Origin: Arthrobacter ginkgonis
GTDB taxonomy: Bacteria; Actinomycetota; Actinomycetes; Actinomycetales; Micrococcaceae
Reading direction: 5' to 3'
Assembly (NCBI RefSeq): GCF_039540195.1
Contig: NZ_BAABEO010000025.1
Coordinates: 83,631 to 107,630, forward strand
DNA length: 24,000 bases
Shown here: positions 1 to 24,000 of the stretch, piece after piece
How the letters are laid out: each line of letters opens with the position of its first letter
How positions within the stretch are numbered: position 1 is the stretch's first letter
Made by a program: the position numbers and the translations under genes
The notes under the pieces: generated by a model
The model's input: only the letters and a program-made list of their open reading frames with translations
What the model was told of the DNA's origin: nothing
Databases searched by the model: none

Positions 1-288
1 ATGCCGGCCTGGTCGAGGATCGTCAGGGCGTCCAGGTGGGGTTCGACGGCGCGTGCCGCCGTCAGGTCCAGGGAGGCGAGGGTGGCCAGCAGCCGCCACC
101 AGCGCTCCGCGTTGCCACGCAGGGGCGACAGCCCAGAGCCGATGCTGGGCAGGGTGCCGGTCCGGAGCAGGGCAATGACCGGCGCCGGATCGCCGTGGCA
201 GTCCGATGCCGCCGCAGCCAAGGCCGCTTCCGCTGCCGACGGCGGCTCGGCAGCCCCTTCCGAAAACCTCACCCATCCTGAATCCATG
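1..288 (-). CDS. Partial CDS (first 96 codons; continues off the left edge), acyl-CoA dehydrogenase-family-like flavoprotein
   Basis: Absent from the ORF track because no stop lies in the window. The reverse complement from the ATG at 288 reads MDSGWVRFSEGAAEPPSAAEAALAAAASDCHGDPAPVIALLRTGTLPSIGSGLSPLRGNAERWWRLLATLASLDLTAARAVEPHLDALTILDQAGH and stays open to position 1. The pattern G.G....RW..L..LA..DL..AR..E.H.DA..IL recalls N-termini of actinobacterial ACAD/DszC-like proteins (recall only). The + ORF 1..324 looks like an Arg/Pro/Ser-rich shadow frame. Confidence 0.45.
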
Positions 289-484
289 GACAGCCTTTCC
301 ACGTGCTCCGTGTCCCCACCCTAGCCATCCGGGACCGGATTTTGGGATTCGGCCCGGCCGCGGCGAGCGCGCATCCGCCGGGGCGTCGGGGCGGCAGCCA
401 TGCCTAGTCACCGGCCACGTGGCCCCCGGCGTCCGCCGCGGGCGGGGACTTACGTTCTCCGGGACAACGGCCTAGGTTGACCCT

Positions 485-568
485 ATGAAAGTCGTGTTCG
501 GTCTTTGGATGGCCTTCATCGTGGGGGGTCTCGTGTACATGATCGCCATCGGGCTGGCGGGGCGATGA
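485..568 (+). CDS. 27-aa hydrophobic micro-protein (MKVVFGLWMAFIVGGLVYMIAIGLAGR), single predicted TM helix
   Basis: ATG at 485. Its TGA stop (566-568) overlaps the ATG (565-567) of the downstream membrane-protein gene in an ATGA coupling arrangement. The sequence is almost entirely hydrophobic. It is too short for the ORF track. Confidence 0.35.
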   Translation: MKVVFGLWMAFIVGGLVYMIAIGLAGR

Positions 569-1248
569 AGGGCCAGGGAGGCATCCGGCAGCACGGGCTC
601 AGCCTCCTCTTCGCCGTCCTGTTCCTCGCGGCGCTGATCGGGCAGTCCTTCGCGGGACTGGCCGTCTACAACGAGGACCAGCTCTCCCACGGCCAGGCCG
701 TGGTCACCTACTGGCAGTTCGTGACGTCGTCGGCCTTTGTGGTGGACGTGGCGGAGAACTGGCAGTCGGAATACCTGCAGTTCTTCCTGTTCATCCTCGC
801 GACCATCTGGTTCATCGAAAAAGGGTCCCCGGAATCGAAGAAGCCCGGCGACGAGGGAGTCGGAACGGACGAGGAACAGCTGGTGGGGCCCCACGCCCGC
901 CCGGATTCCCCCCGCTGGGCCAAGGCCGAGGGGTGGCGCCGCACCCTCTACTCCAACTCCCTGCTGCTGGTGATGGGCGCCATCTTCCTGCTGTCCCTGT
1001 GGGCCCAGTCGCTCGCCGGCACGGTGGTGTACAACGAGGAGCAGGCCGAGCACGGCCAGCCGGCGGTGGACTGGCTCGGATACGTCCTGTCGGCCGACTT
1101 CTGGAACCGCACCCTGCAGAACTGGCAGTCGGAGTTCCTTGCCGTGGGCAGCATGGTGGTGCTCTCCATCTACCTGCGCCAGCGCGGTTCCGCGGAGTCC
1201 AAACCGGTGGGCGTCCCCCACCACACCAGCTCGACCGAGAGCGAGTAG
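565..1248 (+). CDS. DUF6766-like integral membrane protein with an internal two-fold repeat
   Basis: Track ORF 505..1248. The likely start is the internal ATG at 565 (MKGQGGIRQHGLSLLF...). Two homologous halves each carry a TM segment, QS.AG..VYNE.Q..HGQ, NWQSE(Y/F)L, a second TM segment and GS.ESK.P.G. I recall this pattern as the DUF6766 family. Confidence 0.7.
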   Translation: MKGQGGIRQHGLSLLFAVLFLAALIGQSFAGLAVYNEDQLSHGQAVVTYWQFVTSSAFVVDVAENWQSEYLQFFLFILATIWFIEKGSPESKKPGDEGVGTDEEQLVGPHARPDSPRWAKAEGWRRTLYSNSLLLVMGAIFLLSLWAQSLAGTVVYNEEQAEHGQPAVDWLGYVLSADFWNRTLQNWQSEFLAVGSMVVLSIYLRQRGSAESKPVGVPHHTSSTESE

Positions 1249-1403
1249 GACGCTTTTCGCGACGAGGCCGGCAGCCCGGGCGCGGGAATGCCGTGGGGAA
1301 TCCCCCGCTTTCCAGGCCTTGGCAACCGGCGGTGGCGCGTGTCACACTCAACGCCATCCCGCGTAGACGCGCGGGCCCATCGCGACGCCGCCGGGGAGGT
1401 GCC

Positions 1404-2555
1404 ATGTCCGCCTCCCGGCTCGAAGCGGCCCTGGCCGCCAGCGAGGATCCCACCGCCAAGGCCCGCACCCTGCTGCCGCTGCACCGGATCTGGAGCGAGA
1501 CGGCAGCGATCCCCGGACCCGTGCGCCCCGTCGTCGCCCGCTCCTGGCAGCGGCAAAACCTCGGCCCCGCGGTGATTCGCCCGCTGGATGCCGCGGGAAT
1601 CCGCGAGCGGCGCGAACGCGCGGCCGGGCTCTCCTCGCTGGTGCCGCTGCTGCGCGAACGGCTGCTCGGGCTCGCCGCCGACGCCGGCAACGAGCTGGTG
1701 ATCAGCGACGACGAGGGCTATGTGCTGTGGGTCGACGGGCCCTCGCAGGTGCGCCGGCGCAGCGACGGAATCGGCTTCGTCGGCGGCGCCCGCTGGCGCG
1801 AGACCGACGTGGGCACCAACTCGCTCGGCGCGGCGATGACCGAGCGCGCCCCGGTGCAGATCTTCGGGCCCGAGCACGCCCGCGAGGAGCAGCACGCGTG
1901 GGTGTGCACGAGCGCGCCGCTGCTGGATGCGGCCGGCGCGGTGCTGGGCACGGTCACGCTCTCCGGCTCCTACCGCACCGCCCACCCGCACACCCTCGCC
2001 CTGGTCTGCGCGGCGGTCGCGGAGGCCTCCGGGCTTCTGGCGGTCCGGCGCGACGCCGAGCTGGCGCAGCTGGCCGGCCGCGTCCCCGCCCCGGCCGCGC
2101 CGCACGTGCTCGTCGACCCCGCCGGCTGGGTCGCGCGCACGCACGGCTTCGGCGTGTCCGGGCGGCTGCGCCTGCCCGGCGGCCTGGGGCCCGGTCCGCT
2201 CTGGGTGGCCGGGCTCGGGCACGTGGTGGCCGAAGCGGTCGACGGCGGCTGGACCCTGCGCGCCGCCGACACCCGCACCGAACTCGAACTCATCGCCCAC
2301 CCGGCGCCCCGCGCACTGATCCACCACGGCGACTCCAGCACCGCCGTGCCGCTGAGCGAGCGGCACTACCAGATCCTGGCGCTGCTGGCCGCGCACCCGG
2401 CGGGGCTGGACGTACGCGGCATGCTGGCCCGGCTCGACGGGGCGACCACCGAGGTCACCGTGCGCGCCGAACTCTCCCGACTGCGCCGCCGCCTCGGCGG
2501 GCTGATCGAATCGCGGCCCTACCGCCTGGTGGTCCCGGTCCTGGTGCACGGCTGA
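1404..2555 (+). CDS. GAF-domain transcriptional regulator (AcoR-N-terminal-like) with a C-terminal HTH-like segment
   Basis: Real start inside track ORF 933..2555 at ATG 1404, preceded by GGGGAGG (1394-1400). The sequence MSASRLEAALAASEDP...VISDDEGYVLWVDG...GARWRETDVGTNSLGAAMTERAPVQIFGPEH...WVCTSAPL...GTVTLSG is typical of actinobacterial GAF sensor regulators. The C-terminus is SERHYQILALLAAHPAGL...RAELSRLRRRLG. Confidence 0.7.
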   Translation: MSASRLEAALAASEDPTAKARTLLPLHRIWSETAAIPGPVRPVVARSWQRQNLGPAVIRPLDAAGIRERRERAAGLSSLVPLLRERLLGLAADAGNELVISDDEGYVLWVDGPSQVRRRSDGIGFVGGARWRETDVGTNSLGAAMTERAPVQIFGPEHAREEQHAWVCTSAPLLDAAGAVLGTVTLSGSYRTAHPHTLALVCAAVAEASGLLAVRRDAELAQLAGRVPAPAAPHVLVDPAGWVARTHGFGVSGRLRLPGGLGPGPLWVAGLGHVVAEAVDGGWTLRAADTRTELELIAHPAPRALIHHGDSSTAVPLSERHYQILALLAAHPAGLDVRGMLARLDGATTEVTVRAELSRLRRRLGGLIESRPYRLVVPVLVHG

Positions 2556-2644
2556 ACCCTCGGACGGCTGCAACGTCATGCAACGCTGCCGCGGATGTGA
2601 CGCGCCTCATACGCTCGTGCCATCGGTTCACGCTTTCAAAGGAG

Positions 2645-4441
2645 ATGGCCATGGATGACGAACAGGCATGGGCGGCGGCACGCGAATGGTTCACCGCCCT
2701 GGGCTCGGCGCTCGGGTCCGGGGACGCGGCGGCGGCCGCGCAGCTCTTCGGCGAGGAGTGCTACTGGCGGGACCTGGCGAGCCTGACCTGGAACCTGCAC
2801 ACCGCCGAGGGGCAGGACGGGATCCAGGCGATGCTCGAGGGCATCGAACGCGGCGCCTGGCCCCGCGAACTCGAGGTCACCGGCGCCACCGAGGCCGACG
2901 GCGTCGTCGAGGCCTGGTACAGCTTCCGCAATGACGCGTTCAGCGGACTGGGGCTGGTGCGCCTGCGCGACGGTGCCTGCTGGACGCTCCTGTCCACAGC
3001 CCAGCACCTGGCCGATTTCCCGGAACCGAGCGGACCCCGGAGGAGCCGCGGCGCCCAGCACGGGGAGGAGATGACGGCGGAGAACTGGCTGGACCGCAGG
3101 ACCCGCCGGCAGGCCGAGTTCGGCATCGCCGAACAGCCCTACGTCCTGGTCGTCGGCGGCGGCCAGGGCGGCATCGGGCTCGCCGCCCGGCTCAAGCGCC
3201 AGGGCGTGCCGGCCCTGGTGGTCGACAAGCACCCGCGTCCTGGCGACCAGTGGCGCTCGCGCTACCACTCGCTCTGCCTGCACGATCCGGTCTGGTACGA
3301 CCACATGCCCTACCTGCCCTTCCCCGACCACTGGCCGGTGTTCACGCCGAAGGACAAGATGGGCGACTGGCTTGAGCATTACACGCACCTGATGGAACTG
3401 GACTACTGGTCCAACACCGAGGCCGTCTCCGCCAGCTATGACGAGCAAGCCGGGCGGTGGAGCGTGGAGGTGCTGCGCGAAGGTGCGCCGCTGACCCTCG
3501 CCCCCTCGCATCTGGTGCTCGCCACCGGGATGTCCGGGGTGCCCAACATCCCGTCCATCCCCGGACAGGACGTCTTTGCCGGGGAGCAGAACCATTCCTC
3601 CACCCACCCCGGCGGGGAACGCTACCGGGGCAAGAACGTCGTCGTGGTCGGCTCCAACAATTCCGCCCACGACATCTGTGCGGACCTGTGGCAGAACGGG
3701 GCCAGGCCGACCATGCTGCAGCGCTCGAGCACGCACATCGTCCGCTCGGACTCGCTGATGTCCACCGTGCTGGGCCCGCTGTATTCGGAGGAGGCGCTGG
3801 CCAACGGGATCGACCACGAGACCGCGGACCTGATCTTCGCCTCCATCCCCTACAAGGTGCTTCCGGAGGTGCACAAGCCGGCCTTCGCCGCGATCCGCGA
3901 GCAGGACGCCGAGTTCTACCAGGGTCTGTCCGACGCCGGATTCGACCTGGACTTCGGCGACGACGGCTCCGGATTGTTCCTGAAGTACCTGCGCCGCGGC
4001 TCGGGCTACTACATCGACATCGGTGCCTCCTCACTGGTGGCGGACGGCTCCATCGCGCTGGCCCACGGCGACGTCGCCCGCCTCACCGAGGAGGCGGTGG
4101 TGCTCACCGACGGCACGGAACTGCCGGCCGACGCCGTCGTCTACGCCACCGGCTACGGCTCGATGAACGGCTGGGCGGCGCGGCTGATCAGCCAGGAGGT
4201 TGCCGACGCGGTGGGCAAGTGCTGGGGGCTCGGCTCGGACACCGCCAAGGACCCCGGGCCGTGGCAGGGCGAACTGCGCAACATGTGGAAGCCCACCCGG
4301 CAGCCGAACCTCTGGTTCCACGGCGGGAACCTGCACCAGTCCCGGCACTACTCGAAGTACCTGGCGCTGCAGCTCAAGGCCCGGTTCGAGGGGCTGGACA
4401 CCCCGGTCTACGCGCTCGCGGAGACCCACCACACCGCCTGA
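2645..4441 (+). CDS. Flavin-containing monooxygenase (class B, type II FMO / Baeyer-Villiger-like) with an N-terminal NTF2/SnoaL-like extension
   Basis: Real start inside track ORF 1727..4441: ATG 2645 or 2651, after AAAGGAG (2637-2643). FAD GxGxxG is VVGGGQGGIGLAARL, the FMO-type motif is FAGEQNHSSTH, the second dinucleotide fold is VVVGSNNSAHD, and the ATG motif is VYATGYG. About 150 N-terminal residues (WFTALGSALGSGD...YWRDL...) look NTF2-like. Confidence 0.8.
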   Translation: MAMDDEQAWAAAREWFTALGSALGSGDAAAAAQLFGEECYWRDLASLTWNLHTAEGQDGIQAMLEGIERGAWPRELEVTGATEADGVVEAWYSFRNDAFSGLGLVRLRDGACWTLLSTAQHLADFPEPSGPRRSRGAQHGEEMTAENWLDRRTRRQAEFGIAEQPYVLVVGGGQGGIGLAARLKRQGVPALVVDKHPRPGDQWRSRYHSLCLHDPVWYDHMPYLPFPDHWPVFTPKDKMGDWLEHYTHLMELDYWSNTEAVSASYDEQAGRWSVEVLREGAPLTLAPSHLVLATGMSGVPNIPSIPGQDVFAGEQNHSSTHPGGERYRGKNVVVVGSNNSAHDICADLWQNGARPTMLQRSSTHIVRSDSLMSTVLGPLYSEEALANGIDHETADLIFASIPYKVLPEVHKPAFAAIREQDAEFYQGLSDAGFDLDFGDDGSGLFLKYLRRGSGYYIDIGASSLVADGSIALAHGDVARLTEEAVVLTDGTELPADAVVYATGYGSMNGWAARLISQEVADAVGKCWGLGSDTAKDPGPWQGELRNMWKPTRQPNLWFHGGNLHQSRHYSKYLALQLKARFEGLDTPVYALAETHHTA

Positions 4442-4450
4442 GAAGGATCC

Positions 4451-4495
4451 CGGCGCCCGCGGGACGGAAGCATCACCTCCGTCCCGCGGGCGCCG
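4451..4495. terminator. Bidirectional stem-loop between convergent genes
   Basis: Perfect 18-bp stem CGGCGCCCGCGGGACGGA (4451-4468) / TCCGTCCCGCGGGCGCCG (4478-4495) with a 9-nt loop. It lies between the FMO stop (4441) and the GNAT stop (4552). Confidence 0.6.
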
Positions 4496-4551
4496 TCGCG
4501 CCCTCCCCCGCACCCTCCTCCGGGGTGCCGCCGTCGACCGGACCGGCGTGG

Positions 4552-5145
4552 TCACAGATCGCGGCGCATGATGAGCCGGGGCATCCTGCCCGCCACCGCG
4601 TCGGTGGTGCCGATGACCCGGAATCCCGCCTTCTCGAACATCGAGCGGGTGCCGACGAACGCCATGGTCAGGTCCATGCGTCCCTCCGGATCCACGGGGT
4701 AGGCCTCGACCGCCGGAGCACCCCGCGAGGCGGCATACCGGACGGCTCCCTCGATGAGGCGGCCCGTAACGCCCTGCTTGCGGCGGCCGCTGCGCACGAC
4801 CACGCAGATGATGCTCCACACCGGGACCTCGTCCACGGGCCGCATGAGCTTCGAGGCCGCCAGCCGCGGGATCTCGGAGCGGGGGCCGATGCTGCACCAC
4901 CCGACGGGCTCGCCGTCGCGATAGGTGAGCACCCCGGGCGGATTCTCCCGCTCGCACAGCCTCCGCATGGCCTGTTCGCGGCTGCCGCCGCCGAGCTCCT
5001 CGATGTCCTTGGCCCCCAGACGGTGCGAGAGGCACCAACAGTGGGTGTCGCGTCGGTTCGGGTTGATGACGTCAGCGAAGTCCTCGAACCGGTCGGGGGT
5101 GACCGGACGGGTCTGCCAGTCCGTCGTGGGCGCGGCCTCGGTCAT
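4552..5145 (-). CDS. GNAT-family N-acetyltransferase
   Basis: 197-aa ORF. The acetyl-CoA-binding-type segment VVVRSGRRKQGVTGRLIEGAVRYAASRGA (R/Q-x-x-G-x-G/A) and C-terminal FEKAGF are GNAT hallmarks. It starts 49 nt downstream of the CocE/NonD stop on the same strand. Confidence 0.75.
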   Translation of the reverse strand: MTEAAPTTDWQTRPVTPDRFEDFADVINPNRRDTHCWCLSHRLGAKDIEELGGGSREQAMRRLCERENPPGVLTYRDGEPVGWCSIGPRSEIPRLAASKLMRPVDEVPVWSIICVVVRSGRRKQGVTGRLIEGAVRYAASRGAPAVEAYPVDPEGRMDLTMAFVGTRSMFEKAGFRVIGTTDAVAGRMPRLIMRRDL

Positions 5146-5194
5146 GGGACCATCCTGCCGTCCCGGTCCGGTCCCCGACCAGTCCCCGGCGGGG

Positions 5195-6934
5195 TCAGTC
5201 CGCCCGGCCCTCCGCCGTCTTGCGCGTGGTGAACGGCAGGACCAGCCGGGACTGGTGGGCGGCGTCGCGGTAGATCTTGTGCGTGACGGGCCGGCCCACC
5301 GGCAGGTGGAAGGCGTCCGGCGGCAGCAGCGCGTTGTGCTCGTCGGCCAGCGGTTCGCTGTTGGACAGTTCCGCCACCAGCTTGTGGCCGGGCCGGAAGG
5401 TGTTCGCGAACGGGTAGAGGCGCACCACGTACTCCTCGATCCTGCCCGGCTCCACCGGCACCACGCGGGTGTGCGGGTGGTACGGGTTGCCCTCGGTGGT
5501 GCGCTCGTCCAGCTCGCGGTGCGAGGCCTTGAGGTAGCCGGTGGTGATCAGCTGGCGCTTGCCGTTCGGCGCGGCGTCCCACAGGCGCAGGATGAAGTTG
5601 GTGTCCGGCTGGTCGATCTCGGCGAAGAGGTGCGCGGCACCGGTGCCGATCATCTCCGCATCCTCCTCGAAGACGGGGGTGGACCAGGAGATGATCTCCA
5701 CCTTGTCGGTCACCGTGAGCGGCGCCTGGTAGAAGCCGTCCGGGGCGGCGTACTCCGCGCCCATCGGCTCGGGCTCGGTGGAGAGCTTGTGGCGCGGGCG
5801 CAGGTACAGGGACCTGTACTCGATGTCCTTCGGCGGCCAGGCGTCCGCGGTCACCAGTTCCCGGGAGCCCTCCACGAAGACGCTCACGGCCGGCTCGTCC
5901 ATCACGCCGTTGTCGATGCCCTTGATCCAGTAGTCGTACCAGCGGAACATCTTGTCGTGCTCCTCGATGAAGGGCCGGGACTGCATCGGCGGGTAGGGGC
6001 CGATGTCCAGCTTCTTGGGCCCCTTGAGCTCGTTGAACAGCTCGATGGTGCCGTCCAGGGTCCAGCCCCGGCCCTGGTCCAGCTGCAGCCAGACCGGGAT
6101 GTCGATGTTCGGGGCCAGCGTGATGGGGTTGCGCTCCTCGTACCATTCCCCGTCGAGCTCGTTCATCACGATGTCGAACCAGGCCTCGTGGTTCTTGGGG
6201 TAGTTCAGCACGTGCACCAGGTTGGGCCAGGCGGCGACGTCCGGGTCCTCGAGGCGCATGGCGACCAGCTTCTTGAGCTCCTCGGGCGAGTGCTTCTCGA
6301 TCATGCGGGACTTGACGTTGTCGGTGAACGCCCAGCCGGAGTCGCCGCCGCGGCCCTCGCGGGCGGCACGGGGCATGAACCACATGATGCCGCCGTGGTA
6401 GGTGGTCTCGTAGAAGTCGTAGTGGCCGCCGGAGACGAAGATCGCCTTCAGGCTCGGCGGGCGCTCGGCCGCGGCCAGCACCTGCATGGAGCCGAAGTAG
6501 GAGATGCCGACCATGCCGACGTTGCCGTCGCACCACGGCTGGGCGGCGACCCACTCGATGAAGTCGTACGCGTCCTGGCCCAGCGAAACGCCGCCGGCGT
6601 TGTAGTTGCCGACGTGCTCGCCTTCGGAGGCGCCGGAGCCGCGCAGGTCGCCGATGACGTGGACGTAGTCCTCCTTGACGATCCGAGCGATGTCCCCGGC
6701 CTCGATGCAGCCGTCCCACATGGGGCTGGGGCGCCGCTGCGGCGGGGTGGTCAGGGCCAGCGCCTGCAGTTCCTTGCCGTACGGGCTCAGGGCCACCAGC
6801 GCCGGGCGCGGCTTGTCCTCGAGGCCCTGGTAGGCGTCGGCGGCGAGCTCGACGCCGTCCCGCATCGGGACGCGGAGGTCCTTGCGGATGGCGATCGTCT
6901 CTCCGCCGGCGTTCCACGTCGTGAAATCAGCCAT
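5195..6934 (-). CDS. CocE/NonD-family alpha/beta hydrolase (S15 X-Pro dipeptidyl-peptidase-like)
   Basis: Track ORF 5195..8185 is over-extended; the plausible start is ATG at 6934 (MADFTTWNAGGETIAIRKDLRVPMRDGVELAADAY). Supporting motifs are the nucleophile elbow GMVGISYFGS, GDLRGSGASEG, and a long C-terminal beta-domain typical of CocE/NonD. Confidence 0.8.
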   Translation of the reverse strand: MADFTTWNAGGETIAIRKDLRVPMRDGVELAADAYQGLEDKPRPALVALSPYGKELQALALTTPPQRRPSPMWDGCIEAGDIARIVKEDYVHVIGDLRGSGASEGEHVGNYNAGGVSLGQDAYDFIEWVAAQPWCDGNVGMVGISYFGSMQVLAAAERPPSLKAIFVSGGHYDFYETTYHGGIMWFMPRAAREGRGGDSGWAFTDNVKSRMIEKHSPEELKKLVAMRLEDPDVAAWPNLVHVLNYPKNHEAWFDIVMNELDGEWYEERNPITLAPNIDIPVWLQLDQGRGWTLDGTIELFNELKGPKKLDIGPYPPMQSRPFIEEHDKMFRWYDYWIKGIDNGVMDEPAVSVFVEGSRELVTADAWPPKDIEYRSLYLRPRHKLSTEPEPMGAEYAAPDGFYQAPLTVTDKVEIISWSTPVFEEDAEMIGTGAAHLFAEIDQPDTNFILRLWDAAPNGKRQLITTGYLKASHRELDERTTEGNPYHPHTRVVPVEPGRIEEYVVRLYPFANTFRPGHKLVAELSNSEPLADEHNALLPPDAFHLPVGRPVTHKIYRDAAHQSRLVLPFTTRKTAEGRAD

Positions 6935-7010
6935 GAGTGTGCAGCTCCTGTTCAACGTTGGATGCCAGGTCTCCCGCTGGCAGGCATGCCCTTTCGAGCA
7001 CGACTCAGTC

Positions 7011-7028
7011 ATATTATTATAATAATAT
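7011..7028. promoter_or_regulatory. 18-bp perfect all-A/T palindrome ATATTATTATAATAATAT in a divergent intergenic region (operator and/or overlapping divergent -10 boxes)
   Basis: Read directly; the sequence equals its own reverse complement. It contains TATAAT on the + strand (7018-7023) and on the - strand (7016-7021). It sits between the CocE/NonD start (6934, -) and the MBL start (7154, +) in otherwise GC-rich DNA. Confidence 0.5.
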
Positions 7029-7153
7029 AGTTGTGGGCAAGGCCACAGCGCCAGGGACCCCTCGTGGCATCCCCCGCCGCGAACAGGGTCCCGGCCCGCG
7101 TGGCCGACAATCATCAAAGACCGGGAACGGGTTTTGGAGCTGAGGAGAGAACA

Positions 7154-8095
7154 ATGACGCAAGAAGTGAAAATCCATCCACTGGTGTCGCCCTGGGGCCG
7201 CTTCGGCCTCTACAGCTTCTTCATCGACGCTCCGGAACCGGCCATCGTCGACACCGGCATCGCCTCTTCCCCGGCCAAGGGCATGGCGCCCGCCCTCGAG
7301 AAGCTCGGCCGCCGCATCGAGGATGTGCGCTGGATCCTGCTGACCCACGGCCACATCGACCATCTCGGCGGCGCGCACGCGCTGTGGGAGCTCACGGGCC
7401 GGCGAGCGCAGGTGGTGATCCACGAGGCCGACGCTCCCCTGCTGCGCTCCCGGCGCGCGCACATGGACCAGTACGTGGACGTGCGCCAGCAGTACCTGGA
7501 CAATCCGAACGCCGTGGAGGAACAGACCAGGATGGCGGAGGCGGTCATCTCCGGCGAGATGGAGCCGGCGGTCCTCGTGAAGGGCGGCGAAATCCTTTCC
7601 CTCGGCGGGGACGTCACCGTCTCCGTGCACCACATCCCGGGACACACGGCCGGTTCCGTGGCCTACGTCGTGGACGGGCAGCAGTCCGTTTTCGTCGGCG
7701 ATGCCGTGCAGATCCACGGTGCAGCCAACGGCTTCCCCGGCTACGAGGACCCGCTCGCCTACCGCTCCAGCCTGCGGTACCTGCTCGACGAGGTCCGCCC
7801 GCAGCACCTCTACCTTGGCCACCCCTACCGCGGCGCGGACGGGGTGCCCCACGGCGTCGAACTGGACAGCGAGACGGCCCGGACCGCCCTGCAGGGGAGC
7901 CTGGACCTCGAAGCCAGGATCGACGGCGCCGCCCGCCGGTATCTGCGCGAGGGCCTGCGGGAGACGGACTCGGTGTACTCCCCGTTCGCCCCGGTCGCCG
8001 AGGAGCTCGGCTACGGGGGCGATCCCACGCTGGAGCCCTCCCCCTTCTTCACGACGCTGCACGGCTACCGCCGACTGGAGGCCGCCTCCCGCTGA
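7154..8095 (+). CDS. MBL-fold metallo-hydrolase
   Basis: Start ATG 7154 after GAGGAGAG (7142-7149), inside track ORF 7031..8095. It carries the HxHxDH motif LLTHGHIDHLGG, a downstream metal ligand context HHIPGHTAGS, and GDAV. Confidence 0.8.
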   Translation: MTQEVKIHPLVSPWGRFGLYSFFIDAPEPAIVDTGIASSPAKGMAPALEKLGRRIEDVRWILLTHGHIDHLGGAHALWELTGRRAQVVIHEADAPLLRSRRAHMDQYVDVRQQYLDNPNAVEEQTRMAEAVISGEMEPAVLVKGGEILSLGGDVTVSVHHIPGHTAGSVAYVVDGQQSVFVGDAVQIHGAANGFPGYEDPLAYRSSLRYLLDEVRPQHLYLGHPYRGADGVPHGVELDSETARTALQGSLDLEARIDGAARRYLREGLRETDSVYSPFAPVAEELGYGGDPTLEPSPFFTTLHGYRRLEAASR

Positions 8096-8109
8096 CCCCG
8101 GCACGGACC

Positions 8110-8148
8110 ACGACGGCGGCGCGCCGGGCGGGCGCGCGCCGCCGTCGT
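8110..8148. terminator. Bidirectional GC-rich stem-loop between convergent genes
   Basis: 15-bp perfect stem ACGACGGCGGCGCGC (8110-8124) / GCGCGCCGCCGTCGT (8134-8148) with a 9-nt loop. It lies between the MBL stop (8095) and the membrane-protein stop (8198). Confidence 0.55.
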
Positions 8149-8197
8149 TCCCGGCCGCCTTCGGCCCGATGCGGGATCGGCCCAATCCAGGGTCGAT

Positions 8198-9016
8198 TCA
8201 GTACAGGAAGATCGGCAGCCAGTCGCGGTTGTGTGCGTGCACCAGCGCAAGGAACAGGGCGAAGTCGAAGGTCAGGTGCACCGTGACGACGTAGCTGAAG
8301 GACTTCGTCAGCTTGAAGGTGTAGCCCTGCAGCAGCGCGAACGGAAACGTCAGAAGCGGCCCCCACGCCTGGTAGCCGATCTCCCACAGGAAGGACGAGA
8401 AAACCACGGCTTGAAGGAGGTTGGCCAGCCAATCCGGAAAGTGCCGCCGCAGCAGGGTGAACATGGTGCAGATGAAGAACAGTTCGTCCCAGATGCCGAC
8501 GGTGTTCACTCCGAGGAAGAGCCGCCAGAAGATGGTCGGGTCGGAGGCGTCCGGCCAGTTTTGGTAGACCCCCGTGCGGATCAGGTAGGCGGGCAGAACG
8601 AGGTAGCCGAGAAACACCACGCCGATCAGGTACAGCTTCGCGGGCAACGGCCATTTGCGGCCGGTGTTCACCGGAAACCTGATGATCCTCTCGCGGTAGA
8701 CGAAGCGCGACACCAGCCACGGCACCAGCACGGCCAAGGCGAGCGCCCCGCCCATGAGGGCCATGTGCTGGAGGCTCAAGTCGGCGTTCAGCGGGACCAG
8801 GCTGATGATGACCATTCCCGCCGCTACCAGCGCGAGGTGCCGCATCAGCTCGCGGTCGATGAAAGCCGCCGTGGCCAGGCCCAGGGCAAGGGCGCCGTAG
8901 CCAAGGGGATCGTTTTCGAACCCAAAGAGAAGCACTCCGGACGCGGAGACAAGCGCCGCCGGCACCAGCTTCCAACTGAGGGCGGTACGTGGCGTTTCCG
9001 TCGAGGTCAATGACAC
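8198..9016 (-). CDS. Polytopic membrane protein, possibly a divergent CPBP/Abi-type intramembrane protease homolog
   Basis: 272-aa ORF with about 7-8 hydrophobic segments. WDELFFICTMF resembles CPBP motif 1 (EExxxR) but with E->D and R lost. VVFSSFLWEIGY and VHLTFDFALF resemble motifs 2 and 3. The functional call is tentative. Confidence 0.6.
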   Translation of the reverse strand: MSLTSTETPRTALSWKLVPAALVSASGVLLFGFENDPLGYGALALGLATAAFIDRELMRHLALVAAGMVIISLVPLNADLSLQHMALMGGALALAVLVPWLVSRFVYRERIIRFPVNTGRKWPLPAKLYLIGVVFLGYLVLPAYLIRTGVYQNWPDASDPTIFWRLFLGVNTVGIWDELFFICTMFTLLRRHFPDWLANLLQAVVFSSFLWEIGYQAWGPLLTFPFALLQGYTFKLTKSFSYVVTVHLTFDFALFLALVHAHNRDWLPIFLY

Positions 9017-9043
9017 CCCACCAGCATGTCAGGACGGCACGAT

Positions 9044-9076
9044 GGCGGCACGCATCGCAGGATGATGCGTGCCGCC
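9044..9076 (-). terminator. Stem-loop just downstream of the MFS gene
   Basis: 13-bp perfect stem GGCGGCACGCATC (9044-9056) / GATGCGTGCCGCC (9064-9076) with a 7-nt loop. It lies 17 nt past the MFS stop (9093) in the direction of transcription and 28 nt upstream of the next gene's start (9016). Confidence 0.45.
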
Positions 9077-9092
9077 GTCGTCGACCTTCGTC

Positions 9093-10475
9093 CTACGGGG
9101 CTGCCGTCACGGCGTCCCCGGCGGCGGCCCCGCTGTTTTCGTCGCGGTTGCCTTCGTCCCGGCCCTTCCGTGCTGCCTGCGCAGCGGCCAGCGGAACGAA
9201 GAGGAAGGCCAGGGCGGCAAAGATTCCCGGGATGGCAAAGAAGAGGAAGTTCATCTGCACCGGGAGGCTGAGCGTCAGCAGGACGCCACCGAAGGTCGGT
9301 CCGACGATCGCCCCCAGCCGCCCGACGCCGGAGGCCAGCCCGATCGCCGTCGAGCGCATGAAGGACGGGTAGTACTGGGAGACGAAGGAGTAGGAAATGT
9401 TCTGGGCGCCCATGGTGCACGCACCGGTGATGAACACCAGCACCATCAGGATCGCCATGTTGTTGCCGAATCCCAGCAGCGTCAGCGAGACCGCCGAGAT
9501 CGCGAACATCGGGACGAGCACCTTCTTCACGCCCCACTTGTCGGCGAGCTTGCCCAGCACCAGGGTGCCGGCGATGGCTCCGACGTTCAGGACGATCATG
9601 AAGGTCAGGCTGGAGCCCAGGGCGTATCCGGCCTCCACCATCAGCTTGGGCAGCCAGGTCGAGACGCCGTTGATCATCAACAGGCACATGAAGAAGGCGA
9701 TCCAGATCATGATCGTTCCGAGCGCGCGGCGGTTCTTGAACAGGGCGCCCACCGGGCTACCCGCTTCCTTCTCCTGCAGGCCGGTGAATTCCGCGTCCGC
9801 CGAAAGGGCTGCGGTGGGGTTCACCTTGACCAGCGCCGCACGCAACTCACCGAGCCGCCCCTTCTCCAGGAGCATGGCCGGGGAGTCGACGAAGTACCTC
9901 ATCATGAACGGCAGGAACAGCAGGGGAAGGATGGCGACCCAGTAGACGGCATGCCAGCCGAAGGCGGGAAGCAGCAGCATGGAGACGAAGGCGGCCAGGA
10001 TGCCGCCCACGGAGAAGAAGCACATGACGACGGCGACCAGGGTGTTGGCGCGCCCCCTCGGTGCGTAATCGGTCAGCATCGCGATGAGGCAGGGCAGGAT
10101 GCCGCCGATGCCCAGACCTCCCAGGAAGCGCAGGACGGAGAACTCCAGGGGTCCCGGCGCGAAGCCGCACAGGGCCGAGGCGAGGGAAAAGAGGATGACG
10201 CTGGCCGTGAGGATCCTCTTCCTGCCGAACCGGTCCGCGAGGATTCCGAAGAGGATGGCGCCAACCATCATCCCGAAGATGCCGTAGCTGCCGATGGCCC
10301 CGGCCTGAATGGGATCCAGCGACCATTCCTTCATCAGCACCGGCAGGACCGATCCGTAAACGACCAGGTCATACATGTCGAAAGTGATGATGAAGCAGGC
10401 CCAGAACAGCATTCCGGCGTGGAAGCGGCCGAAACCCGCCCCGCCGATGAAATCCCTGATGTTGATGGTTGTCAT
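9093..10475 (-). CDS. MFS transporter, aromatic acid/H+ symporter (AAHS)-like
   Basis: 460-aa ORF with about 12 hydrophobic segments. It has the MFS loop 2-3 signature GILADRFGRKRIL and a central hydrophilic loop. Overall it resembles PcaK/BenK/MhpT-type transporters (recall only). Confidence 0.8.
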   Translation of the reverse strand: MTTINIRDFIGGAGFGRFHAGMLFWACFIITFDMYDLVVYGSVLPVLMKEWSLDPIQAGAIGSYGIFGMMVGAILFGILADRFGRKRILTASVILFSLASALCGFAPGPLEFSVLRFLGGLGIGGILPCLIAMLTDYAPRGRANTLVAVVMCFFSVGGILAAFVSMLLLPAFGWHAVYWVAILPLLFLPFMMRYFVDSPAMLLEKGRLGELRAALVKVNPTAALSADAEFTGLQEKEAGSPVGALFKNRRALGTIMIWIAFFMCLLMINGVSTWLPKLMVEAGYALGSSLTFMIVLNVGAIAGTLVLGKLADKWGVKKVLVPMFAISAVSLTLLGFGNNMAILMVLVFITGACTMGAQNISYSFVSQYYPSFMRSTAIGLASGVGRLGAIVGPTFGGVLLTLSLPVQMNFLFFAIPGIFAALAFLFVPLAAAQAARKGRDEGNRDENSGAAAGDAVTAAP

Positions 10476-10542
10476 GTCGATTGTCCCTAGTGGTTAACGG
10501 TGCCCGCGGGCACGTGCCGATGAGGTACTTCGGATACAGGTC

Positions 10543-10572
10543 GGCGGCACGAGCCGGATGACTCGTGCCGCC
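10543..10572 (-). terminator. Stem-loop between the esterase stop and the MFS start (terminator/attenuator candidate)
   Basis: 11-bp perfect stem GGCGGCACGAG (10543-10553) / CTCGTGCCGCC (10562-10572) with an 8-nt loop, in the 131-nt gap between 10607 and 10475. Confidence 0.4.
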
Positions 10573-10606
10573 GATGGATAGGCGGAAGGGGCGGGGCCCC
10601 GTGGGC

Positions 10607-11530
10607 TCAGTCCCGTTTCAGGAAGTCGCCTGTTTCCCGGAAGGCCCGGTGGAACTCCGGGATCCAGGAGAAGTTCTGGACGAAGCCGTGGTTGGACCCG
10701 GCGTAGCGGCTGACCGTGGCGTCGACGCCGGCCTCCTTGAGGCGGTAGCCGTAGAGTTCGCCCTCGTCGCGCAGGGGGTCGTACTCGGCCGTGATGACCA
10801 GGGCCGGCGGCAGGCCGGACAGGTCCTCGCGCTTGATGGGCGAGACGAGGGGATCGGCCGGATCCGCCCCGCTCTCGAGGTAGAAGGAGTTGAAGGGTTT
10901 GAGGCCCGCCGTCTCCAGCCCGTACCCTTCGGCGTTCTCCCGCAGCGAGGCGTAGCGGTCGACGTCGAAGTCCAGGTCCAGCGACGGGTAGAACAGCACC
11001 TGGTGCGTGATGCCGGCGAACCCGTCGTCGTGGGCCTTGGCGGCGACCGCGGCCACGAAGGTCCCGCCGGAACTGTCGCCGGCGATGGCGAGGTTCTTCC
11101 CGTCCCAGCCCAGCCTCTGCCCCTGCCCGGCGGCCCAGCGGACCACCCCGTAGCAGTCCTCCAGGCCCGCCGGGAAGGCGGCCTCGGGGGCCCGGCGGTA
11201 GCCCACGGAGATGACCTTGTGGCCGGTCTCCCTGGCCAGGGACCGCGCGACGTGGTCGTGGGTGTCCAGGCTGCCCAGGAAGAACGCGCCGCCGTGGAAG
11301 TACACCAGCAGGCCGTAGGTCTCCGCCTCCACCGGCGTGTAGATCCGCACGGGCACCTGTCCGGCTGAAGTCTGCAGGGTCAGGTCCTCAACGGAGTGCA
11401 GCGGCAGGCGCTCCTCCAGCGGGGCAACCATGGATTCCTCGTGCGCGCGCATGGCCTCCGGGTTCAGCGGAGAGCCATCCGGAGCAGGAAGGGTGGCGAG
11501 GATCTTGGCGATTTCGGGATGGATAGCCAT
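10607..11530 (-). CDS. Alpha/beta hydrolase, hormone-sensitive-lipase (family IV) type esterase
   Basis: Oxyanion motif VYFHGGAFFLGS (HGG), nucleophile elbow IAGDSSGGT (GDSxG), acid ITAEYDPLRDE, and histidine GSNHGF. Confidence 0.85.
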   Translation of the reverse strand: MAIHPEIAKILATLPAPDGSPLNPEAMRAHEESMVAPLEERLPLHSVEDLTLQTSAGQVPVRIYTPVEAETYGLLVYFHGGAFFLGSLDTHDHVARSLARETGHKVISVGYRRAPEAAFPAGLEDCYGVVRWAAGQGQRLGWDGKNLAIAGDSSGGTFVAAVAAKAHDDGFAGITHQVLFYPSLDLDFDVDRYASLRENAEGYGLETAGLKPFNSFYLESGADPADPLVSPIKREDLSGLPPALVITAEYDPLRDEGELYGYRLKEAGVDATVSRYAGSNHGFVQNFSWIPEFHRAFRETGDFLKRD

Positions 11531-11545
11531 TGGGCGACCTCGGCC

Positions 11546-12655
11546 TTACTGGTTGGCCGGGAACGCGGAGTCCACCGCGTCGGCGTGCCAGCCGAGGCGG
11601 GAGACGCGCTGCAGTTCATCCGTCACCGGTTTGCGGGTGGCCTGGTAGATCGACAGCGCGTCCTTCACGGAGTCGCCCTGCAGGAGCGCCTCGGCGAGGC
11701 CGTCGGCATCCAGGATCGCCGAGTTCGCGCCCTGGCCCTGATGGTGGAGCATCGCGTGGGCCGCATCGCCCAGCAGCGCGACGGAGTCGGTGTGCCACGA
11801 GTCGACCGAATCGATGTCGAACACCGAACGGCTCGTCACCTGGCTCAGGTCGAGCTCCCGGGCGACCTGGACGATCCGCTCATCGAAGCCTTCCAGGATC
11901 TTCACGAGGTACTCGGTCGAGATCTCCGGCGCCCACGAGTCGTCGTCGGACGGGGCCGTGATGTCGTAGGAGAGCTGCCCGCGGTGACGCAGCGGCAGGT
12001 TGTAGGCGATCGTGCCGTTCTCGCCCATGTAGAAGCGCGGGTTGTCGTCCGTCACCAGCCCGTGGGCGTCCTCGATCGAAATGACCGCACGGTAGGCGTG
12101 CTCGCCGGAGAACACCGGCTCCTTCTGCGAGAACAGTTGGTTGCGCACCGTCGAGCGGATGCCGTCGGCGCCGATCACGAGGTCGGCGGTGACTACCTCG
12201 CCGTTCGCGAAGGTCAGCGTCGCGTGGTCGCCGTTGTCCTCGATGGTCTCCAGCTTGTGGCCGAGGTGCACCATGCCCTCGGGGAGCACGCTGAGCAGGG
12301 CGTCGATGAAGTCCCCGCGGTGGATCATGCGGTTGTGGTTGACCTGCTCGTAGGCGTTCAGGAACGGCCACTCCTCGTTCGCCAGGACGTGCTTGCCGTC
12401 CGCGCTGAGGATCTCCAGGTGGTCGCTGGGCGAGCTCACCGCGGCGATCGCATCGAAGATGCCCCACTTGCGGAACAGTTCGACCGACGGCGGGCGCAGC
12501 CCGATGCCGGCGCCGACCTGGGCGAGGGCGGATGCCTGCTCATAGACGTGGACATTTTCCGCGCCGATGCTCTGCAGCGCCTTGGCCACGGAGGCCCCGC
12601 CGTAGCCGCCGCCGACGATGGCGATCTTGAGGTTCTGAATTTCCGAAGCCTTCAT
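11546..12655 (-). CDS. Class A FAD-dependent aromatic-ring monooxygenase (salicylate / 6-hydroxynicotinate hydroxylase-like)
   Basis: Real start ATG 12655 (MKASEIQNLKIAIVGGGYGGASVA), inside the over-extended track ORF 11546..13774. Motifs are GxGxxG, DG motif VIGADGIRSTVR, and GD motif LLGDAAHAMLHHQGQGANSAILDA. Confidence 0.85.
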   Translation of the reverse strand: MKASEIQNLKIAIVGGGYGGASVAKALQSIGAENVHVYEQASALAQVGAGIGLRPPSVELFRKWGIFDAIAAVSSPSDHLEILSADGKHVLANEEWPFLNAYEQVNHNRMIHRGDFIDALLSVLPEGMVHLGHKLETIEDNGDHATLTFANGEVVTADLVIGADGIRSTVRNQLFSQKEPVFSGEHAYRAVISIEDAHGLVTDDNPRFYMGENGTIAYNLPLRHRGQLSYDITAPSDDDSWAPEISTEYLVKILEGFDERIVQVARELDLSQVTSRSVFDIDSVDSWHTDSVALLGDAAHAMLHHQGQGANSAILDADGLAEALLQGDSVKDALSIYQATRKPVTDELQRVSRLGWHADAVDSAFPANQ

Positions 12656-12720
12656 TGTTTTTCTCTTTCTTGACCCAGGGCGTCCCTGGAAAAACGGGGG
12701 TGTGGTGGTGTGCCGAAGGA

Positions 12721-13674
12721 TCAGGCCTGGATCGCCAGGAAGTCGGCAGGGTTCTCTTCGAAGATGGCCTTGAGCTGCGCGTCGCCGATGCCGTTGGTGC
12801 GCATGTCGGGGATCAGCACCTCGAAGATGTAGTTCACGGTGTGGCCCTTGACGCCGGGCCAGCCGAGCGGGCTGCAGTTGGCGTCGGCGGAGACGAGGAG
12901 CTGGTCGAGGTATCCCTTGCCCACCAGGTCGATGAAGTGGTCCATGCGGTCCTTGCGCGGACGGGCCCAGAACGGCGGGTCCGGGAGCTCGGTTTCGTAG
13001 CCGAAGGTGTCGAAGCCGATGCGGCCGCCTTCGCCCATGATCATTTCGCTGGGGGTGCTCGCCGCGTTCAGGCCGTCGTCGGCGTGCCCGAAGAGCACGC
13101 GGTCCAGCGGCAGGCCCTCCTCGCGGAAGATCGCGATCGCCGGCTCGGGGTCGATGGCCAGGTGGGTGAGGACCGGCACCCCGGTCACGACGGCGGCGCG
13201 GGCCGCTGCCCGGTAGATGCGCTTGTCCAGTTCGGTCATGCGGCCACCGCGGCTTACGCCGACCTTGATGATGCCGGCCTTGCTGCCGGTGTCCCCGATG
13301 CCCACGGTGATCTCGTGGATGAAGACCCGGGCCAGGTAGTCGACGGTCGCACGGGCGAAGTGCGGCAGCGCGGTGTCCCCGCCGACGAACCCGGTGCAGG
13401 CGACGATGTTGACGCCGGTCTTCCTGGACAGGGACTTGTAGTAGTCGATGTCGCGGCCGTTGCAGATGCCGGTGGCGTCGACGAAGGTCCCGCCGCCGTT
13501 TTCGTGGAACGTGCGCAGCTTCGGCACCGTCTCTTCGTAGGCCTGCTCGGGCGTCTTCCACCACTTGGAGTCCAGCTCGGACCCGGGCATGCCGTATCCG
13601 ATGTGCTCGTGGATGGCCACCAGGCCCAGTTCTTCGGCCGGGATCGTCCCCAGCACGGTGTTTACCTTGGTCAT
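12721..13674 (-). CDS. Phosphotriesterase-family (PTE/PLL-like) amidohydrolase with a canonical metal-ligand set
   Basis: VAIHEHI (HxH), AGIIKVGVS (candidate carboxylated Lys), VPVLTHLA (His), VLFGHADD (His), LLVSADAN (Asp). RBS GAGGGGA precedes the ATG at 13674. Confidence 0.8.
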   Translation of the reverse strand: MTKVNTVLGTIPAEELGLVAIHEHIGYGMPGSELDSKWWKTPEQAYEETVPKLRTFHENGGGTFVDATGICNGRDIDYYKSLSRKTGVNIVACTGFVGGDTALPHFARATVDYLARVFIHEITVGIGDTGSKAGIIKVGVSRGGRMTELDKRIYRAAARAAVVTGVPVLTHLAIDPEPAIAIFREEGLPLDRVLFGHADDGLNAASTPSEMIMGEGGRIGFDTFGYETELPDPPFWARPRKDRMDHFIDLVGKGYLDQLLVSADANCSPLGWPGVKGHTVNYIFEVLIPDMRTNGIGDAQLKAIFEENPADFLAIQA

Positions 13675-13721
13675 TACTGTCCCCTCGGGAAAAAGCTTGT
13701 TGGGTGTGTGCCGCCGCGCGT

Positions 13722-14705
13722 TCAGCGCACCGACAGCAGGTTGCGCGGGTTGTCGACGAGGATGCGCTGGGCATCCTCGTCGCTCAGGCCCTGCGACTTG
13801 AGGAAGGGCGCGAACGTGGACAGGACGTAGCTGTACGGCAGGTCGTAGTCCGGCAATCCCTTGGCCACGCCGATCGCGTTGCCGGACAGGATGATCTGGT
13901 GCCCGTGGCCGGCCGCGACGAGTTCGAGCACCAGGGCCGCGCGCTCGCGGTCGGTGAGGTAGTCGCCGTCGTCGTTCAGGCCGACGTGGTCCAGGCCCAC
14001 GAAGGCCCCCCGGCGGGCCACCTCATGGGCGGCGCCGGCGGCGTCCTTGCGGTCAAGGTCCCCCACAAGCACCCGGTCGGCCGGAATCTTCTCCTCCAGC
14101 ACGACGTCGAGGTCGTGCACGGCGTCGGCGCCGAAGCGGATGGACACCGGCACCCCGGTGTCCAGCGCGGCGCGGGCCGAACCGCGGAACAGGCTCTCCT
14201 CGGTGGCGGTCATGCCGCTGCGGTCGGCGGTGGTCGTGACGATGCCGGCGGCGGCACGGCGCTCAACGCGGGGGACCACCATGCCCTCGGTGACCTCCTT
14301 GGAGAAGAGGTCCGCGAACTTCTCGGCCGGCCACGGGGTCGGGGGGTTGGTCTGCGGCGTCAGAAAGTAGCCGCCGAGCTCCTCCTCGGGGCCAAGGCCC
14401 GTGGAGGCGACGATGTGCACGCCGGTAGAGCGGGACAGGGCCTCGTAGAGCTTGAGGTCGCGGCCGTGGAACATGCCTGTACTGTCGACGATGGTCTTTC
14501 CGCCCTGGGCGCGGAAGTCCGCCAGCTTCGCGGCCAGGATCTCGAAGATCTCCGCCCGGTCCATGGTGATGTCCGGGGCGTACTGGGCGCCGGGGAGCAC
14601 CGAGAGCAGGGCCTCGTGGACCCCGACAACACCCAATTCGTGAGCGGGGACGGGGCCAAGGACCGTGTTGACGGTTTGGCCGGTGACATTCGTTGTATCC
14701 GTCAT
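13722..14705 (-). CDS. PTE-family paralog with most metal-ligand positions substituted (possible pseudoenzyme or partner subunit)
   Basis: It is colinear by eye with the downstream PTE gene (TVNTVLG.VPA.ELG.V..HE..., GG.T.VD.TG...GRD...Y..LSR.TGV.IVA.TG, AAGIV, TGVPV, DRVL.G). The ligand positions read VHEALL (second His->Ala), GIVTTTA (Lys->Thr), VSIRFG (His->Arg), LVGDLDR (His->Asp) and ILSGNAI (Asp->Asn). The ATG at 14705 has GAAAGG 8 nt upstream; the track start is GTG at 14711. Confidence 0.7.
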   Translation of the reverse strand: MTDTTNVTGQTVNTVLGPVPAHELGVVGVHEALLSVLPGAQYAPDITMDRAEIFEILAAKLADFRAQGGKTIVDSTGMFHGRDLKLYEALSRSTGVHIVASTGLGPEEELGGYFLTPQTNPPTPWPAEKFADLFSKEVTEGMVVPRVERRAAAGIVTTTADRSGMTATEESLFRGSARAALDTGVPVSIRFGADAVHDLDVVLEEKIPADRVLVGDLDRKDAAGAAHEVARRGAFVGLDHVGLNDDGDYLTDRERAALVLELVAAGHGHQIILSGNAIGVAKGLPDYDLPYSYVLSTFAPFLKSQGLSDEDAQRILVDNPRNLLSVR

Positions 14706-14905
14706 TGGCACAACCTTTCGTCAGCGTCACGCCCTCATTGGCGTCACGCGCTGGGAAGGATCATGCACCGCGCGACCTCTGGATGGATCCTCGCCGAACT
14801 CGGTGCAGGCGATGTAAACGAAGGAGACAGCGCGCGGGGAGCCCAGGATCCGCTATGGACCCTAGTCCCCTGCTCGCGCCTGTGACCTTGATTACCTGCG
14901 TACTA

Positions 14906-14933
14906 GATTTACATGTTGTTATGCCAAAGTCAA
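14906..14933 (-). promoter_or_regulatory. Candidate sigma70-type promoter for the PTE operon, with an adjacent CTAG-centred element
   Basis: On the minus strand: TTGACT (14933-14928), a 16-nt spacer, then TAAATC (14911-14906). This is the only AT-rich stretch (14886-14935) in the gap between the GntR stop and the PTE-like start. GTACTAGAT (14899-14907) half-resembles the HutC/DasR-type core GTCTAGAC. Confidence 0.3.
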
Positions 14934-14985
14934 TGGAGAGTCTCCCGCAGCTGGCCGCGCTCCTCCTTCGGGGCCCGGCGGCGAC

Positions 14986-15729
14986 TCAGCGGCTGGTGGT
15001 GAACCGGTACTTGAAATCCTCGGCACGGTGCACCGCGGAACGCCATCCCGCGGGCAGGCCCCCGGTCGTGAAGAAGGTTGTCTCGATGACGAGCAACGGG
15101 CTCCCCTCGCCCACGCCGAAGGTCGCCGCCTGGCCGGCGGTTGCCGCCGTCGCCCAGGCTTCGTGCTCGGCCCGGTCGAGCGTGATGCCGAACTCCCGCT
15201 CCAGCAGCTCGAAGGCGGATCCCCGGTCTTCCAGTTCCTCAATCGAGGGGCTGAACTCCTCGGGCGCGCGAACATAGATGCTGGCTTCCACGAGAGGCTC
15301 GTTCTCGACCGAGATCAACCGGATGAAATGCAGGAGCCGTTCGTGCGCTTCGAGCCCCAAGAGGTCCCGAATCCGGGCGGGGGGTTCCACGCGTTCGATG
15401 CCGGAAACCGTCCCGGTCGGATGCAGTCCGCTGTCGGAGAGGTACTGGTACAGGGCCCCCGACCGCACGTCGGCCGGCCGCCGCACCCGGGCACCCGTGA
15501 CCGGGAACGTCCCCTTGCCTTGCTTCCTGTAGACGTACCCCTCGCTGACGAGCTCCTGGAGGGCCTGCCGGATGGGCGCCCGGCTGACGTCGAATCGGCC
15601 GAGCAGCTGCGCCTCGGTCATCGGCGTGTTGGGATCCACGTTTCCCTCGGCGATCTCCCTGCGCAGGATTTCCTTGATCTGCCGATACAGGGGTACCCCG
15701 GACGAGGGATCGAGCTCGCCATATGCCAT
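14986..15729 (-). CDS. GntR-family transcriptional regulator, HutC subfamily (wHTH + UTRA effector domain)
   Basis: Likely start ATG 15729 ([29 protein letters not shown]...[35 protein letters not shown]). The C-terminal half has a UTRA-like layout (chorismate-lyase fold pattern). Confidence 0.8.
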   Translation of the reverse strand: [247 protein letters not shown]

Positions 15730-15826
15730 CAGTCTTCTGTTCCTCCACGCCAGGTGCCACCGGGTTGTAGCCTGCAGGAAGTCAACCACAGAACGGCGAA
15801 AGCATAGGCGACGGCGTTCGGCAGCC

Positions 15827-15854
15827 TTGACGGGTCAATCCATCTCTATACAGT
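15827..15854 (+). promoter_or_regulatory. Candidate promoter for the DUF2231 gene
   Basis: TTGACG (15827-15832), a 16-nt spacer, then TACAGT (15849-15854, TANNNT type), 30 nt upstream of the GTG at 15884. Confidence 0.35.
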
Positions 15855-15883
15855 CGAGCCGCGTCGGCGTAGCGTCAGCAAGC

Positions 15884-16423
15884 GTGAGCGAATTGTCACT
15901 GCCGCAACGACTGGCCCGGGCCGTGGGCGAAAGTTCCCTCTCGGAACGGGTGGCTGTCGCCCAAGAGCGCGTCTACGGACCGGTTATCGACTGGGCGCGG
16001 CGCAGCCCCTTTCACACCAGCGTCCTCGGCCACTCCGTGCATCCACCCCTCACCGACGTGACGCTTGGATGCTGGATGAGTGCGTCCATCCTCGACCTCG
16101 CCGGAGGACCCCAGGCACGGCGCGGTGCCACGCTCCTGGTCGGAGCCGGGCTGGCGGCGGCCGGGCCGACCGCCCTTGCAGGCACCAGCGACTGGGCGGA
16201 AATGAACGGCCCCGAGCGGCGGATCGGCGCGGTACACGCACTGGGCGCCAATGCCGCCGCCTTCCTTTTCCTCGGTTCCCTGATCGCGCGGATGCGCGGC
16301 CGCCATGGCCTCGGCGTGGGTCTGGGTCTCGCCGGAAACGCCATCGCGGCCGGAGCAGGATTCCTGGGCGGGCATCTGGCGCTCACCCACGGAACGGCCC
16401 GGCGGACCACCGAAGCCACCTAG
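15884..16423 (+). CDS. DUF2231-like membrane protein
   Basis: Within track ORF 15572..16423, with a proposed GTG start at 15884 (VSELSLPQRL...). It has the motif GHSVHPPLTDVTLGCWMSASILDL followed by 3-4 hydrophobic segments. The start codon is uncertain. Confidence 0.55.
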   Translation: MSELSLPQRLARAVGESSLSERVAVAQERVYGPVIDWARRSPFHTSVLGHSVHPPLTDVTLGCWMSASILDLAGGPQARRGATLLVGAGLAAAGPTALAGTSDWAEMNGPERRIGAVHALGANAAAFLFLGSLIARMRGRHGLGVGLGLAGNAIAAGAGFLGGHLALTHGTARRTTEAT

Positions 16424-16507
16424 CCACCAATCGCCCGGGCCTGCACCGGCCCACTGGCAGGACGCGGCCCAGGAATACCCGCCGTCGCCGTCGGGTTGGC
16501 TCCTGAT

Positions 16508-16783
16508 GTGAAGAAGATCGGATTCCTGTCCTTCGGCCACTGGACCGACCACCCGCAGTCCGGCACGCGCAGCGCGTCGGACGCGCTCCTGCAGGCGATC
16601 GACCTCGCGGTCGCGGCCGAGGAGCTCGGCGCGGACGGCGCCTACTTCCGTGTTCACCACTTCGCGCAGCAATACGCCTCCCCGTTCCCGCTGCTCGCCG
16701 CGATCGGGGCACGGACCAGCCGAATCGAGATCGGCACGGGCGTCATCGACATGCGCTACGAGAATTGCAACTCCATGAATTGA
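16508..16783 (+). pseudogene. 5' fragment of an LLM-class (luciferase-like) flavin-dependent oxidoreductase gene, truncated by insertion
   Basis: VKKIGFLSFGHWTDHPQSGTRSASDALLQAIDLAVAAEELGADGAYFRVHHFAQQYASPFPLLAAIGARTSRIEIGTGVIDMRYEN matches the N-terminal roughly 25% of LLM enzymes of about 330-350 aa. After the Asn codon (16763-16765) the frame reads CNSMN-stop, and the integrase gene begins within about 10 nt. Confidence 0.65.
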
Positions 16784-16800
16784 GCTACCTTGGGTAGCGT
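16745..16800. other. Host/element junction (attL-like); crossover inferred near 16765-16768
   Basis: LLM homology by eye ends at ...MRYEN (codon 16763-16765). The element-derived sequence tgcaactccatgaattgagctaccttgggtagcg runs into the integrase start. The exact core dinucleotide cannot be determined from one junction. Confidence 0.4.
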
Positions 16801-18352
16801 GACCGACAACCGCCTCCGCGCTGTGCTGTACCTCAGATTGTCGGCTGTGTCCGACGACTCCACCAGCCTCGATCGTCAGGAAAGAGACCTGCGCGAGCAC
16901 GCCGGGCGCAAGGGCTGGCACGTCACCGAGGTCCTCGTAGATGAAGGCATCTCCGGCAGGAAAGCCCGCGCCAAGGCCGCCGAGGCCGTCCGTATGATCG
17001 CCGACGACGAGGCCGACGTCCTGGCCGTGTGGAAGTTGGACCGCTTTACAAGAATGGGCTATGACGGGCTCGGCGCGCTCTCCCAGGCCCTCGCCACCCG
17101 CGCCGAGGGCGCCAAGGCTGGCCGGTGCATCCCGGCGCTATTCGTCGCCCTGCATGACGGCCTCAATTCCAATCAAGCCGCGTTCCGCATGATCGCGGGC
17201 GTATTGAGCGAGGTTGCCAGGAGCGAGGCCGAGAACGCCGCCGCGCGCATTGCTAACTCGATCGAGCACCGCAAGACACGGACCCATAAATTCGCGGGAG
17301 GGTCCGCCGTGCCGCTCGGCTACCGCTCTGTCCCGGCGCCGGACGGTACGGGGCGCATCCTCGTACACGACGACGAGGAGGTCGCCCTTATCCGCGACGT
17401 GGCGGCGCGCATCCTCTCCAATATCGAGTCGCTTACCGGCATCGCCGCCGACCTGAACAAGCGCGGCGTGCCGACGTCCAGGTCGCTCGCGCGCCGCGCG
17501 CTCCGCCAGGGGTTGCCCGCCGAGGGCCTGGATACTGGCAAGTGGACTGTGTCGACGTTCCGCAACGTCTGGACGTCCGACGTGCTCCTCGGCCGCGTCG
17601 TGCATCGTGGCAAGTTCGTTTCCGACGCCGCCGGAATCCCCTTGGCCGTATGGCCGCCGATCCTGGACCGCTCCACCCTGGACGCTCTCCGCGTCCGCAT
17701 GAACTGGAAGCCGCGCAAGGATCAACGCGGCCCGCTGGGGCTCCCGCCCGCGCCGAAACCGAAGGTCCAACCTACCCGCAAGCGTGCCGCGCGGATCTTG
17801 TCGTCGGTCGCGTTCTGTGGGCTCTGCGACTCGCGCCTGTACGTGACGACGACGTCGGGCACACCTATCTACAAGTGCGGGTCTAGCTGGAATGGTGAGA
17901 AATGCCCTTCGCCGTCGATCACCGCCGACGCCCTGGACGAGTACGTCGCCGCCCGCGTCCTGGCCGTCGCCGGAGAGTGGCCCGAAATGGCTACCGAGAC
18001 GATCGCCAGCGGCGGCGCCCCCGAGGCGACCCTCGCCGAGATCGAGGCTCTCCTCCGCGAGGCGTCCGTCGCCATGACGGAGGACGACGCCCAGGTGCCG
18101 GAACTCCTGGAGCGGATCGCCGGACTCAAGGCCCGCCGTGCCGACCTCCGCGCCCGCCCCGTGACCGTCGAGACCGTAAGCAAGCCCACCGGCCGCACGC
18201 TGGCCGAGGCATGGGACGCCGACGAGGGCACCGCCTGGCGCCGTTCTGTCCTCCTATGGGCGATCGACCATGTCCGCGTCGGTCCGCGTACGCCCGGCAT
18301 GGGCACCCGCGCATTCGACGAGGACCGCGTCGCGATCTACTGGAACTCCTGA
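16790..18352 (+). CDS. int: Large serine recombinase (Bxb1/phiC31-type serine integrase)
   Basis: N-terminal resolvase domain with a catalytic Ser context AVLYLRLSAVSDDSTSLDRQ, and VWKLDRFTR. It also has a recombinase domain, zinc ribbon FCGLCDSRLYV...YKCGSSWNGEKCPS, a coiled-coil segment (EIEALLRE...LLERIAGLKARRADLRAR) and a C-terminal WRRSVLLWAIDHVRV. The architecture parallels Bxb1 gp35 as I recall it. The start is TTG 16790 or GTG 16799. Confidence 0.9.
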   Translation: MGSVTDNRLRAVLYLRLSAVSDDSTSLDRQERDLREHAGRKGWHVTEVLVDEGISGRKARAKAAEAVRMIADDEADVLAVWKLDRFTRMGYDGLGALSQALATRAEGAKAGRCIPALFVALHDGLNSNQAAFRMIAGVLSEVARSEAENAAARIANSIEHRKTRTHKFAGGSAVPLGYRSVPAPDGTGRILVHDDEEVALIRDVAARILSNIESLTGIAADLNKRGVPTSRSLARRALRQGLPAEGLDTGKWTVSTFRNVWTSDVLLGRVVHRGKFVSDAAGIPLAVWPPILDRSTLDALRVRMNWKPRKDQRGPLGLPPAPKPKVQPTRKRAARILSSVAFCGLCDSRLYVTTTSGTPIYKCGSSWNGEKCPSPSITADALDEYVAARVLAVAGEWPEMATETIASGGAPEATLAEIEALLREASVAMTEDDAQVPELLERIAGLKARRADLRARPVTVETVSKPTGRTLAEAWDADEGTAWRRSVLLWAIDHVRVGPRTPGMGTRAFDEDRVAIYWNS

Positions 18353-18376
18353 GAGCCGCCCGGCGGCCCCGTACGG

Positions 18377-18406
18377 AAGCCCCGGACACATTCCTGGCCG
18401 GGGCTT
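18377..18406 (+). terminator. Stem-loop after the integrase gene
   Basis: AAGCCCCGG (18377-18385) / CCGGGGCTT (18398-18406) with a 12-nt loop, followed by TCCTATTCCC. It lies 25 nt after the stop. Confidence 0.45.
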
Positions 18407-18983
18407 TCCTATTCCCGCACACGGGCGCCCAGAGCCGCCCAGGAGACCGCCCGGCACCGCGCGGCCTAGGCGTTCCGCGCCCGTCCTCCGCGCTTCTAGG
18501 TCCAGTCCCGCGCCTGGATCCTGGCGCCGACCCGAGGAGCCCCAGACGCCCCGCTGAGGCCCTCCTCTTGTCTCCGGCGGCTGGCGCCGGTCCTGTCCGC
18601 GCGAGGCCCGGAGGTGGCCACGTGGCGACCTTGGATCCCTGCGCCGTGGCCAGGCTGGCGGGCGGCGCCCGCCTCGGCGAGATGCCAGCCCGTTTACACG
18701 CCGAGGACAACGCGGGAGGAGGCGGCCGTCGCCCCCGTGCCAGTTTCCCCGCCAGGAGGCGCCGCCCCAGGATCCGCCCGTGCCCGGCGGGCCTGAAGGC
18801 TCTGGCCCGGTTCCGAGGCCGCCAGGCGGCCGCCCAGGGCGCCGGAGGAGGTGGCGGCGGTTCGCCCTCGCGGGGAGAGGGCGGCCCGCCCCGTGCCCGC
18901 GTCCGTGCCAGCGCGGGAGACGACGGCCGGAGGCGCCGGAGAGGTCGTTTTCCCGACCCTGGACGCCTGCGTCTGAGCCTAAA

Positions 18984-19092
18984 GGTGGTGGAAGTGGTGA
19001 AAGTGGAGGTACTTCTCTATCCGTTCTCAAGTAAAGCCATTACTTGAGTAGAGATATAGAGAGACCACCACTTTCGCCACTTTCACCACTTC
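18984..19092. repeat. Module 1: inverted arrays of 9-bp GTGGNGNNN units flanking an AT-rich core with a central hairpin
   Basis: Left array is GGTGGTGGAAGTGGTGAAAGTGGAGGT (18984-19010). The right array, as its reverse complement, is GAAGTGGTGAAAGTGGCGAAAGTGGTGG (19092-19065). The identical 16-mer GAAGTGGTGAAAGTGG lies at 18991-19006 and inverted at 19077-19092. TCTCTAT/ATAGAGA is also inverted. The central hairpin is CTCAAGTAA (19026-19034) / TTACTTGAG (19040-19048) with a 5-nt loop. Confidence 0.8.
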
Positions 19093-19223
19093 GGGCCGTC
19101 ACCGGCCGCCCTGGCCCGCTCCCCGCGCGATCGTGACCGGCCGCACGCCCCGGCCGTGGACAGTTTCGGCGCTCCTGGCGGTCTTCTCTCTTGTAAGCAC
19201 CCGACCACGACCCCGGCCCGGTC

Positions 19224-19387
19224 GGATCCGCATTTAACGGACCCTGGCCGTCTACTCAGACGGGAGAGACCCGCGCATTTGTAACACCCCCGGCCGTCTA
19301 CTCAGACGGGAGAGATCCGCGCCCGCGTCCTGTACGCCCGGCCGTCTACTCCAGTAGGAAAGATCCGCGCCGCGTGCGCCTGGATCC
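19224..19387 (+). repeat. Tandem direct repeat, period 46-48 bp, about 3 copies, each with a conserved 31-bp core containing a 6-bp hairpin
   Basis: GGCCGTCTACTCAGACGGGAGAGACCCGCGC begins at 19246 and GGCCGTCTACTCAGACGGGAGAGATCCGCGC at 19292. A degenerate copy GGCCGTCTACTCCAGTAGGAAAGATCCGCGC begins at 19340. CCGTCT-ACTC-AGACGG is self-complementary. Flanking (GA)TCCGC(GC)ATTTRTAAC is also repeated before copies 1 and 2. Confidence 0.85.
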
Positions 19388-19404
19388 TCCCCCCCACCAA
19401 GTTT

Positions 19405-19610
19405 GAACCGTCCGCGCCCGCGCACTCTCCGGGGCGCGGCGGTTCGCACCCCGTCCGAGCGGCCTAAGCCCCCGCTCGGCGCTGGCCCTCGTGGCCGGTC
19501 TTTTCATGGATGGGACCCGGTAGCCCCGCCGCCGTAAACCCGGCGGGGCTACTGCCCTCCTGTCCGTGAGCCCTCACCCGCCGCCGTACCCTCGGCGGCA
19601 TTTTCATTTG
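19405..19610 (+). ncRNA. Structured untranslated region: four or five consecutive GC-rich hairpins, the last terminator-like (candidate leader/attenuator or small RNA)
   Basis: H1 at 19405-19445 pairs GAACCG(T)CCGCGCCC with GGGCGCGGCGGTTC. H2 at 19455-19479 pairs CCGAGCGG with CCGCTCGG. A weak stem with TCTTTTC lies at 19482-19505. H3 at 19520-19552 pairs GTAGCCCCGCCG with CGGCGGGGCTAC (12 bp, perfect). H4 at 19580-19599 pairs GCCGCCG with CGGCGGC and is followed by ATTTTCATTTG (to 19610). No ORF covers the region. Whether this is an RNA, and on which strand, is inferred. Confidence 0.3.
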
Positions 19611-19648
19611 CCAAACAAAGTAAGCCAACGCCCGAAAGGAGGCCGCCC

Positions 19649-19864
19649 ATGGCCGACCATGTCTGTCTCATTTGTCACCGCCCGTTCACTGGCCAGGCCA
19701 GCGCGGAAACGTGCTCTACAGCCTGCCGAGTCACCCGCTCCCGGCGGCGCAAGGAGGCCGAGCGCCGGAAGGCCCTGGACCTCCTGGCCCGCATGGCCAC
19801 CGCCCGCGACCCGGCCGTCGTCGAGTCGCTCCGGCGCGAGGCCGAGCGCCTCACCCGCGACTAG
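19649..19864 (+). CDS. Small zinc-ribbon-like basic protein (71 aa), function unknown
   Basis: Strong RBS GAAAGGAGG sits 6 nt before the ATG. The sequence MADHVCLICHRPFTGQASAETCSTACRVTRSRRRKEAERRKALDLL has a CxxC-x12-CxxxC arrangement followed by an Arg/Lys-rich helix. Confidence 0.7.
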   Translation: MADHVCLICHRPFTGQASAETCSTACRVTRSRRRKEAERRKALDLLARMATARDPAVVESLRREAERLTRD

Positions 19865-19870
19865 CCCGCG

Positions 19871-19944
19871 AGTGGTGAAAGTGGCGTTTGTGGTCTTTCT
19901 TCTGTTCGTTTCTACAGTTCTGCTCTCTCTAGCCACACCACACC
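19871..19944. repeat. Module 2: a second GTGG-unit array, pyrimidine/AT-rich core and CCAC-rich inverted partner
   Basis: AGTGGTGAAAGTGGCG (19871-19886) is identical to the reverse complement of 19075-19090 in module 1. It continues TTTGTGGTCTTTCTTCTGTTCGTTTCTACAGTTCTGCTCTCTCTA, then GCCACACCACACC (19932-19944). It starts 7 nt after the zinc-ribbon gene stop. Confidence 0.7.
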
Positions 19945-20171
19945 CCCCCAAACTCACCCCCCACACGCTGACTAGGCGAAATGCGCCTATTTGCCCGCCT
20001 ACGCATGGTGCGTGTGGTGAGTAGCCGGCCCCTATTTACAGCGGCCGGCAATTCACGCGGGGAGAGCCTCCGGCCCTTACGCCCGGAGGGCGTTTGTGTC
20101 CCTCCAACTCACGCCCGCAAGTACCGCCCCACACCGGGGCACCGCCCCCACCCCTTGAAAGGACCCCCACC

Positions 20172-21029
20172 ATGCCTAGCCCCGTCCGCCTGACCGCCTG
20201 GACCGCCAACCCGTCCACCTCCACCAACCCGCTCCCGTCGCCGTCGACGGCCCGCCGTTCCGGCGGCTGGCCGATTGGTCTCCTGTCCGAACTCCTGGCC
20301 CCGGAGATCGCCCGGAGGGGCGTCACGTACAAGCGTGGCCAGGGGTTCCGCCAGTTCGGCGAGACCCTGGACGACTACGCCGTCGCGACGATTGCGCGCA
20401 CGGTCCTAACGATCGCGGCCGAGCACCTGGACCCGCACCAGTCCCGTTATGAGTCCCTGGAGCGTGTCCGCGACATGGCCGCCGAGTGGATGGACGAGGC
20501 CCACGCCGAGGCTCACAGCATGATCGACGACTACGAGGAGGCCGAGGCGGTCGCCCAGGCCGCTACGGCGGCGCCTACGTCGTTCTACGCCGCCGCCGTC
20601 GAGGGCATGGAGGCCCGCGACGCGCTGGCCCTGGATCGTGAGACGGCCGCCCGTGTGGCGCCGTTCGATGAGTACGCCGTCGCCTTGTCTCGCACGGCCC
20701 GCGACCTGAAACAGTCCGGCCACGCCCGCGCCGCCCTGGCTCGGGATCTGCGTTCGCTCCTGCCCGCGCCGGTTGCCGAGGCGGACACCTCCGGGGACGA
20801 CGCGGCCGCGTGGCTGTCCCAGTTCGACGAGGTCGACAAGGTCCGCCAGGCCGACCTCGCCCGCGAGTACGACCTGGACGGCGCGCCCGGCGGCCTGTCC
20901 GGTTCCGAGTTGCGCGCCCTGGCGGCGACCCGTTGGGGGATGCCGCGCGCGTTGCGTGGTTACCCGACGTTCCGGCCCGCGCGTGCGGCCGACCGTACCG
21001 CCCGCGAGACCGTCGGCGCCGCCAATTGA
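20172..21029 (+). CDS. Hypothetical protein (285 aa), Ala/Asp/Glu-rich, no recognised domain
   Basis: ATG 20172 is preceded by TTGAAAGGACCCCCACC, inside track ORF 20094..21029. Composition is coding-like, unlike the overlapping Arg/Pro-rich shadow frames. Confidence 0.65.
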   Translation: MPSPVRLTAWTANPSTSTNPLPSPSTARRSGGWPIGLLSELLAPEIARRGVTYKRGQGFRQFGETLDDYAVATIARTVLTIAAEHLDPHQSRYESLERVRDMAAEWMDEAHAEAHSMIDDYEEAEAVAQAATAAPTSFYAAAVEGMEARDALALDRETAARVAPFDEYAVALSRTARDLKQSGHARAALARDLRSLLPAPVAEADTSGDDAAAWLSQFDEVDKVRQADLAREYDLDGAPGGLSGSELRALAATRWGMPRALRGYPTFRPARAADRTARETVGAAN

Positions 21030-21151
21030 GCGCCGCCAACCGTGCGACCGCCTACGGCCTCACCGGCGCCACTGCCGTTCTCTACCGCCTGGCGGCGTTA
21101 GAGGCCCAGGTCGACGAGGCTCTCGCCCGCCCGACCGCCCCCACCCGATAA
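21026..21151 (+). CDS. Possible 41-aa helical micro-protein (SAANRATAYGLTGATAVLYRLAALEAQVDEALARPTAPTR)
   Basis: TTG at 21026 overlaps the upstream TGA (21027-21029) as TTGA, and the stop TAA is at 21149-21151. It fills the gap to the next gene and has a heptad-like LAALEAQVDEAL. No independent RBS is present. Confidence 0.25.
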   Translation: MSAANRATAYGLTGATAVLYRLAALEAQVDEALARPTAPTR

Positions 21152-21181
21152 CCCCAACCCCTCCCGAAAGGACCCCCACCC

Positions 21182-21607
21182 ATGAATTTCCGCACCCCGG
21201 ACAACTACGGCCGCCCGATCTACCCGGCCGCCGTTGTCGCCGTTGTCCCTGGCGCCTCCGAGGCCCTGGCCGCTTGGACGGCCGCCACGGACCCGACCGA
21301 GGCCGCCACCCTCCGCGCCGCCCTGGATGACCTGATGGGCGGCCCCGATAACTACGTGGCCCGCACCCGCGCGGCCGCCACGCTGGCCCTGGAGGCCCAG
21401 GCCGACGCCGTCACCGCTTGGCAGGCTCTCCGCACCGCCCTGGCGACCCGCGAGGCCGCCCTCGGCTACGTCGTCCCCGGCCGTACCTGGCGCCTGCCCG
21501 TGGCCCCGCCTGGCGGCGTCGCCGAGGGGGCCGCCCAGGTCGAGCACATGATCGACGCTTTCGTTTCCGGCCTGGACGTTGACGCCCTGGAAATCATCGC
21601 CAACTAG
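21182..21607 (+). CDS. Hypothetical protein (141 aa); short member of a tandem paralog pair
   Basis: ATG is preceded by CCGAAAGGACCCCCACCC. It shares N-terminal G(R/Q)x(I/V)YPA...GAxEALAAW and C-terminal G(L/F)DVDALE blocks with the next ORF. Confidence 0.7.
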   Translation: MNFRTPDNYGRPIYPAAVVAVVPGASEALAAWTAATDPTEAATLRAALDDLMGGPDNYVARTRAAATLALEAQADAVTAWQALRTALATREAALGYVVPGRTWRLPVAPPGGVAEGAAQVEHMIDAFVSGLDVDALEIIAN

Positions 21608-21675
21608 CCCCAACCCCACCCCCGCCATTCGCCGTCCGGCGTCCTGGCACCCCATCCCCGAAAGGACCCCATCCC

Positions 21676-22407
21676 ATGAGTACCCACACCCTCAAGATCA
21701 CCGCCAACGGCCAGCGCGTGTACCCGGCCTGGCTTATCCGCCTCACGTCCGGCGCCGAGGAGGCCCTCGCCGCGTGGGAGGCCTTGGACGCTGAGGCCCG
21801 GACCTACTTCGACGCCGTCCGCGCCGCCCTGCGGGCAAAGAACGAACTCGGCCGCATGGTCGACGGTGAACTCGTCCCCAAGCCCGGTATCCGCGCCGCC
21901 GCGCTTGAGGACGCCCAGGAGGCCGTCCGTCAGGCCGAGGCCGCCCAGGCCGCGCACGCCCGCAAGGTGAGCGCCGCCCGCCGCAAGTTCGACACCCTCA
22001 TGCAGAACCCGTCCGGCCCGGAGGTCCGCCGCAAGGCCGCCGCCGAGTACGCGATCGAACAGCACGCGGAAGTGGCCCGGCTGTGGCCGCTCCTGGCCGC
22101 CGCCCTGGAGGACCGCGACGACGCGCACCGCGTCGCCGGATCGCCGGGCCGCTCTTGGGAGAACACGGCTGGCGTCCCCAGCGGCGGCCGCTTCCATGTC
22201 GTCGGCGAGGCCGAGCGGATCCTCTCCGGTGCTATCGACGGTTTCGACGTCGACGCCCTGGAGCGTGTGGCCGCTGGCGAGGACGTCGCCCCCGCGATCG
22301 AACTGCACCCCGACGAGAGCAACCCCGCCCAGGCAATCAAGAAGGCCGAGGAGAGGCGCGCCGCTAGCCAGGCCGAGGCGGCCCGCTCCCGCGCCGCCGG
22401 TTTTTAG
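21676..22407 (+). CDS. Hypothetical protein (243 aa); long member of the same paralog pair
   Basis: ATG is preceded by CCGAAAGGACCCCATCCC. NGQRVYPAWLIRLTSGAEEALAAWEALD and ILSGAIDGFDVDALERVAAG match the upstream ORF. The central Ala/Arg/Glu-rich helical insert is unique to this copy. Confidence 0.7.
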   Translation: MSTHTLKITANGQRVYPAWLIRLTSGAEEALAAWEALDAEARTYFDAVRAALRAKNELGRMVDGELVPKPGIRAAALEDAQEAVRQAEAAQAAHARKVSAARRKFDTLMQNPSGPEVRRKAAAEYAIEQHAEVARLWPLLAAALEDRDDAHRVAGSPGRSWENTAGVPSGGRFHVVGEAERILSGAIDGFDVDALERVAAGEDVAPAIELHPDESNPAQAIKKAEERRAASQAEAARSRAAGF

Positions 22408-22494
22408 CCCGCCCTCCCTCACCACTCCCGCGCCGGGGTCCCGCGTTACTGCGTGGCCCTGGCGCACCCATACCCGCCCCCAGAAAGGCACCCC

Positions 22495-22740
22495 ATGACC
22501 AACGCCCACAACATCGCCGACGAGATCCTCGCCAAGTCCTCCAAGGGCCTCCCGGCCAGGTATACCGACCTGGACGACCGCACGCGCGCCCTTGTCGAGT
22601 CCCGCGCGGCCGCCGCCGGTACGACCCCGGAAAACTACTGGTCCGCCGTCCTGGCCCAGCGCGAGCAGGACCAGGCCAAGCGCGACGCCTCCGCCAAGGC
22701 CCAGGAGATCGCCCTAGCCGCCCGTTCGCGCGGCTACTAG
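22495..22740 (+). CDS. Hypothetical protein (81 aa)
   Basis: ATG 22495 is preceded by CAGAAAGGCACCCC, inside track ORF 22453..22740. Sequence: MTNAHNIADEILAKSSKGLPARYTDLDDRTRALVESRAAAAGTTPENYWSAVLAQREQDQAKRD... Confidence 0.6.
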   Translation: MTNAHNIADEILAKSSKGLPARYTDLDDRTRALVESRAAAAGTTPENYWSAVLAQREQDQAKRDASAKAQEIALAARSRGY

Positions 22741-22747
22741 GCCCGCC

Positions 22748-23044
22748 GTGCTGGAGACCGGCCGGAGGATGCCGAAGAAAACGCGGGAGCAACGAGCGTA
22801 TGACCGCCGTGTTCGTTCCCGCGTCGAGGGCTTCATGGTCTGCCTCGGCAAGTTCGCCACCGACGCCCACGCGGACGCCGTCCCGCTCGGTCTCCTCGGC
22901 TGGCTCCGCCGCTCCGAGTACCTCGCACTGTCCGAGGCCGAGCGGCTGGAGCACCTCAAGGCCGCCGTCCGCGCTGAGGTGAAGGCCGACGAGGGACCGC
23001 GCCCCGCGCACCCTGACGAGGCCGAGCCCTGGCCCACCTACTAA
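22748..23044 (+). CDS. Hypothetical protein (91-98 aa); short member of a second tandem paralog pair
   Basis: Start is GTG 22748 or ATG 22769. EQRAYDRRVRSRV...FA...A.PLGLL...YLALSEAERLEHLKAAVRAEVKADEGPRPAHPDE aligns with the N-terminal half of the next ORF. Confidence 0.6.
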   Translation: MLETGRRMPKKTREQRAYDRRVRSRVEGFMVCLGKFATDAHADAVPLGLLGWLRRSEYLALSEAERLEHLKAAVRAEVKADEGPRPAHPDEAEPWPTY

Positions 23045-23075
23045 CCCAACTCGTTTACACGAAGGACCCAACCCC

Positions 23076-23711
23076 ATGAACATCGAGACCACCGCCACCG
23101 AGACCAGCAAGCCGAATCACACCCCGGAACAGCGCCGCTATGACCGCGCGGTTTACCGCCGCGTTAAGCGCGGCATGGAGCACAGCGCCAGGTTCGCCGC
23201 CGCCGACGCCGCAACCGCCCCGCTCGCCCTCATGGCGCCCCACTCCCGCGCGGCCTGGCTGGCCCTGGACGAGGCCGCACGCCTGGACCATTTGCGCCAG
23301 GTCCTCCGCGCCCAGGCTAAGGCCGTCATCGGCCCGCGCCCGGAGGACGTCGAGGAGACCGCACCGGCCACCGTCGAGACCACGGCCGCACCGGCCACCG
23401 TCGAGACCACGGCCGCACCGGCCACGCCTGCCCGCCCCTCCGGCCGCCGCCTCGTCGTTGCCTGCATCGGCGGGTGCGGAACCTGGATAGTCGCCACCTC
23501 GGCCCGGCCCGCCGTCGTGCGATGCACGCCCGGCCAGCGCCGCGCCCAGCGCGAGGACCCGACCGGCGCCGCTCCCGTTGAGGCCCGCTCGTCGCACGCC
23601 GCGACCGCCTCGGCCGTCGACTACTCCGCCGCCCGTGCCGAGCGCCCGGCCGCCGCCCAGGGTAGGCGCAAAGCCAAGCGCCGCGCCCGCGCCGCGACCT
23701 GCGGCAAGTAG
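23076..23711 (+). CDS. Hypothetical protein (211 aa); long member of the second paralog pair, with a 9-aa tandem repeat and a Cys-containing basic C-terminal extension
   Basis: ATG is preceded by ACGAAGGACCCAACCCC. EQRRYDRAVYRRV...FAAADAATAPLALM...WLALDEAARLDHLRQVLRAQAKAVIGPRPEDVEE is paralogous to the upstream ORF. It continues with PATVETTAA x2.5, then VVACIGGCGTWIV...VVRCTPGQRR and an RRKAKRRARA tail. Confidence 0.65.
   Translation: MNIETTATETSKPNHTPEQRRYDRAVYRRVKRGMEHSARFAAADAATAPLALMAPHSRAAWLALDEAARLDHLRQVLRAQAKAVIGPRPEDVEETAPATVETTAAPATVETTAAPATPARPSGRRLVVACIGGCGTWIVATSARPAVVRCTPGQRRAQREDPTGAAPVEARSSHAATASAVDYSAARAERPAAAQGRRKAKRRARAATCGK
23361..23428 (+). repeat. In-frame 27-bp tandem repeat, about 2.5 copies
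   Basis: GCACCGGCCACCGTCGAGACCACGGCC occurs at 23361-23387 and identically at 23388-23414, with a partial copy GCACCGGCCACGCC at 23415-23428. Confidence 0.9.
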
Positions 23712-23725
23712 CCACGCACACCGAG

Positions 23726-23765
23726 AGGAGGCCGAGCACATGCACAAGCACACGCTCGGCCTCCT
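23726..23765 (+). terminator. Stem-loop after the 211-aa ORF
   Basis: 12-bp perfect stem AGGAGGCCGAGC (23726-23737) / GCTCGGCCTCCT (23754-23765) with a 16-nt loop, 15 nt after the stop. About 155 nt of non-coding DNA follows before the next RBS. Confidence 0.4.
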
Positions 23766-23919
23766 AGCCCGGCCAGGGTGGGGGGTGACCCCTCCCCCGC
23801 CCCCTCGCTCCTGCCCGAAGCGGCATAGCACTAGGCCCCAAGCGTGCGACCCGTGTTTTTCAGCCCCAGCCCATCCCCGGCCGTCCCTACGGCCACCACG
23901 ACGACCAGGAGGTCGCCCC

Positions 23920-24000
23920 ATGACTACCCCAACCGCCCCAGCCGTCGACCCCGACGTCGACGAGATCCCCACTCCCGCGCACCTCGGCGAGGCGGGCGCG
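23920..24000 (+). CDS. Partial CDS (first 27 codons; runs off the right edge), hypothetical
   Basis: ATG 23920 is preceded by CAGGAGGTCGCCCC. It reads MTTPTAPAVDPDVDEIPTPAHLGEAGA and is open to the window end. Confidence 0.4.
   Translation, partial: MTTPTAPAVDPDVDEIPTPAHLGEAGA

What the first reader, a model, noticed from the sequence alone, without database searches (positions are those of the whole stretch)
12721..14705. Tandem phosphotriesterase-family genes: one with all metal ligands, one with four to five of six ligand positions replaced
By-eye alignment puts HEH/K/H/H/D of the downstream copy (IHEHI, IIKVG, LTHLA, FGHADD, VSADAN) against HEA/T/R/D/N in the upstream copy (VHEALL, IVTTTA, SIRFG, VGDLDR, LSGNAI). 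In the PTE/PLL amidohydrolase family these residues bind the binuclear metal centre, including the carboxylated lysine. The upstream protein is therefore unlikely to be a conventional metallo-lactonase. Yet it is full length, well conserved in the scaffold regions, and is the first gene of the operon. It may be a non-catalytic partner subunit, a binding protein, or an enzyme with repurposed chemistry.
Basis: partly seen in the sequence, partly recalled or inferred. Interest (0 to 1): 0.6.

Follow-up and report, generated by a model that had tools for sequence, protein, structure and literature searches.

The report
Dead phosphotriesterase paralog paired with live one
Two neighbouring genes encode related metal-hydrolase proteins, one with a complete metal site and one that has lost it yet is strongly conserved and always sits beside a live copy in many soil bacteria, so it is most likely a non-catalytic partner subunit, an arrangement I found no paper describing for this enzyme family.

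Summary
Both genes lie on the minus strand. The upstream gene (13722-14705) and the downstream gene (12721-13674) are full-length PF02126 proteins, 31% identical to each other. The downstream copy keeps all six metal ligands (H22, H24, K137, H171, H197, D264). The upstream copy keeps only the first His (H32, A34, T159, R192, D218, N278).

The dead copy is not decaying. It folds confidently as a PTE barrel (pLDDT 94, TM 0.83 to PTE/OpdA) and is 72-86% identical across many actinobacterial genera. Its NG86 dN/dS is 0.29, against 0.23 for the live copy.

It belongs to a clade of degenerate PTE paralogs. Across that clade four of the six old ligand columns are among the more variable columns (the other two are near the median), and no new conserved polar residue replaces them. 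Wherever I could read the context (over 100 loci in Actinomycetota, Bacillota and metagenomes), a degenerate gene sat 0-70 nt from a canonical one. The arrangement was a pair or a four-gene array with three dead copies and one live one. All 20 stand-alone PTE genes I checked were canonical.

Best reading (about 0.55): a non-catalytic subunit of a heteromeric lactonase or esterase in an aromatic lactone/ester catabolic operon. No physical complex has been shown, and an AlphaFold read-through fusion was inconclusive (pTM 0.52). First readers of this scan noted the same pair in two other genomes.

The parts
14986..15789 (-). GntR/HutC-type regulator (GntR HTH plus UTRA effector domain), upstream on the same strand
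   Evidence: Pfam PF00392 and PF07702. Kept next to the cassette in only a few relatives: L015, L040, L044, L048, L061.
14706..14985 (-). Intergenic region ahead of the degenerate PTE gene; probable promoter and operator of the operon (not demonstrated)
   Evidence: Sequence read. It holds a TTGACT-like box and the RBS GAAAGG 8 nt before ATG 14705. The consensus scan found no strong sigma-70 match on this strand.
13722..14705 (-). Degenerate PTE-family protein (327 aa from ATG 14705; 329 aa from GTG 14711 = P0002). The metal site is lost (H32, A34, T159, R192, D218, N278).
13675..13721 (-). 47-nt spacer between the two PTE genes, with RBS GAGGGG 6 nt before ATG 13674
   Evidence: The spacer is 5-68 nt in 76 related loci and is overlapping or 2 nt in distant pairs.
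12721..13674 (-). Canonical PTE-family hydrolase (P0001, 317 aa) with the full ligand set H22, H24, K137, H171, H197, D264
   Evidence: HHKHHD in 75 of 75 orthologues.
11546..12655 (-). Group-A FAD monooxygenase (369 aa), closest to decarboxylative aromatic hydroxylases
   Evidence: PF01494. Best solved relatives are 6-hydroxynicotinate 3-monooxygenase, tropone 2-monooxygenase, salicylate hydroxylase and decarboxylative vanillate/4-hydroxybenzoate hydroxylases. Start ATG 12655.
10607..11530 (-). Hormone-sensitive-lipase-type (family IV) alpha/beta esterase
   Evidence: PF07859, 224.8 bits. NCBIfam LipP1 313 bits, below its 350 cut-off. Solved family IV esterases match at E 1e-63.
9093..10475 (-). 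MFS transporter of the aromatic acid/H+ symporter type
   Evidence: PF07690. TIGR00895 321.8 bits, below its cut-off; MhpT- and PcaK-like.

Best explanation
The upstream gene encodes a catalytically dead PTE-fold protein. I read it as a stoichiometric, non-catalytic partner of the downstream canonical PTE-family hydrolase. Solved PTE-like lactonases are homodimers whose interface lies next to the active site. After an old duplication, one paralog kept the binuclear metal centre and the other lost it but kept the barrel and the pairing surface. The result would be a heterodimer with one live site, or in other lineages a larger assembly with one live subunit and three dead ones. The dead subunit would stabilise the live one. 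Its invariant loop after strand 3 may also shape the live subunit's substrate pocket. The pair opens an operon that continues with a decarboxylating-type flavin hydroxylase, a family IV esterase and an aromatic-acid transporter. So the likely task is to hydrolyse an aromatic lactone or ester to a hydroxy-aromatic acid that is then hydroxylated. Shown: loss of the ligands, the fold, purifying selection, strict adjacency, and the existence of the clade. Inferred: the physical complex, the role of the loop, and the substrate class.
For: (1) Five of six ligands are replaced in every alignment. The fold is intact: pLDDT 94.4, pTM 0.92, TM 0.83 to OpdA/PTE.
(2) Selection is purifying. Eighty genome loci carry orthologues at 72-86% identity in Arthrobacter, Streptomyces, Actinomadura, Rhodococcus, Nocardia, Geodermatophilus, Actinoplanes and others. 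99 of 329 residues are invariant in 74 orthologues, and median NG86 dN/dS is 0.29 against 0.23 for the live copy.
(3) Twenty-eight degenerate 50%-identity cluster representatives form one clade (SH-like support 95). The live partner type sits in the sister group.
(4) In 28 non-redundant clade members the six former ligand columns carry 2.0-3.2 bits of entropy, and four of them rank in the top 6-18% most variable columns. The same columns carry 0 bits in 102 canonical PTEs. No clade-specific polar residue is conserved.
(5) Adjacency is strict. All 17 orthologues in a 201-genome Micrococcaceae sample are followed by a canonical PTE, as are all 80 scanned loci and 3 of 3 in a 401-genome phylum sample. 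The 20 best stand-alone PTE genes in that sample were all canonical. Seven distant degenerate genes or arrays in metagenomes, Virgibacillus and Neobacillus each sit beside a canonical copy.
(6) Spacers are short or the genes overlap.
(7) Distances of the two PTE genes across 72 loci correlate at r = 0.885. Either one against the esterase gives 0.70-0.74. The partial correlation is 0.76, permutation p = 0.001.
(8) A natural 636-aa fusion of two PTE domains lies in one such array.
(9) PLLs and PTE are homodimers with the interface near the active site (PMC3468530).
Against: No physical interaction is shown. An AlphaFold run on a natural-sequence read-through fusion from a relative gave pTM 0.52. 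Both barrels folded but their mutual placement was not confident. The MSA was shallow and the linker artificial, so this counts neither for nor against. Within the orthologue group H32 is invariant, R192 nearly so, and the strand-3 loop (G113-W127) is invariant. That would also fit a ligand-binding or metal-independent activity of its own. The natural fusion joins two canonical domains, not a dead one and a live one. Adjacent genes share recombination history, which can inflate the mirror-tree correlation. The adjacency counts include many close relatives.
Confidence: 0.55

Rival explanations
1. The degenerate protein works on its own. It would be either a metal-independent hydrolase or isomerase for another step of the pathway (LigI is a metal-independent lactonase of the amidohydrolase superfamily), or a non-catalytic binding protein for the substrate or product.
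For: The barrel is intact and confidently folded. Within the orthologue group H32 is invariant, R192 nearly so, and the loop G113-W127 on the catalytic face is invariant. The operon holds several hydrolases, so separate steps are conceivable.
Against: Across the degenerate clade the former active-site columns are not conserved, four of the six ranking among the more variable, and no alternative polar constellation is conserved. An independent enzyme would not need to stay next to a canonical PTE in every locus examined. The tighter co-variation with the canonical PTE than with the esterase fits a partner better.
Confidence: 0.2
2. The degenerate protein is a transient helper of the canonical enzyme rather than a stoichiometric subunit. 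It could aid folding, metal loading or lysine carboxylation, or act as an inhibitor.
For: Strict co-occurrence and co-variation fit any obligate functional link. One distant array is followed by a CobW-type metallochaperone gene.
Against: I know of no precedent in this family. Arrays with three different, individually conserved dead paralogs in a fixed order look more like a structural assembly than like helpers. The short spacers and overlapping genes suggest matched expression.
Confidence: 0.15
3. The upstream gene is a decaying duplicate with no function.
For: Five ligands are lost. In one relative (G118) the degenerate gene carries a frameshift, and the canonical neighbour carries an in-frame TGA.
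Against: The frame is open and full length in 74 of the loci analysed. There are 99 invariant residues, dN/dS is 0.29, and identity stays at 72-86% across orders. The model has pLDDT 94. The clade also reaches Bacillota at 46-58% identity. The G118 breaks hit both genes and may be sequencing errors.
Confidence: 0.02

Closest known systems
Phosphotriesterase-like lactonases and PTE (SsoPox, SisLac, VmoLac 4RDY, GsP 3F4C, GKL, Dr0930 3FDK, P. diminuta PTE, OpdA)
   Same: Same Pfam family and (beta/alpha)8 fold. The downstream protein has the same six ligands at almost the same residue numbers as SisLac. The upstream protein superposes on OpdA/PTE at TM 0.83. These enzymes are dimers with the interface beside the active site (PMC3468530).
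   Different: All described members are homo-oligomers with every subunit active. Here one of two co-encoded paralogs has no metal site. Identity to solved members is only about 26-35%. At the position where VmoLac reads TGFY the live copy reads TGFV, so it may not be an acyl-homoserine-lactone lactonase.
Inactive dihydroorotase-like subunit (PyrC') of Pseudomonas aspartate transcarbamoylase, and the inactive DHOase-like domain of yeast URA2 (from my own knowledge, not checked here)
   Same: An amidohydrolase-superfamily barrel that has lost its metal ligands and is kept as a structural, non-catalytic partner in a complex.
   Different: There the dead barrel partners an unrelated enzyme (ATCase). 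Here it would partner its own live paralog. It is also a different family of the superfamily.
LigI, 2-pyrone-4,6-dicarboxylate lactonase (a metal-independent amidohydrolase-superfamily enzyme; from my own knowledge)
   Same: Shows that a barrel of this superfamily can hydrolyse a lactone without a metal. This is the model for the main rival reading.
   Different: LigI belongs to another family (Amidohydro_2) and keeps conserved catalytic residues. The degenerate PTE clade keeps none at the old site.

Membership tests
PF02126 phosphotriesterase family (sequence and fold) | Full-length match to the family profile above the gathering score | tested here: met
   P0001 170.3 bits and P0002 126.5 bits, against a cut-off of 22.4; profile positions 4-297 of 298.
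PF02126 phosphotriesterase family (sequence and fold) | (beta/alpha)8 barrel superposable on solved PTE structures | tested here: met
   P0002 model pLDDT 94.4, pTM 0.92. Foldseek TM 0.83 to OpdA/PTE, E 3e-26. P0001 was folded only as the orthologous second half of the fusion model.
Catalytically competent binuclear-metal PTE/PLL enzyme | Six metal ligands: HxH (strand 1), carboxylated Lys or Glu (strand 4), His (strand 5), His (strand 6), Asp (strand 8) | tested here: met
   Downstream protein P0001: H22, H24, K137, H171, H197, D264. HHKHHD in 75 of 75 orthologues.
Catalytically competent binuclear-metal PTE/PLL enzyme | The same six ligands, in the upstream protein | tested here: not met
   P0002: H32, A34, T159, R192, D218, N278; only the first His is kept.
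Phosphotriesterase-like lactonases (PLL) | Lactonase activity on acyl-homoserine or gamma/delta lactones | not testable with these tools
   Needs an enzyme assay.
Phosphotriesterase-like lactonases (PLL) | Conserved Tyr after strand 3 (SsoPox Tyr97, recalled from memory) that contacts the lactone | tested here: inconclusive
   The phmmer alignment to VmoLac puts P0001 TGFV against TGFY. That the Tyr defines the family rests on memory, not on a test here.
Pseudoenzyme partner subunit of a heteromeric enzyme | Catalytic residues lost while the fold is kept under purifying selection | tested here: met
Pseudoenzyme partner subunit of a heteromeric enzyme | Obligate co-occurrence with the active paralog | tested here: met
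   17 of 17, 80 of 80, 3 of 3 with 20 of 20 solo genes canonical, and 7 of 7 distant arrays.
Pseudoenzyme partner subunit of a heteromeric enzyme | Physical complex with the active subunit | tested here: inconclusive
   The read-through fusion model gave pTM 0.52. No multimer predictor or experiment was available.

The most novel reading that the evidence does not exclude
The PTE family would contain a whole, undescribed branch of obligate hetero-oligomeric enzymes. These are two-gene pairs (dead plus live) and four-gene arrays (three different dead paralogs plus one live one). A single binuclear metal site works inside a scaffold of dead barrels, which supply specificity loops to it. The pair studied here would be the entry enzyme of an unrecognised aromatic lactone/ester catabolic pathway that is widespread in soil Actinomycetota and Bacillota.
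Probability: 0.4. Interest if true: 0.7.

Novelty: new variant of a known kind. Interest (0 to 1): 0.55.

Why it matters
PTE-family enzymes are heavily studied, for organophosphate detoxification, quorum quenching and directed evolution. As far as I found, they are always treated as homo-oligomers of active subunits. A conserved clade of dead paralogs that only occur beside a live one would add a new quaternary design to the family and to the amidohydrolase superfamily.

It would also explain why such 'phosphotriesterase' annotations come in tandem, and it warns against expressing the live gene alone. The conserved four-gene cassette (dead PTE, live PTE, decarboxylating-type flavin hydroxylase, family IV esterase) occurs in dozens of actinobacterial genera and points to a catabolic pathway whose substrate is unknown.

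Tried and rejected
It was redone with the 6-sequence A2.
- P0268, a 598-aa hit, looked like a possible PTE-PTE fusion. It is a beta-helix plus one PTE domain.
- The first fusion alignment A5 placed distant degenerate sequences on the canonical half. I discarded it and rebuilt it as A6 after an offline MAFFT check.
- In one search I used residue 158 instead of 159 for the Lys-equivalent column. In one search the numbering was shifted by hmmalign trimming. Both are corrected.
- The fusion fold gave pTM 0.52, which I treat as inconclusive, not as evidence against a complex.
- Seven literature searches on PTE together with heterodimer, pseudoenzyme, heteromeric, lost metal ligands, COG1735 or the cassette found nothing relevant (one search was a syntax error). 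One search gave only the homodimer background.
- The frameshifts in G118 and G047 are too few, and too likely to be sequencing errors, to count as co-decay.
- A loop-1 'PG' motif that seemed clade-specific also occurs in stand-alone canonical PTEs.
- I could not assign a substrate.
Full report
**What is there.** The window has about 65-75% G+C and comes from an Arthrobacter-like genome; the closest homologues are from Arthrobacter, Pseudarthrobacter and Paenarthrobacter. On the minus strand lies a run of genes:
- a GntR/UTRA regulator (14986-15789), followed by a 274-bp gap;
- a PF02126 protein (13722-14705/14711, P0002), followed by 47 nt;
- a second PF02126 protein (12721-13674, P0001), followed by 65 nt;
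- a group-A FAD monooxygenase (11546-12655);
- a family IV (HSL-type) esterase (10607-11530);
- an aromatic-acid/H+-type MFS transporter (9093-10475).

Reading the DNA fixes the starts. ATG 13674 follows GAGGGG. ATG 12655 starts the monooxygenase. These two are the only PF02126 genes in the 5.19-Mb genome.

Both proteins match PF02126 end to end, at 170 and 126 bits, and are 31% identical to each other (E 1e-43). The ligand columns are the same in BLASTP, phmmer against solved PTE/PLL chains, MAFFT with 107 family representatives and hmmalign. P0001 has H22, H24, K137, H171, H197, D264. P0002 has H32, A34, T159, R192, D218, N278. Five of six ligands are therefore replaced. An AlphaFold model of P0002, built on a 51-row alignment of the degenerate clade, is confident (pLDDT 94.4, pTM 0.92). 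It superposes on OpdA and P. diminuta PTE at TM 0.83. The replaced residues sit at or just after the ends of strands 1, 4, 5, 6 and 8, so the ligands have not simply moved.

**It is not a decaying gene.** The search for homologous proteins returned more than 100 clusters at over 80% identity. A scan of one genome per species found 80 loci with orthologues at 72-86% identity. They come from Arthrobacter, Pseudarthrobacter, Paeniglutamicibacter, Citricoccus, Georgenia, Mycetocola, Streptomyces, Actinomadura, Microbispora, Streptosporangium, Sphaerisporangium, Rhodococcus, Nocardia, Geodermatophilus, Planosporangium, Actinoplanes and Dactylosporangium.

In 74 orthologues, 99 of 329 positions are invariant. 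H32 is invariant and R192 nearly so. The strand-3 loop G113-W127 (GGYFLTPQT.PP.PW) is invariant. The canonical partner reads HHKHHD in 75 of 75 and has 152 invariant positions. Median pairwise NG86 dN/dS is 0.29 for the dead copy, 0.23 for the live copy and 0.22 for the esterase. Synonymous sites in high-G+C genomes are themselves constrained, so these ratios are probably overestimates.

**A clade of dead paralogs.** A full HMMER search of 1.84 billion cluster representatives gave 107 full-length relatives. Of these, 73 carry HHKHHD or HHEHHD and 34 carry something else, with almost every pattern different. In a FastTree phylogeny, 28 of the degenerate representatives form one group (SH-like support 95) that includes P0002. 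P0001 falls in a small neighbouring group. A well-supported set (99) unites all 34 degenerate rows with only four canonical ones, P0001 among them. This is a quick tree rooted at the midpoint, so I read it as 'one or few origins', not as a dated event.

In 28 non-redundant (under 60% identity) members of the clade, the six former ligand columns carry 3.15, 3.18, 2.94, 2.97, 2.19 and 1.97 bits of entropy. Four of them rank in the top 6-18% most variable columns. The same columns carry 0 bits in 102 canonical sequences. The columns conserved in the clade are glycines, hydrophobic residues and scaffold residues that canonical PTEs share. No new polar constellation appears. This is the main argument against 'repurposed chemistry' at the old site.

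**Always beside a live copy.**
- In 201 Micrococcaceae genomes, 17 have the orthologue, and each is followed directly by the canonical gene.
- In the 80 scanned loci, tblastn finds dead PTE, live PTE, FAD monooxygenase and esterase in that order. The exceptions are two contigs that end early; both still show the pair. The GntR and MFS genes are kept in only a few loci.
- The spacer between the two PTE genes is 5-68 nt.
- In a 401-genome sample of the phylum only three genomes have the tandem pair. The 20 best-scoring stand-alone PTE genes all read HHKHHD or HHEHHD, with no second PTE gene within 4 kb.

For distant clade members I fetched the encoding contigs.
- A Streptomyces orthologue has the same cassette plus an MBL-fold hydrolase and a CocE/NonD hydrolase.
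- Virgibacillus sediminis and Neobacillus niacini have dead (HACQGN, HSTQGN) plus live (HHKHHD) genes. These are followed by a thiolase-like protein, a DUF35 protein, a CocE/NonD hydrolase, an MBL and a CoA-transferase.
- A metagenome contig has GntR/UTRA, dead (VASRND), live, Amidohydro_2, MBL, an alpha/beta hydrolase and an MFS transporter.
- Two unrelated contigs carry a syntenic four-gene array. The ligand patterns are RHSHDG/HQRDHG, RTLNHN/RTRGHG and HCRDHS/HHREHS, then HHKHHD. That is three different dead paralogs and one live one, partly with overlapping stop and start codons.
- One contig has dead (NFRSHG) followed by a 636-aa natural fusion of two canonical PTE domains, and then dead (SHRSGG) followed by two canonical genes.

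Identities fall in step in the two partners: 74/80%, 58/60%, 46/51% and 40/46% for the dead and live copies respectively. The pair has therefore been inherited as a unit.

**Co-variation.** Across 72 loci the pairwise distances of the two PTE proteins correlate at r = 0.885. Either one against the esterase gives 0.735 and 0.70. The partial correlation given the esterase is 0.76, with a partial Mantel permutation p of 0.001. This is soft evidence, because neighbouring genes also share recombination history.

**Mechanism.** Solved PLLs (SsoPox, SisLac, DrOPH, GsP, GkL) and P. diminuta PTE are homodimers with interfaces of about 1500-1770 square angstroms. The interface lies next to the active sites, and a loop-1 residue (position 34) acts as a pivot contact (PMC3468530). 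The simplest reading is a paralogous heterodimer. One subunit keeps the binuclear site. The other keeps the barrel and the interface, and may contribute loops near the partner's pocket.

Two observations fit this but do not prove it. First, the canonical partners of dead copies share a D-x-x-W-W signature just after loop 1. It is absent from 20 stand-alone canonical PTEs and from the dead copies. Second, the invariant strand-3 loop of the dead copy lies on the catalytic face.

I tried to model the pair with the allowed tools by folding a natural-sequence read-through of a relative whose two genes are in frame (L015, 28-row alignment). Both barrels folded (mean pLDDT 79.8), but pTM was 0.52, so there was no confident mutual placement. 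With a shallow alignment and an artificial 22-residue linker this is inconclusive.

**Pathway context (inference).** The monooxygenase is closest to 6-hydroxynicotinate 3-monooxygenase, tropone 2-monooxygenase, salicylate hydroxylase and decarboxylative vanillate/4-hydroxybenzoate hydroxylases. The transporter is of the aromatic-acid type. The esterase is a family IV carboxylesterase. A plausible flow is: an aromatic lactone or ester is hydrolysed to a hydroxy-aromatic acid, which then undergoes decarboxylative hydroxylation. I could not name the substrate.

**Comparison with what is known.** P0001 passes the tests for a metal-dependent PTE/PLL-type hydrolase. P0002 is a member of the fold family but fails the defining ligand test. 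It should not be annotated as a phosphotriesterase or lactonase. The nearest precedent for a dead amidohydrolase-superfamily barrel kept as a structural subunit is the PyrC' dihydroorotase-like protein of Pseudomonas ATCase (from my own knowledge). There, however, the partner is an unrelated enzyme. Seven full-text searches found no paper on heteromeric or ligand-less PTE-family proteins or on this cassette. The library lacks most subscription journals, so this is 'not found', not 'absent'. First readers of this scan noted the same pair in two other genomes, without follow-up.

**Verdict.** The most likely reading is a non-catalytic partner subunit (0.55). The rivals are an independent metal-free enzyme or binding protein (0.2), a transient helper (0.15) and a decaying gene (0.02); the remainder is unassigned. 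I class it as a new variant of a known kind, with interest 0.55.

Noticed in passing
L113:4021-8101 and L121:3856-7849: Two unrelated contigs carry a syntenic array of four PTE-family genes: three different degenerate paralogs, then one canonical HHKHHD gene, partly with overlapping stop and start codons. Neighbours include BKACE, a CobW-type GTPase, Amidohydro_2, an SDR, AMP-ligases and a TctA transporter.
   Followed up: partly
L115:1735-3645: A 636-aa natural fusion of two complete canonical PTE domains (both HHKHHD) sits directly after a degenerate PTE gene. The same contig holds a second set of one degenerate and two canonical genes.
   Followed up: partly
L116, L117 (Virgibacillus sediminis, Neobacillus niacini) and L114 (Streptomyces): The dead/live PTE pair recurs with a shared set of further genes: an MBL-fold hydrolase, a CocE/NonD (Peptidase_S15) hydrolase, a family I CoA-transferase and, in the Bacillota, a thiolase-like protein plus a DUF35 protein. 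This suggests a larger conserved catabolic pathway of unknown substrate.
   Followed up: no
L119 (G118:C1:3354000-3366000) and L120 (G047:C2:1383000-1393000): In one Micrococcaceae genome the degenerate gene has a frameshift near residue 177 and the canonical neighbour an in-frame TGA. In another, only the canonical gene is frameshifted near residue 64. These may be real decay or sequencing errors.
   Followed up: partly
window 12721-13674 (P0001 residues 30-39): Canonical PTEs that sit beside a degenerate copy share a PG...D-x-x-W-W signature after the HxH motif (W38 and W39 are invariant in 75 orthologues). It is absent from 20 stand-alone canonical PTEs of the same phylum.
   Followed up: partly
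window 16766-24000: Earlier notes of this scan place an integrated element here (integrase, repeat-rich control region, possible phage satellite), just beyond the operon. I did not examine it.
   Followed up: no

What the first reader, a model, noticed from the sequence alone, without database searches (positions are those of the whole stretch)
16508..16800. Serine-integrase element inserted inside an LLM flavin oxidoreductase coding sequence, with a readable junction
The ORF starting at GTG 16508 encodes a textbook LLM N-terminus up to GTGVIDMRYEN. After codon 16763-16765 it switches to five unrelated codons and a stop. The integrase start (16790/16799) follows almost immediately, so the phage-type half-site would overlap the integrase 5' end. 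Intragenic integration with attP directly 5' of int parallels mycobacteriophage Bxb1, which integrates into groEL1. This locates an attB for a potentially new serine integrase/att pair, a useful genome-engineering reagent class.
Basis: partly seen in the sequence, partly recalled or inferred. Interest (0 to 1): 0.6.

Follow-up and report, generated by a model that had tools for sequence, protein, structure and literature searches.

The report
Serine-integrase island splitting an LLM gene
A 10.9-kb mobile island, probably a phage satellite, has been cut into one exact spot of a flavin oxidoreductase gene by its own Bxb1-type serine integrase; Arthrobacter phages and two other recombinase lineages use that same short stretch, so the finding is real but is an ordinary kind of event.

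Summary
The ORF from GTG 16508 is the first 86 codons of a luciferase-like (LLM) flavin oxidoreductase. It then reads five foreign codons and a stop, and a 517-aa large serine integrase follows.

Intact orthologues in related genomes carry the rejoined sequence without a gap. The two flanks overlap by only 4 bp (AGAA). A sister island in Arthrobacter sp. AQ5-05 narrows the crossover to the dinucleotide AA (window 16763-16764).

The integrase is about 60% identical to those of cluster AZ Arthrobacter phages. Their palindromic attP sites, 26-35 bp upstream of int, mimic the LLM half-site. An AZ-type prophage in Pseudarthrobacter siccitolerans sits at the same dinucleotide in the opposite orientation.

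The cargo is a small terminase, an endonuclease-VII-like protein, a zinc ribbon and orphan genes, with no RDF. Sister islands carry capsid and connector genes. This points to a phage satellite, which is an inference.

Two other serine-recombinase lineages insert within about 10 bp. One of them, a mercury element, was noted earlier in this scan on other DNA.

Verdict: a new member of a known kind, of moderate interest.

The parts
16508..16765 (+). 5' fragment (86 codons) of an LLM-class flavin-dependent oxidoreductase gene, ending ...GTGVIDMRYEN
   Evidence: Pfam PF00296 at E 3e-14. It is 95-99% identical to the N-termini of intact 340-aa orthologues.
16766..16783 (+). Five island-derived codons (C N S M N) plus TGA that terminate the truncated LLM frame
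   Evidence: Direct reading. Orthologues continue PLYMAE here.
16739..16789 (.). attL: host B arm (16739-16762), crossover dinucleotide AA (16763-64), island P' arm (16765-16789) with the outer motif TGAGCTACC
   Evidence: The blastn HSPs against intact orthologues end at 16764 (L009 764) and overlap by 4 bp with the attR HSP. Symmetry analysis places the centre at AA.
16763..16764 (.). Inferred central (crossover) dinucleotide AA inside the 4-bp shared core AGAA (16761-16764)
   Evidence: In the sister island (G054/L021) attL and attR share only AA. The attP dyad centres in G000, G054 and seven phages fall on this AA/TT.
16799..18352 (+). Large serine integrase, 517 aa (alternative TTG start at 16790 gives 520 aa)
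   Evidence: PF00239, PF07508 and PF13408. It aligns over residues 6-486 with PDB 9iu2_A at E 1.6e-23. It is 58-62% identical to cluster AZ phage integrases. All columns invariant in the ten-sequence alignment are kept, including Ser15 in YLRLS.
16784..16798 (+). 6-bp hairpin GCTACC-TTG-GGTAGC spanning the TTG and ending just before the GTG start
   Evidence: Present in the MFE and centroid folds, but the region as a whole is not more stable than shuffles (z = +1.4). No significance is claimed.
16765..24000 (+). Visible part of the 10,866-bp island. It continues to window-equivalent 27630 (G000:C25:111260; L009 11630), where attR (...GAGCGATAGAA|CCCGCTCTACATGG) restores the LLM 3' part (L009 11629-12396)
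18353..19648 (.). 1.3-kb stretch without a convincing ORF, between int and the first cargo gene
   Evidence: The codon-position GC profile shows no coding frame. One weak 67-bp blastn hit to AZ4 phage Emotion.
19649..19864 (+). 71-aa zinc-ribbon protein, conserved in sister islands
   Evidence: 54% identical to a gene in island L054. The G054 island counterpart matches phrog_6975 and HNH-type PHROGs. The G000 protein's own matches are weak (phrog_1271 at E 0.0014).
20094..21029 (+). Orphan cargo protein (311-aa ORF; the matching database protein P0121 is 285 aa), a marker of the island family
   Evidence: Only one homologue in 5.8 billion proteins, P0122 at 59%. That homologue lies in a similar island at a different target. 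It is also 50% identical to a gene in island L038.
21676..22407 (+). 243-aa orphan cargo protein shared with sister island L054
   Evidence: 60% identical by tblastn. No Pfam match.
23770..24000 (+). Start of a small-terminase-like gene (whole gene L009 7770-8312, running past the window end)
   Evidence: phrog_1496 terminase small subunit at E 3e-12. It is 44% identical to the G054 island TerS and 55% to the L038 island TerS.

Best explanation
A 10,866-bp integrative island (window 16765 to window-equivalent 27630) was inserted by its own Bxb1-type large serine integrase into the conserved MRYE|NPLYMAE codons of an LLM flavin oxidoreductase gene. Shown: the gene is split into an 86-codon 5' part and a 255-codon 3' part, neither of which is otherwise damaged. 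The rejoined flanks equal the uninterrupted sequence of orthologues. Host and island sequence share only AGAA at both junctions. The integrase is intact and begins 26-35 bp after the crossover. Inferred: the 2-bp staggered cut falls on AA (16763-64). attP is about 50 bp, made of the last ~25 bp of the island plus the first ~25 bp, and it ends at the int start codon. Integration therefore places int directly behind the truncated LLM frame, where host transcription could read into it. The same attB dinucleotide is used by the integrases of cluster AZ Arthrobacter phages, in the opposite orientation, and by a sister island in Arthrobacter sp. AQ5-05. The island itself is most likely a phage satellite (about 60% confidence for this part). 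It has a small terminase, an endonuclease-VII/HNH-like protein and orphan genes, but no capsid, tail, lysis, relaxase or RDF genes. Excision would then depend on an RDF supplied in trans, plausibly the Gp3-like RDF of an AZ-type helper.
For: - Split gene and missing half.
- Empty site in relatives: the rejoined flanks are contiguous in 11 orthologues. The two blastn HSPs overlap by exactly 4 bp. 235 of 301 family genomes match, nearly all with open frames of 340 aa or more. Same-genus G033 is intact and lacks the integrase.
- Integrase: three LSR domains, an end-to-end alignment with PDB 9iu2_A including the Ser nucleophile and the zinc-ribbon cysteines, and every column that is invariant in the ten-sequence alignment is kept.
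- Central dinucleotide: G054 attL and attR share only AA. Dyad centres score 11/25 (G000), 17/25 (G054) and 15-19/25 (seven phages), all on AA/TT.
- Phage link: 58-62% identity to AZ integrases. The phage attP inner half-sites (CGCTAyGGG-TT-CTCGTAGCG) equal the LLM left half-site. A prophage integrase 73% identical to VResidence Int lies next to the reverse-complemented LLM 3' part in P. siccitolerans 4J27, joined at the same TT.
- Satellite reading: TerS and an EndoVII-like protein. The G054 island has a major capsid protein, adaptor, stopper and HNH protein 40-77% identical to VResidence. Islands L054 and L038 share cargo with G000 but carry a different integrase or the opposite orientation.
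- No RDF: no tblastn hit to VResidence gp30 and no PF18897 match in G000.
Against: - No direct evidence of mobility. The attP joint is absent from the viral and metagenome collections and from the assembly.
- G000's attP is only weakly symmetric (11/25).
- The satellite call rests on one PHROG match (TerS) and on sister elements. TerS has no tblastn hit in 50,697 phage records. No repressor, primase/replication module or capsid gene was found in G000's island. No AZ-like helper prophage is resident in G000.
- The integrase tree does not resolve an island clade.
- No promoter-like site was found on either side of int, so read-through from the LLM promoter is conjecture.
Confidence: 0.85

Rival explanations
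1. The element is an immobile fossil, either a decayed prophage or a decayed island. It entered by serine integration but can no longer excise or transfer.
For: Small size, no RDF, no regulators and no replication gene recognised. The attP is weakly symmetric at 11/25. No excised form was found.
Against: The integrase is full length and keeps every column that is invariant in the ten-sequence alignment. Both LLM halves are free of stops or frameshifts and 88-99% identical to orthologues. Islands of the same size and gene order exist with other integrases and targets (L054, L021, L038). That pattern is expected of a living element family, not of random decay.
Confidence: 0.12
2. The element is an integrative mobilizable or conjugative element (IME/AICE type), not a phage satellite.
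For: Neighbouring insertions in the same LLM spot are of that type. Class B carries a MobA/VirD2 relaxase. Class C carries a Rep-like protein and HTH_17.
Against: No relaxase, FtsK/TraB, Rep or Nudix domain was found in G000's island. It does have a TerS-like gene and an EndoVII/HNH-like gene, and its sister island carries phage head and connector genes.
Confidence: 0.06
3. The LLM ORF is a naturally short gene, a frameshift or an assembly chimera, and the integrase is merely adjacent.
For: Many 87-110-aa LLM fragments exist in protein databases.
Against: The missing 3' part lies on the same contig and strand, in frame with the join. The flanks overlap by 4 bp on intact orthologues. The short database proteins examined in context are themselves insertion junctions. 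The same junction recurs independently in G054.
Confidence: 0.01

Closest known systems
Mycobacteriophage Bxb1 integrase / attP / attB in groEL1 (PMC1470463; Kim et al. 2003, cited there)
   Same: Large serine integrase of about 500 aa with the same three-domain layout, alignable from end to end. Small att sites with partial dyad symmetry around a non-palindromic 2-bp centre. attB lies inside a protein-coding gene, which is thereby truncated.
   Different: The phmmer match to the Bxb1 chain is distant (E 1.6e-23, 86 bits). The centre is AA instead of GT. The target is an LLM oxidoreductase gene, cut at about a quarter of its length, not at the 3' end of groEL1. The carrier is a 10.9-kb island, not a 50-kb phage. 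No RDF is present on the element (Bxb1 has gp47).
Serine integrases of cluster AZ Arthrobacter phages (VResidence, Tbone, KeAlii, Wildwest, Phives, SWEP2; bioRxiv 10.1101/2025.05.26.655371, PMC8758107)
   Same: 58-62% identical integrase. attP lies 26-35 bp upstream of int and keeps the outer AGCTA-type arms. The LLM attB and crossover dinucleotide are the same, as shown by the 4J27 prophage junction.
   Different: The inner attP half-sites are unrelated: the phages mimic the LLM half-site and the island does not. The phages have TT on the int-sense strand where the island has AA, so the orientation in the chromosome is opposite. The island integrase has two insertions (5 aa and about 16 aa) that these phage integrases lack. 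The two AZ papers never mention attP or attB.
Phage satellites of the PICI / capsid-forming PICI kind (SatelliteFinder, PMC10085698)
   Same: About 10 kb with the integrase at one end. A packaging gene (TerS) and an HNH/EndoVII-type nuclease, but no tail or lysis genes. The sister island carries a helper-like major capsid protein, adaptor and stopper.
   Different: The integrase is a serine type. No recognisable repressor, primase/replication module, portal or protease was found in G000's island. The helper has not been identified experimentally. The host is a Micrococcaceae member, and that paper reports only some satellites in Actinobacteria.
Class B mercury-resistance IME with a 478-aa serine recombinase in the same LLM gene (earlier scan note e1-3197869)
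   Same: It splits the same LLM gene, 6 bp upstream of the class A centre (TA versus AA). It is also a large serine recombinase and also 7.5-11.5 kb.
   Different: The recombinase is only about 24% identical. The crossover centre is the palindromic TA, within an 11-bp identity between attP and attB. It is found in both orientations. The cargo is a relaxase with MerA and MerR, not packaging genes.

Membership tests
Large serine recombinase (serine integrase) | N-terminal resolvase-type catalytic domain with the nucleophilic serine | tested here: met
   PF00239 at E 1e-16. Ser15 in YLRLS aligns with the serine of the IRLS motif of PDB 9iu2_A and is invariant in 10 relatives.
Large serine recombinase (serine integrase) | Recombinase domain followed by a zinc-ribbon domain with its cysteines | tested here: met
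   PF07508 at E 8e-8 and PF13408 at E 1e-10. C340, C343 and C360 are invariant and C369 is nearly invariant.
Large serine recombinase (serine integrase) | Short attP and attB with partial dyad symmetry around a non-palindromic 2-bp crossover; attL and attR are hybrids | tested here: met
   4-bp shared core, narrowed to AA by the G054 junctions. Dyad centres lie on AA/TT. This is sequence inference only.
Large serine recombinase (serine integrase) | Unidirectional attP x attB recombination without host factors; excision needs an RDF | not testable with these tools
   Needs an in vitro or two-plasmid assay. No RDF homologue was found.
Phage satellite (PICI / cf-PICI-like) | Small (about 8-18 kb) integrated element with an integrase and without a full virion gene set | tested here: met
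   10,866 bp. Among VResidence proteins only Int has a significant tblastn hit in the island.
Phage satellite (PICI / cf-PICI-like) | Packaging-hijack genes (TerS, HNH, capsid or connector genes) | tested here: inconclusive
   TerS-like at E 3e-12 and EndoVII-like at E 9e-5 in G000. Capsid, adaptor and stopper genes occur only in the sister island G054.
Phage satellite (PICI / cf-PICI-like) | Regulatory module (repressor) and primase/replication module | tested here: not met
   No such domain in Pfam or PHROGs for any island ORF. The only primase-helicase hit in G000 is on another contig, C12.
Phage satellite (PICI / cf-PICI-like) | Helper-dependent induction and packaging | not testable with these tools
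   Needs infection experiments.
LLM-class flavin-dependent oxidoreductase (target gene) | Full-length Bac_luciferase TIM-barrel of about 340 aa | tested here: met
   The two halves together cover paralogue residues 1-342. Orthologue L019 is 340 aa. It matches only generic LLM models, all below the NCBIfam equivalog cut-offs, so the substrate is unknown.

The most novel reading that the evidence does not exclude
The island is a satellite that shares its helper phage's chromosomal attB but has evolved a private attP with the centre flipped. It therefore inserts the other way round, with int placed 7-16 bp behind the truncated LLM frame and expressed from the host promoter. It carries no RDF and excises only when an infecting AZ-type phage supplies its Gp3-like RDF. 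By occupying attB it also denies the helper its lysogeny site. More broadly, the ~20-bp DMRYENPLYMAE-coding stretch is a shared landing pad for at least three serine-recombinase lineages. It would thus offer a natural set of integrases with one attB and different attPs.
Probability: 0.25. Interest if true: 0.65.

Novelty: new member of a known kind. Interest (0 to 1): 0.45.

Why it matters
This gives a concrete, testable att pair for a new Bxb1-type serine integrase: the attB sequence, an attP of about 50 bp, and the centre AA. It also gives the probable chromosomal attB of the whole cluster AZ Arthrobacter phage integrase group. The two AZ comparative papers I could read do not report that site. 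Three attP versions (G000, G054, phage) appear to pair with one attB. That is useful material for studying how serine integrases read attP versus attB, and for building orthogonal integration tools in Actinobacteria. The case also adds a probable phage-satellite family in Micrococcaceae that swaps integrase modules. None of this is conceptually new: intragenic serine-integrase sites and integration hot spots are well known, and thousands of such att pairs have been predicted computationally (my own knowledge).

Tried and rejected
- Exact search for the attP joint: nothing in viral contigs or metagenome contigs. In the G000 assembly only attL and attR exist.
- Promoter and terminator scans around int and the right island end: no promoter-like site.
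- RNA: no Rfam family in the island; the only hit is a tRNA-Leu about 1.4 kb outside it. The 6-bp hairpin at the int start is not statistically notable.
- TerS tblastn against phages: no match.
- blastn of the 1.3-kb non-coding block against phages: one weak 67-bp hit.
- Integrase tree: the islands do not form a supported clade, so I make no claim about descent.
The only primase-helicase hit is on contig C12.
- AG or GA as the crossover: rejected, because the G054 junctions share only AA.
- Literature: no paper in the library links AZ integrases, or any actinobacterial serine integrase, to an LLM attB. The only LLM target found was for Tn5252-type ICEs in Streptococcus suis, which is unrelated.

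Full report
**1. Observation**

The window is G000:C25:83631-107630, from a 5.19-Mb, 53-contig, high-GC actinobacterial genome of the Arthrobacter family. I read the following at 16508-16800:
- GTG 16508 opens a frame encoding MKKIGFLSFGHW...GTGVIDMRYEN.
- N86 is AAT at 16763-65.
- Five unrelated codons follow (C N S M N), then TGA at 16781-83.
- An ORF starts at TTG 16790 or GTG 16799 and runs to 18352.

Pfam places residues 9-80 of the short ORF on positions 3-75 of the 314-position Bac_luciferase model (E 3e-14). It finds Resolvase, Recombinase and Zn_ribbon_recom domains in the next ORF. The description is accurate, except that the ORF is 91 aa and not 92.

**2. The missing half and the empty site**

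An intact paralogue of 345 aa lies on contig C23. Used as a tblastn query on the whole genome, it matches residues 1-86 at C25:100138-100395. It matches residues 86-342 at C25:111259-112023, on the same strand. I fetched C25:99631-113630 as L009, so an L009 position equals the window position minus 16000.

The 3' part begins AAC CCG CTC TAC ATG GCC GAG (NPLYMAE) at L009 11629.

In 301 genomes of the family, 235 have a match, and nearly all orthologues are open for 340 aa or more. Joining the two flanks gives a sequence that is contiguous in eleven orthologues. It is identical over the central ~45 bp in L014 and L020.

In blastn against four of these orthologues, the left and right HSPs overlap by exactly 4 bp, AGAA. 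This core is at L009 761-764 and 11627-11630. The inserted DNA is therefore 10,866 bp. The same-genus genome G033 has the intact gene and no such integrase.

**3. Crossover position**

A sister island of 9,150 bp sits at the same spot in G054, which is Arthrobacter sp. AQ5-05. Its integrase is 61% identical. Its attL reads ...GAGAA|TCCG and its attR reads ...GAAAA|CCCG. They share only AA, with a mismatch on each side. Serine integrases exchange strands at an identical 2-bp overhang (PMC1470463), so the centre is AA, at window 16763-64.

Dyad symmetry was scored independently, and the best centre is the same AA in both reconstructed attPs. The score is 11/25 in G000 and 17/25 in G054. The P' arm (16765-16789) ends at the TTG start codon.

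**4. The integrase and its relatives**

- phmmer aligns residues 6-486 with the 500-aa PDB chain 9iu2_A (E 1.6e-23). I recognise its N-terminus MRALVVIRLS as Bxb1 integrase, from my own knowledge. The alignment includes the nucleophilic serine and the zinc-ribbon cysteines.
- tblastn against 50,697 phage records gives 58-61% identity over the full length to the serine integrases of cluster AZ Arthrobacter phages. These include VResidence, Tbone, KeAlii, Wildwest, Phives, Tuck and SWEP2. Identity to Curtobacterium phages is 54%.
- In a ten-sequence alignment the island protein keeps every invariant column. It shares two insertions with the G054 island integrase that the AZ and Curtobacterium phage integrases lack.
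- A maximum-likelihood tree does not resolve these groups.

**5. The AZ phages use the same attB**

All six AZ phages examined have a strong imperfect palindrome 26-35 bp upstream of int (16-19/25). It is centred on TT and has the inner sequence CGCTAyGGG-TT-CTCGTAGCG. The reverse complement of the LLM site is GAGCGGG-TT-CTCGTAGCGCATG, so the phage half-sites copy the LLM left half-site.

The prediction was that such prophages lie at the same dinucleotide but the other way round, with int next to the LLM 3' part. It is borne out in Pseudarthrobacter siccitolerans 4J27 (L043). There an integrase 73% identical to VResidence Int is preceded by the reverse-complemented LLM 3' part. The join reads ...CAGGGGA-TT-CTCGTAGCGTCAGAGTAAGCTATT, followed 5 bp later by the int ATG.

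The two comparative papers on cluster AZ never mention attP or attB. A library search linking serine integrases to an LLM attB found only an unrelated Streptococcus suis ICE target. An integrase 52-55% identical in G241 sits in a different gene, a CpaF/TadA-like ATPase by my reading of its sequence. It belongs to what looks like a full prophage.

**6. What the island is**

The codon-position GC profile and homology define these genes, in order:
- int;
- a 1.3-kb ORF-free block;
- a 71-aa zinc ribbon;
- orphan ORFs of 311, 141, 243, 95, 98 and 211 aa;
- a small-terminase-like gene (phrog_1496, E 3e-12; L009 7770-8312);
- a 148-aa ORF;
- an endonuclease-VII-like protein (phrog_1035, E 9e-5);
- a 157-aa ORF;
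- on the other strand, a HIRAN-domain protein (PF08797, E 1e-12) and a 110-aa ORF.

No capsid, portal, tail, lysis, relaxase, FtsK or replication domain was found.

Three related elements help to place it:
- The G054 island carries a major head protein, adaptor Ad1, head closure Hc1, TerS and an EndoVII/HNH protein. Its hyp5, major capsid, adaptor, stopper and HNH proteins are 40-77% identical to VResidence proteins.
- A third island, L054 in Arthrobacter sp. NPDC089319, shares six cargo genes with G000. Its serine integrase is only 26% identical, and it lies in a tad pilus locus.
- A fourth element, L038, sits at the same LLM GAGAA| junction with its genes reversed. It shares TerS (55%) and the 311-aa protein (50%) with G000.

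This is a family of ~10-kb islands that exchange integrase modules. Their packaging genes fit phage satellites (PMC10085698).

The AZ phages' RDF is Gp3-like (PF18897). Neither it nor any AZ-like prophage is present in G000. The control genomes for the family search did not ring either, so that negative result is weak. Reliance on a helper's RDF is an inference.

**7. A shared landing pad**

Besides class A, the same LLM stretch is split in six other genomes of the 301 by 7.5-11.5-kb class B elements.
- attL reads GACATGCGCTA|GCGCATGTC, a perfect palindrome centred on TA.
- attP and attB share an 11-bp identity.
- The centre lies 6 bp upstream of the class A centre.
- The elements carry a 478-aa serine recombinase, a MobA/VirD2 relaxase, a MerA-type reductase and MerR.
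- They occur in both orientations: int lies next to attL in L022, L025, L026 and L027, and next to attR in L023 and L024.

Class C is a third lineage, with a 510-aa serine recombinase starting 13 bp after ...YENPI*. One metagenomic contig has a single-gene 1.4-kb insert flanked by a TACGAGAACCC repeat.

**8. Limits**

- The attP joint is absent from the public contig collections and from the assembly.
- No promoter-like site was found.
- Mobility, the exact att lengths, the RDF source and the satellite lifestyle remain untested.

**9. Verdict**

Both the observation and the interpretation are correct. The element is a new member of a known kind: a Bxb1-type serine-integrase island in an intragenic attB. 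It has two useful extras. It gives the probable attB of the cluster AZ phage integrases, and it provides a natural set of different attPs for one attB. Interest is moderate.

Noticed in passing
L023-L027 and L022 (G013, G190, G006, G274, G171, G030); the same LLM codons as window 16750-16765: Class B 7.5-11.5-kb mercury/relaxase elements with a 478-aa serine recombinase. attL is a perfect palindrome centred on the self-complementary TA. The elements occur in both orientations, even within one genus (G190 versus G006). This fits the Bxb1 rule that only the central dinucleotide sets orientation (Ghosh et al. 2003, listed in the references of PMC1470463).
   Followed up: partly
L039/L040 (metagenome contig and GCA_023254755.1): Class C: a 510-aa serine recombinase starts 13 bp after an LLM fragment ending ...MRYENPI*. 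It is followed by Rep-like, HTH_17 and XRE genes. This is a third recombinase lineage within about 10 bp of the same site.
   Followed up: partly
L041 4250-5720: The same LLM codons are interrupted by only 1.4 kb, carrying a single reverse-strand gene (SLFN_AlbA_2 plus HATPase_c_4). The insert is flanked by an 11-bp direct repeat, TACGAGAACCC. The mechanism is unclear.
   Followed up: no
G000:C23:191015-192049 (paralogue), site near 191780: The intact LLM paralogue carries an unoccupied look-alike of the attB (CTGCGCTACGAAAACCCCCTGTACATGG). It is a possible secondary site.
   Followed up: no
G000:C12:64443-68880: A second, distant serine integrase (25% identical to VResidence Int) lies next to a primase-helicase homologue (29% identical to VResidence gp38). 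This is another integrated element in the same genome.
   Followed up: no
L054 15046-17407 (Arthrobacter sp. NPDC089319 island): The sister island carries an XhoI-type restriction enzyme and an Eco57I/N6-methylase gene pair at its far end. This is a defence cargo absent from G000's island.
   Followed up: no
window 25970-26671 equivalent (L009 9970-10671, minus strand): A HIRAN-domain protein (PF08797, E 1e-12) with a long acidic, proline-rich N-terminus is encoded at the right end of the island. Its role is unknown.
   Followed up: no
window 13722-15789: Upstream host genes are a phosphotriesterase-family protein, a GntR/UTRA regulator and a DUF2231 membrane protein. They are unrelated to the island.
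   Followed up: no

What the first reader, a model, noticed from the sequence alone, without database searches (positions are those of the whole stretch)
16766..24000. Integrated element whose first 7 kb carries no recognisable phage, plasmid or ICE functions beyond the integrase
After the integrase there are eight or nine same-strand ORFs. They are Ala/Asp/Glu/Arg-rich and predicted helical by composition, and I can assign none of them to a known family. I see no HTH repressor/Cro pair, Xis/RDF, replication, terminase, capsid, FtsK/TraB or Nudix signature. The layout is also unusual: int, then a 1.3-kb structured non-coding block, then a unidirectional orphan operon. It does not match the Bxb1/L5 arrangement, where genes to the right of int are transcribed leftward. 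It could be an early/moron region of a novel prophage, a satellite, or a new AICE type.
Basis: inference. Interest (0 to 1): 0.65.

Follow-up and report, generated by a model that had tools for sequence, protein, structure and literature searches.

The report
Cos-type phage satellite of Arthrobacter-like phages
The "orphan" element is a complete 10.9-kb island that carries an integrase, a packaging (cos) site copied from temperate Arthrobacter phages and its own small terminase, but no virus-particle genes, so it is most likely a parasite (satellite) of those phages in a bacterial family where none has been described.

Summary
After the serine integrase come seven complete same-strand ORFs that match nothing in Pfam, PHROGs, NCBIfam or PADLOC, preceded by a 1.3-kb non-coding block.

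The element is not the start of a prophage. It is only 10,862 bp (window 16765-27626) and sits precisely inside an LLM oxidoreductase gene that is intact in two related genomes.

Three phage links were missed:
- A cos-like site at 23776-23860, homologous to the genome-end junction of cluster AZ Arthrobacter phages. Its overhang-like 11-mer matches theirs at 10 of 11 bases.
- A P27-type small terminase gene starting at 23920.
- An integrase about 60% identical to the AZ-phage integrases.

At least 12 sibling islands of roughly 7-11 kb share the serine integrase, TerS and the post-TerS gene. Most share the zinc-ribbon gene, and seven share part or all of the o243/o95/o211 orphan module. Some also carry AZ-phage capsid, adaptor, stopper, HNH or tape-measure homologues. 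None has TerL or portal.

The TerS is homologous to that of EPIPs, the 11-kb satellites isolated from Mycolicibacterium in 2025.

Best reading (about 0.72): a helper-dependent, cos-packaged satellite of AZ-like phages, in a "minimal" variant. This rests on sequence only. The scan has noted other serine-integrase satellites, but not this family.

The parts
16496..16764 (+). 5' part of the interrupted LLM (luciferase-like monooxygenase) gene; attL junction at 16761-16764 (AGAA)
   Evidence: PF00296 4.1e-14. The flank aligns at about 90% identity, up to this base, with intact genes in G033 and G017.
16790..18352 (+). Large serine integrase (520 aa; start TTG 16790 or GTG 16799)
   Evidence: PF00239, PF07508 and PF13408; phrog_95 1.2e-70. 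It is 59-62% identical to the integrases of Arthrobacter phages VResidence, Tbone, KeAlii and Wildwest.
18353..19648 (.). Non-coding block. It holds a palindromic GTGGTGAAA-array module around an AT-rich core (18984-19092), three 46-48-bp tandem repeats (19242-19370) and two terminator-like hairpins (19481-19499, 19580-19599) just upstream of the zinc-ribbon gene. In sibling islands this slot holds a capsid-like or another gene.
   Evidence: No coding frame and no Rfam family. Repeats. Terminators. The same architecture is seen in L005, and a conserved terminator precedes the Zn gene in 6 relatives. No trace of the sibling capsid gene.
19649..19864 (+). Zn1: 71-aa CxxC...CxxxC zinc-ribbon protein with an Arg-rich helix. 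It is the first gene of the operon and a candidate DNA-binding regulator or excision factor.
   Evidence: Detected in 9 of 12 sibling loci, 33-54% identical to ours where tested directly. Only sub-threshold family hits.
19865..19978 (.). Repeat module 2. It is 86% identical to module 3, which lies beyond the window at 25378-25490, and starts with AGTGGTGAAAGTGG.
   Evidence: families D1, D20. The 14-mer occurs 4 times in the 5.19-Mb genome, all within the element. GTGGTGAAA (L006) or a diverged GTGACGAAG-type array (L005) follows the Zn1 gene in these two relatives.
20172..21029 (+). o285: 285-aa helical orphan protein of unknown function
   Evidence: Only one close homologue among 5.8 billion proteins. 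A profile finds 70 cluster representatives. No Pfam, PHROG or PDB match for 30 members. The AF2 model is unusable, pLDDT 44.
21182..21607 (+). o141: paralogue of the C-terminal half of o243
   Evidence: 34% identity, E 1.6e-9.
21676..22407 (+). o243: orphan protein; relatives in L005, L007, L072/73, L074 and L077
   Evidence: No phage match.
22495..22740 (+). o95: small orphan protein (alternative start GTG 22453), conserved in 6 sibling loci
22748..23044 (+). o98: paralogue of the N-terminal part of o211
   Evidence: 43-45% identity.
23076..23711 (+). o211: orphan protein with a Cys-rich centre; relatives in 7 sibling loci
   Evidence: No phage match.
23776..23860 (+). cos-like site. It includes CGAAGCGGCAT at 23816-23826, which matches the 3' cohesive overhang of cluster AZ phages (CGAAGGGGCAT) at 10 of 11 bases.
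   Evidence: An nhmmer profile was built from 7 sibling islands only. It gives one hit in the whole genome, here (E 2.7e-10; next best 1.1), and one hit in circularised phage VResidence, across its genome-end junction (E 7.4e-13). Overhang: PMC9119123.
23920..24000 (+). Start of terS, a P27-type terminase small subunit of 130 aa. The full gene is 23920-24312 and the window end cuts it. The rest of the element lies beyond the window (extrapolated coordinates; contig C25 = window + 83630):
- o123, the post-TerS gene, 24315-24686 (+)
- Zn2, an 81-aa four-Cys protein, 24746-24991 (+)
- repeat module 3, 25378-25490
- HIRAN-domain protein, 25970-26671 (-)
- 47-aa ORF sm46, 26788-26931 (-)
- attR (AGAA), 27623-27626
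- 3' part of the LLM gene, 27641-28396 (+).
   Evidence: terS: phrog_1496 8.3e-12. AF2 pLDDT 82. 26 of the top 33 Foldseek BFVD hits are annotated as small terminases and none as anything else. 64 homologues at 48-78% identity. hhalign 97.3%, E 2e-11, to the EPIP Alyssa1 terminase.
Beyond the window: ORFs; HIRAN PF08797 1.2e-12; repeats; attR and LLM 3' part; conservation in siblings.

Best explanation
The element is a 10.9-kb integrative phage satellite. Its likely helpers are temperate siphophages of the Arthrobacter 'cluster AZ' type (Azeevirinae).

Shown by sequence:
- A phage-type large serine integrase inserted it precisely into a conserved codon position of an LLM gene.
- It carries a cos-like site homologous to the genome-end junction of AZ phages. 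A gene for its own P27-type small terminase lies directly downstream of that site.
- It has no TerL, portal, capsid, tail, lysis or recognisable replication genes.

Inferred:
- When an AZ-like phage infects or is induced, the island is excised. It has no recognisable recombination directionality factor (RDF), while the phages encode one. Excision may therefore be triggered by the helper's RDF, as ICP1 PexA does for PLE. Alternatively the conserved zinc-ribbon protein or an orphan ORF does this job.
- The island is copied with helper or host functions. The GTGGTGAAA arrays around an AT-rich core are candidate origin or operator sites.
- Its TerS recruits the helper's TerL and HNH to cut the island's cos site, so island DNA is packaged into helper-built particles.

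This copy has no capsid homologue, so it may be packaged as multimers: 4 x 10,862 = 43.4 kb, the size of an AZ genome.

The conserved orphan module (o285, o243/o141, o95, o211/o98) sits where sibling islands carry capsid, adaptor and stopper genes. It probably acts in hijacking or interference. The reverse-strand HIRAN gene occupies the variable cargo slot, which in siblings holds restriction-modification systems.
For: Boundaries and mobility:
- The LLM gene is split, with Pfam positions 3-75 and 81-242 lying 10.9 kb apart.
- The site is intact and empty in G033 (same genus) and G017, with a 4-bp AGAA overlap.
- Siblings L006, L010 and L074 lie at the same ..DMRYEN| position.

Phage link:
- The integrase is 59-62% identical to AZ-phage integrases.
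- VResidence's attP-like region shares a 12-bp core with the attB.

cos site:
- A profile built from 7 siblings alone hits the whole 5.19-Mb genome once, at window 23776-23860 (E 2.7e-10).
- The same profile hits circularised VResidence once, across its end junction (E 7.4e-13).
- The published AZ overhang is CGAAGGGGCAT (PMC9119123); this element has CGAAGCGGCAT.

TerS:
- phrog_1496 8.3e-12.
- A confident AF2 model (pLDDT 82) whose named top hits are small terminases.
- Homologous to the terminase of the isolated satellite EPIP Alyssa1, hhalign 97.3%.

Family:
- All contexts of close TerS homologues read over the whole island are small islands with a serine integrase and no TerL or portal.
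- Siblings carry AZ-phage gp5, MCP (46-49%), adaptor (70-78%), stopper (50-57%), HNH (39-74%) and a TMP-like gene.
- Cargo in siblings includes restriction-modification systems.
Against:
- No AZ-like helper prophage is present in this genome. The only phage structural module, on contig C45, is unrelated.
- The island's TerS is not similar to the AZ phage TerS, so its interaction with the helper TerL is assumed.
- This copy lacks the capsid, adaptor and stopper genes that make the siblings convincing.
- The cos-like 11-mer differs from the AZ overhang at one base.
- The orphan ORFs have no assigned function, and no replication or regulatory protein is recognised.
Confidence: 0.72

Rival explanations
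1. A satellite-derived island that is no longer mobilisable. It would be a decayed or domesticated copy that has lost its capsid, adaptor and stopper module and now persists as a fixed genomic island carrying cargo.
For: - The slot that holds a capsid-like gene in siblings is 1.3 kb of non-coding, very GC-rich DNA here.
- There is no helper of the AZ type in the genome.
- The cos-like overhang 11-mer has one mismatch to the AZ sequence.
Against: - All ORFs are intact with strong GC3 bias and conserved ribosome-binding sites.
- int, the cos-like site and terS are intact.
- The same capsid-less 'minimal' layout recurs in L005, L007, L010, L014, L072/73, L074 and L077, with divergent sequences. 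It is therefore a maintained design, not one-off decay.
- The insertion is absent from the closest genomes, which suggests recent mobility.
Confidence: 0.12
2. A deletion remnant of a cluster AZ-like temperate prophage, in which the int-proximal genes and the cos end are left after loss of about 30 kb.
For: The integrase, the attP-type arm and the cos-like site are all AZ-phage-like. In AZ phages int is likewise followed by small same-strand ORFs.
Against: - Both att junctions are precise and the host gene is restored on joining the flanks.
- None of the ORFs between int and cos matches any of 50,697 phage records or VResidence.
- The TerS belongs to a different family from the AZ phage TerS.
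- At least 12 independent loci share this small architecture, with different integrases and insertion sites.
Confidence: 0.05
3. A non-phage integrative mobilisable or conjugative element (a new AICE or IME type) that only borrowed a phage integrase.
For: It is a small actinobacterial integrative element of AICE-like size. Many of its ORFs have unknown function, so a novel transfer protein cannot be formally excluded.
Against: - No Rep, FtsK/TraB-like, relaxase or Nudix domain in any ORF in Pfam, NCBIfam or PHROGs.
- The two features that can be assigned are both phage DNA-packaging functions: cos and TerS.
- Siblings carry capsid, neck and tape-measure homologues.
Confidence: 0.04

Closest known systems
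EPIPs (Extracellular Prophage-Inducing Particles), 11-kb satellites of the Mycolicibacterium aichiense prophage HerbertWM (bioRxiv 10.64898/2025.12.02.691453; e.g. Alyssa1, OR387110)
   Same: - An actinobacterial element of about 11 kb with a large serine integrase.
- A homologous P27-type small terminase (hhalign 97.3%, 34% identity).
- No portal, TerL or tail genes.
- Sibling islands of the present family also share the EPIP repertoire of capsid, head-to-tail adaptor, stopper and tape-measure genes.
   Different: - This element has no capsid, adaptor, stopper, tape-measure or HTH gene.
- Only the TerS (34-36%) and the integrase fold (about 28%) are shared with Alyssa1.
- The host family (Micrococcaceae), the predicted helper (cluster AZ phages) and the gene order all differ.
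- EPIPs were isolated as free particles; this element is known only as an integrated copy.
cos-type SaPIs (SaPIbov5 type) and P4: satellites that carry the helper's cos site (from general knowledge of these systems)
   Same: The cos-like site is homologous to the helper-type phage's cos. The helper phages carry HNH endonuclease genes next to cos and the terminase genes. Some siblings carry a capsid homologue, as SaPIbov5 carries Ccm.
   Different: - This element encodes its own TerS, which cos SaPIs and P4 do not.
- It uses a serine rather than a tyrosine integrase.
- It has no Stl/Str, pri-rep, Sid/Psu, delta or epsilon homologues.
PLE of Vibrio cholerae
   Same: Both use a large serine integrase. 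The island itself has no recognisable RDF, which would fit excision driven by a helper-encoded factor.
   Different: There is no sequence relationship. PLE has its own replication initiator and is not cos-packaged. Helper-RDF dependence is only inferred here.
PICMIs (minimalist satellites of Vibrionaceae; PMC10803314)
   Same: Very reduced gene content, no capsid-remodelling genes, and possible packaging as concatemers into full-size helper capsids.
   Different: The proteins are unrelated. PICMI helpers are virulent phages, whereas the predicted helpers here are temperate phages. Multimer packaging here is only an arithmetic inference (4 x 10.86 kb).
phiRv1/phiRv2-type 'PICI-like' elements of Mycobacterium (PMC10085698)
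   Same: Small actinobacterial elements with a serine integrase and few phage genes.
   Different: Those elements carry capsid, protease, terminase and primase genes; this one has none of these beyond TerS. No sequence comparison was made here.

Membership tests
Phage satellite (general definition: small integrative element lacking a full virion gene set but carrying a packaging-hijack module) | Small size with defined ends and its own integrase | tested here: met
   10,862 bp with precise attL and attR; the empty site is present in two relatives; serine integrase.
Phage satellite (general definition: small integrative element lacking a full virion gene set but carrying a packaging-hijack module) | Lacks TerL, portal, capsid, tail and lysis genes | tested here: met
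   No such family in any ORF. tblastn with VResidence TerL, portal, MCP and tail proteins finds nothing in the element.
Phage satellite (general definition: small integrative element lacking a full virion gene set but carrying a packaging-hijack module) | Packaging signal and/or terminase small subunit matched to a helper | tested here: met
   cos-like site homologous to the AZ-phage end junction; own TerS.
Phage satellite (general definition: small integrative element lacking a full virion gene set but carrying a packaging-hijack module) | Helper-dependent induction, packaging and transfer | not testable with these tools
EPIP class | Homologous terminase small subunit | tested here: met
   hhalign 97.3%, E 2.1e-11; tblastn 35.6% identity.
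EPIP class | Serine integrase and a genome of about 11 kb | tested here: met
   520-aa serine integrase, about 28% identical to that of Alyssa1; 10.86 kb against 11.08 kb.
EPIP class | Major capsid protein, head-to-tail adaptor, stopper and tape-measure protein | tested here: not met
   Absent from this element. Present in siblings L006, L011, L015 and L008.
EPIP class | HTH DNA-binding protein | tested here: not met
   No HTH domain in any ORF.
EPIP class | Induces excision of a helper prophage | not testable with these tools
   An experimental property.
PICI (SatelliteFinder-type definition, PMC10085698) | Integrase plus TerS or a capsid-morphogenesis gene | tested here: met
PICI (SatelliteFinder-type definition, PMC10085698) | Primase-replicase and AlpA/Stl-type regulator | tested here: not met
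   No primase, helicase, replicase or HTH/AlpA domain found.
AICE (actinomycete integrative and conjugative element) | Rep protein and FtsK/SpoIIIE-like Tra protein | tested here: not met
   No such domain in any ORF.
Complete or defective prophage of cluster AZ type | Shares genes other than int, attP and cos with AZ phages | tested here: not met
   Only the integrase of this element matches VResidence or Warda. The TerS is not the phage's TerS.

The most novel reading that the evidence does not exclude
The islands form an undescribed family of cos-type satellites of temperate cluster AZ Arthrobacter phages, in two designs. One design carries its own capsid, adaptor and stopper copies. The other, 'minimal' design, which includes this element, has replaced them with an unrelated conserved orphan module (o285, o243/o141, o95, o211/o98) that performs the hijacking or interference. 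The minimal design would have no RDF of its own and would be excised by the helper's RDF. Lacking a capsid-size gene, it would be packaged as tetramers that fill a normal 43-kb head.
Probability: 0.25. Interest if true: 0.78.

Novelty: new variant of a known kind. Interest (0 to 1): 0.62.

Why it matters
Phage satellites shape gene flow and phage resistance. In Actinobacteria only a few have been isolated: the Streptomyces Mulch and Flayer systems, and the EPIPs in 2025. My literature searches found none described for Micrococcaceae.

This element and its relatives come with a concrete, testable helper prediction. Cluster AZ Arthrobacter phages are held in teaching-lab collections and grow on Arthrobacter globiformis B-2979. 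The islands share their integrase and attP module, their cos site and, in sibling islands, their head and neck genes.

That makes excision, packaging and interference experiments straightforward. It also gives a function-finding handle on at least four protein families that have no relatives in any library. In addition, it suggests where the attB of cluster AZ phages lies: in the LLM gene.

Tried and rejected
Searches on the orphan ORFs that led nowhere:
- Pfam, PHROGs, NCBIfam and PADLOC scans of all orphan ORFs gave nothing.
- tblastn of TerS (limit 1e-3), o285, o243, o211 and HIRAN against 50,697 phage records gave no match.
- The o285 family was tested with a profile of 30 members against Pfam, PHROGs and PDB: nothing.
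- The o285 AF2 model, built on a 3-sequence alignment, had pLDDT 44. It was unusable and was not sent to fold search.
- The search for related loci with o285 alignments failed because no stretch is conserved enough.
- hhalign of each orphan family against the phage adaptor, stopper, gp5, scaffold, HNH, TerS and RDF gave all probabilities below 26%. The idea that the orphans are diverged neck or scaffold proteins is therefore unsupported.

Ideas tested and dropped:
- A decayed capsid gene in the 1.3-kb block: no trace by tblastn.
- A known RNA family in the block: nothing above gathering score.
- A resident AZ-type helper prophage: none.
- The AZ phage TerS as a relative of the island TerS: no similarity.
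- Zn2 as an HNH or endonuclease VII enzyme: only the zinc-finger part matches weakly and no catalytic motif is present.

Full report
**Where the element lies and how long it is.** The window is contig C25:83631-107630 of a 5.19-Mb, 70% G+C genome of the family Micrococcaceae. Relatives of the element's genes are named Arthrobacter, Paenarthrobacter and Micrococcus by their sources.

The LLM (luciferase-like monooxygenase) gene that ends abruptly at window 16764 resumes 10.9 kb downstream. Pfam PF00296 positions 3-75 lie at C25:100162-100377 and positions 81-242 at C25:111259-111795. Two related genomes, G033 (same genus) and G017, have the gene intact, at 94% and 91% protein identity. Aligning them with both flanks puts the junctions at ...CTACGAGAA|TTGCAAC... 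(attL) and ...GCGATAGAA|CCCGCTC... (attR), with AGAA common to both.

The element is therefore window 16765-27626, 10,862 bp. It is a precise, polymorphic insertion. This alone rules out the reading that the window shows the first 7 kb of a prophage.

**Gene content.**
- GC3 frame analysis and ORF lists give a 520-aa large serine integrase (16790-18352).
- A 1.3-kb block without coding signal follows.
- Ten + strand genes come next: Zn1 (71 aa), o285, o141, o243, o95, o98, o211, a 130-aa gene at 23920-24312, o123 and Zn2. Most have the same GAAAGGA ribosome-binding context.
- A further ~1 kb of non-coding DNA follows.
- Two reverse-strand genes close the element: a 233-aa HIRAN-domain protein (PF08797, 1.2e-12) and a 47-aa ORF.

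Pfam, PHROGs, NCBIfam and PADLOC give no significant hit. tblastn of o285, o243, o211 and HIRAN against 50,697 phage genomes finds nothing. o141 is a paralogue of o243, and o98 of o211.

**The small terminase.** The gene that straddles the window end matches PHROG 1496, 'terminase small subunit' (8.3e-12), and PHROG 83. It matches Pfam Terminase_4 only below the cut-off. An AlphaFold2 model built on 42 homologues is confident (pLDDT 82). Of its top 33 Foldseek hits in BFVD, 26 are annotated as terminase small subunits of the P27/COG3747 type and none as anything else. They include those of Mycobacterium, Corynebacterium and Gordonia phages.

**A family of small islands.** The TerS has 64 homologues at 48-78% identity. 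Every genomic context read over the whole island has the same layout:
- a serine integrase at one end
- a one-directional operon with TerS near its end
- a conserved ~95-aa gene after TerS
- variable, often reverse-strand cargo
- no TerL or portal.

These contexts are:
- Arthrobacter sp. AQ5-05
- '[Micrococcus luteus] ATCC 49442'
- Paenarthrobacter sp.
- Arthrobacter sp. 2762
- Arthrobacter sp. NPDC089319
- Micromonospora aurantiaca
- five metagenome contigs
- one IMG/VR contig of 7.1 kb.

A presence/absence table shows the following:
- Universal: serine integrase, TerS and the post-TerS gene.
- Common: Zn1.
- The orphan set o243/o95/o211 is shared, in part or in full, by seven of the sibling loci (L005, L007, L010, L014, L072/73, L074, L077).

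The 'orphan operon' is therefore a conserved module, not a random collection of morons. The o285 family has 70 cluster representatives among 1.8 billion proteins, but no Pfam, PHROG or PDB relative. Cargo in siblings includes restriction-modification systems and, twice more, a HIRAN protein.

**Links to a specific phage group.** The integrase is 59-62% identical to the serine integrases of temperate Arthrobacter siphophages such as VResidence, Tbone, KeAlii, Wildwest and Phives (Azeevirinae, SEA-PHAGES cluster AZ). Sibling islands carry homologues of further genes of the same phages:

| AZ-phage gene | Identity | Sibling island(s) |
|---|---|---|
| gp5 | 51-55% | L006 |
| major capsid protein | 46-49%, full length | L006, L011, L015 |
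| head-to-tail adaptor | 70-78% | L006, L011 |
| stopper | 50-57% | L006, L011 |
| HNH endonuclease | 39-74% | L006, L008, L074 |
| tape-measure-like protein | 26-32% | L008 |

The present element has none of these.

The LLM attB is shared. L006 sits at the same codon position (..DMRYEN|) in the same orientation, and L010 and L074 sit there in the opposite orientation. The attP-like sequence just upstream of the VResidence integrase gene shares a 12-bp core, GTTCTCGTAGCG, with the reverse complement of the attB. VResidence has an annotated RDF (gp30). No island has a homologue of it.

**The cos-like site.** A BLAST of the joined VResidence genome ends against the islands gave its best matches just upstream of terS in five islands, this one included.

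To test this without circularity, I built an nhmmer profile from the pre-terS segments of seven sibling islands only. Neither this element nor any phage was used. The profile hits the circularised 42-kb VResidence genome once, across the junction of its ends (E 7.4e-13). It hits the whole 5.19-Mb host genome once, at C25:107406-107490, which is window 23776-23860, between o211 and terS (E 2.7e-10). The next best hit in the genome has E 1.1.

Cluster AZ phages have the 3' cohesive overhang CGAAGGGGCAT (PMC9119123). The element has CGAAGCGGCAT at 23816-23826, and sibling L011 has the exact 11-mer. So the reported range does hold a recognisable phage function: a packaging site of the AZ type.

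**Closest known system.** The literature search found EPIPs. These are 11-kb satellites isolated in 2025 from Mycolicibacterium aichiense. They encode TerS, adaptor, stopper, serine integrase, HTH, scaffold, capsid and tape-measure proteins (PMC12822802).

EPIP Alyssa1 (OR387110) is in the phage collection. Its terminase is homologous to the TerS family here (hhalign 97.3%, E 2.1e-11, 34% identity). Apart from the integrase fold, nothing else is shared with this element. The sibling islands reproduce the EPIP gene repertoire with genes taken from AZ phages.

I found no paper describing satellites in Arthrobacter or Micrococcaceae. SatelliteFinder's survey reports actinobacterial PICI-like elements mainly as phiRv1/phiRv2.

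**The non-coding block.** It contains the following features:
- a large imperfect palindrome of GTGGTGAAA-type 9-mers around an AT-rich core (18984-19092)
- three 46-48-bp repeats, each with a hairpin
- two terminator-like hairpins about 40-150 nt upstream of Zn1.

The 14-mer AGTGGTGAAAGTGG occurs four times in the genome, all in the element: 18993 (+), 19077 (-), 19871 (+) and 25384 (+). The Arthrobacter NPDC089319 island has the same architecture with diverged units. A terminator just before the Zn1 ribosome-binding site is conserved in six relatives.

These are plausible operator or origin sites, and Zn1 is the obvious candidate binder. That is inference only.

**Mechanism and weaknesses.**

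Shown by sequence:
- site-specific insertion by a phage-type serine integrase
- an AZ-type cos-like site
- an own TerS
- no virion, lysis or recognisable replication genes
- membership of a conserved island family whose other members carry AZ-phage head and neck genes.

Inferred:
- helper-dependent excision, possibly through the helper's RDF
- replication with borrowed functions
- cos cleavage by the helper's TerL and HNH, directed by the island's TerS
- packaging, possibly as tetramers (4 x 10,862 = 43.4 kb; AZ genomes are 41.8-44.7 kb).

Against:
- There are no experimental or read data.
- The genome holds no AZ-type prophage. Its only phage structural module is an unrelated one on contig C45.
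- The island's TerS is unrelated to the AZ phage TerS.
- The orphan proteins remain without function.

The element is a new variant of a known kind. It is a minimal, capsid-less member of an apparently undescribed family of cos-type satellites of Micrococcaceae and some other actinomycetes. The family is distantly related to EPIPs through its TerS, and cluster AZ-like phages are the predicted helpers.

Noticed in passing
G000 contig C45 (17.9 kb), whole contig: A siphovirus structural module lies on a separate contig. It comprises TerL (Terminase_6N, 1.5e-10), then ORFs of 549, 363, 251 and 333 aa, a 772-aa tape-measure-like protein and minor-tail-sized ORFs. It is unrelated to VResidence and shares nothing with the island. 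It could belong to a resident prophage and so be an alternative helper.
   Followed up: partly
G000 contig C12:64,400-68,900: A second large serine recombinase (25-27% identical to the island and VResidence integrases) lies next to a primase/helicase-like gene (29% identical to VResidence gp38). This is probably another integrated element.
   Followed up: no
L010 (Paenarthrobacter sp. YIM B13468) 5030-5100 and L074 860-960, compared with window 16740-16800: Related islands use the same LLM attB position (..DMRYEN|) but in the opposite orientation relative to the host gene. This implies attP sites with complementary central dinucleotides within one integrase clade.
   Followed up: partly
L070 (Arthrobacter phage VResidence) 34600-34668: The inverted-repeat attP-like sequence just upstream of the phage integrase gene shares GTTCTCGTAGCG with the reverse complement of the LLM attB. 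Cluster AZ phages probably integrate into the orthologous LLM gene. I found no statement of their attB in the papers read.
   Followed up: partly
L043-L062 (Micrococcaceae genomes with remote TerS relatives, 35-44% identity): Most remote TerS relatives also sit in small islands: an integrase-sized gene, a few ORFs, a 260-300-aa ORF, then TerS and an ~80-100-aa ORF, with no TerL-sized gene after TerS. One (L054) lies beside smpB with a tyrosine integrase. The wider TerS clade may be largely satellite-borne.
   Followed up: partly
L005 4070-6431; L077 9284-11439: The cargo slot after the packaging module holds restriction-modification systems in sibling islands: an Eco57I-like methylase with a nuclease in L005, and NgoMIV with a C5-methylase in L077. 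In L007 it holds a Hypoth_Ymh protein. This is typical of defence cargo on satellites.
   Followed up: no
L008 (Micromonospora aurantiaca ATCC 27029, CP002162) 3200-15500: An ~11.5-kb island with the same TerS is inserted in an ssb-like gene. It carries HTH regulators, an HNH gene 56% identical to VResidence gp72 and a 764-aa tape-measure-like protein. This is the closest match to the EPIP gene set outside Mycobacteriaceae.
   Followed up: partly
L015 (IMG/VR UViG 3300048996_000234, 7,097 bp): A viral-database contig consists of little more than a serine integrase, a b163-like gene, a capsid homologue, a 272-aa-type gene, TerS and the post-TerS gene. It has no terminal repeat. It may be a nearly complete island of the capsid-bearing design.
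   Followed up: partly
window 1-16500: The left two thirds of the window are host genes, including a GntR-type regulator at 14986-15789 (- strand). They were not examined.
   Followed up: no

Follow-up and report, generated by a model that had tools for sequence, protein, structure and literature searches.

Phage satellites of the PICI/SaPI type are small integrated islands that carry an integrase, a small-terminase gene and accessory cargo but no virion or lysis genes. To our knowledge, very few satellites are known in soil Actinobacteria. In the P4/P2 pair, the late promoters of satellite and helper are activated by the same activators (Ogr and delta), and the P4 alpha primase-helicase binds iterons both in ori and in the distant crr. 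The stoperators of cluster A mycobacteriophages are single sites of 13-14 bp, which are bound by the repressor and are present in at least 20 copies, including copies in structural operons. Bacillus phage SPO1 encodes sigma factors that have their own multi-copy promoters (PMC13401047). A sigma homologue is encoded by the cluster AZ phages, according to a preprint in which promoters are never mentioned (10.1101/2025.05.26.655371). Our own checks agree (phrog_351, E = 1.6e-19; PDB sigma factors from E = 4e-7). The AZ phages also encode a primase-helicase with Toprim, D5_N and SF3 helicase architecture, a layout that we take to be that of P4 alpha. No description of the palindrome-plus-box cassettes of AZ phages was found in the literature.

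The window analysed here, a stretch of 24,000 nucleotides, is Arthrobacter ginkgonis chromosome with a serine-integrase island inserted in a luciferase-like monooxygenase gene. The island extends past position 24000, the window end, so that island size, the TerS-like gene and the lack of structural genes are taken from relatives. Between the integrase and the first cargo gene is a block that we are inclined, on balance, to regard as the helper-phage-responsive control region of a satellite-like island, built from cis-signals of the AZ type. The features are as follows.

16496-16783, plus strand: N-terminal fragment of the luciferase-like monooxygenase, cut by the island (Bac_luciferase, Pfam; profile positions 3-75 of 314 only)
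~16760-16798: left junction attL, by sequence inspection
16799-18352, plus strand: large serine integrase (Resolvase, Recombinase and Zn_ribbon_recom domains)
18372-18411, plus strand: hairpin right after the integrase stop codon (inverted repeat I7, 17-nt arms, 82% complementary)
18412-18984, unstranded: GC-rich spacer, ~77% GC, codon-position GC flat, no detectable function
18985-19089, unstranded: palindromic iteron unit of 105 bp (50-nt arms, 80% complementary)
19156-19188, plus strand: complete bipartite box, GTGGACAG, 11 nt, CTGGCGGTCTTCTC, 67 nt after the palindrome
19242-19276, 19288-19322 and 19336-19370, plus strand: three tandem 35-nt repeats, partial box copies
19401-19609, plus strand: structured leader or short RNA of five hairpins, by folding
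19401-19449, 19452-19481, 19482-19498 (followed by UCUUUUCAU), 19503-19570 and 19580-19599 (followed by AUUUUCAUUU), plus strand: the leader hairpins
19634-19864, plus strand: ribosome-binding site GAAAGGAGG and first cargo gene
19866-19915, plus strand: palindrome half-unit, GTGGTGAAAGTGGCG and CT-rich segment (repeats D3 and I2), preceding the gene of a 285-aa protein

Like the cassettes of AZ phages KeAlii, Adolin, Sue2, VResidence and Emotion, this locus has inverted arrays of about three 9-bp iterons with a low-GC core, a bipartite box 60-90 nt downstream and a position after a serine integrase or at an operon head, and the sequences can be aligned. It differs in that the phage box is 45-60 nt from the start codon, whereas the window has one complete and three partial boxes and then a leader of 210 nt that contains terminators. 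An additional GC-rich spacer of 570 bp is present in the window, and of the phage proteins the element encodes the integrase only.

Three related islands, termed here L123, L134 and L136, extend the comparison. As in PICI/SaPI satellites, L123 is small (11 kb), has an integrase and accessory cargo and lacks virion and lysis genes, and a TerS-like gene is found in relatives of the window island. Unlike PICIs, the islands have no ORF recognised as a master repressor or divergent control module, as a primase-replicase with its own origin, or as a capsid-remodelling or capsid-redirecting gene; their control region is a non-coding cassette of 0.5-1.3 kb with signals of the helper-type phages, and their hosts are Micrococcaceae. 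The likeness to P4/P2 would be that of a satellite with promoters of the helper's regulatory type, and there are two iteron sites per AZ phage genome. The iteron CTTTCACCAC resembles what we take to be the P4 iteron, TGTTCACC. However, P4 encodes its own alpha and origin and the islands encode no replicase, and in the present case specificity would come from a sigma factor, not from an activator.

As in SPO1, a conserved motif that is not of the sigma-70 type precedes many AZ phage operons, and a phage sigma gene is present. The difference is that the AZ sigma factor only presumably reads the box, and that the motif is also found on a separate island without a sigma gene. With the stoperators, and with the SAS/ESAS sequences of cluster K, the box shares the properties of a short asymmetric repeated motif, oriented with transcription and present in genome-specific variants. 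In contrast to stoperators, the AZ box is bipartite and does not occur in the structural arm, and the two genomes examined have eight copies each.

The gene-free block

An earlier note, made from the letters of the window, described a block of about 1.3 kb without genes in DNA of some 90% coding density. Computation agrees. Positions 18353-19648 are the largest stretch of the window without a GC3-supported gene (1296 bp; the runner-up has 307 bp), and the coding fraction of the whole window is ~0.88. The codon-periodicity test proposed in that note gives a flat GC content over codon positions throughout the block, and the integrase upstream and the genes downstream display the usual GC3 pattern. 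The shadow open reading frames that it listed are present and, as it held, are not protein-like, with no match to any Pfam family; a cryptic gene is ruled out by these two results. L136 has a 114-aa gene at the same place, and a pseudogene of it was rejected, there being no tblastn match in the block. ARAGORN finds neither tRNA nor tmRNA in the block. The Rfam scan, which the note had also proposed, reveals no known RNA family: none of the Rfam 15 covariance models reaches threshold on the block in gathering or E-value mode, and the palindrome gives sub-threshold miRNA-hairpin matches only.

The block was also said to be dense in repeats and hairpins. The palindrome, the excess of a 13-mer and the three 35-nt direct repeats are indeed real and non-random. 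Hairpin density goes beyond composition only at 19370-19615; RNA structure was rejected for the GC-rich part at 18412-18984 (z = -1.6 and -1.4, not significant) and for the box region at 19090-19375, which folds less than its shuffled counterparts (z = +1.9). Not every repeat family lies inside the block, as had been stated, since a third half-unit of the palindrome (19866-19915) and a perfect 27-nt tandem repeat (23359-23425) are outside.

The hairpin at 18372-18411 is probably the integrase terminator. The spacer of ~570 bp that follows has no match in phages or in islands other than L123, and its matches with L123 are limited to 18533-18596 and two short words. It includes a hairpin (18534-18568) that is the start point of the homology with L123, and at 18691-18699 the minus strand reads as the 9-mer GTGTAAACG. 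Elements that related islands and cluster AZ phages have conserved make up most of the right 660 bp of the block. The general inference of the note, that this non-coding region acts in cis or as RNA, is upheld; the note treated the block as a single unit, and the left ~570 bp shows no detectable function.

The integrase matches an A. ginkgonis protein at 100% identity and the integrases of cluster AZ phages at ~60%; a genome scan with it finds a single distant prophage only. Its gene is beside the truncated host gene, as in a site-specific insertion. The block is part of the cargo module and not of the integrase module: L123 has the same cassette behind an integrase that is only 26% identical. 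An attP site of the integrase is ruled out, as the same palindrome follows unrelated integrases.

The first cargo gene (19649-19864) encodes a 71-aa zinc-ribbon protein that is 52% identical to its L123 orthologue; the L136 orthologue is present but uncalled. The gene behind the half-unit encodes the 285-aa protein, for which word-indexed searches gave one relative only and an exhaustive HMMER search found a family of 70 members. An AlphaFold model of this protein is unusable (pLDDT 39.6). No sigma, primase, replicase, HTH or repressor domain is found in the island open reading frames as far as position 24000 or in those of the related islands; as most of the proteins are orphans, this absence is provisional. 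Apart from the integrase, no island protein has a homologue in phages, and scans of viral contigs guided by the proteins gave no match. Comparison of the phage sigma factor with the island protein families by hhalign gives probabilities of 1-1.5%.

The palindrome, the boxes and the leader

In each arm of the palindrome, three 9-bp repeats (GTGGTGRAA) precede a CT-rich segment. No 60-mer in the window has a lower GC content than the core (38%, against ~69% window-wide), and the 13-mer GTGGTGAAAGTGG occurs six times at two or fewer mismatches, with 0.31 occurrences expected. The half-unit at 19866-19915 is outside the block but belongs to the same system; the same half-unit is found at the same place in L123 (9773-) and L136 (5700-).

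Homologous units are found in AZ phages Emotion, KeAlii, Sue2, Adolin and VResidence and in islands L123, L134 and L136. The link to phages is revealed only by a short palindrome query at a relaxed E-value. The whole block gives no blastn match to phages at E <= 1e-5, and a 116-nt palindrome query finds, chance matches aside, only intergenic DNA of Arthrobacter phages, with Emotion matched at 87% coverage and E = 6e-4. The palindrome is present 2-3 times per AZ phage genome, and thirteen AZ records have one to three places each. KeAlii and Adolin have two units each; one precedes the exonuclease gene, the other follows the integrase, and the replication module is flanked in this way. In nine aligned units, that of the window and eight from phages and islands, symmetry is kept through two-sided changes in 17 of 32 arm pairs. 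The identical 9-mer and layout are also found in 15 metagenome contigs. In a marine contig (L215, 49% GC) the unit adjoins genes for an exonuclease, a Toprim+D5_N+SF3 primase-helicase and PolA, and in high-GC contigs units with the identical 9-mer adjoin a primase-helicase or serine integrase. Iteron words of 14 and 17 nt give only chance matches in viral contigs.

The palindrome may act as an origin, an operator, an insulator or an RNA hairpin. Among the functions listed in the earlier note, those of origin and operator are favoured, the iteron array being origin-like, operator-like or both; nothing supports a centromere or clt site. As in iteron origins, the arrays flank a low-GC, easily melted core, whereas a cognate initiator gene is absent from the islands. 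In phages and in marine contig L215 the unit is accompanied by a Toprim+D5_N+SF3 primase-helicase.

The bipartite box has the form of an 8-mer, 10-12 nt and YTGGC NNN CT N CTC, and is found 60-90 nt downstream of the palindrome on the gene strand. A model termed R2, built from phage box sites only, has its top match in the window at 19161-19194, with a modest score (13.5 bits, E = 0.004); its top matches in relatives are at 9183-9217 in L123 (E = 2e-6) and 5267-5304 in L136 (E = 3e-4). In 617 kb of viral DNA that is unrelated, the model has no match. The complete box is collinear with the boxes of L123 and Emotion. Each 35-nt repeat consists of CYGGCCGTCTACTC and a purine-rich tail, a type seen at the right end of AZ genomes. 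Model R2 matches these repeats weakly (19241-19258, E = 0.44; 19338-19355, E = 2.7), and the last box of Adolin, at 42230-42261, shares 81% identity with 19326-19357. L123 has three copies homologous to the 35-nt repeats. These are not a CRISPR array: copies 46 and 48 nt apart would leave spacers of 11-13 nt, and they are homologous to phage boxes. A sigma-54 promoter was rejected, the spacing being wrong by eye, and we know of no sigma-54 in Actinobacteria.

In KeAlii and Adolin there are exactly eight box sites each, all on the plus strand and none in the structural arm. Seven of the eight in each phage precede start codons, with gaps of 45-60 nt, or a tRNA, and often follow a terminator; the remaining site is inside the primase-helicase gene, at its 3' end, and another gene follows. 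The genes downstream of boxes in AZ phages are non-structural. The box is invariant inside one genome and different between genomes. The evidence favours boxes that are promoter-like and of a phage type.

The leader has a minimum free energy of -126.8 kcal/mol, and folding is strand-specific: for 19370-19615, z is -6.2 on the plus strand and -2.45 on the minus strand. The third and fifth hairpins look like intrinsic terminators; a terminator scan flags both (19482-19498 and 19580-19599) as GC-rich stem loops followed by a U-run. As two terminators are located between the boxes and the first gene, the boxes may yield a short RNA only. The layout of the leader is also found in L123 (z = -5.0), with a homologous terminator, and by eye in L136. 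A terminator ~40 nt ahead of the ribosome-binding site is conserved in three islands. L134 has no structured leader, and its box is ~60 nt before a protein gene. A structured leader that contains terminators fits attenuation, antitermination or a short RNA; antitermination and ncRNA were among the options of the earlier note.

Related islands and a proposed mechanism

The palindrome, the terminator, the zinc-ribbon gene and the half-unit of the window all recur in L123, together with three boxes, and L136 and L134 carry the cassette as well. L123 is located between Tad pilus genes, has no structural genes and carries restriction-modification cargo. L123 encodes a TerS-like protein (phrog_1496, E = 1.5e-7). 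So does L136, whose protein matches phrog_1496 (E = 2e-3) and, below the Pfam cut-off, Terminase_4 (E = 1.5e-4). The position in the window island that is syntenic to this gene lies beyond the window end.

The islands match particular phages. The first box of L123, GTGGGCCG-N10-CATCTGGCGCTCTCCT, is that of Emotion in both halves and in spacing, and the palindromes of the two align as well; the other two box copies of L123 share the core CTGGCGCTCT. L136 and L134 have the Adolin box subtype. A search for a phage with the box subtype of the window gave 74 single chance matches and no box clusters.

Because its palindrome and boxes otherwise occur only in AZ-group phages, the island probably senses and exploits these phages. 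From this pattern we infer the identity of the binding proteins, the direction of control and the helper relationship. The block would read, in order, as an integrase terminator, a spacer of ~570 bp, the 105-bp palindrome, one complete and three partial boxes, and a leader of ~210 nt. With an active AZ-type phage in the cell, phage proteins would act on the island in trans. The phage sigma factor would fire the island boxes, and the iteron palindrome would be a target for a conserved protein from the replication module of the phage. It would then serve as an origin-like site, an operator at the operon head, or both. Unless transcription is strong or antiterminated, the terminators of the leader would keep the cargo operon shut; in relatives this operon includes the TerS-like gene.

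More tentatively, the islands could constitute a new actinobacterial satellite family with almost no machinery, which carries copies of the helper's cis-signals and has subtypes tuned to one helper lineage each: L123 to Emotion-like phages, and L136 and L134 to Adolin-like phages. The helper's sigma factor would read the tandem promoters, and its P4-alpha-like primase-helicase the origin-like iteron palindrome. The lytic programme of the helper would switch the island on and possibly replicate it, and the helper's sigma factor might also be titrated by the additional boxes.

If true, a minimal island depends on a phage by means of borrowed DNA signals and not of regulators of its own, and a satellite-like family is defined in soil Actinobacteria. 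For the AZ phages, the genome-specific promoter-like motif and the palindromic iteron unit represent a regulatory layer so far undescribed. Both fit the phage sigma factor of the 2025 preprint, and this layer may bear on the unsolved control of these repressor-less temperate phages. Emotion and Adolin are in culture collections, and the matching islands are in sequenced Arthrobacter and Pseudarthrobacter strains, which makes the proposal testable.

Weighing other explanations

The region might be self-contained, the palindrome being an operator for an island or host protein, the boxes being read by a host alternative sigma factor without any helper, and the motifs being shared via host machinery. 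We regard this as unlikely. An alternative sigma factor of the host could be the reader of the boxes. No sigma-70-type pair (TTGACA, 16-18 nt, TATAAT-like) is found in the block of the window, L123 or L136, and because of this some non-standard promoter must exist. The palindrome is always just upstream of a box at the operon head, with a half-unit before the next operon, and the zinc-ribbon protein, flanked by units, could be the binder. However, box halves are uniform per genome yet differ for phages of the same host strain: both half-sites differ between KeAlii and VResidence on A. globiformis B-2979, which favours a reader encoded by the element. The AZ phages do encode a sigma factor, island subtypes follow particular phages, and the 16.8 kb of host DNA that the window contains give no significant match to model R2. 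Alternatively, the product may be RNA. The boxes would drive one or more short non-coding RNAs of ~100-450 nt, ending at 19498 and 19599, which would act in trans (e.g. against phage transcripts) or as a cis attenuator, with the DNA repeats secondary. The strong folding of one strand, the five-hairpin layout kept in L123 despite low sequence identity and the conserved terminator speak for such a product, as does the box at the AZ right end, which precedes tRNA genes and so can drive RNA genes. Against it are the lack of an Rfam match, an unreliable alignment of only two or three leader homologues, and L134, whose box serves a protein gene directly. As the main product of the block, RNA is quite improbable, and it is compatible with helper-responsive control rather than exclusive of it.

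Least of all do we expect a decayed remnant, i.e. a degraded AZ-like prophage whose motifs are fossils with no present function, and this is very improbable. The AZ-like integrase, a left part of 570 bp without homologue, structure or periodicity, and the reading of the three 35-nt repeats as degenerate box copies could all be explained by decay. Yet the integrase is the sole surviving AZ phage protein gene. The 285-aa protein belongs to a sizeable family, and at least four islands whose integrases and insertion sites are unrelated retain the cassette and the gene order, with proteins that are only ~55-60% identical. The subtypes of box and palindrome are still intact and correspond to those of living phages.

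The island and its non-coding block

Ordinary chromosomal genes, among them those for a peptidase, an MFS transporter, hydrolases and a GntR regulator, fill positions 1-16783 of the window, which has a GC content of ~69%. These genes end at the following features.

16496-16783, fragment of a luciferase-like monooxygenase gene, first quarter only (Pfam profile positions 3-75 of 314)
16799-18352, large serine integrase gene, GTG start at 16799
18353-19648, non-coding block

The truncated monooxygenase gene and the adjoining serine integrase therefore indicate an integrative element that starts at ~16790 and extends beyond the window end. The island sits inside the monooxygenase gene, of which ~95 first codons are left (16496-16798), and its left junction is at most about 40 bp from the integrase start codon. 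The integrase is 100% identical to an Arthrobacter ginkgonis protein and ~60% identical to integrases of cluster AZ Arthrobacter phages. Two paralogous cargo gene pairs are present, at 21182-21607/21676-22407 (141 and 243 aa) and 22748-23044/23076-23711 (98 and 211 aa), and several cargo genes have a near-identical ribosome-binding and start context in common. The 211-aa gene contains a perfect 27-nt tandem repeat in 2.5 copies (23359-23425), which encodes a repeated TVETTAAPA.

An earlier note described the block as a large ORF-free stretch, with coding density near 90% elsewhere and only shadow ORFs that do not look protein-like, and it proposed a check of codon periodicity and GC3 and a scan of Rfam. 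The description is borne out. At 1296 bp the block is the widest gap between GC3-supported genes of the window (the runner-up is 307 bp), the coding fraction of the whole window is 0.88, and GC by codon position is flat across the block, with strong periodicity in the flanking genes. The listed shadow ORFs are present and match no protein family. No tRNA was detected in the block, and relaxing the Rfam thresholds still gave no family.

The unusual repeats reported there are real. They comprise an imperfect palindrome of 105 bp (18985-19089), the 13-mer GTGGTGAAAGTGG, found six times where 0.3 are expected, and three 35-nt direct repeats starting at 19242, 19288 and 19336. The block was also said to be hairpin-dense, which is correct for 19370-19615, to which structure beyond composition is limited (z = -6.2 on the + strand, -2.45 on the - strand); it does not hold for 19090-19375, which is under-structured (z = +1.9), or for the GC-rich left part, where the fold is not significant. 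A 570-bp GC-rich segment (18412-18984) is without homologue, periodicity or significant fold. GGATCC occurs five times in 18516-19387, with about one copy expected from the window frequency. The general inference of a cis-acting or RNA function was correct, though unspecific. The evidence best supports reading the block as a control region made of AZ-phage-type signals on a satellite-like island; the phage homology and the architecture of its elements are established by sequence comparison.

The 285-aa cargo protein has a relative at 59% identity in Arthrobacter sp. NPDC089319, in an 11-kb island (locus L123) within a Tad pilus gene cluster. The order there is serine integrase, 810-bp gap, 72-aa zinc-ribbon gene, orthologues of the window's 285-, 243-, 95- and 211-aa genes, and three small genes; the opposite strand carries an XhoI-like restriction-modification pair as well as two uncharacterised genes. 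This pair (L123 15046-17407) is cargo of the island and consists of an XhoI-like restriction enzyme and an Eco57I/N6-type methyltransferase. The two integrases share only 26% identity, compared with 52-59% for the cargo proteins, and the two gaps are collinear from the palindrome on. Both gaps have a palindrome with 9-bp repeats and three copies of a CTGGC..CT.CTC repeat, and at both loci a terminator is ~40 nt 5' of the ribosome-binding site and a palindrome half-unit is 3' of the zinc-ribbon gene. Homology to L123 begins at ~18533 in the window, and ~300 nt of the GC-rich part have no counterpart in L123. Judged by this comparison, the block is part of the cargo module.

Palindromes and boxes in cluster AZ phages

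The palindrome is formed by inverted arrays of 9-bp iterons around a low-GC core. With short relaxed blastn it matches unannotated stretches between genes in the Arthrobacter phages Emotion, Sue2 and KeAlii; at these loci and in VResidence the architecture is that of the window, and the iteron word varies among phages (GTGACGAAA, GTGGTGAAA or ATGACG). Thirteen AZ records have palindromes at one to three places each. KeAlii and Adolin have two units, one 5' of the exonuclease gene and one just 3' of the integrase. Among nine aligned units, both-sided changes keep the symmetry in 17 of 32 arm pairs, a pattern compatible with a hairpin as well as with a protein that binds symmetrically.

Scanning metagenomes for the window iteron in palindromic arrangement gave 15 contigs. 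Six of these (L215, L217, L218, L221, L224 and L225) have 46-49% GC and the GTGGTGAAA iteron palindrome, and at least one is from a marine metagenome. The unit of L215 (754-850) has a 196-aa ORF upstream, equal in length to KeAlii gp26, and an exonuclease gene downstream; a primase-helicase of AZ-type architecture and DNA polymerase I come next, which is the AZ order. In high-GC contigs the unit adjoins a primase-helicase or serine integrase. To judge from these contigs, the palindrome travels with the primase-helicase replication module across very different genomes, and this association raises an origin-like reading beside the operator reading.

In phages, and in islands L134 (soil metagenome) and L136 (Pseudarthrobacter sp. 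NPDC092184), the + strand carries the conserved word GTGTAAACG just 5' of the palindrome; in the window and L123 the word is on the - strand. It recurs beside the palindrome in phages and islands, and its side and strand vary by element.

Copies of the 9-mer GTGTAAACG
L136 5061-5069, + strand
L134 1630-1638, + strand
L001 ~9499, + strand
window 18691-18699, - strand
L123 8976-8984, - strand

Alignment revealed a second motif 3' of every palindrome unit, a bipartite box of (G/C)TGAGCA(A/G), 11-12 nt and CTGGC NNN CT N CTC, which the AZ papers searched do not describe. KeAlii and Adolin have exactly eight copies each, all on the coding strand and none in the structural arm. Seven of the eight in each genome are in gaps, 45-60 nt 5' of start codons or 5' of a tRNA gene, and often directly 3' of an intrinsic terminator; the eighth is in the 3'-terminal part of the primase-helicase gene and precedes the gene that follows. 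The boxes precede non-structural operons and a tRNA. Their first ten bases are invariant inside a genome and different between genomes.

Phage boxes: positions and first ten bases
KeAlii (L132): 20089, 21627, 23327, 26635, 29117, 36510, 39358, 41108; CTGGCGCACT
Adolin (L133): 18340, 19842, 21555, 24786, 27277, 36388, 40105, 42242; CTGGCCCTCT
Emotion: CTGGCGCTCT
VResidence: TGGCTCTCTT

In the right-end copy of KeAlii and Adolin, GTGTAAACG replaces GTGAGCAG. The third 35-nt repeat of the window is closest to the last Adolin box, which is this variant. R2, a model built from phage sites only, finds nothing at E <= 0.05 in 617 kb of unrelated viral DNA. A search for a phage with the window's own box subtype found none.

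Matches to the R2 box model
L123 9183-9217, E = 2e-6
L123 9252-9273, E = 0.0015
L136 5267-5304, E = 3e-4
window 19161-19194, best of window, E = 0.004
window 19241-19258, first 35-nt repeat, E = 0.44
window 19338-19355, third 35-nt repeat, E = 2.7

Related islands

The 285-aa family has 70 members in an exhaustive profile search. Besides L123, the island loci read were L134/L135 (a soil metagenome contig), L136/L137 (inserted next to a Mg-chelatase-family gene) and L138 (a further contig). A serine recombinase and an iteron palindrome are found in all three of L134, L136 and L138. The AZ-type box is 3' of the palindrome in L134 and L136; L138 has R2 box matches only, at model level. The terminator and the half-unit are also found in L136, together with an uncalled zinc-ribbon ORF. 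The first L123 box (GTGGGCCG-N10-CATCTGGCGCTCTCCT) and the L123 palindrome equal those of Emotion, and L136 and L134 carry the Adolin box subtype. L134 has a second palindrome (3419-3506, iteron word TTGCACCAC, 17-nt arms 100% complementary) just 5' of the 268-aa family gene.

No homologue of an island protein is found in AZ phages or in any phage record, and none of the island proteins resembles the phage sigma factor. A small-terminase-like protein is present in L123 (phrog_1496, E = 1.5e-7) and in L136 (Terminase_4, E = 1.5e-4, below the Pfam cut-off), and L123, a fully bounded island, has no virion genes. Taken together, the islands look like a satellite-like family. They differ from PICIs as defined, since no repressor module or replicase is recognised.

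Candidate readers and the structured leader

A 2025 preprint on cluster AZ (10.1101/2025.05.26.655371) identifies the conserved "DNA binding protein" as a sigma-factor homologue and reports no known repressor; it is silent on promoters and on the palindrome and box motifs. The sigma assignment is confirmed for KeAlii gp42 (phrog_351, E = 1.6e-19; PDB sigma factors from E = 4e-7). Boxes that are uniform in one genome and vary from one genome to the next suggest that the element encodes its own reader, and from this we infer that the phage sigma factor uses the box as its type of promoter. In the AZ primase-helicase, Toprim and D5_N domains are combined with an SF3 helicase, as they are in the P4 alpha protein. 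By the mechanism we infer, both the phage sigma factor and a protein from the phage replication module would probably act on the block in trans.

KeAlii begins with a gene (L132 69-521) annotated "minor tail protein", and the Adolin homologue (L133 85-537) is annotated "terminase small subunit". In PHROGs both belong to phrog_226, which has the label "minor tail protein"; the conflict is worth resolving.

The + strand has five hairpins in the interval from the last box to the zinc-ribbon gene, with U-runs after those at 19482-19498 and 19580-19599. The L123 leader has the same layout despite little sequence identity, with a terminator at the matching place, and L136 has a shorter version; in the phages and L134 the box is directly 5' of a gene. 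Read-through into the cargo operon may be controlled by this leader, which may instead be a short RNA. The untranslated stretch 5' of the 285-aa gene is ~69% conserved (window 20030-20171, L123 9861-10000), with a counterpart in L136 (5860-6000). It contains a hairpin and then TTTGTGTCC, which is similar to the 3' portion of the phage box.

Follow-up and report, generated by a model that had tools for sequence, protein, structure and literature searches.

The closest described systems are the origins of the enterobacterial satellite P4 and of the SaPI islands. The alpha protein of P4 carries a C-terminal winged-helix domain that binds the origin (PMC2777425). The SaPI ori consists of 6–12 iterons located just 3′ of rep and arranged as opposed halves that flank an AT-rich centre. 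These iterons are read by the C-terminal winged helix of Rep, two hexamers probably load, one per side, and origin specificity differs between islands (PMC9371898). In the GenBank annotation of P4 the crr site lies directly 3′ of the alpha gene and adjoins attP/int, and a second iteron site, ori, is found 4.7 kb away. The crr repeat reads TGTTCACA CTGTTCACC, a CT/AT-rich spacer, and GGTGGTGAAT..GGGTGAAG GGTGAACA. Its units, TGTTCAC(A/C) and GGTGGTGAA/GGTGAACA, follow each other with a 9-bp period and are present in both orientations.

Here we describe an iteron-bearing element, module 1, in a prophage of Arthrobacter ginkgonis. It was analyzed as part of a 24 kb stretch of DNA, referred to as the window, and positions are those of the window unless a phage genome is named. 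When the crr units are read as GGTGGTGAA/GGTGAACA, they have a GGTGAA core in common with GTGGTGAAA, the typical unit of module 1. The two systems also agree in having units of 8–9 bp with a period of 9–10 bp, in both orientations and with a CT/AT-rich spacer. Furthermore, crr adjoins int/attP and module 1 follows int, and the actinophage relatives resemble P4 in having two separate iteron-bearing cis sites per genome. The systems differ in the type of element, as P4 is an enterobacterial satellite with a tyrosine integrase whereas module 1 belongs to an actinobacterial temperate siphophage with a serine integrase. The arrays of module 1 are more regular than those of P4 (3 + 3) and together make up a near-perfect palindrome of 105 bp around a central dyad, whereas P4 crr is a tandem duplication of 120 bp and P4 ori contains type 2 repeats in addition to the type 1 iterons that the alpha CTD binds. 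Finally, P4 crr and ori have been studied experimentally, whereas the actinophage modules are known from sequence alone.

The likeness to the SaPI ori lies in the inverted iteron halves that bracket an AT-rich centre and in an SF3-like helicase with a winged-helix C-terminal domain (CTD). The units are 9 bp long here compared to 5–6 bp in SaPI iterons, there are two copies per phage genome, and the actinophage modules are located 5–9 kb from the helicase gene, whereas the SaPI ori is directly 3′ of rep. In this last respect it is the GTGG modules of other phyla, described below, that are like SaPI, as they adjoin their helicase genes. Lambda ori and the oriV of RepA-type plasmids likewise combine repeated initiator sites with an AT-rich unwinding element beside them. 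In contrast to these, the inverted arrays of module 1 bracket the AT-rich region, as expected for helicases that load themselves head to head. A different kind of repeat is seen in the related phage phiC31, where the 12-bp palindrome ACTCACGTGAGT occurs in 15 copies across the genome; we take these palindromes to be the CIR operators of the c repressor. They resemble the modules in being short inverted repeats in intergenic DNA, but at 12–18 bp, with 15 copies and another sequence, they are unlike the module family, whose members measure ∼100 bp and number two per genome. In phiC31 itself the palindromes are separate from both iteron modules.

An Inverted Iteron Module Downstream of a Serine Integrase Gene

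The left part of the window is host DNA and ends in a luciferase-like monooxygenase gene, which has a GTG start at 16508 and is cut near 16785, leaving 75 of the 314 profile positions. As the gene is truncated at this point and the next gene, immediately downstream, is that of a serine recombinase, all DNA further right belongs to an inserted element. The integrase is identical in sequence to a protein of A. ginkgonis. Its homologues (35–61% identity) are the serine integrases of phages that infect Arthrobacter (cluster AZ), Curtobacterium and Microbacterium, and the element is a temperate-siphophage prophage related to the cluster AZ Arthrobacter phages. The ORFs of its right arm gave no significant match to Pfam or PHROGs; for the zinc-ribbon ORF the only match was a weak one in PHROGs, to a family of HNH endonucleases (E = 0.0014). 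The prophage runs past position 24000, and no primase-helicase gene was found in the 7.2 kb that are inside the window. Thus, the cognate initiator of the prophage is assumed. Protein searches with primase-helicases did not return an A. ginkgonis enzyme among the best 120 matches listed. A blastn search with positions 18300–20200 against plasmid and phage collections gave no match, and searches of viral contigs with the 285-aa protein of the window and with the integrase found no relatives. The exact 16-mer of module 1 was present at 58 loci in viral contigs, all of which were chance single matches except L044 and L051.

The coordinates of module 1 and of the surrounding features are given in Table 1. 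In an inverted-repeat search of the window, module 1 was detected as an imperfect palindrome of 105 bp with 50-nt arms that are 80% complementary and a 5-nt loop. A previous description of the locus, the sequence-only reading, had claimed three plus three inverted 9-bp units of the GTGGTGAAA type, an identical inverted 16-mer, and a core with a 9-bp central hairpin and inverted tract elements, and each of these is borne out by the sequence. It had also given the core as ∼55 bp at 35–40% GC, which is right for the GC content and too long by a few base pairs for the length. At least two opposed iterons are thus present on each side of the centre (3 + 3), and the centre is AT-rich and meltable compared to its flanks. 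We propose that the core acts as an unwinding element. The units were also compared by eye with the DnaA box, which gave 6 of 9 matches, and a DnaA-box reading was dropped.

Table 1. Features of the A. ginkgonis prophage locus (window positions).
Feature	Position	Strand	Sequence or description	Source
Prophage–host junction (attL), approximate	16755–16790		inside truncated luciferase-like monooxygenase gene	
Large serine integrase of prophage	16799–18352	+	module 1 downstream	
Module 1, left iteron array	18985–19011	+	three units, 9-bp period: GTGGTGGAA GTGGTGAAA GTGGAGGTA	sequence, motif scans
Module 1, perfect inverted 16-mers	18991–19006 and 19077–19092		GAAGTGGTGAAAGTGG and complement CCACTTTCACCACTTC; bounded span 18991–19092	inverted-repeat search
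Module 1, AT-rich core	19012–19062		51 bp, 37% GC; flanks 77% and 70% GC	
CT tract in core	19013–19020		TTCTCTAT	
Central 9-bp dyad of core	19026–19034 and 19040–19048		CTCAAGTAA and TTACTTGAG	
GA tract in core	19056–19064		ATAGAGAGA	
Module 1, right iteron array, inverted	19063–19089	−	GTGGTGAAA GTGGCGAAA GTGGTGGTC	sequence, motif scans
Module 2, partial asymmetric second copy	19872–19944	+	GTGGTGAAA GTGGCGTTT GTGGTCTTT, CT-rich 34-bp core (44% GC), weak right arm CCACACCACACC	
Bipartite promoter-like element past module 2 (putative role)	20017–20102	+	GTGAGTAG ... TGTGTCCC	

The repeats are far more frequent in the window than expected by chance. With up to two mismatches allowed, GTGGTGAAAGTGG has six matches compared to 0.31 expected, a number reached by none of 100 shuffles. 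The phased pattern GTGG-N5-GTGG-N5-GTGG has three matches (0.36 expected), all within module 1 or module 2, and GTGGYGAAA has four (0.15 expected). The sequence-only reading had suggested a search for the motif beyond module 1. Within the 24 kb window the motif is confined to module 1 and module 2, with zero copies across the 16.8 kb of host DNA. Module 1 is no lone feature, as relatives have two copies at fixed sites and the window itself contains the partial second copy.

Related Modules in Actinophages and Other Bacteria

In related phages, modules of the same design are found at two fixed positions, one after the serine integrase gene (site B) and the other between gp26, encoding a small hypothetical protein, and the gene for the Cas4 exonuclease (site A). 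Both sites carry a module in the AZ-like phages VResidence, Reedo, Amyev, Tweety19 and Phives and in the Curtobacterium phage Mysterium. The Streptomyces phage phiC31 has both copies as well, at positions 21663–21760 and 40440–40540 of its genome; for Tbone the copy after int alone was read. In VResidence and Tbone this module is located in a gap of ∼260 bp after int and has inverted arrays of the CATGACG type around an AT-rich core with a CT tract. A 44-kb viral contig (L044, L150) contains a GTGG-type module whose GTGGTGAA-type units are nearly identical to those of the window. It is located at site A, flanked by genes homologous to those for gp26 (32% identity) and Cas4 (55%).

The sequence of the iterons varies by phage (ATGACG, (A)GTGACG, AGTGAnn, TGTAG or GGTGG) and the layout is constant. 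The CT/GA tracts and a small central dyad of the form nnnAAG..CTTnnn recur in the cores of related modules, for instance as CTCAAG..CTTGAG in L139 and as TCTCTAAGA..CTAGAGATAGA in Mysterium. Module 1 displays these family traits, with inverted arrays, CT/GA tracts and a central dyad in an AT-rich core, and it is located downstream of int as in VResidence, Tbone, Reedo, Amyev, Tweety19, Phives, Mysterium and phiC31. By its post-int position and the common design, module 1 is the site-B member of the actinophage module family.

In AZ-like phages the modules head two operons. At a fixed distance past the module comes a conserved element that resembles a promoter, and then the ribosome-binding site and start codon of the first gene. 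This promoter-like element, TGAG(C/T)AG-N∼29-TGTCCC, is seen after every module, ahead of the first gene of the operon. In the window the same order of module, element and gene is found at module 2, with GTGAGTAG...TGTGTCCC as the counterpart of the AZ element, and module 2 is equivalent to the portion of site B next to the promoter. Module 1 has no gene directly downstream; the next ∼560 bp are non-coding and contain hairpins that resemble terminators. A terminator scan flagged three sites of the window outside module 1, at 19481, 19580 and 20073. The predicted RNA fold of a tandem-repeat region at 19225–19420 was no better than those of shuffled sequences.

We know of no mapped replication origin for phiC31. 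For the Arthrobacter phages of cluster AZ and the related Microbacterium phages, our literature search found no mapped origin, and it found no paper describing this module family. Neither the comparative-genomics paper on cluster AZ (bioRxiv 10.1101/2025.05.26.655371) nor the Microbacterium phage survey describes the modules. The GC skew was computed for three complete phages and does not change course at the modules.

A pattern scan of 185,579 genomes yielded modules that are single-copy and combine AT-rich cores with arms of repeated GTGG(N)G(A/G)AA units. Such modules are found 0–125 bp downstream of genes for D5-family helicases, in Tahibacter, Faecalimonas, an Acidobacteriota MAG and two kinds of metagenome contig. 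In the first three at most a few bp separate the module from the 3′ end of a D5_N/DUF5906/Pox_D5 helicase gene. The metagenome contigs come from a separate scan, which revealed two D5-family genes, each with a GTGGTGAAAGTGGTGAAAGTGGTG-armed module ∼100 bp downstream. In other matches of the genome scan the preceding gene encodes a DUF3987 protein or an AAA_25 helicase, or is an unannotated gene of 550 aa. At five loci (L110, L099, L088, L215 and L223) a GTGG module stands directly 3′ of an initiator-type gene; module 1, in contrast, follows int. The gene order of the window is seen in an Arthrobacter genome (L069), in which a serine integrase gene is followed by a GTGG-type module. The scan also returned unrelated multi-copy repeats of the MITE/REP kind in Steroidobacteraceae and Alcaligenaceae MAGs. 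In the actinobacterial genomes that it matched (Demequina, Arthrobacter) the motif is single-copy.

Co-variation of Iterons and the Primase-Helicase C-Terminal Domain

The proteins annotated as DNA primase/helicase in the relatives contain Toprim, D5_N and DUF5906 (SF3) domains, and 233 phage records contain this helicase. All sequenced relatives, including the GTGG-type L150 and L208, have a D5_N/SF3 helicase with a C-terminal domain of the Pox_D5 type; 13 of 23 CTDs match Pfam Pox_D5 and two match the Cdc6 winged helix. This order of domains (Toprim, D5_N, SF3/DUF5906, Pox_D5) is the same as in P4 alpha, where Pox_D5 spans residues 670–768 and constitutes the C-terminal domain. The best solved relative of the AZ primase-helicase is SaPI5 PriRep (7OLA).

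We compared iterons and CTDs in the 29 genomes in which both the iteron class and the CTD were readable. Loci were collected via an alignment of primase-helicases (21), via the Cas4 fragment of L044 (59) and from contigs encoding close relatives of the L150 enzyme. With iteron classes that we assigned ourselves, the predicted wing tip of the CTD partitions by iteron class with zero exceptions in the 29 genomes. The wing KRKT[M/A/Q] goes with ATGAC iterons (7/7), a wing of the form ...N with GTGAC (9/9), and the GT/ST-GGK class with AGTGA (8/8). TGTAG iterons are accompanied by R[RH]R[VA]A in 3/3 cases, in lineages that are only 45–74% identical to VResidence, and GGTGG iterons by KRA[SA]K in both cases (L150 and L208, with enzymes that are 70% identical). 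The CTDs of these two also have the helix xEIVTRRKFF. The gp9a protein of phiC31, with the wing GKKKTNTG and GTGAC-containing iterons, fits the rule. In a partial Mantel test, iteron similarity correlated with CTD similarity when the helicase core was controlled for (r = 0.30, p = 0.002). The reversed test, of helicase core against iterons controlling for the CTD, gave r = 0.33 (p = 0.005), and shared ancestry accounts for part of the association between iterons and CTD.

The phage Tbone illustrates the co-variation within a genus. Tbone resembles Amyev and Phives across the genome, but it has ATGACG iterons like VResidence and Reedo, whereas these two same-genus sisters use AGTGA. In its primase-helicase only a stretch of ∼80 residues in the CTD is switched, with an identity of 0.89–0.94 to the ATGACG phages compared to 0.49–0.55 to the sisters. 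At the DNA level the swap is a discrete patch at 28.6–28.9 kb of the Tbone genome, and the adjacent Pol I gene is unswapped. These observations point to the primase-helicase CTD, encoded outside the window, as the likely iteron binder. The sequence-only reading had named the 71-aa zinc-ribbon protein as the binder to look at; nothing connects that protein with the module.

Other candidate readers were considered as well. The integrase and gp26 were rejected, as the similarity of neither follows the iteron type; gp26 has no real similarity to the phiC31 repressor. A sigma-factor-like gene shows loose clustering by iteron type, and in Tbone it makes up a third swapped patch, apart from the others. 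The helix-turn-helix in region 4 of its product is, however, not in step with iteron type, as Phives matches Tbone and Reedo matches Amyev, and region 4 was dismissed as iteron reader. We therefore suspect that the sigma-like protein pairs not with the iterons but with the variable portion of the promoter-like element beside them.

A Putative Replication Origin and Its Alternatives

Taken together, module 1 is probably an iteron-type replication origin, or a cis site like P4 crr, for a self-loading SF3 primase-helicase. We favour this explanation because of the site-conserved family, the co-variation of CTD and iterons, and the layout in common with P4 crr/ori and SaPI. An iteron origin with an AT-rich centre had also been the lead suggestion of the sequence-only reading, and the same three lines of evidence speak for it. 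We infer iteron binding, melting of the core, origin firing and the existence of the cognate enzyme in the A. ginkgonis prophage. This primase-helicase, with Toprim, D5_N and SF3 domains and a Pox_D5-like CTD of the winged-helix type, would be encoded elsewhere in the prophage, and its CTD would bind the six 9-bp GTGGTGAAA-type iterons. Because the arrays are inverted, two helicase rings would assemble face to face over the 51-bp AT-rich core. The rings would melt the core and load themselves, the primase domain would prime, and the phage DNA polymerase I would extend. The second cis site would consist of module 2 and of another copy that we predict ahead of the gene for the Cas4 exonuclease, comparable to the pair of ori and crr in P4.

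A possible but doubtful alternative is that the module is a transcriptional control region in which the arrays are operators for the sigma-like protein or for an immunity repressor. The regulator would gate early promoters, formed by the TATAAG-like boxes of the core or by the downstream TGAGCA..TGTCCC element, that head the DNA-metabolism operon at site A and the right-arm operon at site B. Both sites are indeed just upstream of blocks of genes, with the promoter-like element, the ribosome-binding site and the start codon coming after, and the units resemble −35 hexamers (xTGACx). The sequence-only reading had disfavoured a simple operator for want of divergent genes. The position at the head of an operon and the promoter-like element leave room for a regulatory role. 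At module 1 itself, however, it is the ∼560 bp of hairpin-containing non-coding DNA and not a gene that follows, a scan for sigma-70-type consensus promoters found nothing, and the like modules behind helicase genes in unrelated elements are not at the start of an operon. With regard to the regulator, the partial clustering of the sigma-like gene by iteron type and its separate swap in Tbone would fit, but it clusters diffusely, in contrast to the clean split given by the primase-helicase wing, and region 4 is not in step with the iterons. For cluster AZ no repressor is known (bioRxiv 10.1101/2025.05.26.655371), which also speaks for this alternative. On the other hand, the 15-copy palindrome family of phiC31, taken as the repressor operators, is separate from the modules, which argues against reading them as immunity operators, and rather than recurring at many promoters the module is found only twice per genome in the relatives.

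The shape of module 1 could also reflect function as an RNA or ssDNA hairpin, i.e., as a terminator or insulator that separates int from the right-arm genes, an RNase III site or a single-strand initiation signal. The predicted folds are very stable, with −70 kcal/mol (z = −10.9 compared to shuffles) for RNA of the plus strand, −64 kcal/mol for the minus strand and −35.8 kcal/mol (z = −10.2) for ssDNA, and on the plus strand two of the four mismatches between the arms would still allow G-U pairing. An Rfam search of module 1 gave sub-threshold matches only, to families of long-hairpin precursors, which reflect nothing but the hairpin shape. The terminator scan was silent at module 1, which lacks a G+C-rich stem followed by a T run. 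Moreover, three phased direct repeats per arm are not required for a hairpin, and the arms change as whole iteron classes that track a protein domain and not via compensatory pairs. We therefore give the hairpin explanation little credence. Even less probable is a site of another kind, such as a parS-like centromere, a TraB clt locus, a pac or cos site, an attachment site or a host REP/MITE repeat. The module does look like P1 parS, in which repeats surround a bendable AT-rich centre, and the multi-copy MITE/REP elements of the Steroidobacteraceae and Alcaligenaceae MAGs are look-alikes. However, no ParA/ParB or TraB is annotated in the complete relatives, which integrate by serine integrase, and their genome ends and terminase genes are far from both module sites. 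The prophage–host junction, at ∼16.78 kb, is upstream of int and 2.2 kb from module 1, so module 1 is not attP. A host repeat is made less likely by the absence of the motif from the host part of the window and by its single-copy state in the actinobacterial genomes matched. The partition, clt and REP alternatives that the sequence-only reading had listed are thus without support.

Returning to the origin explanation, it may be extended to the promoter-like elements. The modules would then be origin–promoter specificity cassettes, combining an iteron origin keyed to the CTD with a promoter keyed to the phage sigma factor, an idea that we put forward as speculative and rather unlikely. The variable −10-like part of the promoter would pair with sigma region 2, and the conserved TGAGCA with the conserved region 4. 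Replication and early/middle transcription would in this way be jointly keyed to one phage type. Such a three-way lock could serve as a determinant of incompatibility or immunity in temperate phages in which no repressor is identifiable, and would be exchanged as discontiguous patches, as in Tbone.

The modules appear to be of a known kind, the P4/SaPI-type origins, and represent a family for which we found no description in actinophages. If the origin explanation is true, they would be the cis-acting origins of a large and widely used group of actinophages, phiC31 included, and P4/SaPI-type origins with GGTGAA-like iterons would recur across bacterial phyla. A simple rule would connect the wing of the primase-helicase CTD with the iteron sequence. 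The modules would moreover offer a concrete way to approach replication specificity, and possibly also the incompatibility of co-infecting phages and of prophages.

Genes and repeats around the modules of the prophage

At its left end the prophage cuts a luciferase-like monooxygenase gene short after ~90 codons, and the attL junction lies ~15–45 bp from the start codon of the serine integrase gene. The integrase stop codon is separated from module 1, the first of the two iteron modules, by 632 bp of 77% GC, in which neither codon periodicity nor any family match was found. In the related Arthrobacter phages of cluster AZ, by contrast, the corresponding gap is only ~50 bp. Between modules 1 and 2, a 35-nt tandem repeat is present in three copies, each containing the small hairpin CCGTCTACTCAGACGG, followed by two terminator-like hairpins. 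The predicted fold of the repeat region as a whole was not better than that of shuffled sequences. The sole family match of the zinc-ribbon ORF located further downstream, still ahead of module 2, was a weak one to an HNH-endonuclease PHROG, and a tblastn search (E <= 1e-3) found no counterpart of the ORF in the AZ phages.

To the right of module 2, three consecutive genes each carry GAAAGGACCCC shortly 5′ of the ATG. This sequence agrees with GGGAAAGGACCCC, a 13-bp motif associated with gene starts in Microbacterium cluster EF phages (PMC7302621). Two pairs of neighbouring genes in this part are paralogous, and the last gene of the second pair contains an exact 27-bp tandem duplication.

Features surrounding the iteron modules (window coordinates)
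Feature	Position	Remarks
Truncated monooxygenase gene and attL	16508-16790	
Integrase-to-module 1 gap	18353-18984	
35-nt tandem repeats	19242-19370	period 46-48 bp
Terminator-like hairpins	19481-19599	plus strand
Zinc-ribbon ORF	19649-19864	71 aa; CxxC...CxxxC, then basic helical tail
Counterpart of bipartite element	20017-20102	
GAAAGGACCCC	20157, 21166, 21660	
First paralogous pair	21182-22407	
Second paralogous pair	22748-23711	
Tandem duplication	23359-23412	

Modules and look-alikes in other genomes

Phage phiC31 (L212) has both iteron modules at syntenic sites (21663-21760 and 40440-40540). Its palindrome ACTCACGTGAGT, with 15 intergenic copies genome-wide, is separate from them. A viral contig (L177) carries an ATGTAG-type module in two identical tandem copies 224 bp apart (9582-9673 and 9806-9897), an arrangement that recalls P4 crr with its 120-bp repeats in tandem.

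In Demequina mangrovi (L067, 3195-3310) a module with GTGGTGAAGTGGTGAAAGTG arms is found at the edge of a short capsid/scaffold gene block adjoining host genes. No terminase or portal genes were seen in the stretch in view, and the locus could be what is left of a prophage, or a satellite-like element. Multi-copy MITE/REP-like elements with GGTGCCGGGTGGGGAAAGTGGGGAAA and its inverted counterpart in Steroidobacteraceae and Alcaligenaceae MAGs and a family of GCCTGCTAG-flanked elements in Acidobacteriota (together L059-L063, L068, L070, L073, L074 and others) are not related to the phage modules, although they match the same search pattern.

Divergent patches in Tbone and a bipartite element downstream of the modules

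Compared with its sister phages Amyev and Phives, the AZ phage Tbone (L120/L127) diverges in three separate patches, at 28.6-28.9, 32.5-32.8 and 37.3 kb. These comprise the C-terminal domain of the primase-helicase, the middle of the sigma-factor-like gene and the module following the integrase gene (site B), respectively. All three resemble VResidence/Reedo, while Pol I, which lies between the patches, is unswapped.

After every AZ-phage module we find a conserved bipartite element, TGAG(C/T)AG-N~29-TGTCCC (e.g., L121:21600-21660 and L119:6350-6420), which also has a counterpart in the window. In each operon it is positioned 5′ of the ribosome-binding site that serves the first gene, and its middle part differs among phage groups. 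The phage sigma-like protein may use the element as a promoter.

Follow-up and report, generated by a model that had tools for sequence, protein, structure and literature searches.

A clustered one-strand motif in the gene-free leader of a serine-integrase island of Arthrobacter ginkgonis

The repeats lie within a small integrative island

The window, that is the whole 24,000-nt stretch of DNA analysed here from the soil actinobacterium Arthrobacter ginkgonis, corresponds to contig C25:83631-107630 of a genome with ~70% GC. Positions 1-15800 carry ordinary metabolic genes, and this host flank includes two adjoining phosphotriesterase-family genes at 12721-14711 (PF02126, E = 8e-50 and 2e-36). 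Further downstream a luciferase-like monooxygenase gene is found in two pieces that are 10.87 kb apart. The left junction follows position 16764 and the other end lies at ~27630 (L022:4260), beyond the window. Both junctions share AGAA, and the host genes FhaA and PP2C come after the second monooxygenase piece. The DNA between the junctions forms an island of 10.87 kb (~10.9 kb).

16508..16764, + strand: luciferase-like monooxygenase, N-terminal piece (Pfam PF00296 profile positions 3-75)
16799..18352, + strand: large serine recombinase (integrase), at the left end of the island
21182-21607 / 21676-22407 and 22748-23044 / 23076-23711: paralogous gene pairs encoding 141/243 aa and 98/211 aa
L022:550-942 and L022:1376-1621 (~23920-24312 and ~24746-24991 in window numbering): small terminase and endonuclease VII-like protein
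L022:4261-5026 (~27631 onward in window numbering): luciferase-like monooxygenase, rest (PF00296 positions 85-242)

The integrase start codon is ~35 nt inside the left junction, and the ~1.3 kb after the integrase contain no credible gene. This gene-free region is followed by a one-strand operon that starts with the gene for a 71-aa zinc-ribbon protein, here called zn71, and continues with a gene for a 286-aa protein. The operon also encodes a 95-aa protein and the two paralogous pairs, for which no Pfam, PHROG or PDB match was found. Within the 211-aa gene there is a perfect 27-bp tandem repeat (2.5 copies, 23359-23425) that encodes the repeated peptide TTAAPATVE. The part of the island beyond the window encodes the small terminase (phrog_1496, E = 1.2e-12; Pfam Terminase_4 below threshold), the endonuclease VII-like protein of 81 aa and, on the opposite strand, a HIRAN protein.

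The island has no recognisable gene for replication, capsid formation, conjugation or partition, and comparison of its ORFs with Pfam and PHROGs gave no match to a Rep, primase, helicase, HTH or repressor family. An integrase and a small terminase are thus accompanied by no recognisable replication or capsid gene, and by this gene content the island looks like a phage satellite.

A structured leader precedes the island operon

Between the integrase gene and zn71, four kinds of element follow each other: an inverted module, the motif array, a cascade of hairpins and a strong ribosome-binding site.

18985..19089, no strand assigned: inverted module with 50-nt arms of GTGGTGRAA-type 9-mers and an AT-rich centre, directly 5' of the array
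19110-19370, + strand: motif array, between the inverted module and the hairpins
19400..19609, + strand: strong hairpin cascade, between the motif array and zn71
19481-19499, + strand: terminator-like stem, then CTTTTC
19580-19599, + strand: terminator-like stem, then T-run ATTTTCATTT
19649..19864, + strand: zn71, treble-clef-like zinc-ribbon protein with an Arg-rich helix, preceded by the Shine-Dalgarno sequence GAAAGGAGG at 19634-19642

The AT-rich centre of the module spans ~19007-19067 and is 40-270 nt 5' of the motif copies. A 13-mer of the module, GTGGTGAAAGTGG, occurs elsewhere in the genome only at 19872 and 25385 (window numbering), and both of these sites are in the island.

The leader contains three terminator-like hairpins on the + strand and none on the - strand. 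The last T-run ends ~25 nt 5' of the zn71 ribosome-binding site, which leaves no space for a promoter between them, so that the first gene can be reached only through the last stem. Scans for sigma-70-type promoters found none in the leader. Several of the leader stems contain G.U pairs, which would be A.C mismatches on the other strand. Within the window no Rfam family reached its gathering score, and a tRNA search was also empty.

The repeats are copies of a 15-nt motif

An earlier note on this DNA, made from the sequence alone, had described three tandem copies at a spacing of 46-48 nt, the third of them decaying but with both flanks kept around a rearranged centre, and spacers that partly repeat as well. 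A repeat search finds the same three units. They share a core of 15 nt, CCYGGCS-NN-CTNCTC, which is read on one strand and usually has GGG(AG) a few bases 3' of it.

19110..19124, + strand: degenerate motif copy CCTGGCCCGCTCCCC, one mismatch
19174..19188, + strand: motif copy W0, CCTGGCGGTCTTCTC, exact match, 69 nt 5' of W1
19242-19276, + strand: repeat unit 1, 35 nt, the reference for identities in the repeat search
19243..19257, + strand: motif copy W1, CCTGGCCGTCTACTC, core of unit 1
19288-19322: repeat unit 2, 35 nt, 94% identity to unit 1, starting 46 nt after unit 1
19289..19303, + strand: motif copy W2, CCCGGCCGTCTACTC, core of unit 2
19336-19370: repeat unit 3, 35 nt, 74% identity to unit 1, starting 48 nt after unit 2
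19337..19351, + strand: motif copy W3, CCCGGCCGTCTACTC, core of unit 3

In unit 3 the flanks GGCCGTCTACTC ... GATCCGCGC are both kept and the centre is altered, as the note had it. The spacers between the units have only fragments in common (CGCATTTRTAAC-like), and a half unit, GGATCCGCATTTAACGGACCCT, is found 5' of the first repeat copy. The best 35-mer self-match at a spacing of 36-100 nt is 33/35 in the window, compared with 22-26 in 30 dinucleotide shuffles. The array escaped Tandem Repeats Finder because the copies are few and the spacers diverged. The count of three holds for the tandem units but missed the fourth exact motif copy (W0) and the degenerate copy upstream of it. The repeats themselves are real, but the part under constraint is the 15-nt motif, and the hairpin that the note had pointed out in them is not special (see below). 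The note had also set CRISPR aside, and we agree, as there are only 3-4 copies, the spacers are 11-13 nt long and there are no cas genes.

The motif is strongly clustered. An island scan with the 5' half of the repeat unit as query found exact matches to GGCSSTCTNCTC only at 19177, 19246, 19292 and 19340, all on the + strand, and within 12.5 kb around the island the exact 15-nt motif is confined to the four leader copies. The 536-nt leader has five matches at ≤1 mismatch (0.05 expected), every one of them on the + strand and none on the - strand. Across the whole 5.19-Mb genome the motif occurs 50 times on both strands together, and the only pairs less than 100 nt apart are formed by the four leader copies (Poisson P ~2e-14). 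The array is unique in the 5.19-Mb assembly, and the three repeats are real extra copies of a 15-nt recognition motif in the gene-free control region of the island.

The motif array recurs in related islands

The 286-aa protein has a single homologue in a collection of 5.8 billion proteins, which is encoded by Arthrobacter sp. NPDC089319, and a search of 400 family genomes with the integrase revealed three more islands, G352, G265 and G078.

Contig L023: Arthrobacter sp. NPDC089319 island, inserted in a Tad-pilus locus
9201 (CCTGGCGCTCTCCTC) and 9256 (CCTGGCGCTCTACTC), 55 nt apart, and a weaker copy at 9010: motif copies of the NPDC089319 island
L050:1655-2548 and L050:6467-7312: G352 genes for a major-head-like protein and a HEPN protein

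The NPDC089319 island shares the zinc-ribbon protein (54% identity), the 286-aa protein (59%) and the 243-aa protein (60%) with that of A. ginkgonis, and the two islands also have in common the 95-aa protein, a 123-aa protein and a phrog_1496 terminase. Its cargo includes an XhoI-type restriction-modification pair (L023:15046-17407). Its leader has the same order of elements, with an inverted GTGGCGRAA module, motif copies, hairpins, a terminator-like stem and a ribosome-binding site. It contains two exact motif copies and weaker ones, all on one strand. The two leaders are too diverged to be aligned by blastn. Hairpins at matching leader positions differ by paired changes, for example GAGCGG/CCGCTC in place of GAACGG/CCGTTC, and the terminator-like stem, again followed by the ribosome-binding site, carries the block CTCACCCGCCGCCGT, which is identical to 19573-19587 of the window.

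In G352 an inverted 9-mer module with 59-nt arms is directly followed by CCCGGCCCCCTCCTC and CCCGGCCCGCTCCTC, 35 nt apart. A further copy, CCTGGCCACCTACTA, lies 69 nt beyond, and then comes a gene whose product has an N-terminal CxxC motif. These are three motif copies at ≤1 mismatch within 200 nt, where 0.02 are expected. The G352 cassette is positioned 5' of the gene for the major-head-like protein (phrog_283, E = 8e-29), and its cargo also includes a DUF7169 protein and a RiboL-PSP HEPN protein. In G265 and G078 the 9-mer module is accompanied by a zinc-ribbon gene of clear homology, but no convincing array is present, which makes the array an accessory of the cassette.

In A. ginkgonis and the two other array-bearing Micrococcaceae islands the array takes the same position, after the inverted 9-mer module and before the zinc-ribbon gene, and all motif copies lie on the strand of the downstream operon with none on the opposite strand. 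The earlier note had named absence of the repeat from all related elements as an outcome that would count against it; arrays of the motif are present in two related islands. The motif has been kept between islands whose leaders cannot be aligned and whose integrases differ widely (26% identity to the A. ginkgonis integrase in NPDC089319 and 39% in G352), which indicates that CCYGGCS-NN-CTNCTC is under constraint, although statistics of array conservation that rest on three islands are thin. The unit lengths also differ (46-48, 55 and 35 nt), so each lineage amplified the motif on its own. This points to selection, with more than one copy apparently favoured. The repeats look functional, and almost certainly are.

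Wider searches returned little else. A search of the 400 family genomes for the two-copy pattern gave only the three island arrays and three repeats within coding sequences, and the reversed-pattern control gave no match. When genome_contigs and IMG/VR were scanned for the two-copy pattern, the Arthrobacter island was the only match apart from coding-sequence noise, and no further array member was found in IMG/VR or 185,579 species genomes. The exact 24-mer of the repeat is absent from genome_contigs, DNA from 18900-19700 has no match in phage and plasmid collections (noise only at E up to 10), and metagenome and viral contigs scanned with the 286-aa protein as a guide gave none either. Inverted GTGGYGAAAG modules do exist in viral contigs, none of them with a 15-mer array after it; by visual inspection, such a module in one viral contig (L068) directly follows the C-terminal end of a P4-type primase. 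The islands constitute a rare and undescribed group of small serine-integrase islands in the Micrococcaceae.

The embedded hairpin and the spacing are not conserved

Units 1 and 2 contain the palindrome CCGTCT-ACTC-AGACGG (19248-19263 and 19294-19309), which the earlier note had regarded as a conserved feature. It is present in only two of the four motif copies, and in the W3 unit it is replaced by CTACT/AGTAG. When units 1 and 2 were folded, 59% and 65% of their mononucleotide shuffles, respectively, were at least as stable, and among ten folded units from the three islands none was clearly above chance except for one borderline case in G352. The relatives use different pairings in a shifted register, GCTCTC/GGGAGC with a T.G pair in the NPDC089319 island and GGCCCC/GGGGCC with a 17-nt loop in G352. 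The CCGTCT/AGACGG hairpin is thus probably an incidental by-product of the version of the unit found in the A. ginkgonis island.

The spacing of the motif is equally variable, with intervals of 69, 46 and 48 nt in the A. ginkgonis island, 55 (and 191) nt in the NPDC089319 island and 35 (and 69) nt in G352. Intervals of 46 and 48 nt correspond to 4.4 and 4.6 helical turns, so that the sites do not lie on one face of the helix. The proposal that regular spacing and an embedded palindrome reflect cooperative binding of a dimer is not supported by these observations. A dimer that reads the palindrome cooperatively is unlikely because the palindrome is no better than chance and the spacings are irregular and off-phase; a monomeric or asymmetric reader, or one acting at the level of RNA, fits the motif better. 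The binders suggested with that proposal, ParB, RHH proteins and replication initiators, find no counterpart either, as the search of the island for ParA/ParB, RHH and Rep genes was negative.

A zinc-ribbon protein adjoins the cassette

A zinc-ribbon protein gene adjoins the 9-mer module in all five islands, and in four of them the protein is clearly homologous, making zn71 a candidate reader of the cassette. The structure model of zn71 (pLDDT 93) has a zinc knuckle followed by a long basic helix of 36 residues. The protein shows weak, sub-threshold similarity to the treble-clef family DUF2116; there is no significant family match, a fold search gave no significant structural neighbour, and a protein search recovered only zn71 itself. 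The model of the neighbouring 286-aa protein (pLDDT 41) is too poor for use.

Possible functions of the array

We tentatively favour, at somewhat less than even weight, an interpretation in which the array consists of amplified DNA sites for a sequence-specific protein that controls the leader. The repeats would represent a local amplification of one 15-nt strand-specific motif within a conserved non-coding cassette, in which an inverted AT-rich 9-mer module, an array in one orientation and a structured leader with a terminator-like end lead up to a strong ribosome-binding site and the zinc-ribbon gene. Each motif copy, we infer, is a double-stranded DNA site for an asymmetric, sequence-specific protein, which may be the zinc-ribbon protein encoded beside the cassette, a helper-phage factor or a host factor. 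Several sites in the leader, once occupied, could then work together as an orientation-dependent operator or roadblock and so decide whether transcription enters the island operon. In a variant of this mechanism, the occupied sites would instead act as auxiliary sites of the adjoining origin-like module. Consistent with DNA sites, conservation concerns a sequence and not a fold, the immediate neighbour of the array (the inverted-repeat, AT-rich module) is a structure at the level of DNA, and copy number and spacing are irregular. Less easily accommodated are the lack of an HTH repressor or Rep gene in the island, the failure of zn71 to match any structure or family significantly and the absence of the array from G265 and G078 despite the shared 9-mer module; moreover, copies that are co-oriented with the operon in a structured leader with + strand bias would suit an RNA motif equally well.

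The main alternative, possible if rather doubtful, is that the element acts on RNA. Transcription would run rightward through a long leader that starts at the 9-mer module and reaches the zinc-ribbon gene. On this RNA the pyrimidine-rich motif, with or without the small stem 3' of it, would be read by the Arg-rich zinc-ribbon protein, Nus-type factors or Rho, which would decide passage of the leader terminators by attenuation or by antitermination of the nut/boxA type. We presume some likeness between the motif and lambdoid boxA. Folding of the leaders is more stable than that of dinucleotide shuffles, by a wider margin on the + than on the - strand (z = -3.7 versus -2.1 in A. ginkgonis, -3.8 versus -1.0 in NPDC089319 and -6.5 versus -5.0 in G265). 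All three terminator-like hairpins are on the + strand, and the last, ~25 nt before the ribosome-binding site, is kept in the NPDC089319 island. The G.U pairs, the paired changes between the hairpins of different islands, the co-orientation of every motif copy with the operon and the Arg-rich helix of zn71 all agree with such a scheme. The stem-loop within the unit, however, is at chance level and not conserved in register, no promoter or Rfam family was found for the leader, and G352 combines a good array with a 200-nt leader that is unstructured (z = -0.6) and has no terminators. As to the nut/boxB-type RNA sites suggested in the earlier note, a nut-like element is conceivable in a leader with above-shuffle folding and + strand terminator-like hairpins at its end, but a conserved boxB-type stem-loop is absent. 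The more specific scheme, that array and Arg-rich zinc-ribbon protein form an RNA-based switch resembling N/nut antitermination or its inverse in undescribed actinobacterial phage satellites, seems unlikely; the zinc-ribbon protein or a helper-phage factor would here recognise the copies of the CU-rich motif on the leader as it is being transcribed and so decide terminator passage. Whether the motif is read on DNA or on RNA, the array would control how transcription reaches the island operon.

Three further explanations compete with protein-bound DNA sites and RNA elements. The inverted module and the array could together be a packaging signal, a cos/pac-type site on which the small terminase of the island lands. 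The layout has the right appearance: a symmetric element comes first, three or four repeats follow at intervals of tens of bases, and the first gene of an operon is next. The island also encodes a phrog_1496 terminase and a small endonuclease VII-like protein, and the G352 cassette precedes a major-head-like gene. We nevertheless consider this improbable: terS is 4.3 kb 3' of the array, the G352 genome lacks a phrog_1496 terminase despite its clear array, the terminase of G078 (62% identical to that of A. ginkgonis) comes without an array, and the terS proteins of the A. ginkgonis and NPDC089319 islands are too diverged for tblastn although both islands have the motif. Recent neutral tandem duplication of one motif copy (itself functional or not) by slippage, leaving extra copies without function, is a slightly fainter prospect. 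It would account for a near-identical first pair and a decaying third copy, for copy number that varies among islands and for two islands without an array, but it sits poorly with independent amplification in three islands with different unit lengths, with cores far better conserved than the spacers and with a non-tandem fourth copy 69 nt upstream. We give very little credence to a centromere-like partition site of the sopC type, in which tandem units of ~45 bp carry an inverted repeat bound by a ParB-type protein: the 46-48-nt units with their short inverted repeats recall such a site, but Pfam identifies no ParA or ParB gene in the island, the inverted repeat is not kept among copies or relatives, and the element is integrative.

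Some other ideas were discarded. Readings of the motif as an ECF-type or sigma-54-type promoter fail on spacing (judged by eye). We dropped a P4-like CI-RNA scheme, since the sole complement to the repeats (18916-18930, matching at 13/15 positions) is not kept in the relative. Nor do the repeats qualify as arm-type integrase sites, because the junction lies 2.4 kb away and 5' of int and because serine integrases need no such sites.

Comparison with known systems

Two lambdoid systems resemble the cassette in layout only. Lambdoid nut sites (boxA and boxB, used by the N protein) combine a pyrimidine-rich motif with a small stem, ahead of leader terminators and with a gene for a small Arg-rich protein nearby. 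The island likewise has a pyrimidine-rich motif with a small stem, a putative leader with terminator-like hairpins and an Arg-rich protein gene close by. Unlike in nut, its stem-loop is not conserved, its motif is repeated 3-5 times, the zn71 gene lies behind the terminator, and there is no homology. In lambda cosB the small terminase has three repeated sites, R1-R3, which are spaced by tens of bases and lie next to a symmetric element. The island repeats too lie beside a symmetric element, just 5' of an operon and in a terminase-encoding element, as in cosN-cosB, but the array and the terminase family are distributed differently among the islands, and 4.3 kb separate terS from the repeats.

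As a working analogue, the stoperators of Cluster A mycobacteriophages come closest, but the array does not belong to that system. Stoperators are asymmetric 13-mers bound by a monomeric repressor, their orientation follows transcription and they stop elongation (PMC9283540), and more than 20 sites for L5 gp71-type repressors are found through the whole phage genome (PMC9283540, PMC6550527). The island motif is similarly short, asymmetric, oriented with transcription and part of an actinobacterial mobile element, and its copies lie between the presumed promoter and the genes, where a bound protein could halt elongation. Unlike stoperators, the 15-mer is confined to one leader, the sequences are unrelated, and none of the island ORFs yielded a homologue of an HTH/stoperator-domain or L5 gp71-type repressor.

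Iteron-type origins of plasmids and satellites, such as the SaPI ori (PMC9371898, PMC4980987), share with the island direct repeats that adjoin an AT-rich region flanked by inverted short repeats, in a small integrative, satellite-like element. The island differs in having no Rep, primase or helicase gene and in its irregular repeat spacing, and the 15-mer is a second class of repeat, distinct from the 9-mers and absent from two islands that bear the module. The sopC site of the F plasmid is built of 12 direct repeats, 43 bp in length, and SopB binds an inverted repeat within each of them (PMC3177203). The tandem units of the island are similar in size (~45 bp) and contain a short inverted repeat, but there are only 3-4 of them, the inverted repeat is neither conserved nor significant, and ParA/ParB genes are missing. 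As an array of cis-acting sites the repeats are of a familiar kind, but their sequence family is new.

The only part that is widely shared within this island family is the non-coding cassette with its small zinc-ribbon gene, and its cis-acting sites therefore offer the best handle on how the islands are controlled. They may give insight into how the islands are silenced and how a helper phage then activates, copies or packages them. The 15-nt motif is a concrete target for binding, reporter and deletion work and a search key for further members. To our knowledge, phage satellites are well described in the Proteobacteria and Firmicutes and hardly at all in the Actinobacteria.

Other sequence elements of the islands

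Four of the five islands have the element CCGTTTACACG(CC) close to the 9-mer module (window 18690-18700; L023:8975; L049:3030, inverted; L051:2076), and it occurs once in the window, where 0 are expected by chance.

The island also contains a direct repeat of ~120 bp, with two copies 5.5 kb apart (window 19852-19978 and L022:2009-2130), one 3' of the zinc-ribbon gene and the other 3' of the terminase block. Each copy begins with GTGGTGAAAGTGG, continues with a T/C-rich tract and then has TGACTAGGCG. The only P4-type primase of the genome (TIGR01613, 272 bits) is encoded on another contig (C12:67258-68911) and has no adjoining GTGG-type 9-mer module; the sequence TTGACTAGGC follows its stop codon and resembles the island motif TGACTAGGCG.

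Follow-up and report, generated by a model that had tools for sequence, protein, structure and literature searches.

The window analysed here is the whole 24,000-nucleotide stretch of Arthrobacter ginkgonis DNA at positions 83631-107630 of contig C25, with ordinary genes of the chromosome occupying its positions 1 to about 16500. Beyond them, a luciferase-like monooxygenase gene is split by a 10.9-kb serine-integrase island. The N-terminal half of this gene (16508-16765) covers positions 3-75 of the Pfam profile and the C-terminal half (L001:3641-4396, L001 coordinates being used past the end of the window) covers positions 85-242. The island junctions, at about 16766 on the left and about L001:3630 on the right, show a GAA-type core. 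They contain none of the GTGG arrays described below, and the attP of phage phi AAU2 is far from its palindrome; we thus rejected the arrays as part of an att site. The large serine integrase gene (16790-18352, forward strand) encodes a protein with the Pfam domains Resolvase, Recombinase and Zn_ribbon_recom, which shares about 60% identity with the integrases of cluster AZ phages and 54-56% with those of Curtobacterium phages and phi AAU2. It is followed by a 1.3-kb gene-free region, which holds a palindromic module (M1), an orphan pyrimidine tract, tandem repeats and hairpins, and by a gene for a 71-aa zinc-ribbon protein. Then come the module studied here (M2), a 300-nt leader, an operon, a 330-nt spacer, a third module (M3), about 480 nt and a convergent HIRAN-domain gene.

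The operon, which we call the cargo operon, is made of same-strand genes without recognised function and ends at about L001:990 at an intrinsic terminator. Its first gene (20172-21029, forward strand, from GC3 frame analysis) encodes a 285-aa protein that belongs to no Pfam, PHROG or PADLOC family, has an unusable AF2 model (pLDDT 39.6) and gave no match in the genome-contig and metagenome-contig collections. In 5.8 billion proteins and 400 genomes of the family, its sole homologue (59% identity) was a protein of Arthrobacter sp. NPDC089319 (hereafter G183), whose island is also the only related one found in these collections. When the ORFs of our island were compared with Pfam, PHROGs and PADLOC, none was assigned to a Rep, primase, helicase, initiator, partition, capsid, terminase or defence family. 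The island contains no packaging genes, no cos-like sequence was found in it, and a possible mimicry of cos or pac sites was rejected because its matches to the genome ends of phages Emotion, KeAlii and VResidence were at noise level.

M1 is a 105-bp palindrome (18985-19089, no strand assigned) with three GTGGYG(A)AA units per arm and a low-GC centre. Its arms, of 50 nt each, are 80% complementary, and its folding z-scores are -9.0 and -8.7 on the two strands; in Rfam its hairpin gave sub-threshold microRNA-like matches only. Further downstream, a putative promoter-like box of phage type (19157-19196, forward strand) reads TGGACAG, 11 nt, then CTGGCGGTCTTCTC, and corresponds to the orphan tract (19176-19197). 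A first-pass annotation of this DNA had taken the orphan for a copy of the M2 pyrimidine tract. The two are different elements: with a position weight matrix built from the CTGGCGCTCTCCTC boxes of phage Emotion, the orphan box scored 20.4 bits at 19175, the best match in the whole 5.19-Mb genome, whereas M2 and M3 stayed below 8 bits and no box of at least 8 bits was found downstream of either. Nor did the four GGTCTYCTCT tracts of that annotation stand up, since only the orphan is exact; with at most one mismatch there are 5 matches against 2.5 expected, a number reached in 12 of 100 shuffles, and the matches other than the orphan all lie outside M1 and M2. In Emotion, the box occurs in ten copies of the form TGGGCCG-N10-CTGGCGCTCTCCTC, always on the coding strand; most copies precede an early or right-arm gene, with about 30-50 nt between box and start codon. 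KeAlii, Sue2 and Mysterium each have their own version of the box, and for comparison we used the form TGGGCCG, N10-11, CTGGCGCTCTCCTC. After the orphan box, three tandem 46-48-bp repeats (19242-19370, forward strand; repeat family D1, CTGGCCGTCTACTC...GGGAG) score 9.5 bits at 19244 and look like diverged copies of the box. A run of GC-rich hairpins (19405-19609, forward strand), two of them terminator-like (19481-19499 and 19580-19599), lies 5' of the zinc-ribbon gene.

In the conserved unit of M2 (19865-19978, forward strand), three GTGGYN units (19872-19895) are followed by a core that is rich in pyrimidines, with about 40% GC (19896-19932), and then by a tract rich in C and poor in G (19933-19965). 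The units read GTGGTGAAA, GTGGCGTTT and GTGGTC and follow each other with a period of 8-9 bp. The strings quoted in the first-pass annotation were all located as given (AGTGGTGAAAGTGGCG at 19871-19886, GTGGTC at 19890-19895, CCACACCACACC at 19933-19944), as was the position of M2 after the zinc-ribbon stop codon (19862-19864). Its count of nine units within 960 bp also holds, and the array design that it saw in both M1 and M2 was borne out. Within this genome, these repeats are specific to the island. The sequence GTGGYGAAAGTGG, with at most one mismatch, is found five times in the window against 0.04 expected, and none of 100 shuffles reached five; the exact 14-mer AGTGGTGAAAGTGG has four copies in the 5.19-Mb genome, all inside the island and spanning 6.4 kb of contig C25. 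The fourth copy defines M3, which lies beyond the window (L001:1378-1490, equivalent to window positions 25378-25490). M3 is identical to M2 at the units and shares 86% identity with it over 115 nt, within a gapped homology about 220 nt long. At this overall identity, a 36-nt perfect block has a P of about 0.05, a rough estimate; M2 and M3 are paralogues and only two islands can be compared, so conservation statistics are thin. The operon leader that follows M2 (19979-20171, forward strand) contains a distal GTGGTGAG unit (20014-20021), a block C at about 20033-20085 (CCCTATTTACA...GCAATTCACGCGGGGAG) and a terminator-like hairpin (20073-20091). Identity over block C is 37/45 between our island and G183 and 32/46 between M2 and M3.

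The plan of the G183 island matches that of ours: integrase, M1-type palindrome, boxes, hairpins, zinc-ribbon gene, half-module, leader block and the homologue of the 285-aa protein. At the position matching our tandem repeats, G183 has the boxes CTGGCGCTCTCCTCCCTCGGGAG and CTGGCGCTCTACTCCTACGGGAG, which are near-exact to the phage consensus; one of the G183 boxes, at 6535, is preceded by the TGGGCCG half, and so is a fourth box further downstream, at 11552. The half-module (G183-M2') has the units GTGACGAA, GTGACGTAA and GTGATC, the first of which contains the zinc-ribbon stop codon, and is located 230-300 nt ahead of the gene for the 285-aa homologue. In a three-way alignment the two islands are identical at 32/42 positions over the 3' end of the zinc-ribbon gene and the arrays and at 18/30 over the core. 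About 70 nt of our leader, including the CCACACC tract and the distal GTGGTGAG unit, are missing in G183. The register of the units is kept while part of the leader between is unalignable. The first-pass annotation had named the loss of the modules with retention of the flanking genes as an argument against its reading; G183 keeps the half-module together with the flanking genes.

Outside these islands, BLAST of the region retrieved Arthrobacter phages only, always in unannotated intergenic DNA. M1-like palindromes are found 3' of the integrase gene in AZ phages, phi AAU2 and Curtobacterium phage Mysterium. VResidence, KeAlii, Sue2, phi AAU2 and Mysterium have in common the order integrase or preceding gene, usually an intrinsic terminator, palindrome, 45-60 nt, CT-rich box and conserved small gene, and in the palindrome module the distance from palindrome to box is 45-85 nt. 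Conservation of the order integrase, terminator, palindrome, box and gene in AZ1 phages, phi AAU2 and Mysterium means that the arrays are part of a regulatory neighbourhood. Emotion has two palindromes and no integrase, and the integrase is thus not the binder of the arrays. Each phage arm consists of three or four units, with the consensus (G/A)TG(A/G)(C/T)G(A)AA, followed by CTCTAT...YAAG, and the central dyad is kept through compensatory changes. In the literature on AZ phages we found no paper describing an integrase-proximal palindrome with GTGRYG arrays or the CTGGCGCTCTCCTC box. An AZ phage preprint reports sigma-like proteins, states that no repressor has been identified and that the immunity repressor and promoters are still unidentified, and mentions, as 'data not shown', repeats between the HTH and integrase genes that are possible traces of cassette mobility (bioRxiv 10.1101/2025.05.26.655371). 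We confirmed that Emotion gp49 and gp50 are sigma-like HTH proteins. A second AZ paper makes no mention of a palindrome, promoter or intergenic element.

We then compared M2 with these palindromes. M2, M3 and G183-M2' all carry a tandem of three GTGRYG(A)AA units repeating every 8-10 bp, as do the palindromes of the AZ phages Emotion, KeAlii, Sue2 and VResidence, of phi AAU2 and of Mysterium, and the three half-modules align with 16 palindrome arms unit for unit, column by column. A low-GC, CT-rich inner segment is also common to M2, M3 and the AZ-type palindromes. In contrast to the latter, M2 and M3 are one-armed, with no dyad or hairpin (z about 0, against -9 for M1), M2 has no TCTAT...YAAG inner motif, and neither is in the position of the palindrome module: M2 comes after the zinc-ribbon gene, in the operon leader, and M3 after the operon, not after an integrase gene and terminator. 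A profile built from phage arms only was run with nhmmer over the whole genome and the G183 locus (5.2 Mb). It found the arms of the G183 palindrome M1' (E 1.6e-9 and 1.1e-4), the right and left arms of our M1 (E 8.5e-5 and 0.043), G183-M2' (E 1e-3) and M3 (E 5.8); M2 was not reported, and there were no further matches in these 5.2 Mb. The homology of M2 to the phage arms is therefore indirect and goes through a chain that links M2, the right arm of M1 and G183-M2'.

A sequence-only model (R1), for which all arms were used, matched exactly the left and right arms of M1, M2 (E 1.5e-7) and M3 in our genome and nothing else in 5.19 Mb; all four are among its training rows, so that the informative part is the absence of other matches. 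The same model found three copies in G183. In a scan of 17 genomes of the genus of G183 and 150 of the family, it yielded one further M1-type palindrome with a box (genome G163), and a match in genome G174 was discarded as a false positive located in a coding repeat. Simpler patterns were less informative. The exact module pattern gave chance matches in unrelated taxa only and none in viral contigs, the 14-mer gave unspecific matches in viral contigs, the CTCTAGCCACACCNCACC pattern gave one match, which is coding, and a degenerate triple-unit pattern was as frequent in 400 genomes as its reversed control. Copies with a single arm were limited to the two islands; the phage sequence examined contained none. 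Judged from these alignments, M2 is a half-palindrome, that is, one arm with its array and inner segment but no dyad, and in evolutionary terms it is most likely a single arm of an AZ-type integrase-proximal palindrome whose dyad partner has been lost.

Such an origin raises the question of whether the half-modules do anything. M2 could be a decayed half-palindrome, and M3 could stem from duplication of a segment comprising the zinc-ribbon 3' end, M2 and the leader, both modules being functionless. Several features of M3 agree with this: the final codons of the zinc-ribbon gene (CTCACCCGCGAGTG) persist in it without a gene, it is followed by about 480 nt with no convincing ORF or Rfam match, and no counterpart of it was seen in the 20 kb examined in G183. 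The cassette-mobility traces suggested in the AZ preprint would also fit (bioRxiv 10.1101/2025.05.26.655371). However, a half-module has persisted at one site in both islands, whose proteins share only 52-59% identity, and its unit register is conserved next to a leader that is unalignable. It is therefore improbable, in our judgement, that both modules are mere relics.

The composition of the modules suggests another possibility. The 78-nt window 19885-19962 of M2 is 74% pyrimidine, with 33 C and 9 G, and that of M3 is 76% pyrimidine, with 31 C and 9 G; each is at least at the 99.99th genome percentile, and no other 78-nt window of the island is as rich in pyrimidines. On both strands, the folding of M2 and M3 was no stronger than that of shuffled controls (z from -0.15 to +0.12), with no structure predicted, and Rfam has nothing on either of them; we thus rejected a known RNA family or structure. 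The same folding result bears on the inverted partner by which M2 had been said to be closed: such a closure is not supported, and the CCACACC tract is absent from the G183 module. M2 and M3 show the sequence features of a Rho-loading (rut) site, that is, at least about 70 nt of C-rich, G-poor, unstructured sequence 3' of a stop codon, and the tract could stop transcripts after the zinc-ribbon gene or the operon unless overridden. M2 indeed begins right after a stop codon, M3 is placed at the end of the operon, facing a convergent gene, and the core of G183-M2' is likewise pyrimidine-rich. A rut site, however, leaves unexplained both the tandem GTGRYG units, where conservation is highest, and the homology to palindrome arms; moreover, the operon is already closed by the intrinsic terminator about 330 nt before M3, and the C-rich block B is absent in G183. 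We consider Rho loading an improbable function for these tracts.

The core of M2 (19896-19932), with about 40% GC amid a region of 66-75% GC, fits an AT-rich unwinding stretch beside repeats. In the satellite elements P4 (ori/crr) and SaPI, replication origins are clusters of short direct repeats by an AT-rich stretch, and a second, distant cluster acts in cis; in P4 this second iteron region is crr. By analogy, M1 could be an iteron origin for a P4-alpha-like primase-helicase of a helper, with M2 and M3 as accessory iterons with an easily melted core, and P4 would be the precedent for the distant sites. The short tandem units do lie on either side of a centre with about 40% GC, in a genome of 70% GC, AZ phages encode a primase-helicase with Toprim, D5_N and DUF5906 domains, and borrowing a helper initiator would make sense for an island without a recognisable replication gene. 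Against this, the 8-9-bp spacing is off helical phase, and M2 is located exactly at a gene boundary in the operon leader in both islands, a transcriptional position that, like the spacing and the lack of an initiator gene, differs from the P4 and SaPI origins. The AZ1 palindrome is found between a terminator and a promoter-like box and not beside replication genes. Nothing links the primase-helicase to the array sites. A tblastn search of the host genome with selected Emotion proteins gave only polA-like sequences and a primase-helicase homologue on contig C12, and this homologue has no GTGG-type arrays nearby. A role in replication is in our view unlikely. The first-pass annotation had also proposed an initiator with iterons or a centromere-binding protein with its sites, and this finds no counterpart in an island where no initiator, partition or replication gene was recognised.

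The main idea of that annotation was autoregulation by the zinc-ribbon protein. In this reading the protein would bind the arrays of M1, M2 and M3 and repress or activate its own gene and the downstream operon. The gene (19649-19864, forward strand) is an ORF with the ribosome-binding site GAAAGGAGG, and its 71-aa product has a CxxC...CxxxC motif followed by an Arg-rich helical hairpin. Its AF2 model is confident (pLDDT 92) and predicts a zinc knuckle and a basic helical hairpin. The protein is conserved in G183, with 52% identity and retention of all four cysteines and the Arg-rich helix. In both islands the gene is flanked by M1 and M2, the latter abutting or overlapping its stop codon, and its position is that of the small basic protein gene found after the phage palindrome and box. 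Nevertheless, the same arrays are present in AZ phages, phi AAU2 and Mysterium, and tblastn detected no homologue of the 71-aa protein in array-bearing phages. We also considered homology between the zinc-ribbon protein and the product of the gene 3' of the phage palindromes and rejected it (hhalign probability 0.1). The 71-aa protein matches no Pfam family at E ≤ 0.01, Ogr_Delta included, and has no fold neighbour with E < 0.3 in the PDB or BFVD; a word-index search retrieved only the protein itself, and HMMER only weak zinc-ribbon repeats. That it binds DNA is a guess from its composition. Autoregulation by this protein thus appears unlikely as well.

We then looked at a possible role of M2 in transcription. 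A consensus scan for sigma-70-type promoters (-35 and -10 sequences with 16-18-nt spacing) found none in 18300-20300 or in L001:900-2100; by eye, a TANNNT hexamer is present at nearly one column in all three half-modules (M2, M3 and G183-M2'). In both islands M2 comes after the zinc-ribbon stop codon and ahead of the operon leader. This location points to transcriptional control, and so does that of the parent palindrome, which in phages lies between a terminator and a promoter-like box. On these grounds we propose that M2 controls the cargo operon as an operator or upstream site to which a protein binds and whose core is low in GC and poor in G; we give this reading slightly less than an even chance. 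The low-GC core may also serve promoter melting. The protein that recognises the arrays of the palindrome would also occupy M2 and its duplicate M3, and from M2 it would govern whether transcription reaches, or starts at, the operon that begins with the 285-aa gene. Transcription would come either from the phage-type boxes 5' of the zinc-ribbon gene or from the AT-rich core of M2 with its TANNNT hexamer. M3 counts against this control reading, as no gene follows it and any operator or promoter at that place would lack an evident target. Of the earlier idea of a shared operator, the protein-binding array, whether operator or iteron-like, remains the most economical reading, and the 71-aa protein as its binder is unsupported.

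As for the binder, it is probably encoded by a phage rather than being the 71-aa protein or another product of the island. The arrays are a phage feature that predates the islands, they occur in phages without a detectable homologue of the 71-aa protein, and the island also carries the box of these phages. The only protein that island and phages have in common is the integrase, tblastx between the islands and the phages giving low-scoring noise only outside it. In addition, searches of the host genome detected neither a Gp3-type recombination directionality factor nor sigma-like or structural homologues of Emotion proteins, which also argues for a phage-encoded binder and, together with the box in the island, fits a dependence on a helper phage. 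The binder would act in trans, coming from an AZ-type phage that infects the cell or resides in it, and would tie the expression of the island to that phage. For this host it is hypothetical, since no AZ-type prophage was found in its genome.

Arrangements of this kind are known in other systems. P4 promoters are activated by the P2 Ogr protein, and the SaPI packaging operon is activated by a late activator of its helper. Our island resembles these satellites in having helper-type cis-elements ahead of an operon and an adjoining gene for a small zinc-binding protein. It differs in that the 71-aa protein is not a member of the Ogr/Delta family, as it has no Pfam match, in that helper dependence is here inferred and in that genes for capsid, terminase or packaging are lacking, with no cos-like sequence found. 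In cluster A mycobacteriophages, a temperate actinophage lineage, stoperators are oriented repressor-type sites within transcription units, which is how M2 and M3 would work in the control reading; stoperators, however, are single 13-14-bp sites distributed genome-wide, whereas in the island the units stand in tandem triplets, and only two or three places have them. A broader and more tentative reading, which we hold to be possible but doubtful, is that the island is a minimalist actinobacterial phage satellite, in which a helper protein would switch the cargo operon through M2 and M3 as sensor sites. Such a satellite would have no structural, packaging or replication genes, and its boxes and palindrome arms would have been copied from AZ-type phages.

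If M2 were only a local operator or a relic, it would represent ordinary mobile-element regulation. If the control of the cargo operon through M2 holds, a gene-poor island would be wired to a phage through borrowed regulatory DNA and not through proteins, and it would give a handle on two features of AZ-type phages, the GTGRYG palindrome and the CTGGCGCTCTCCTC box. The natural half-site variants of the two islands separate array binding from the dyad, which makes both the binder and the function of these sites directly testable.

A further copy of the one-armed module M2, here called M3, was found beyond the window at positions 1378–1490 of the continuing DNA (L001; equivalent to window 25378–25490), with 86% identity to M2. 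The two modules have in common a perfect block of 36 nt over the GTGG arrays, and M3 retains the 3′-terminal codons (CTCACCCGCGAGTG) of the zinc-ribbon gene. The intrinsic terminator of the cargo operon lies about 330 nt upstream of M3, and we found no convincing ORF in the approximately 480 nt downstream of it. Looking at the DNA ahead of M3 (L001:1050–1378) and ahead of the 105-bp palindrome M1 (window 18352–18975), we observed in both cases several hundred bases that are very GC-rich, apparently non-coding, and in which the motifs CCAGGAGG and GCCGGAGG are abundant. In the phages that carry such palindromes, these are preceded by purine-rich stretches that are similar in style but shorter.

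The island also contains elements resembling the promoter-like box of phages. Three tandem repeats of 46–48 bp each (window 19242–19370) appear to be copies of the phage-type CTGGCGCTCTCCTC box that have diverged in sequence; at the matching position, the related island of Arthrobacter sp. NPDC089319 (G183) carries near-consensus boxes with ...GGGAG ends. Near the right end of the island, a box-like site, CGTGCTCTCTCCTCCGGTGTCC, is present on the minus strand (L001:3083–3104, equivalent to window 27083; 15.8 bits), and it may serve the leftward genes, including that of a HIRAN-domain protein (L001:1970–2671). A perfect 27-bp tandem repeat (2.5 copies, 100% matches) occupies window 23359–23425, in the poorly defined ORF region of the island, and Emotion (L013) has a second repeated motif, related to neither the arrays nor the boxes: the perfect palindrome GTTTCACGTGAAAC, present seven times (positions 4448, 6605, 18001, 19680, 20042, 25114 and 44985).

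Past the shared operon, the G183 island has restriction-modification genes (L142:5061–7431, where L142 is G183:C5:203000–222999) that encode an XhoI-like restriction endonuclease together with a methylase of the Eco57I/N6 type, and its right part includes a low-GC stretch without a counterpart seen in the A. ginkgonis island. The sole homologue of the Emotion primase-helicase in the A. ginkgonis genome (28% identity) is on another contig (G000:C12:67651–68805), presumably in a different mobile element, and no GTGG arrays were found at that locus. Another Arthrobacter-genus genome, G163, has an M1-type palindrome with degenerate arrays (L177:1400–1560; G163:C90, around 80385–80425). Downstream of it lie a box-like site and a gene starting MAS..., the same arrangement as in AZ-type phages, and this locus is probably a prophage.
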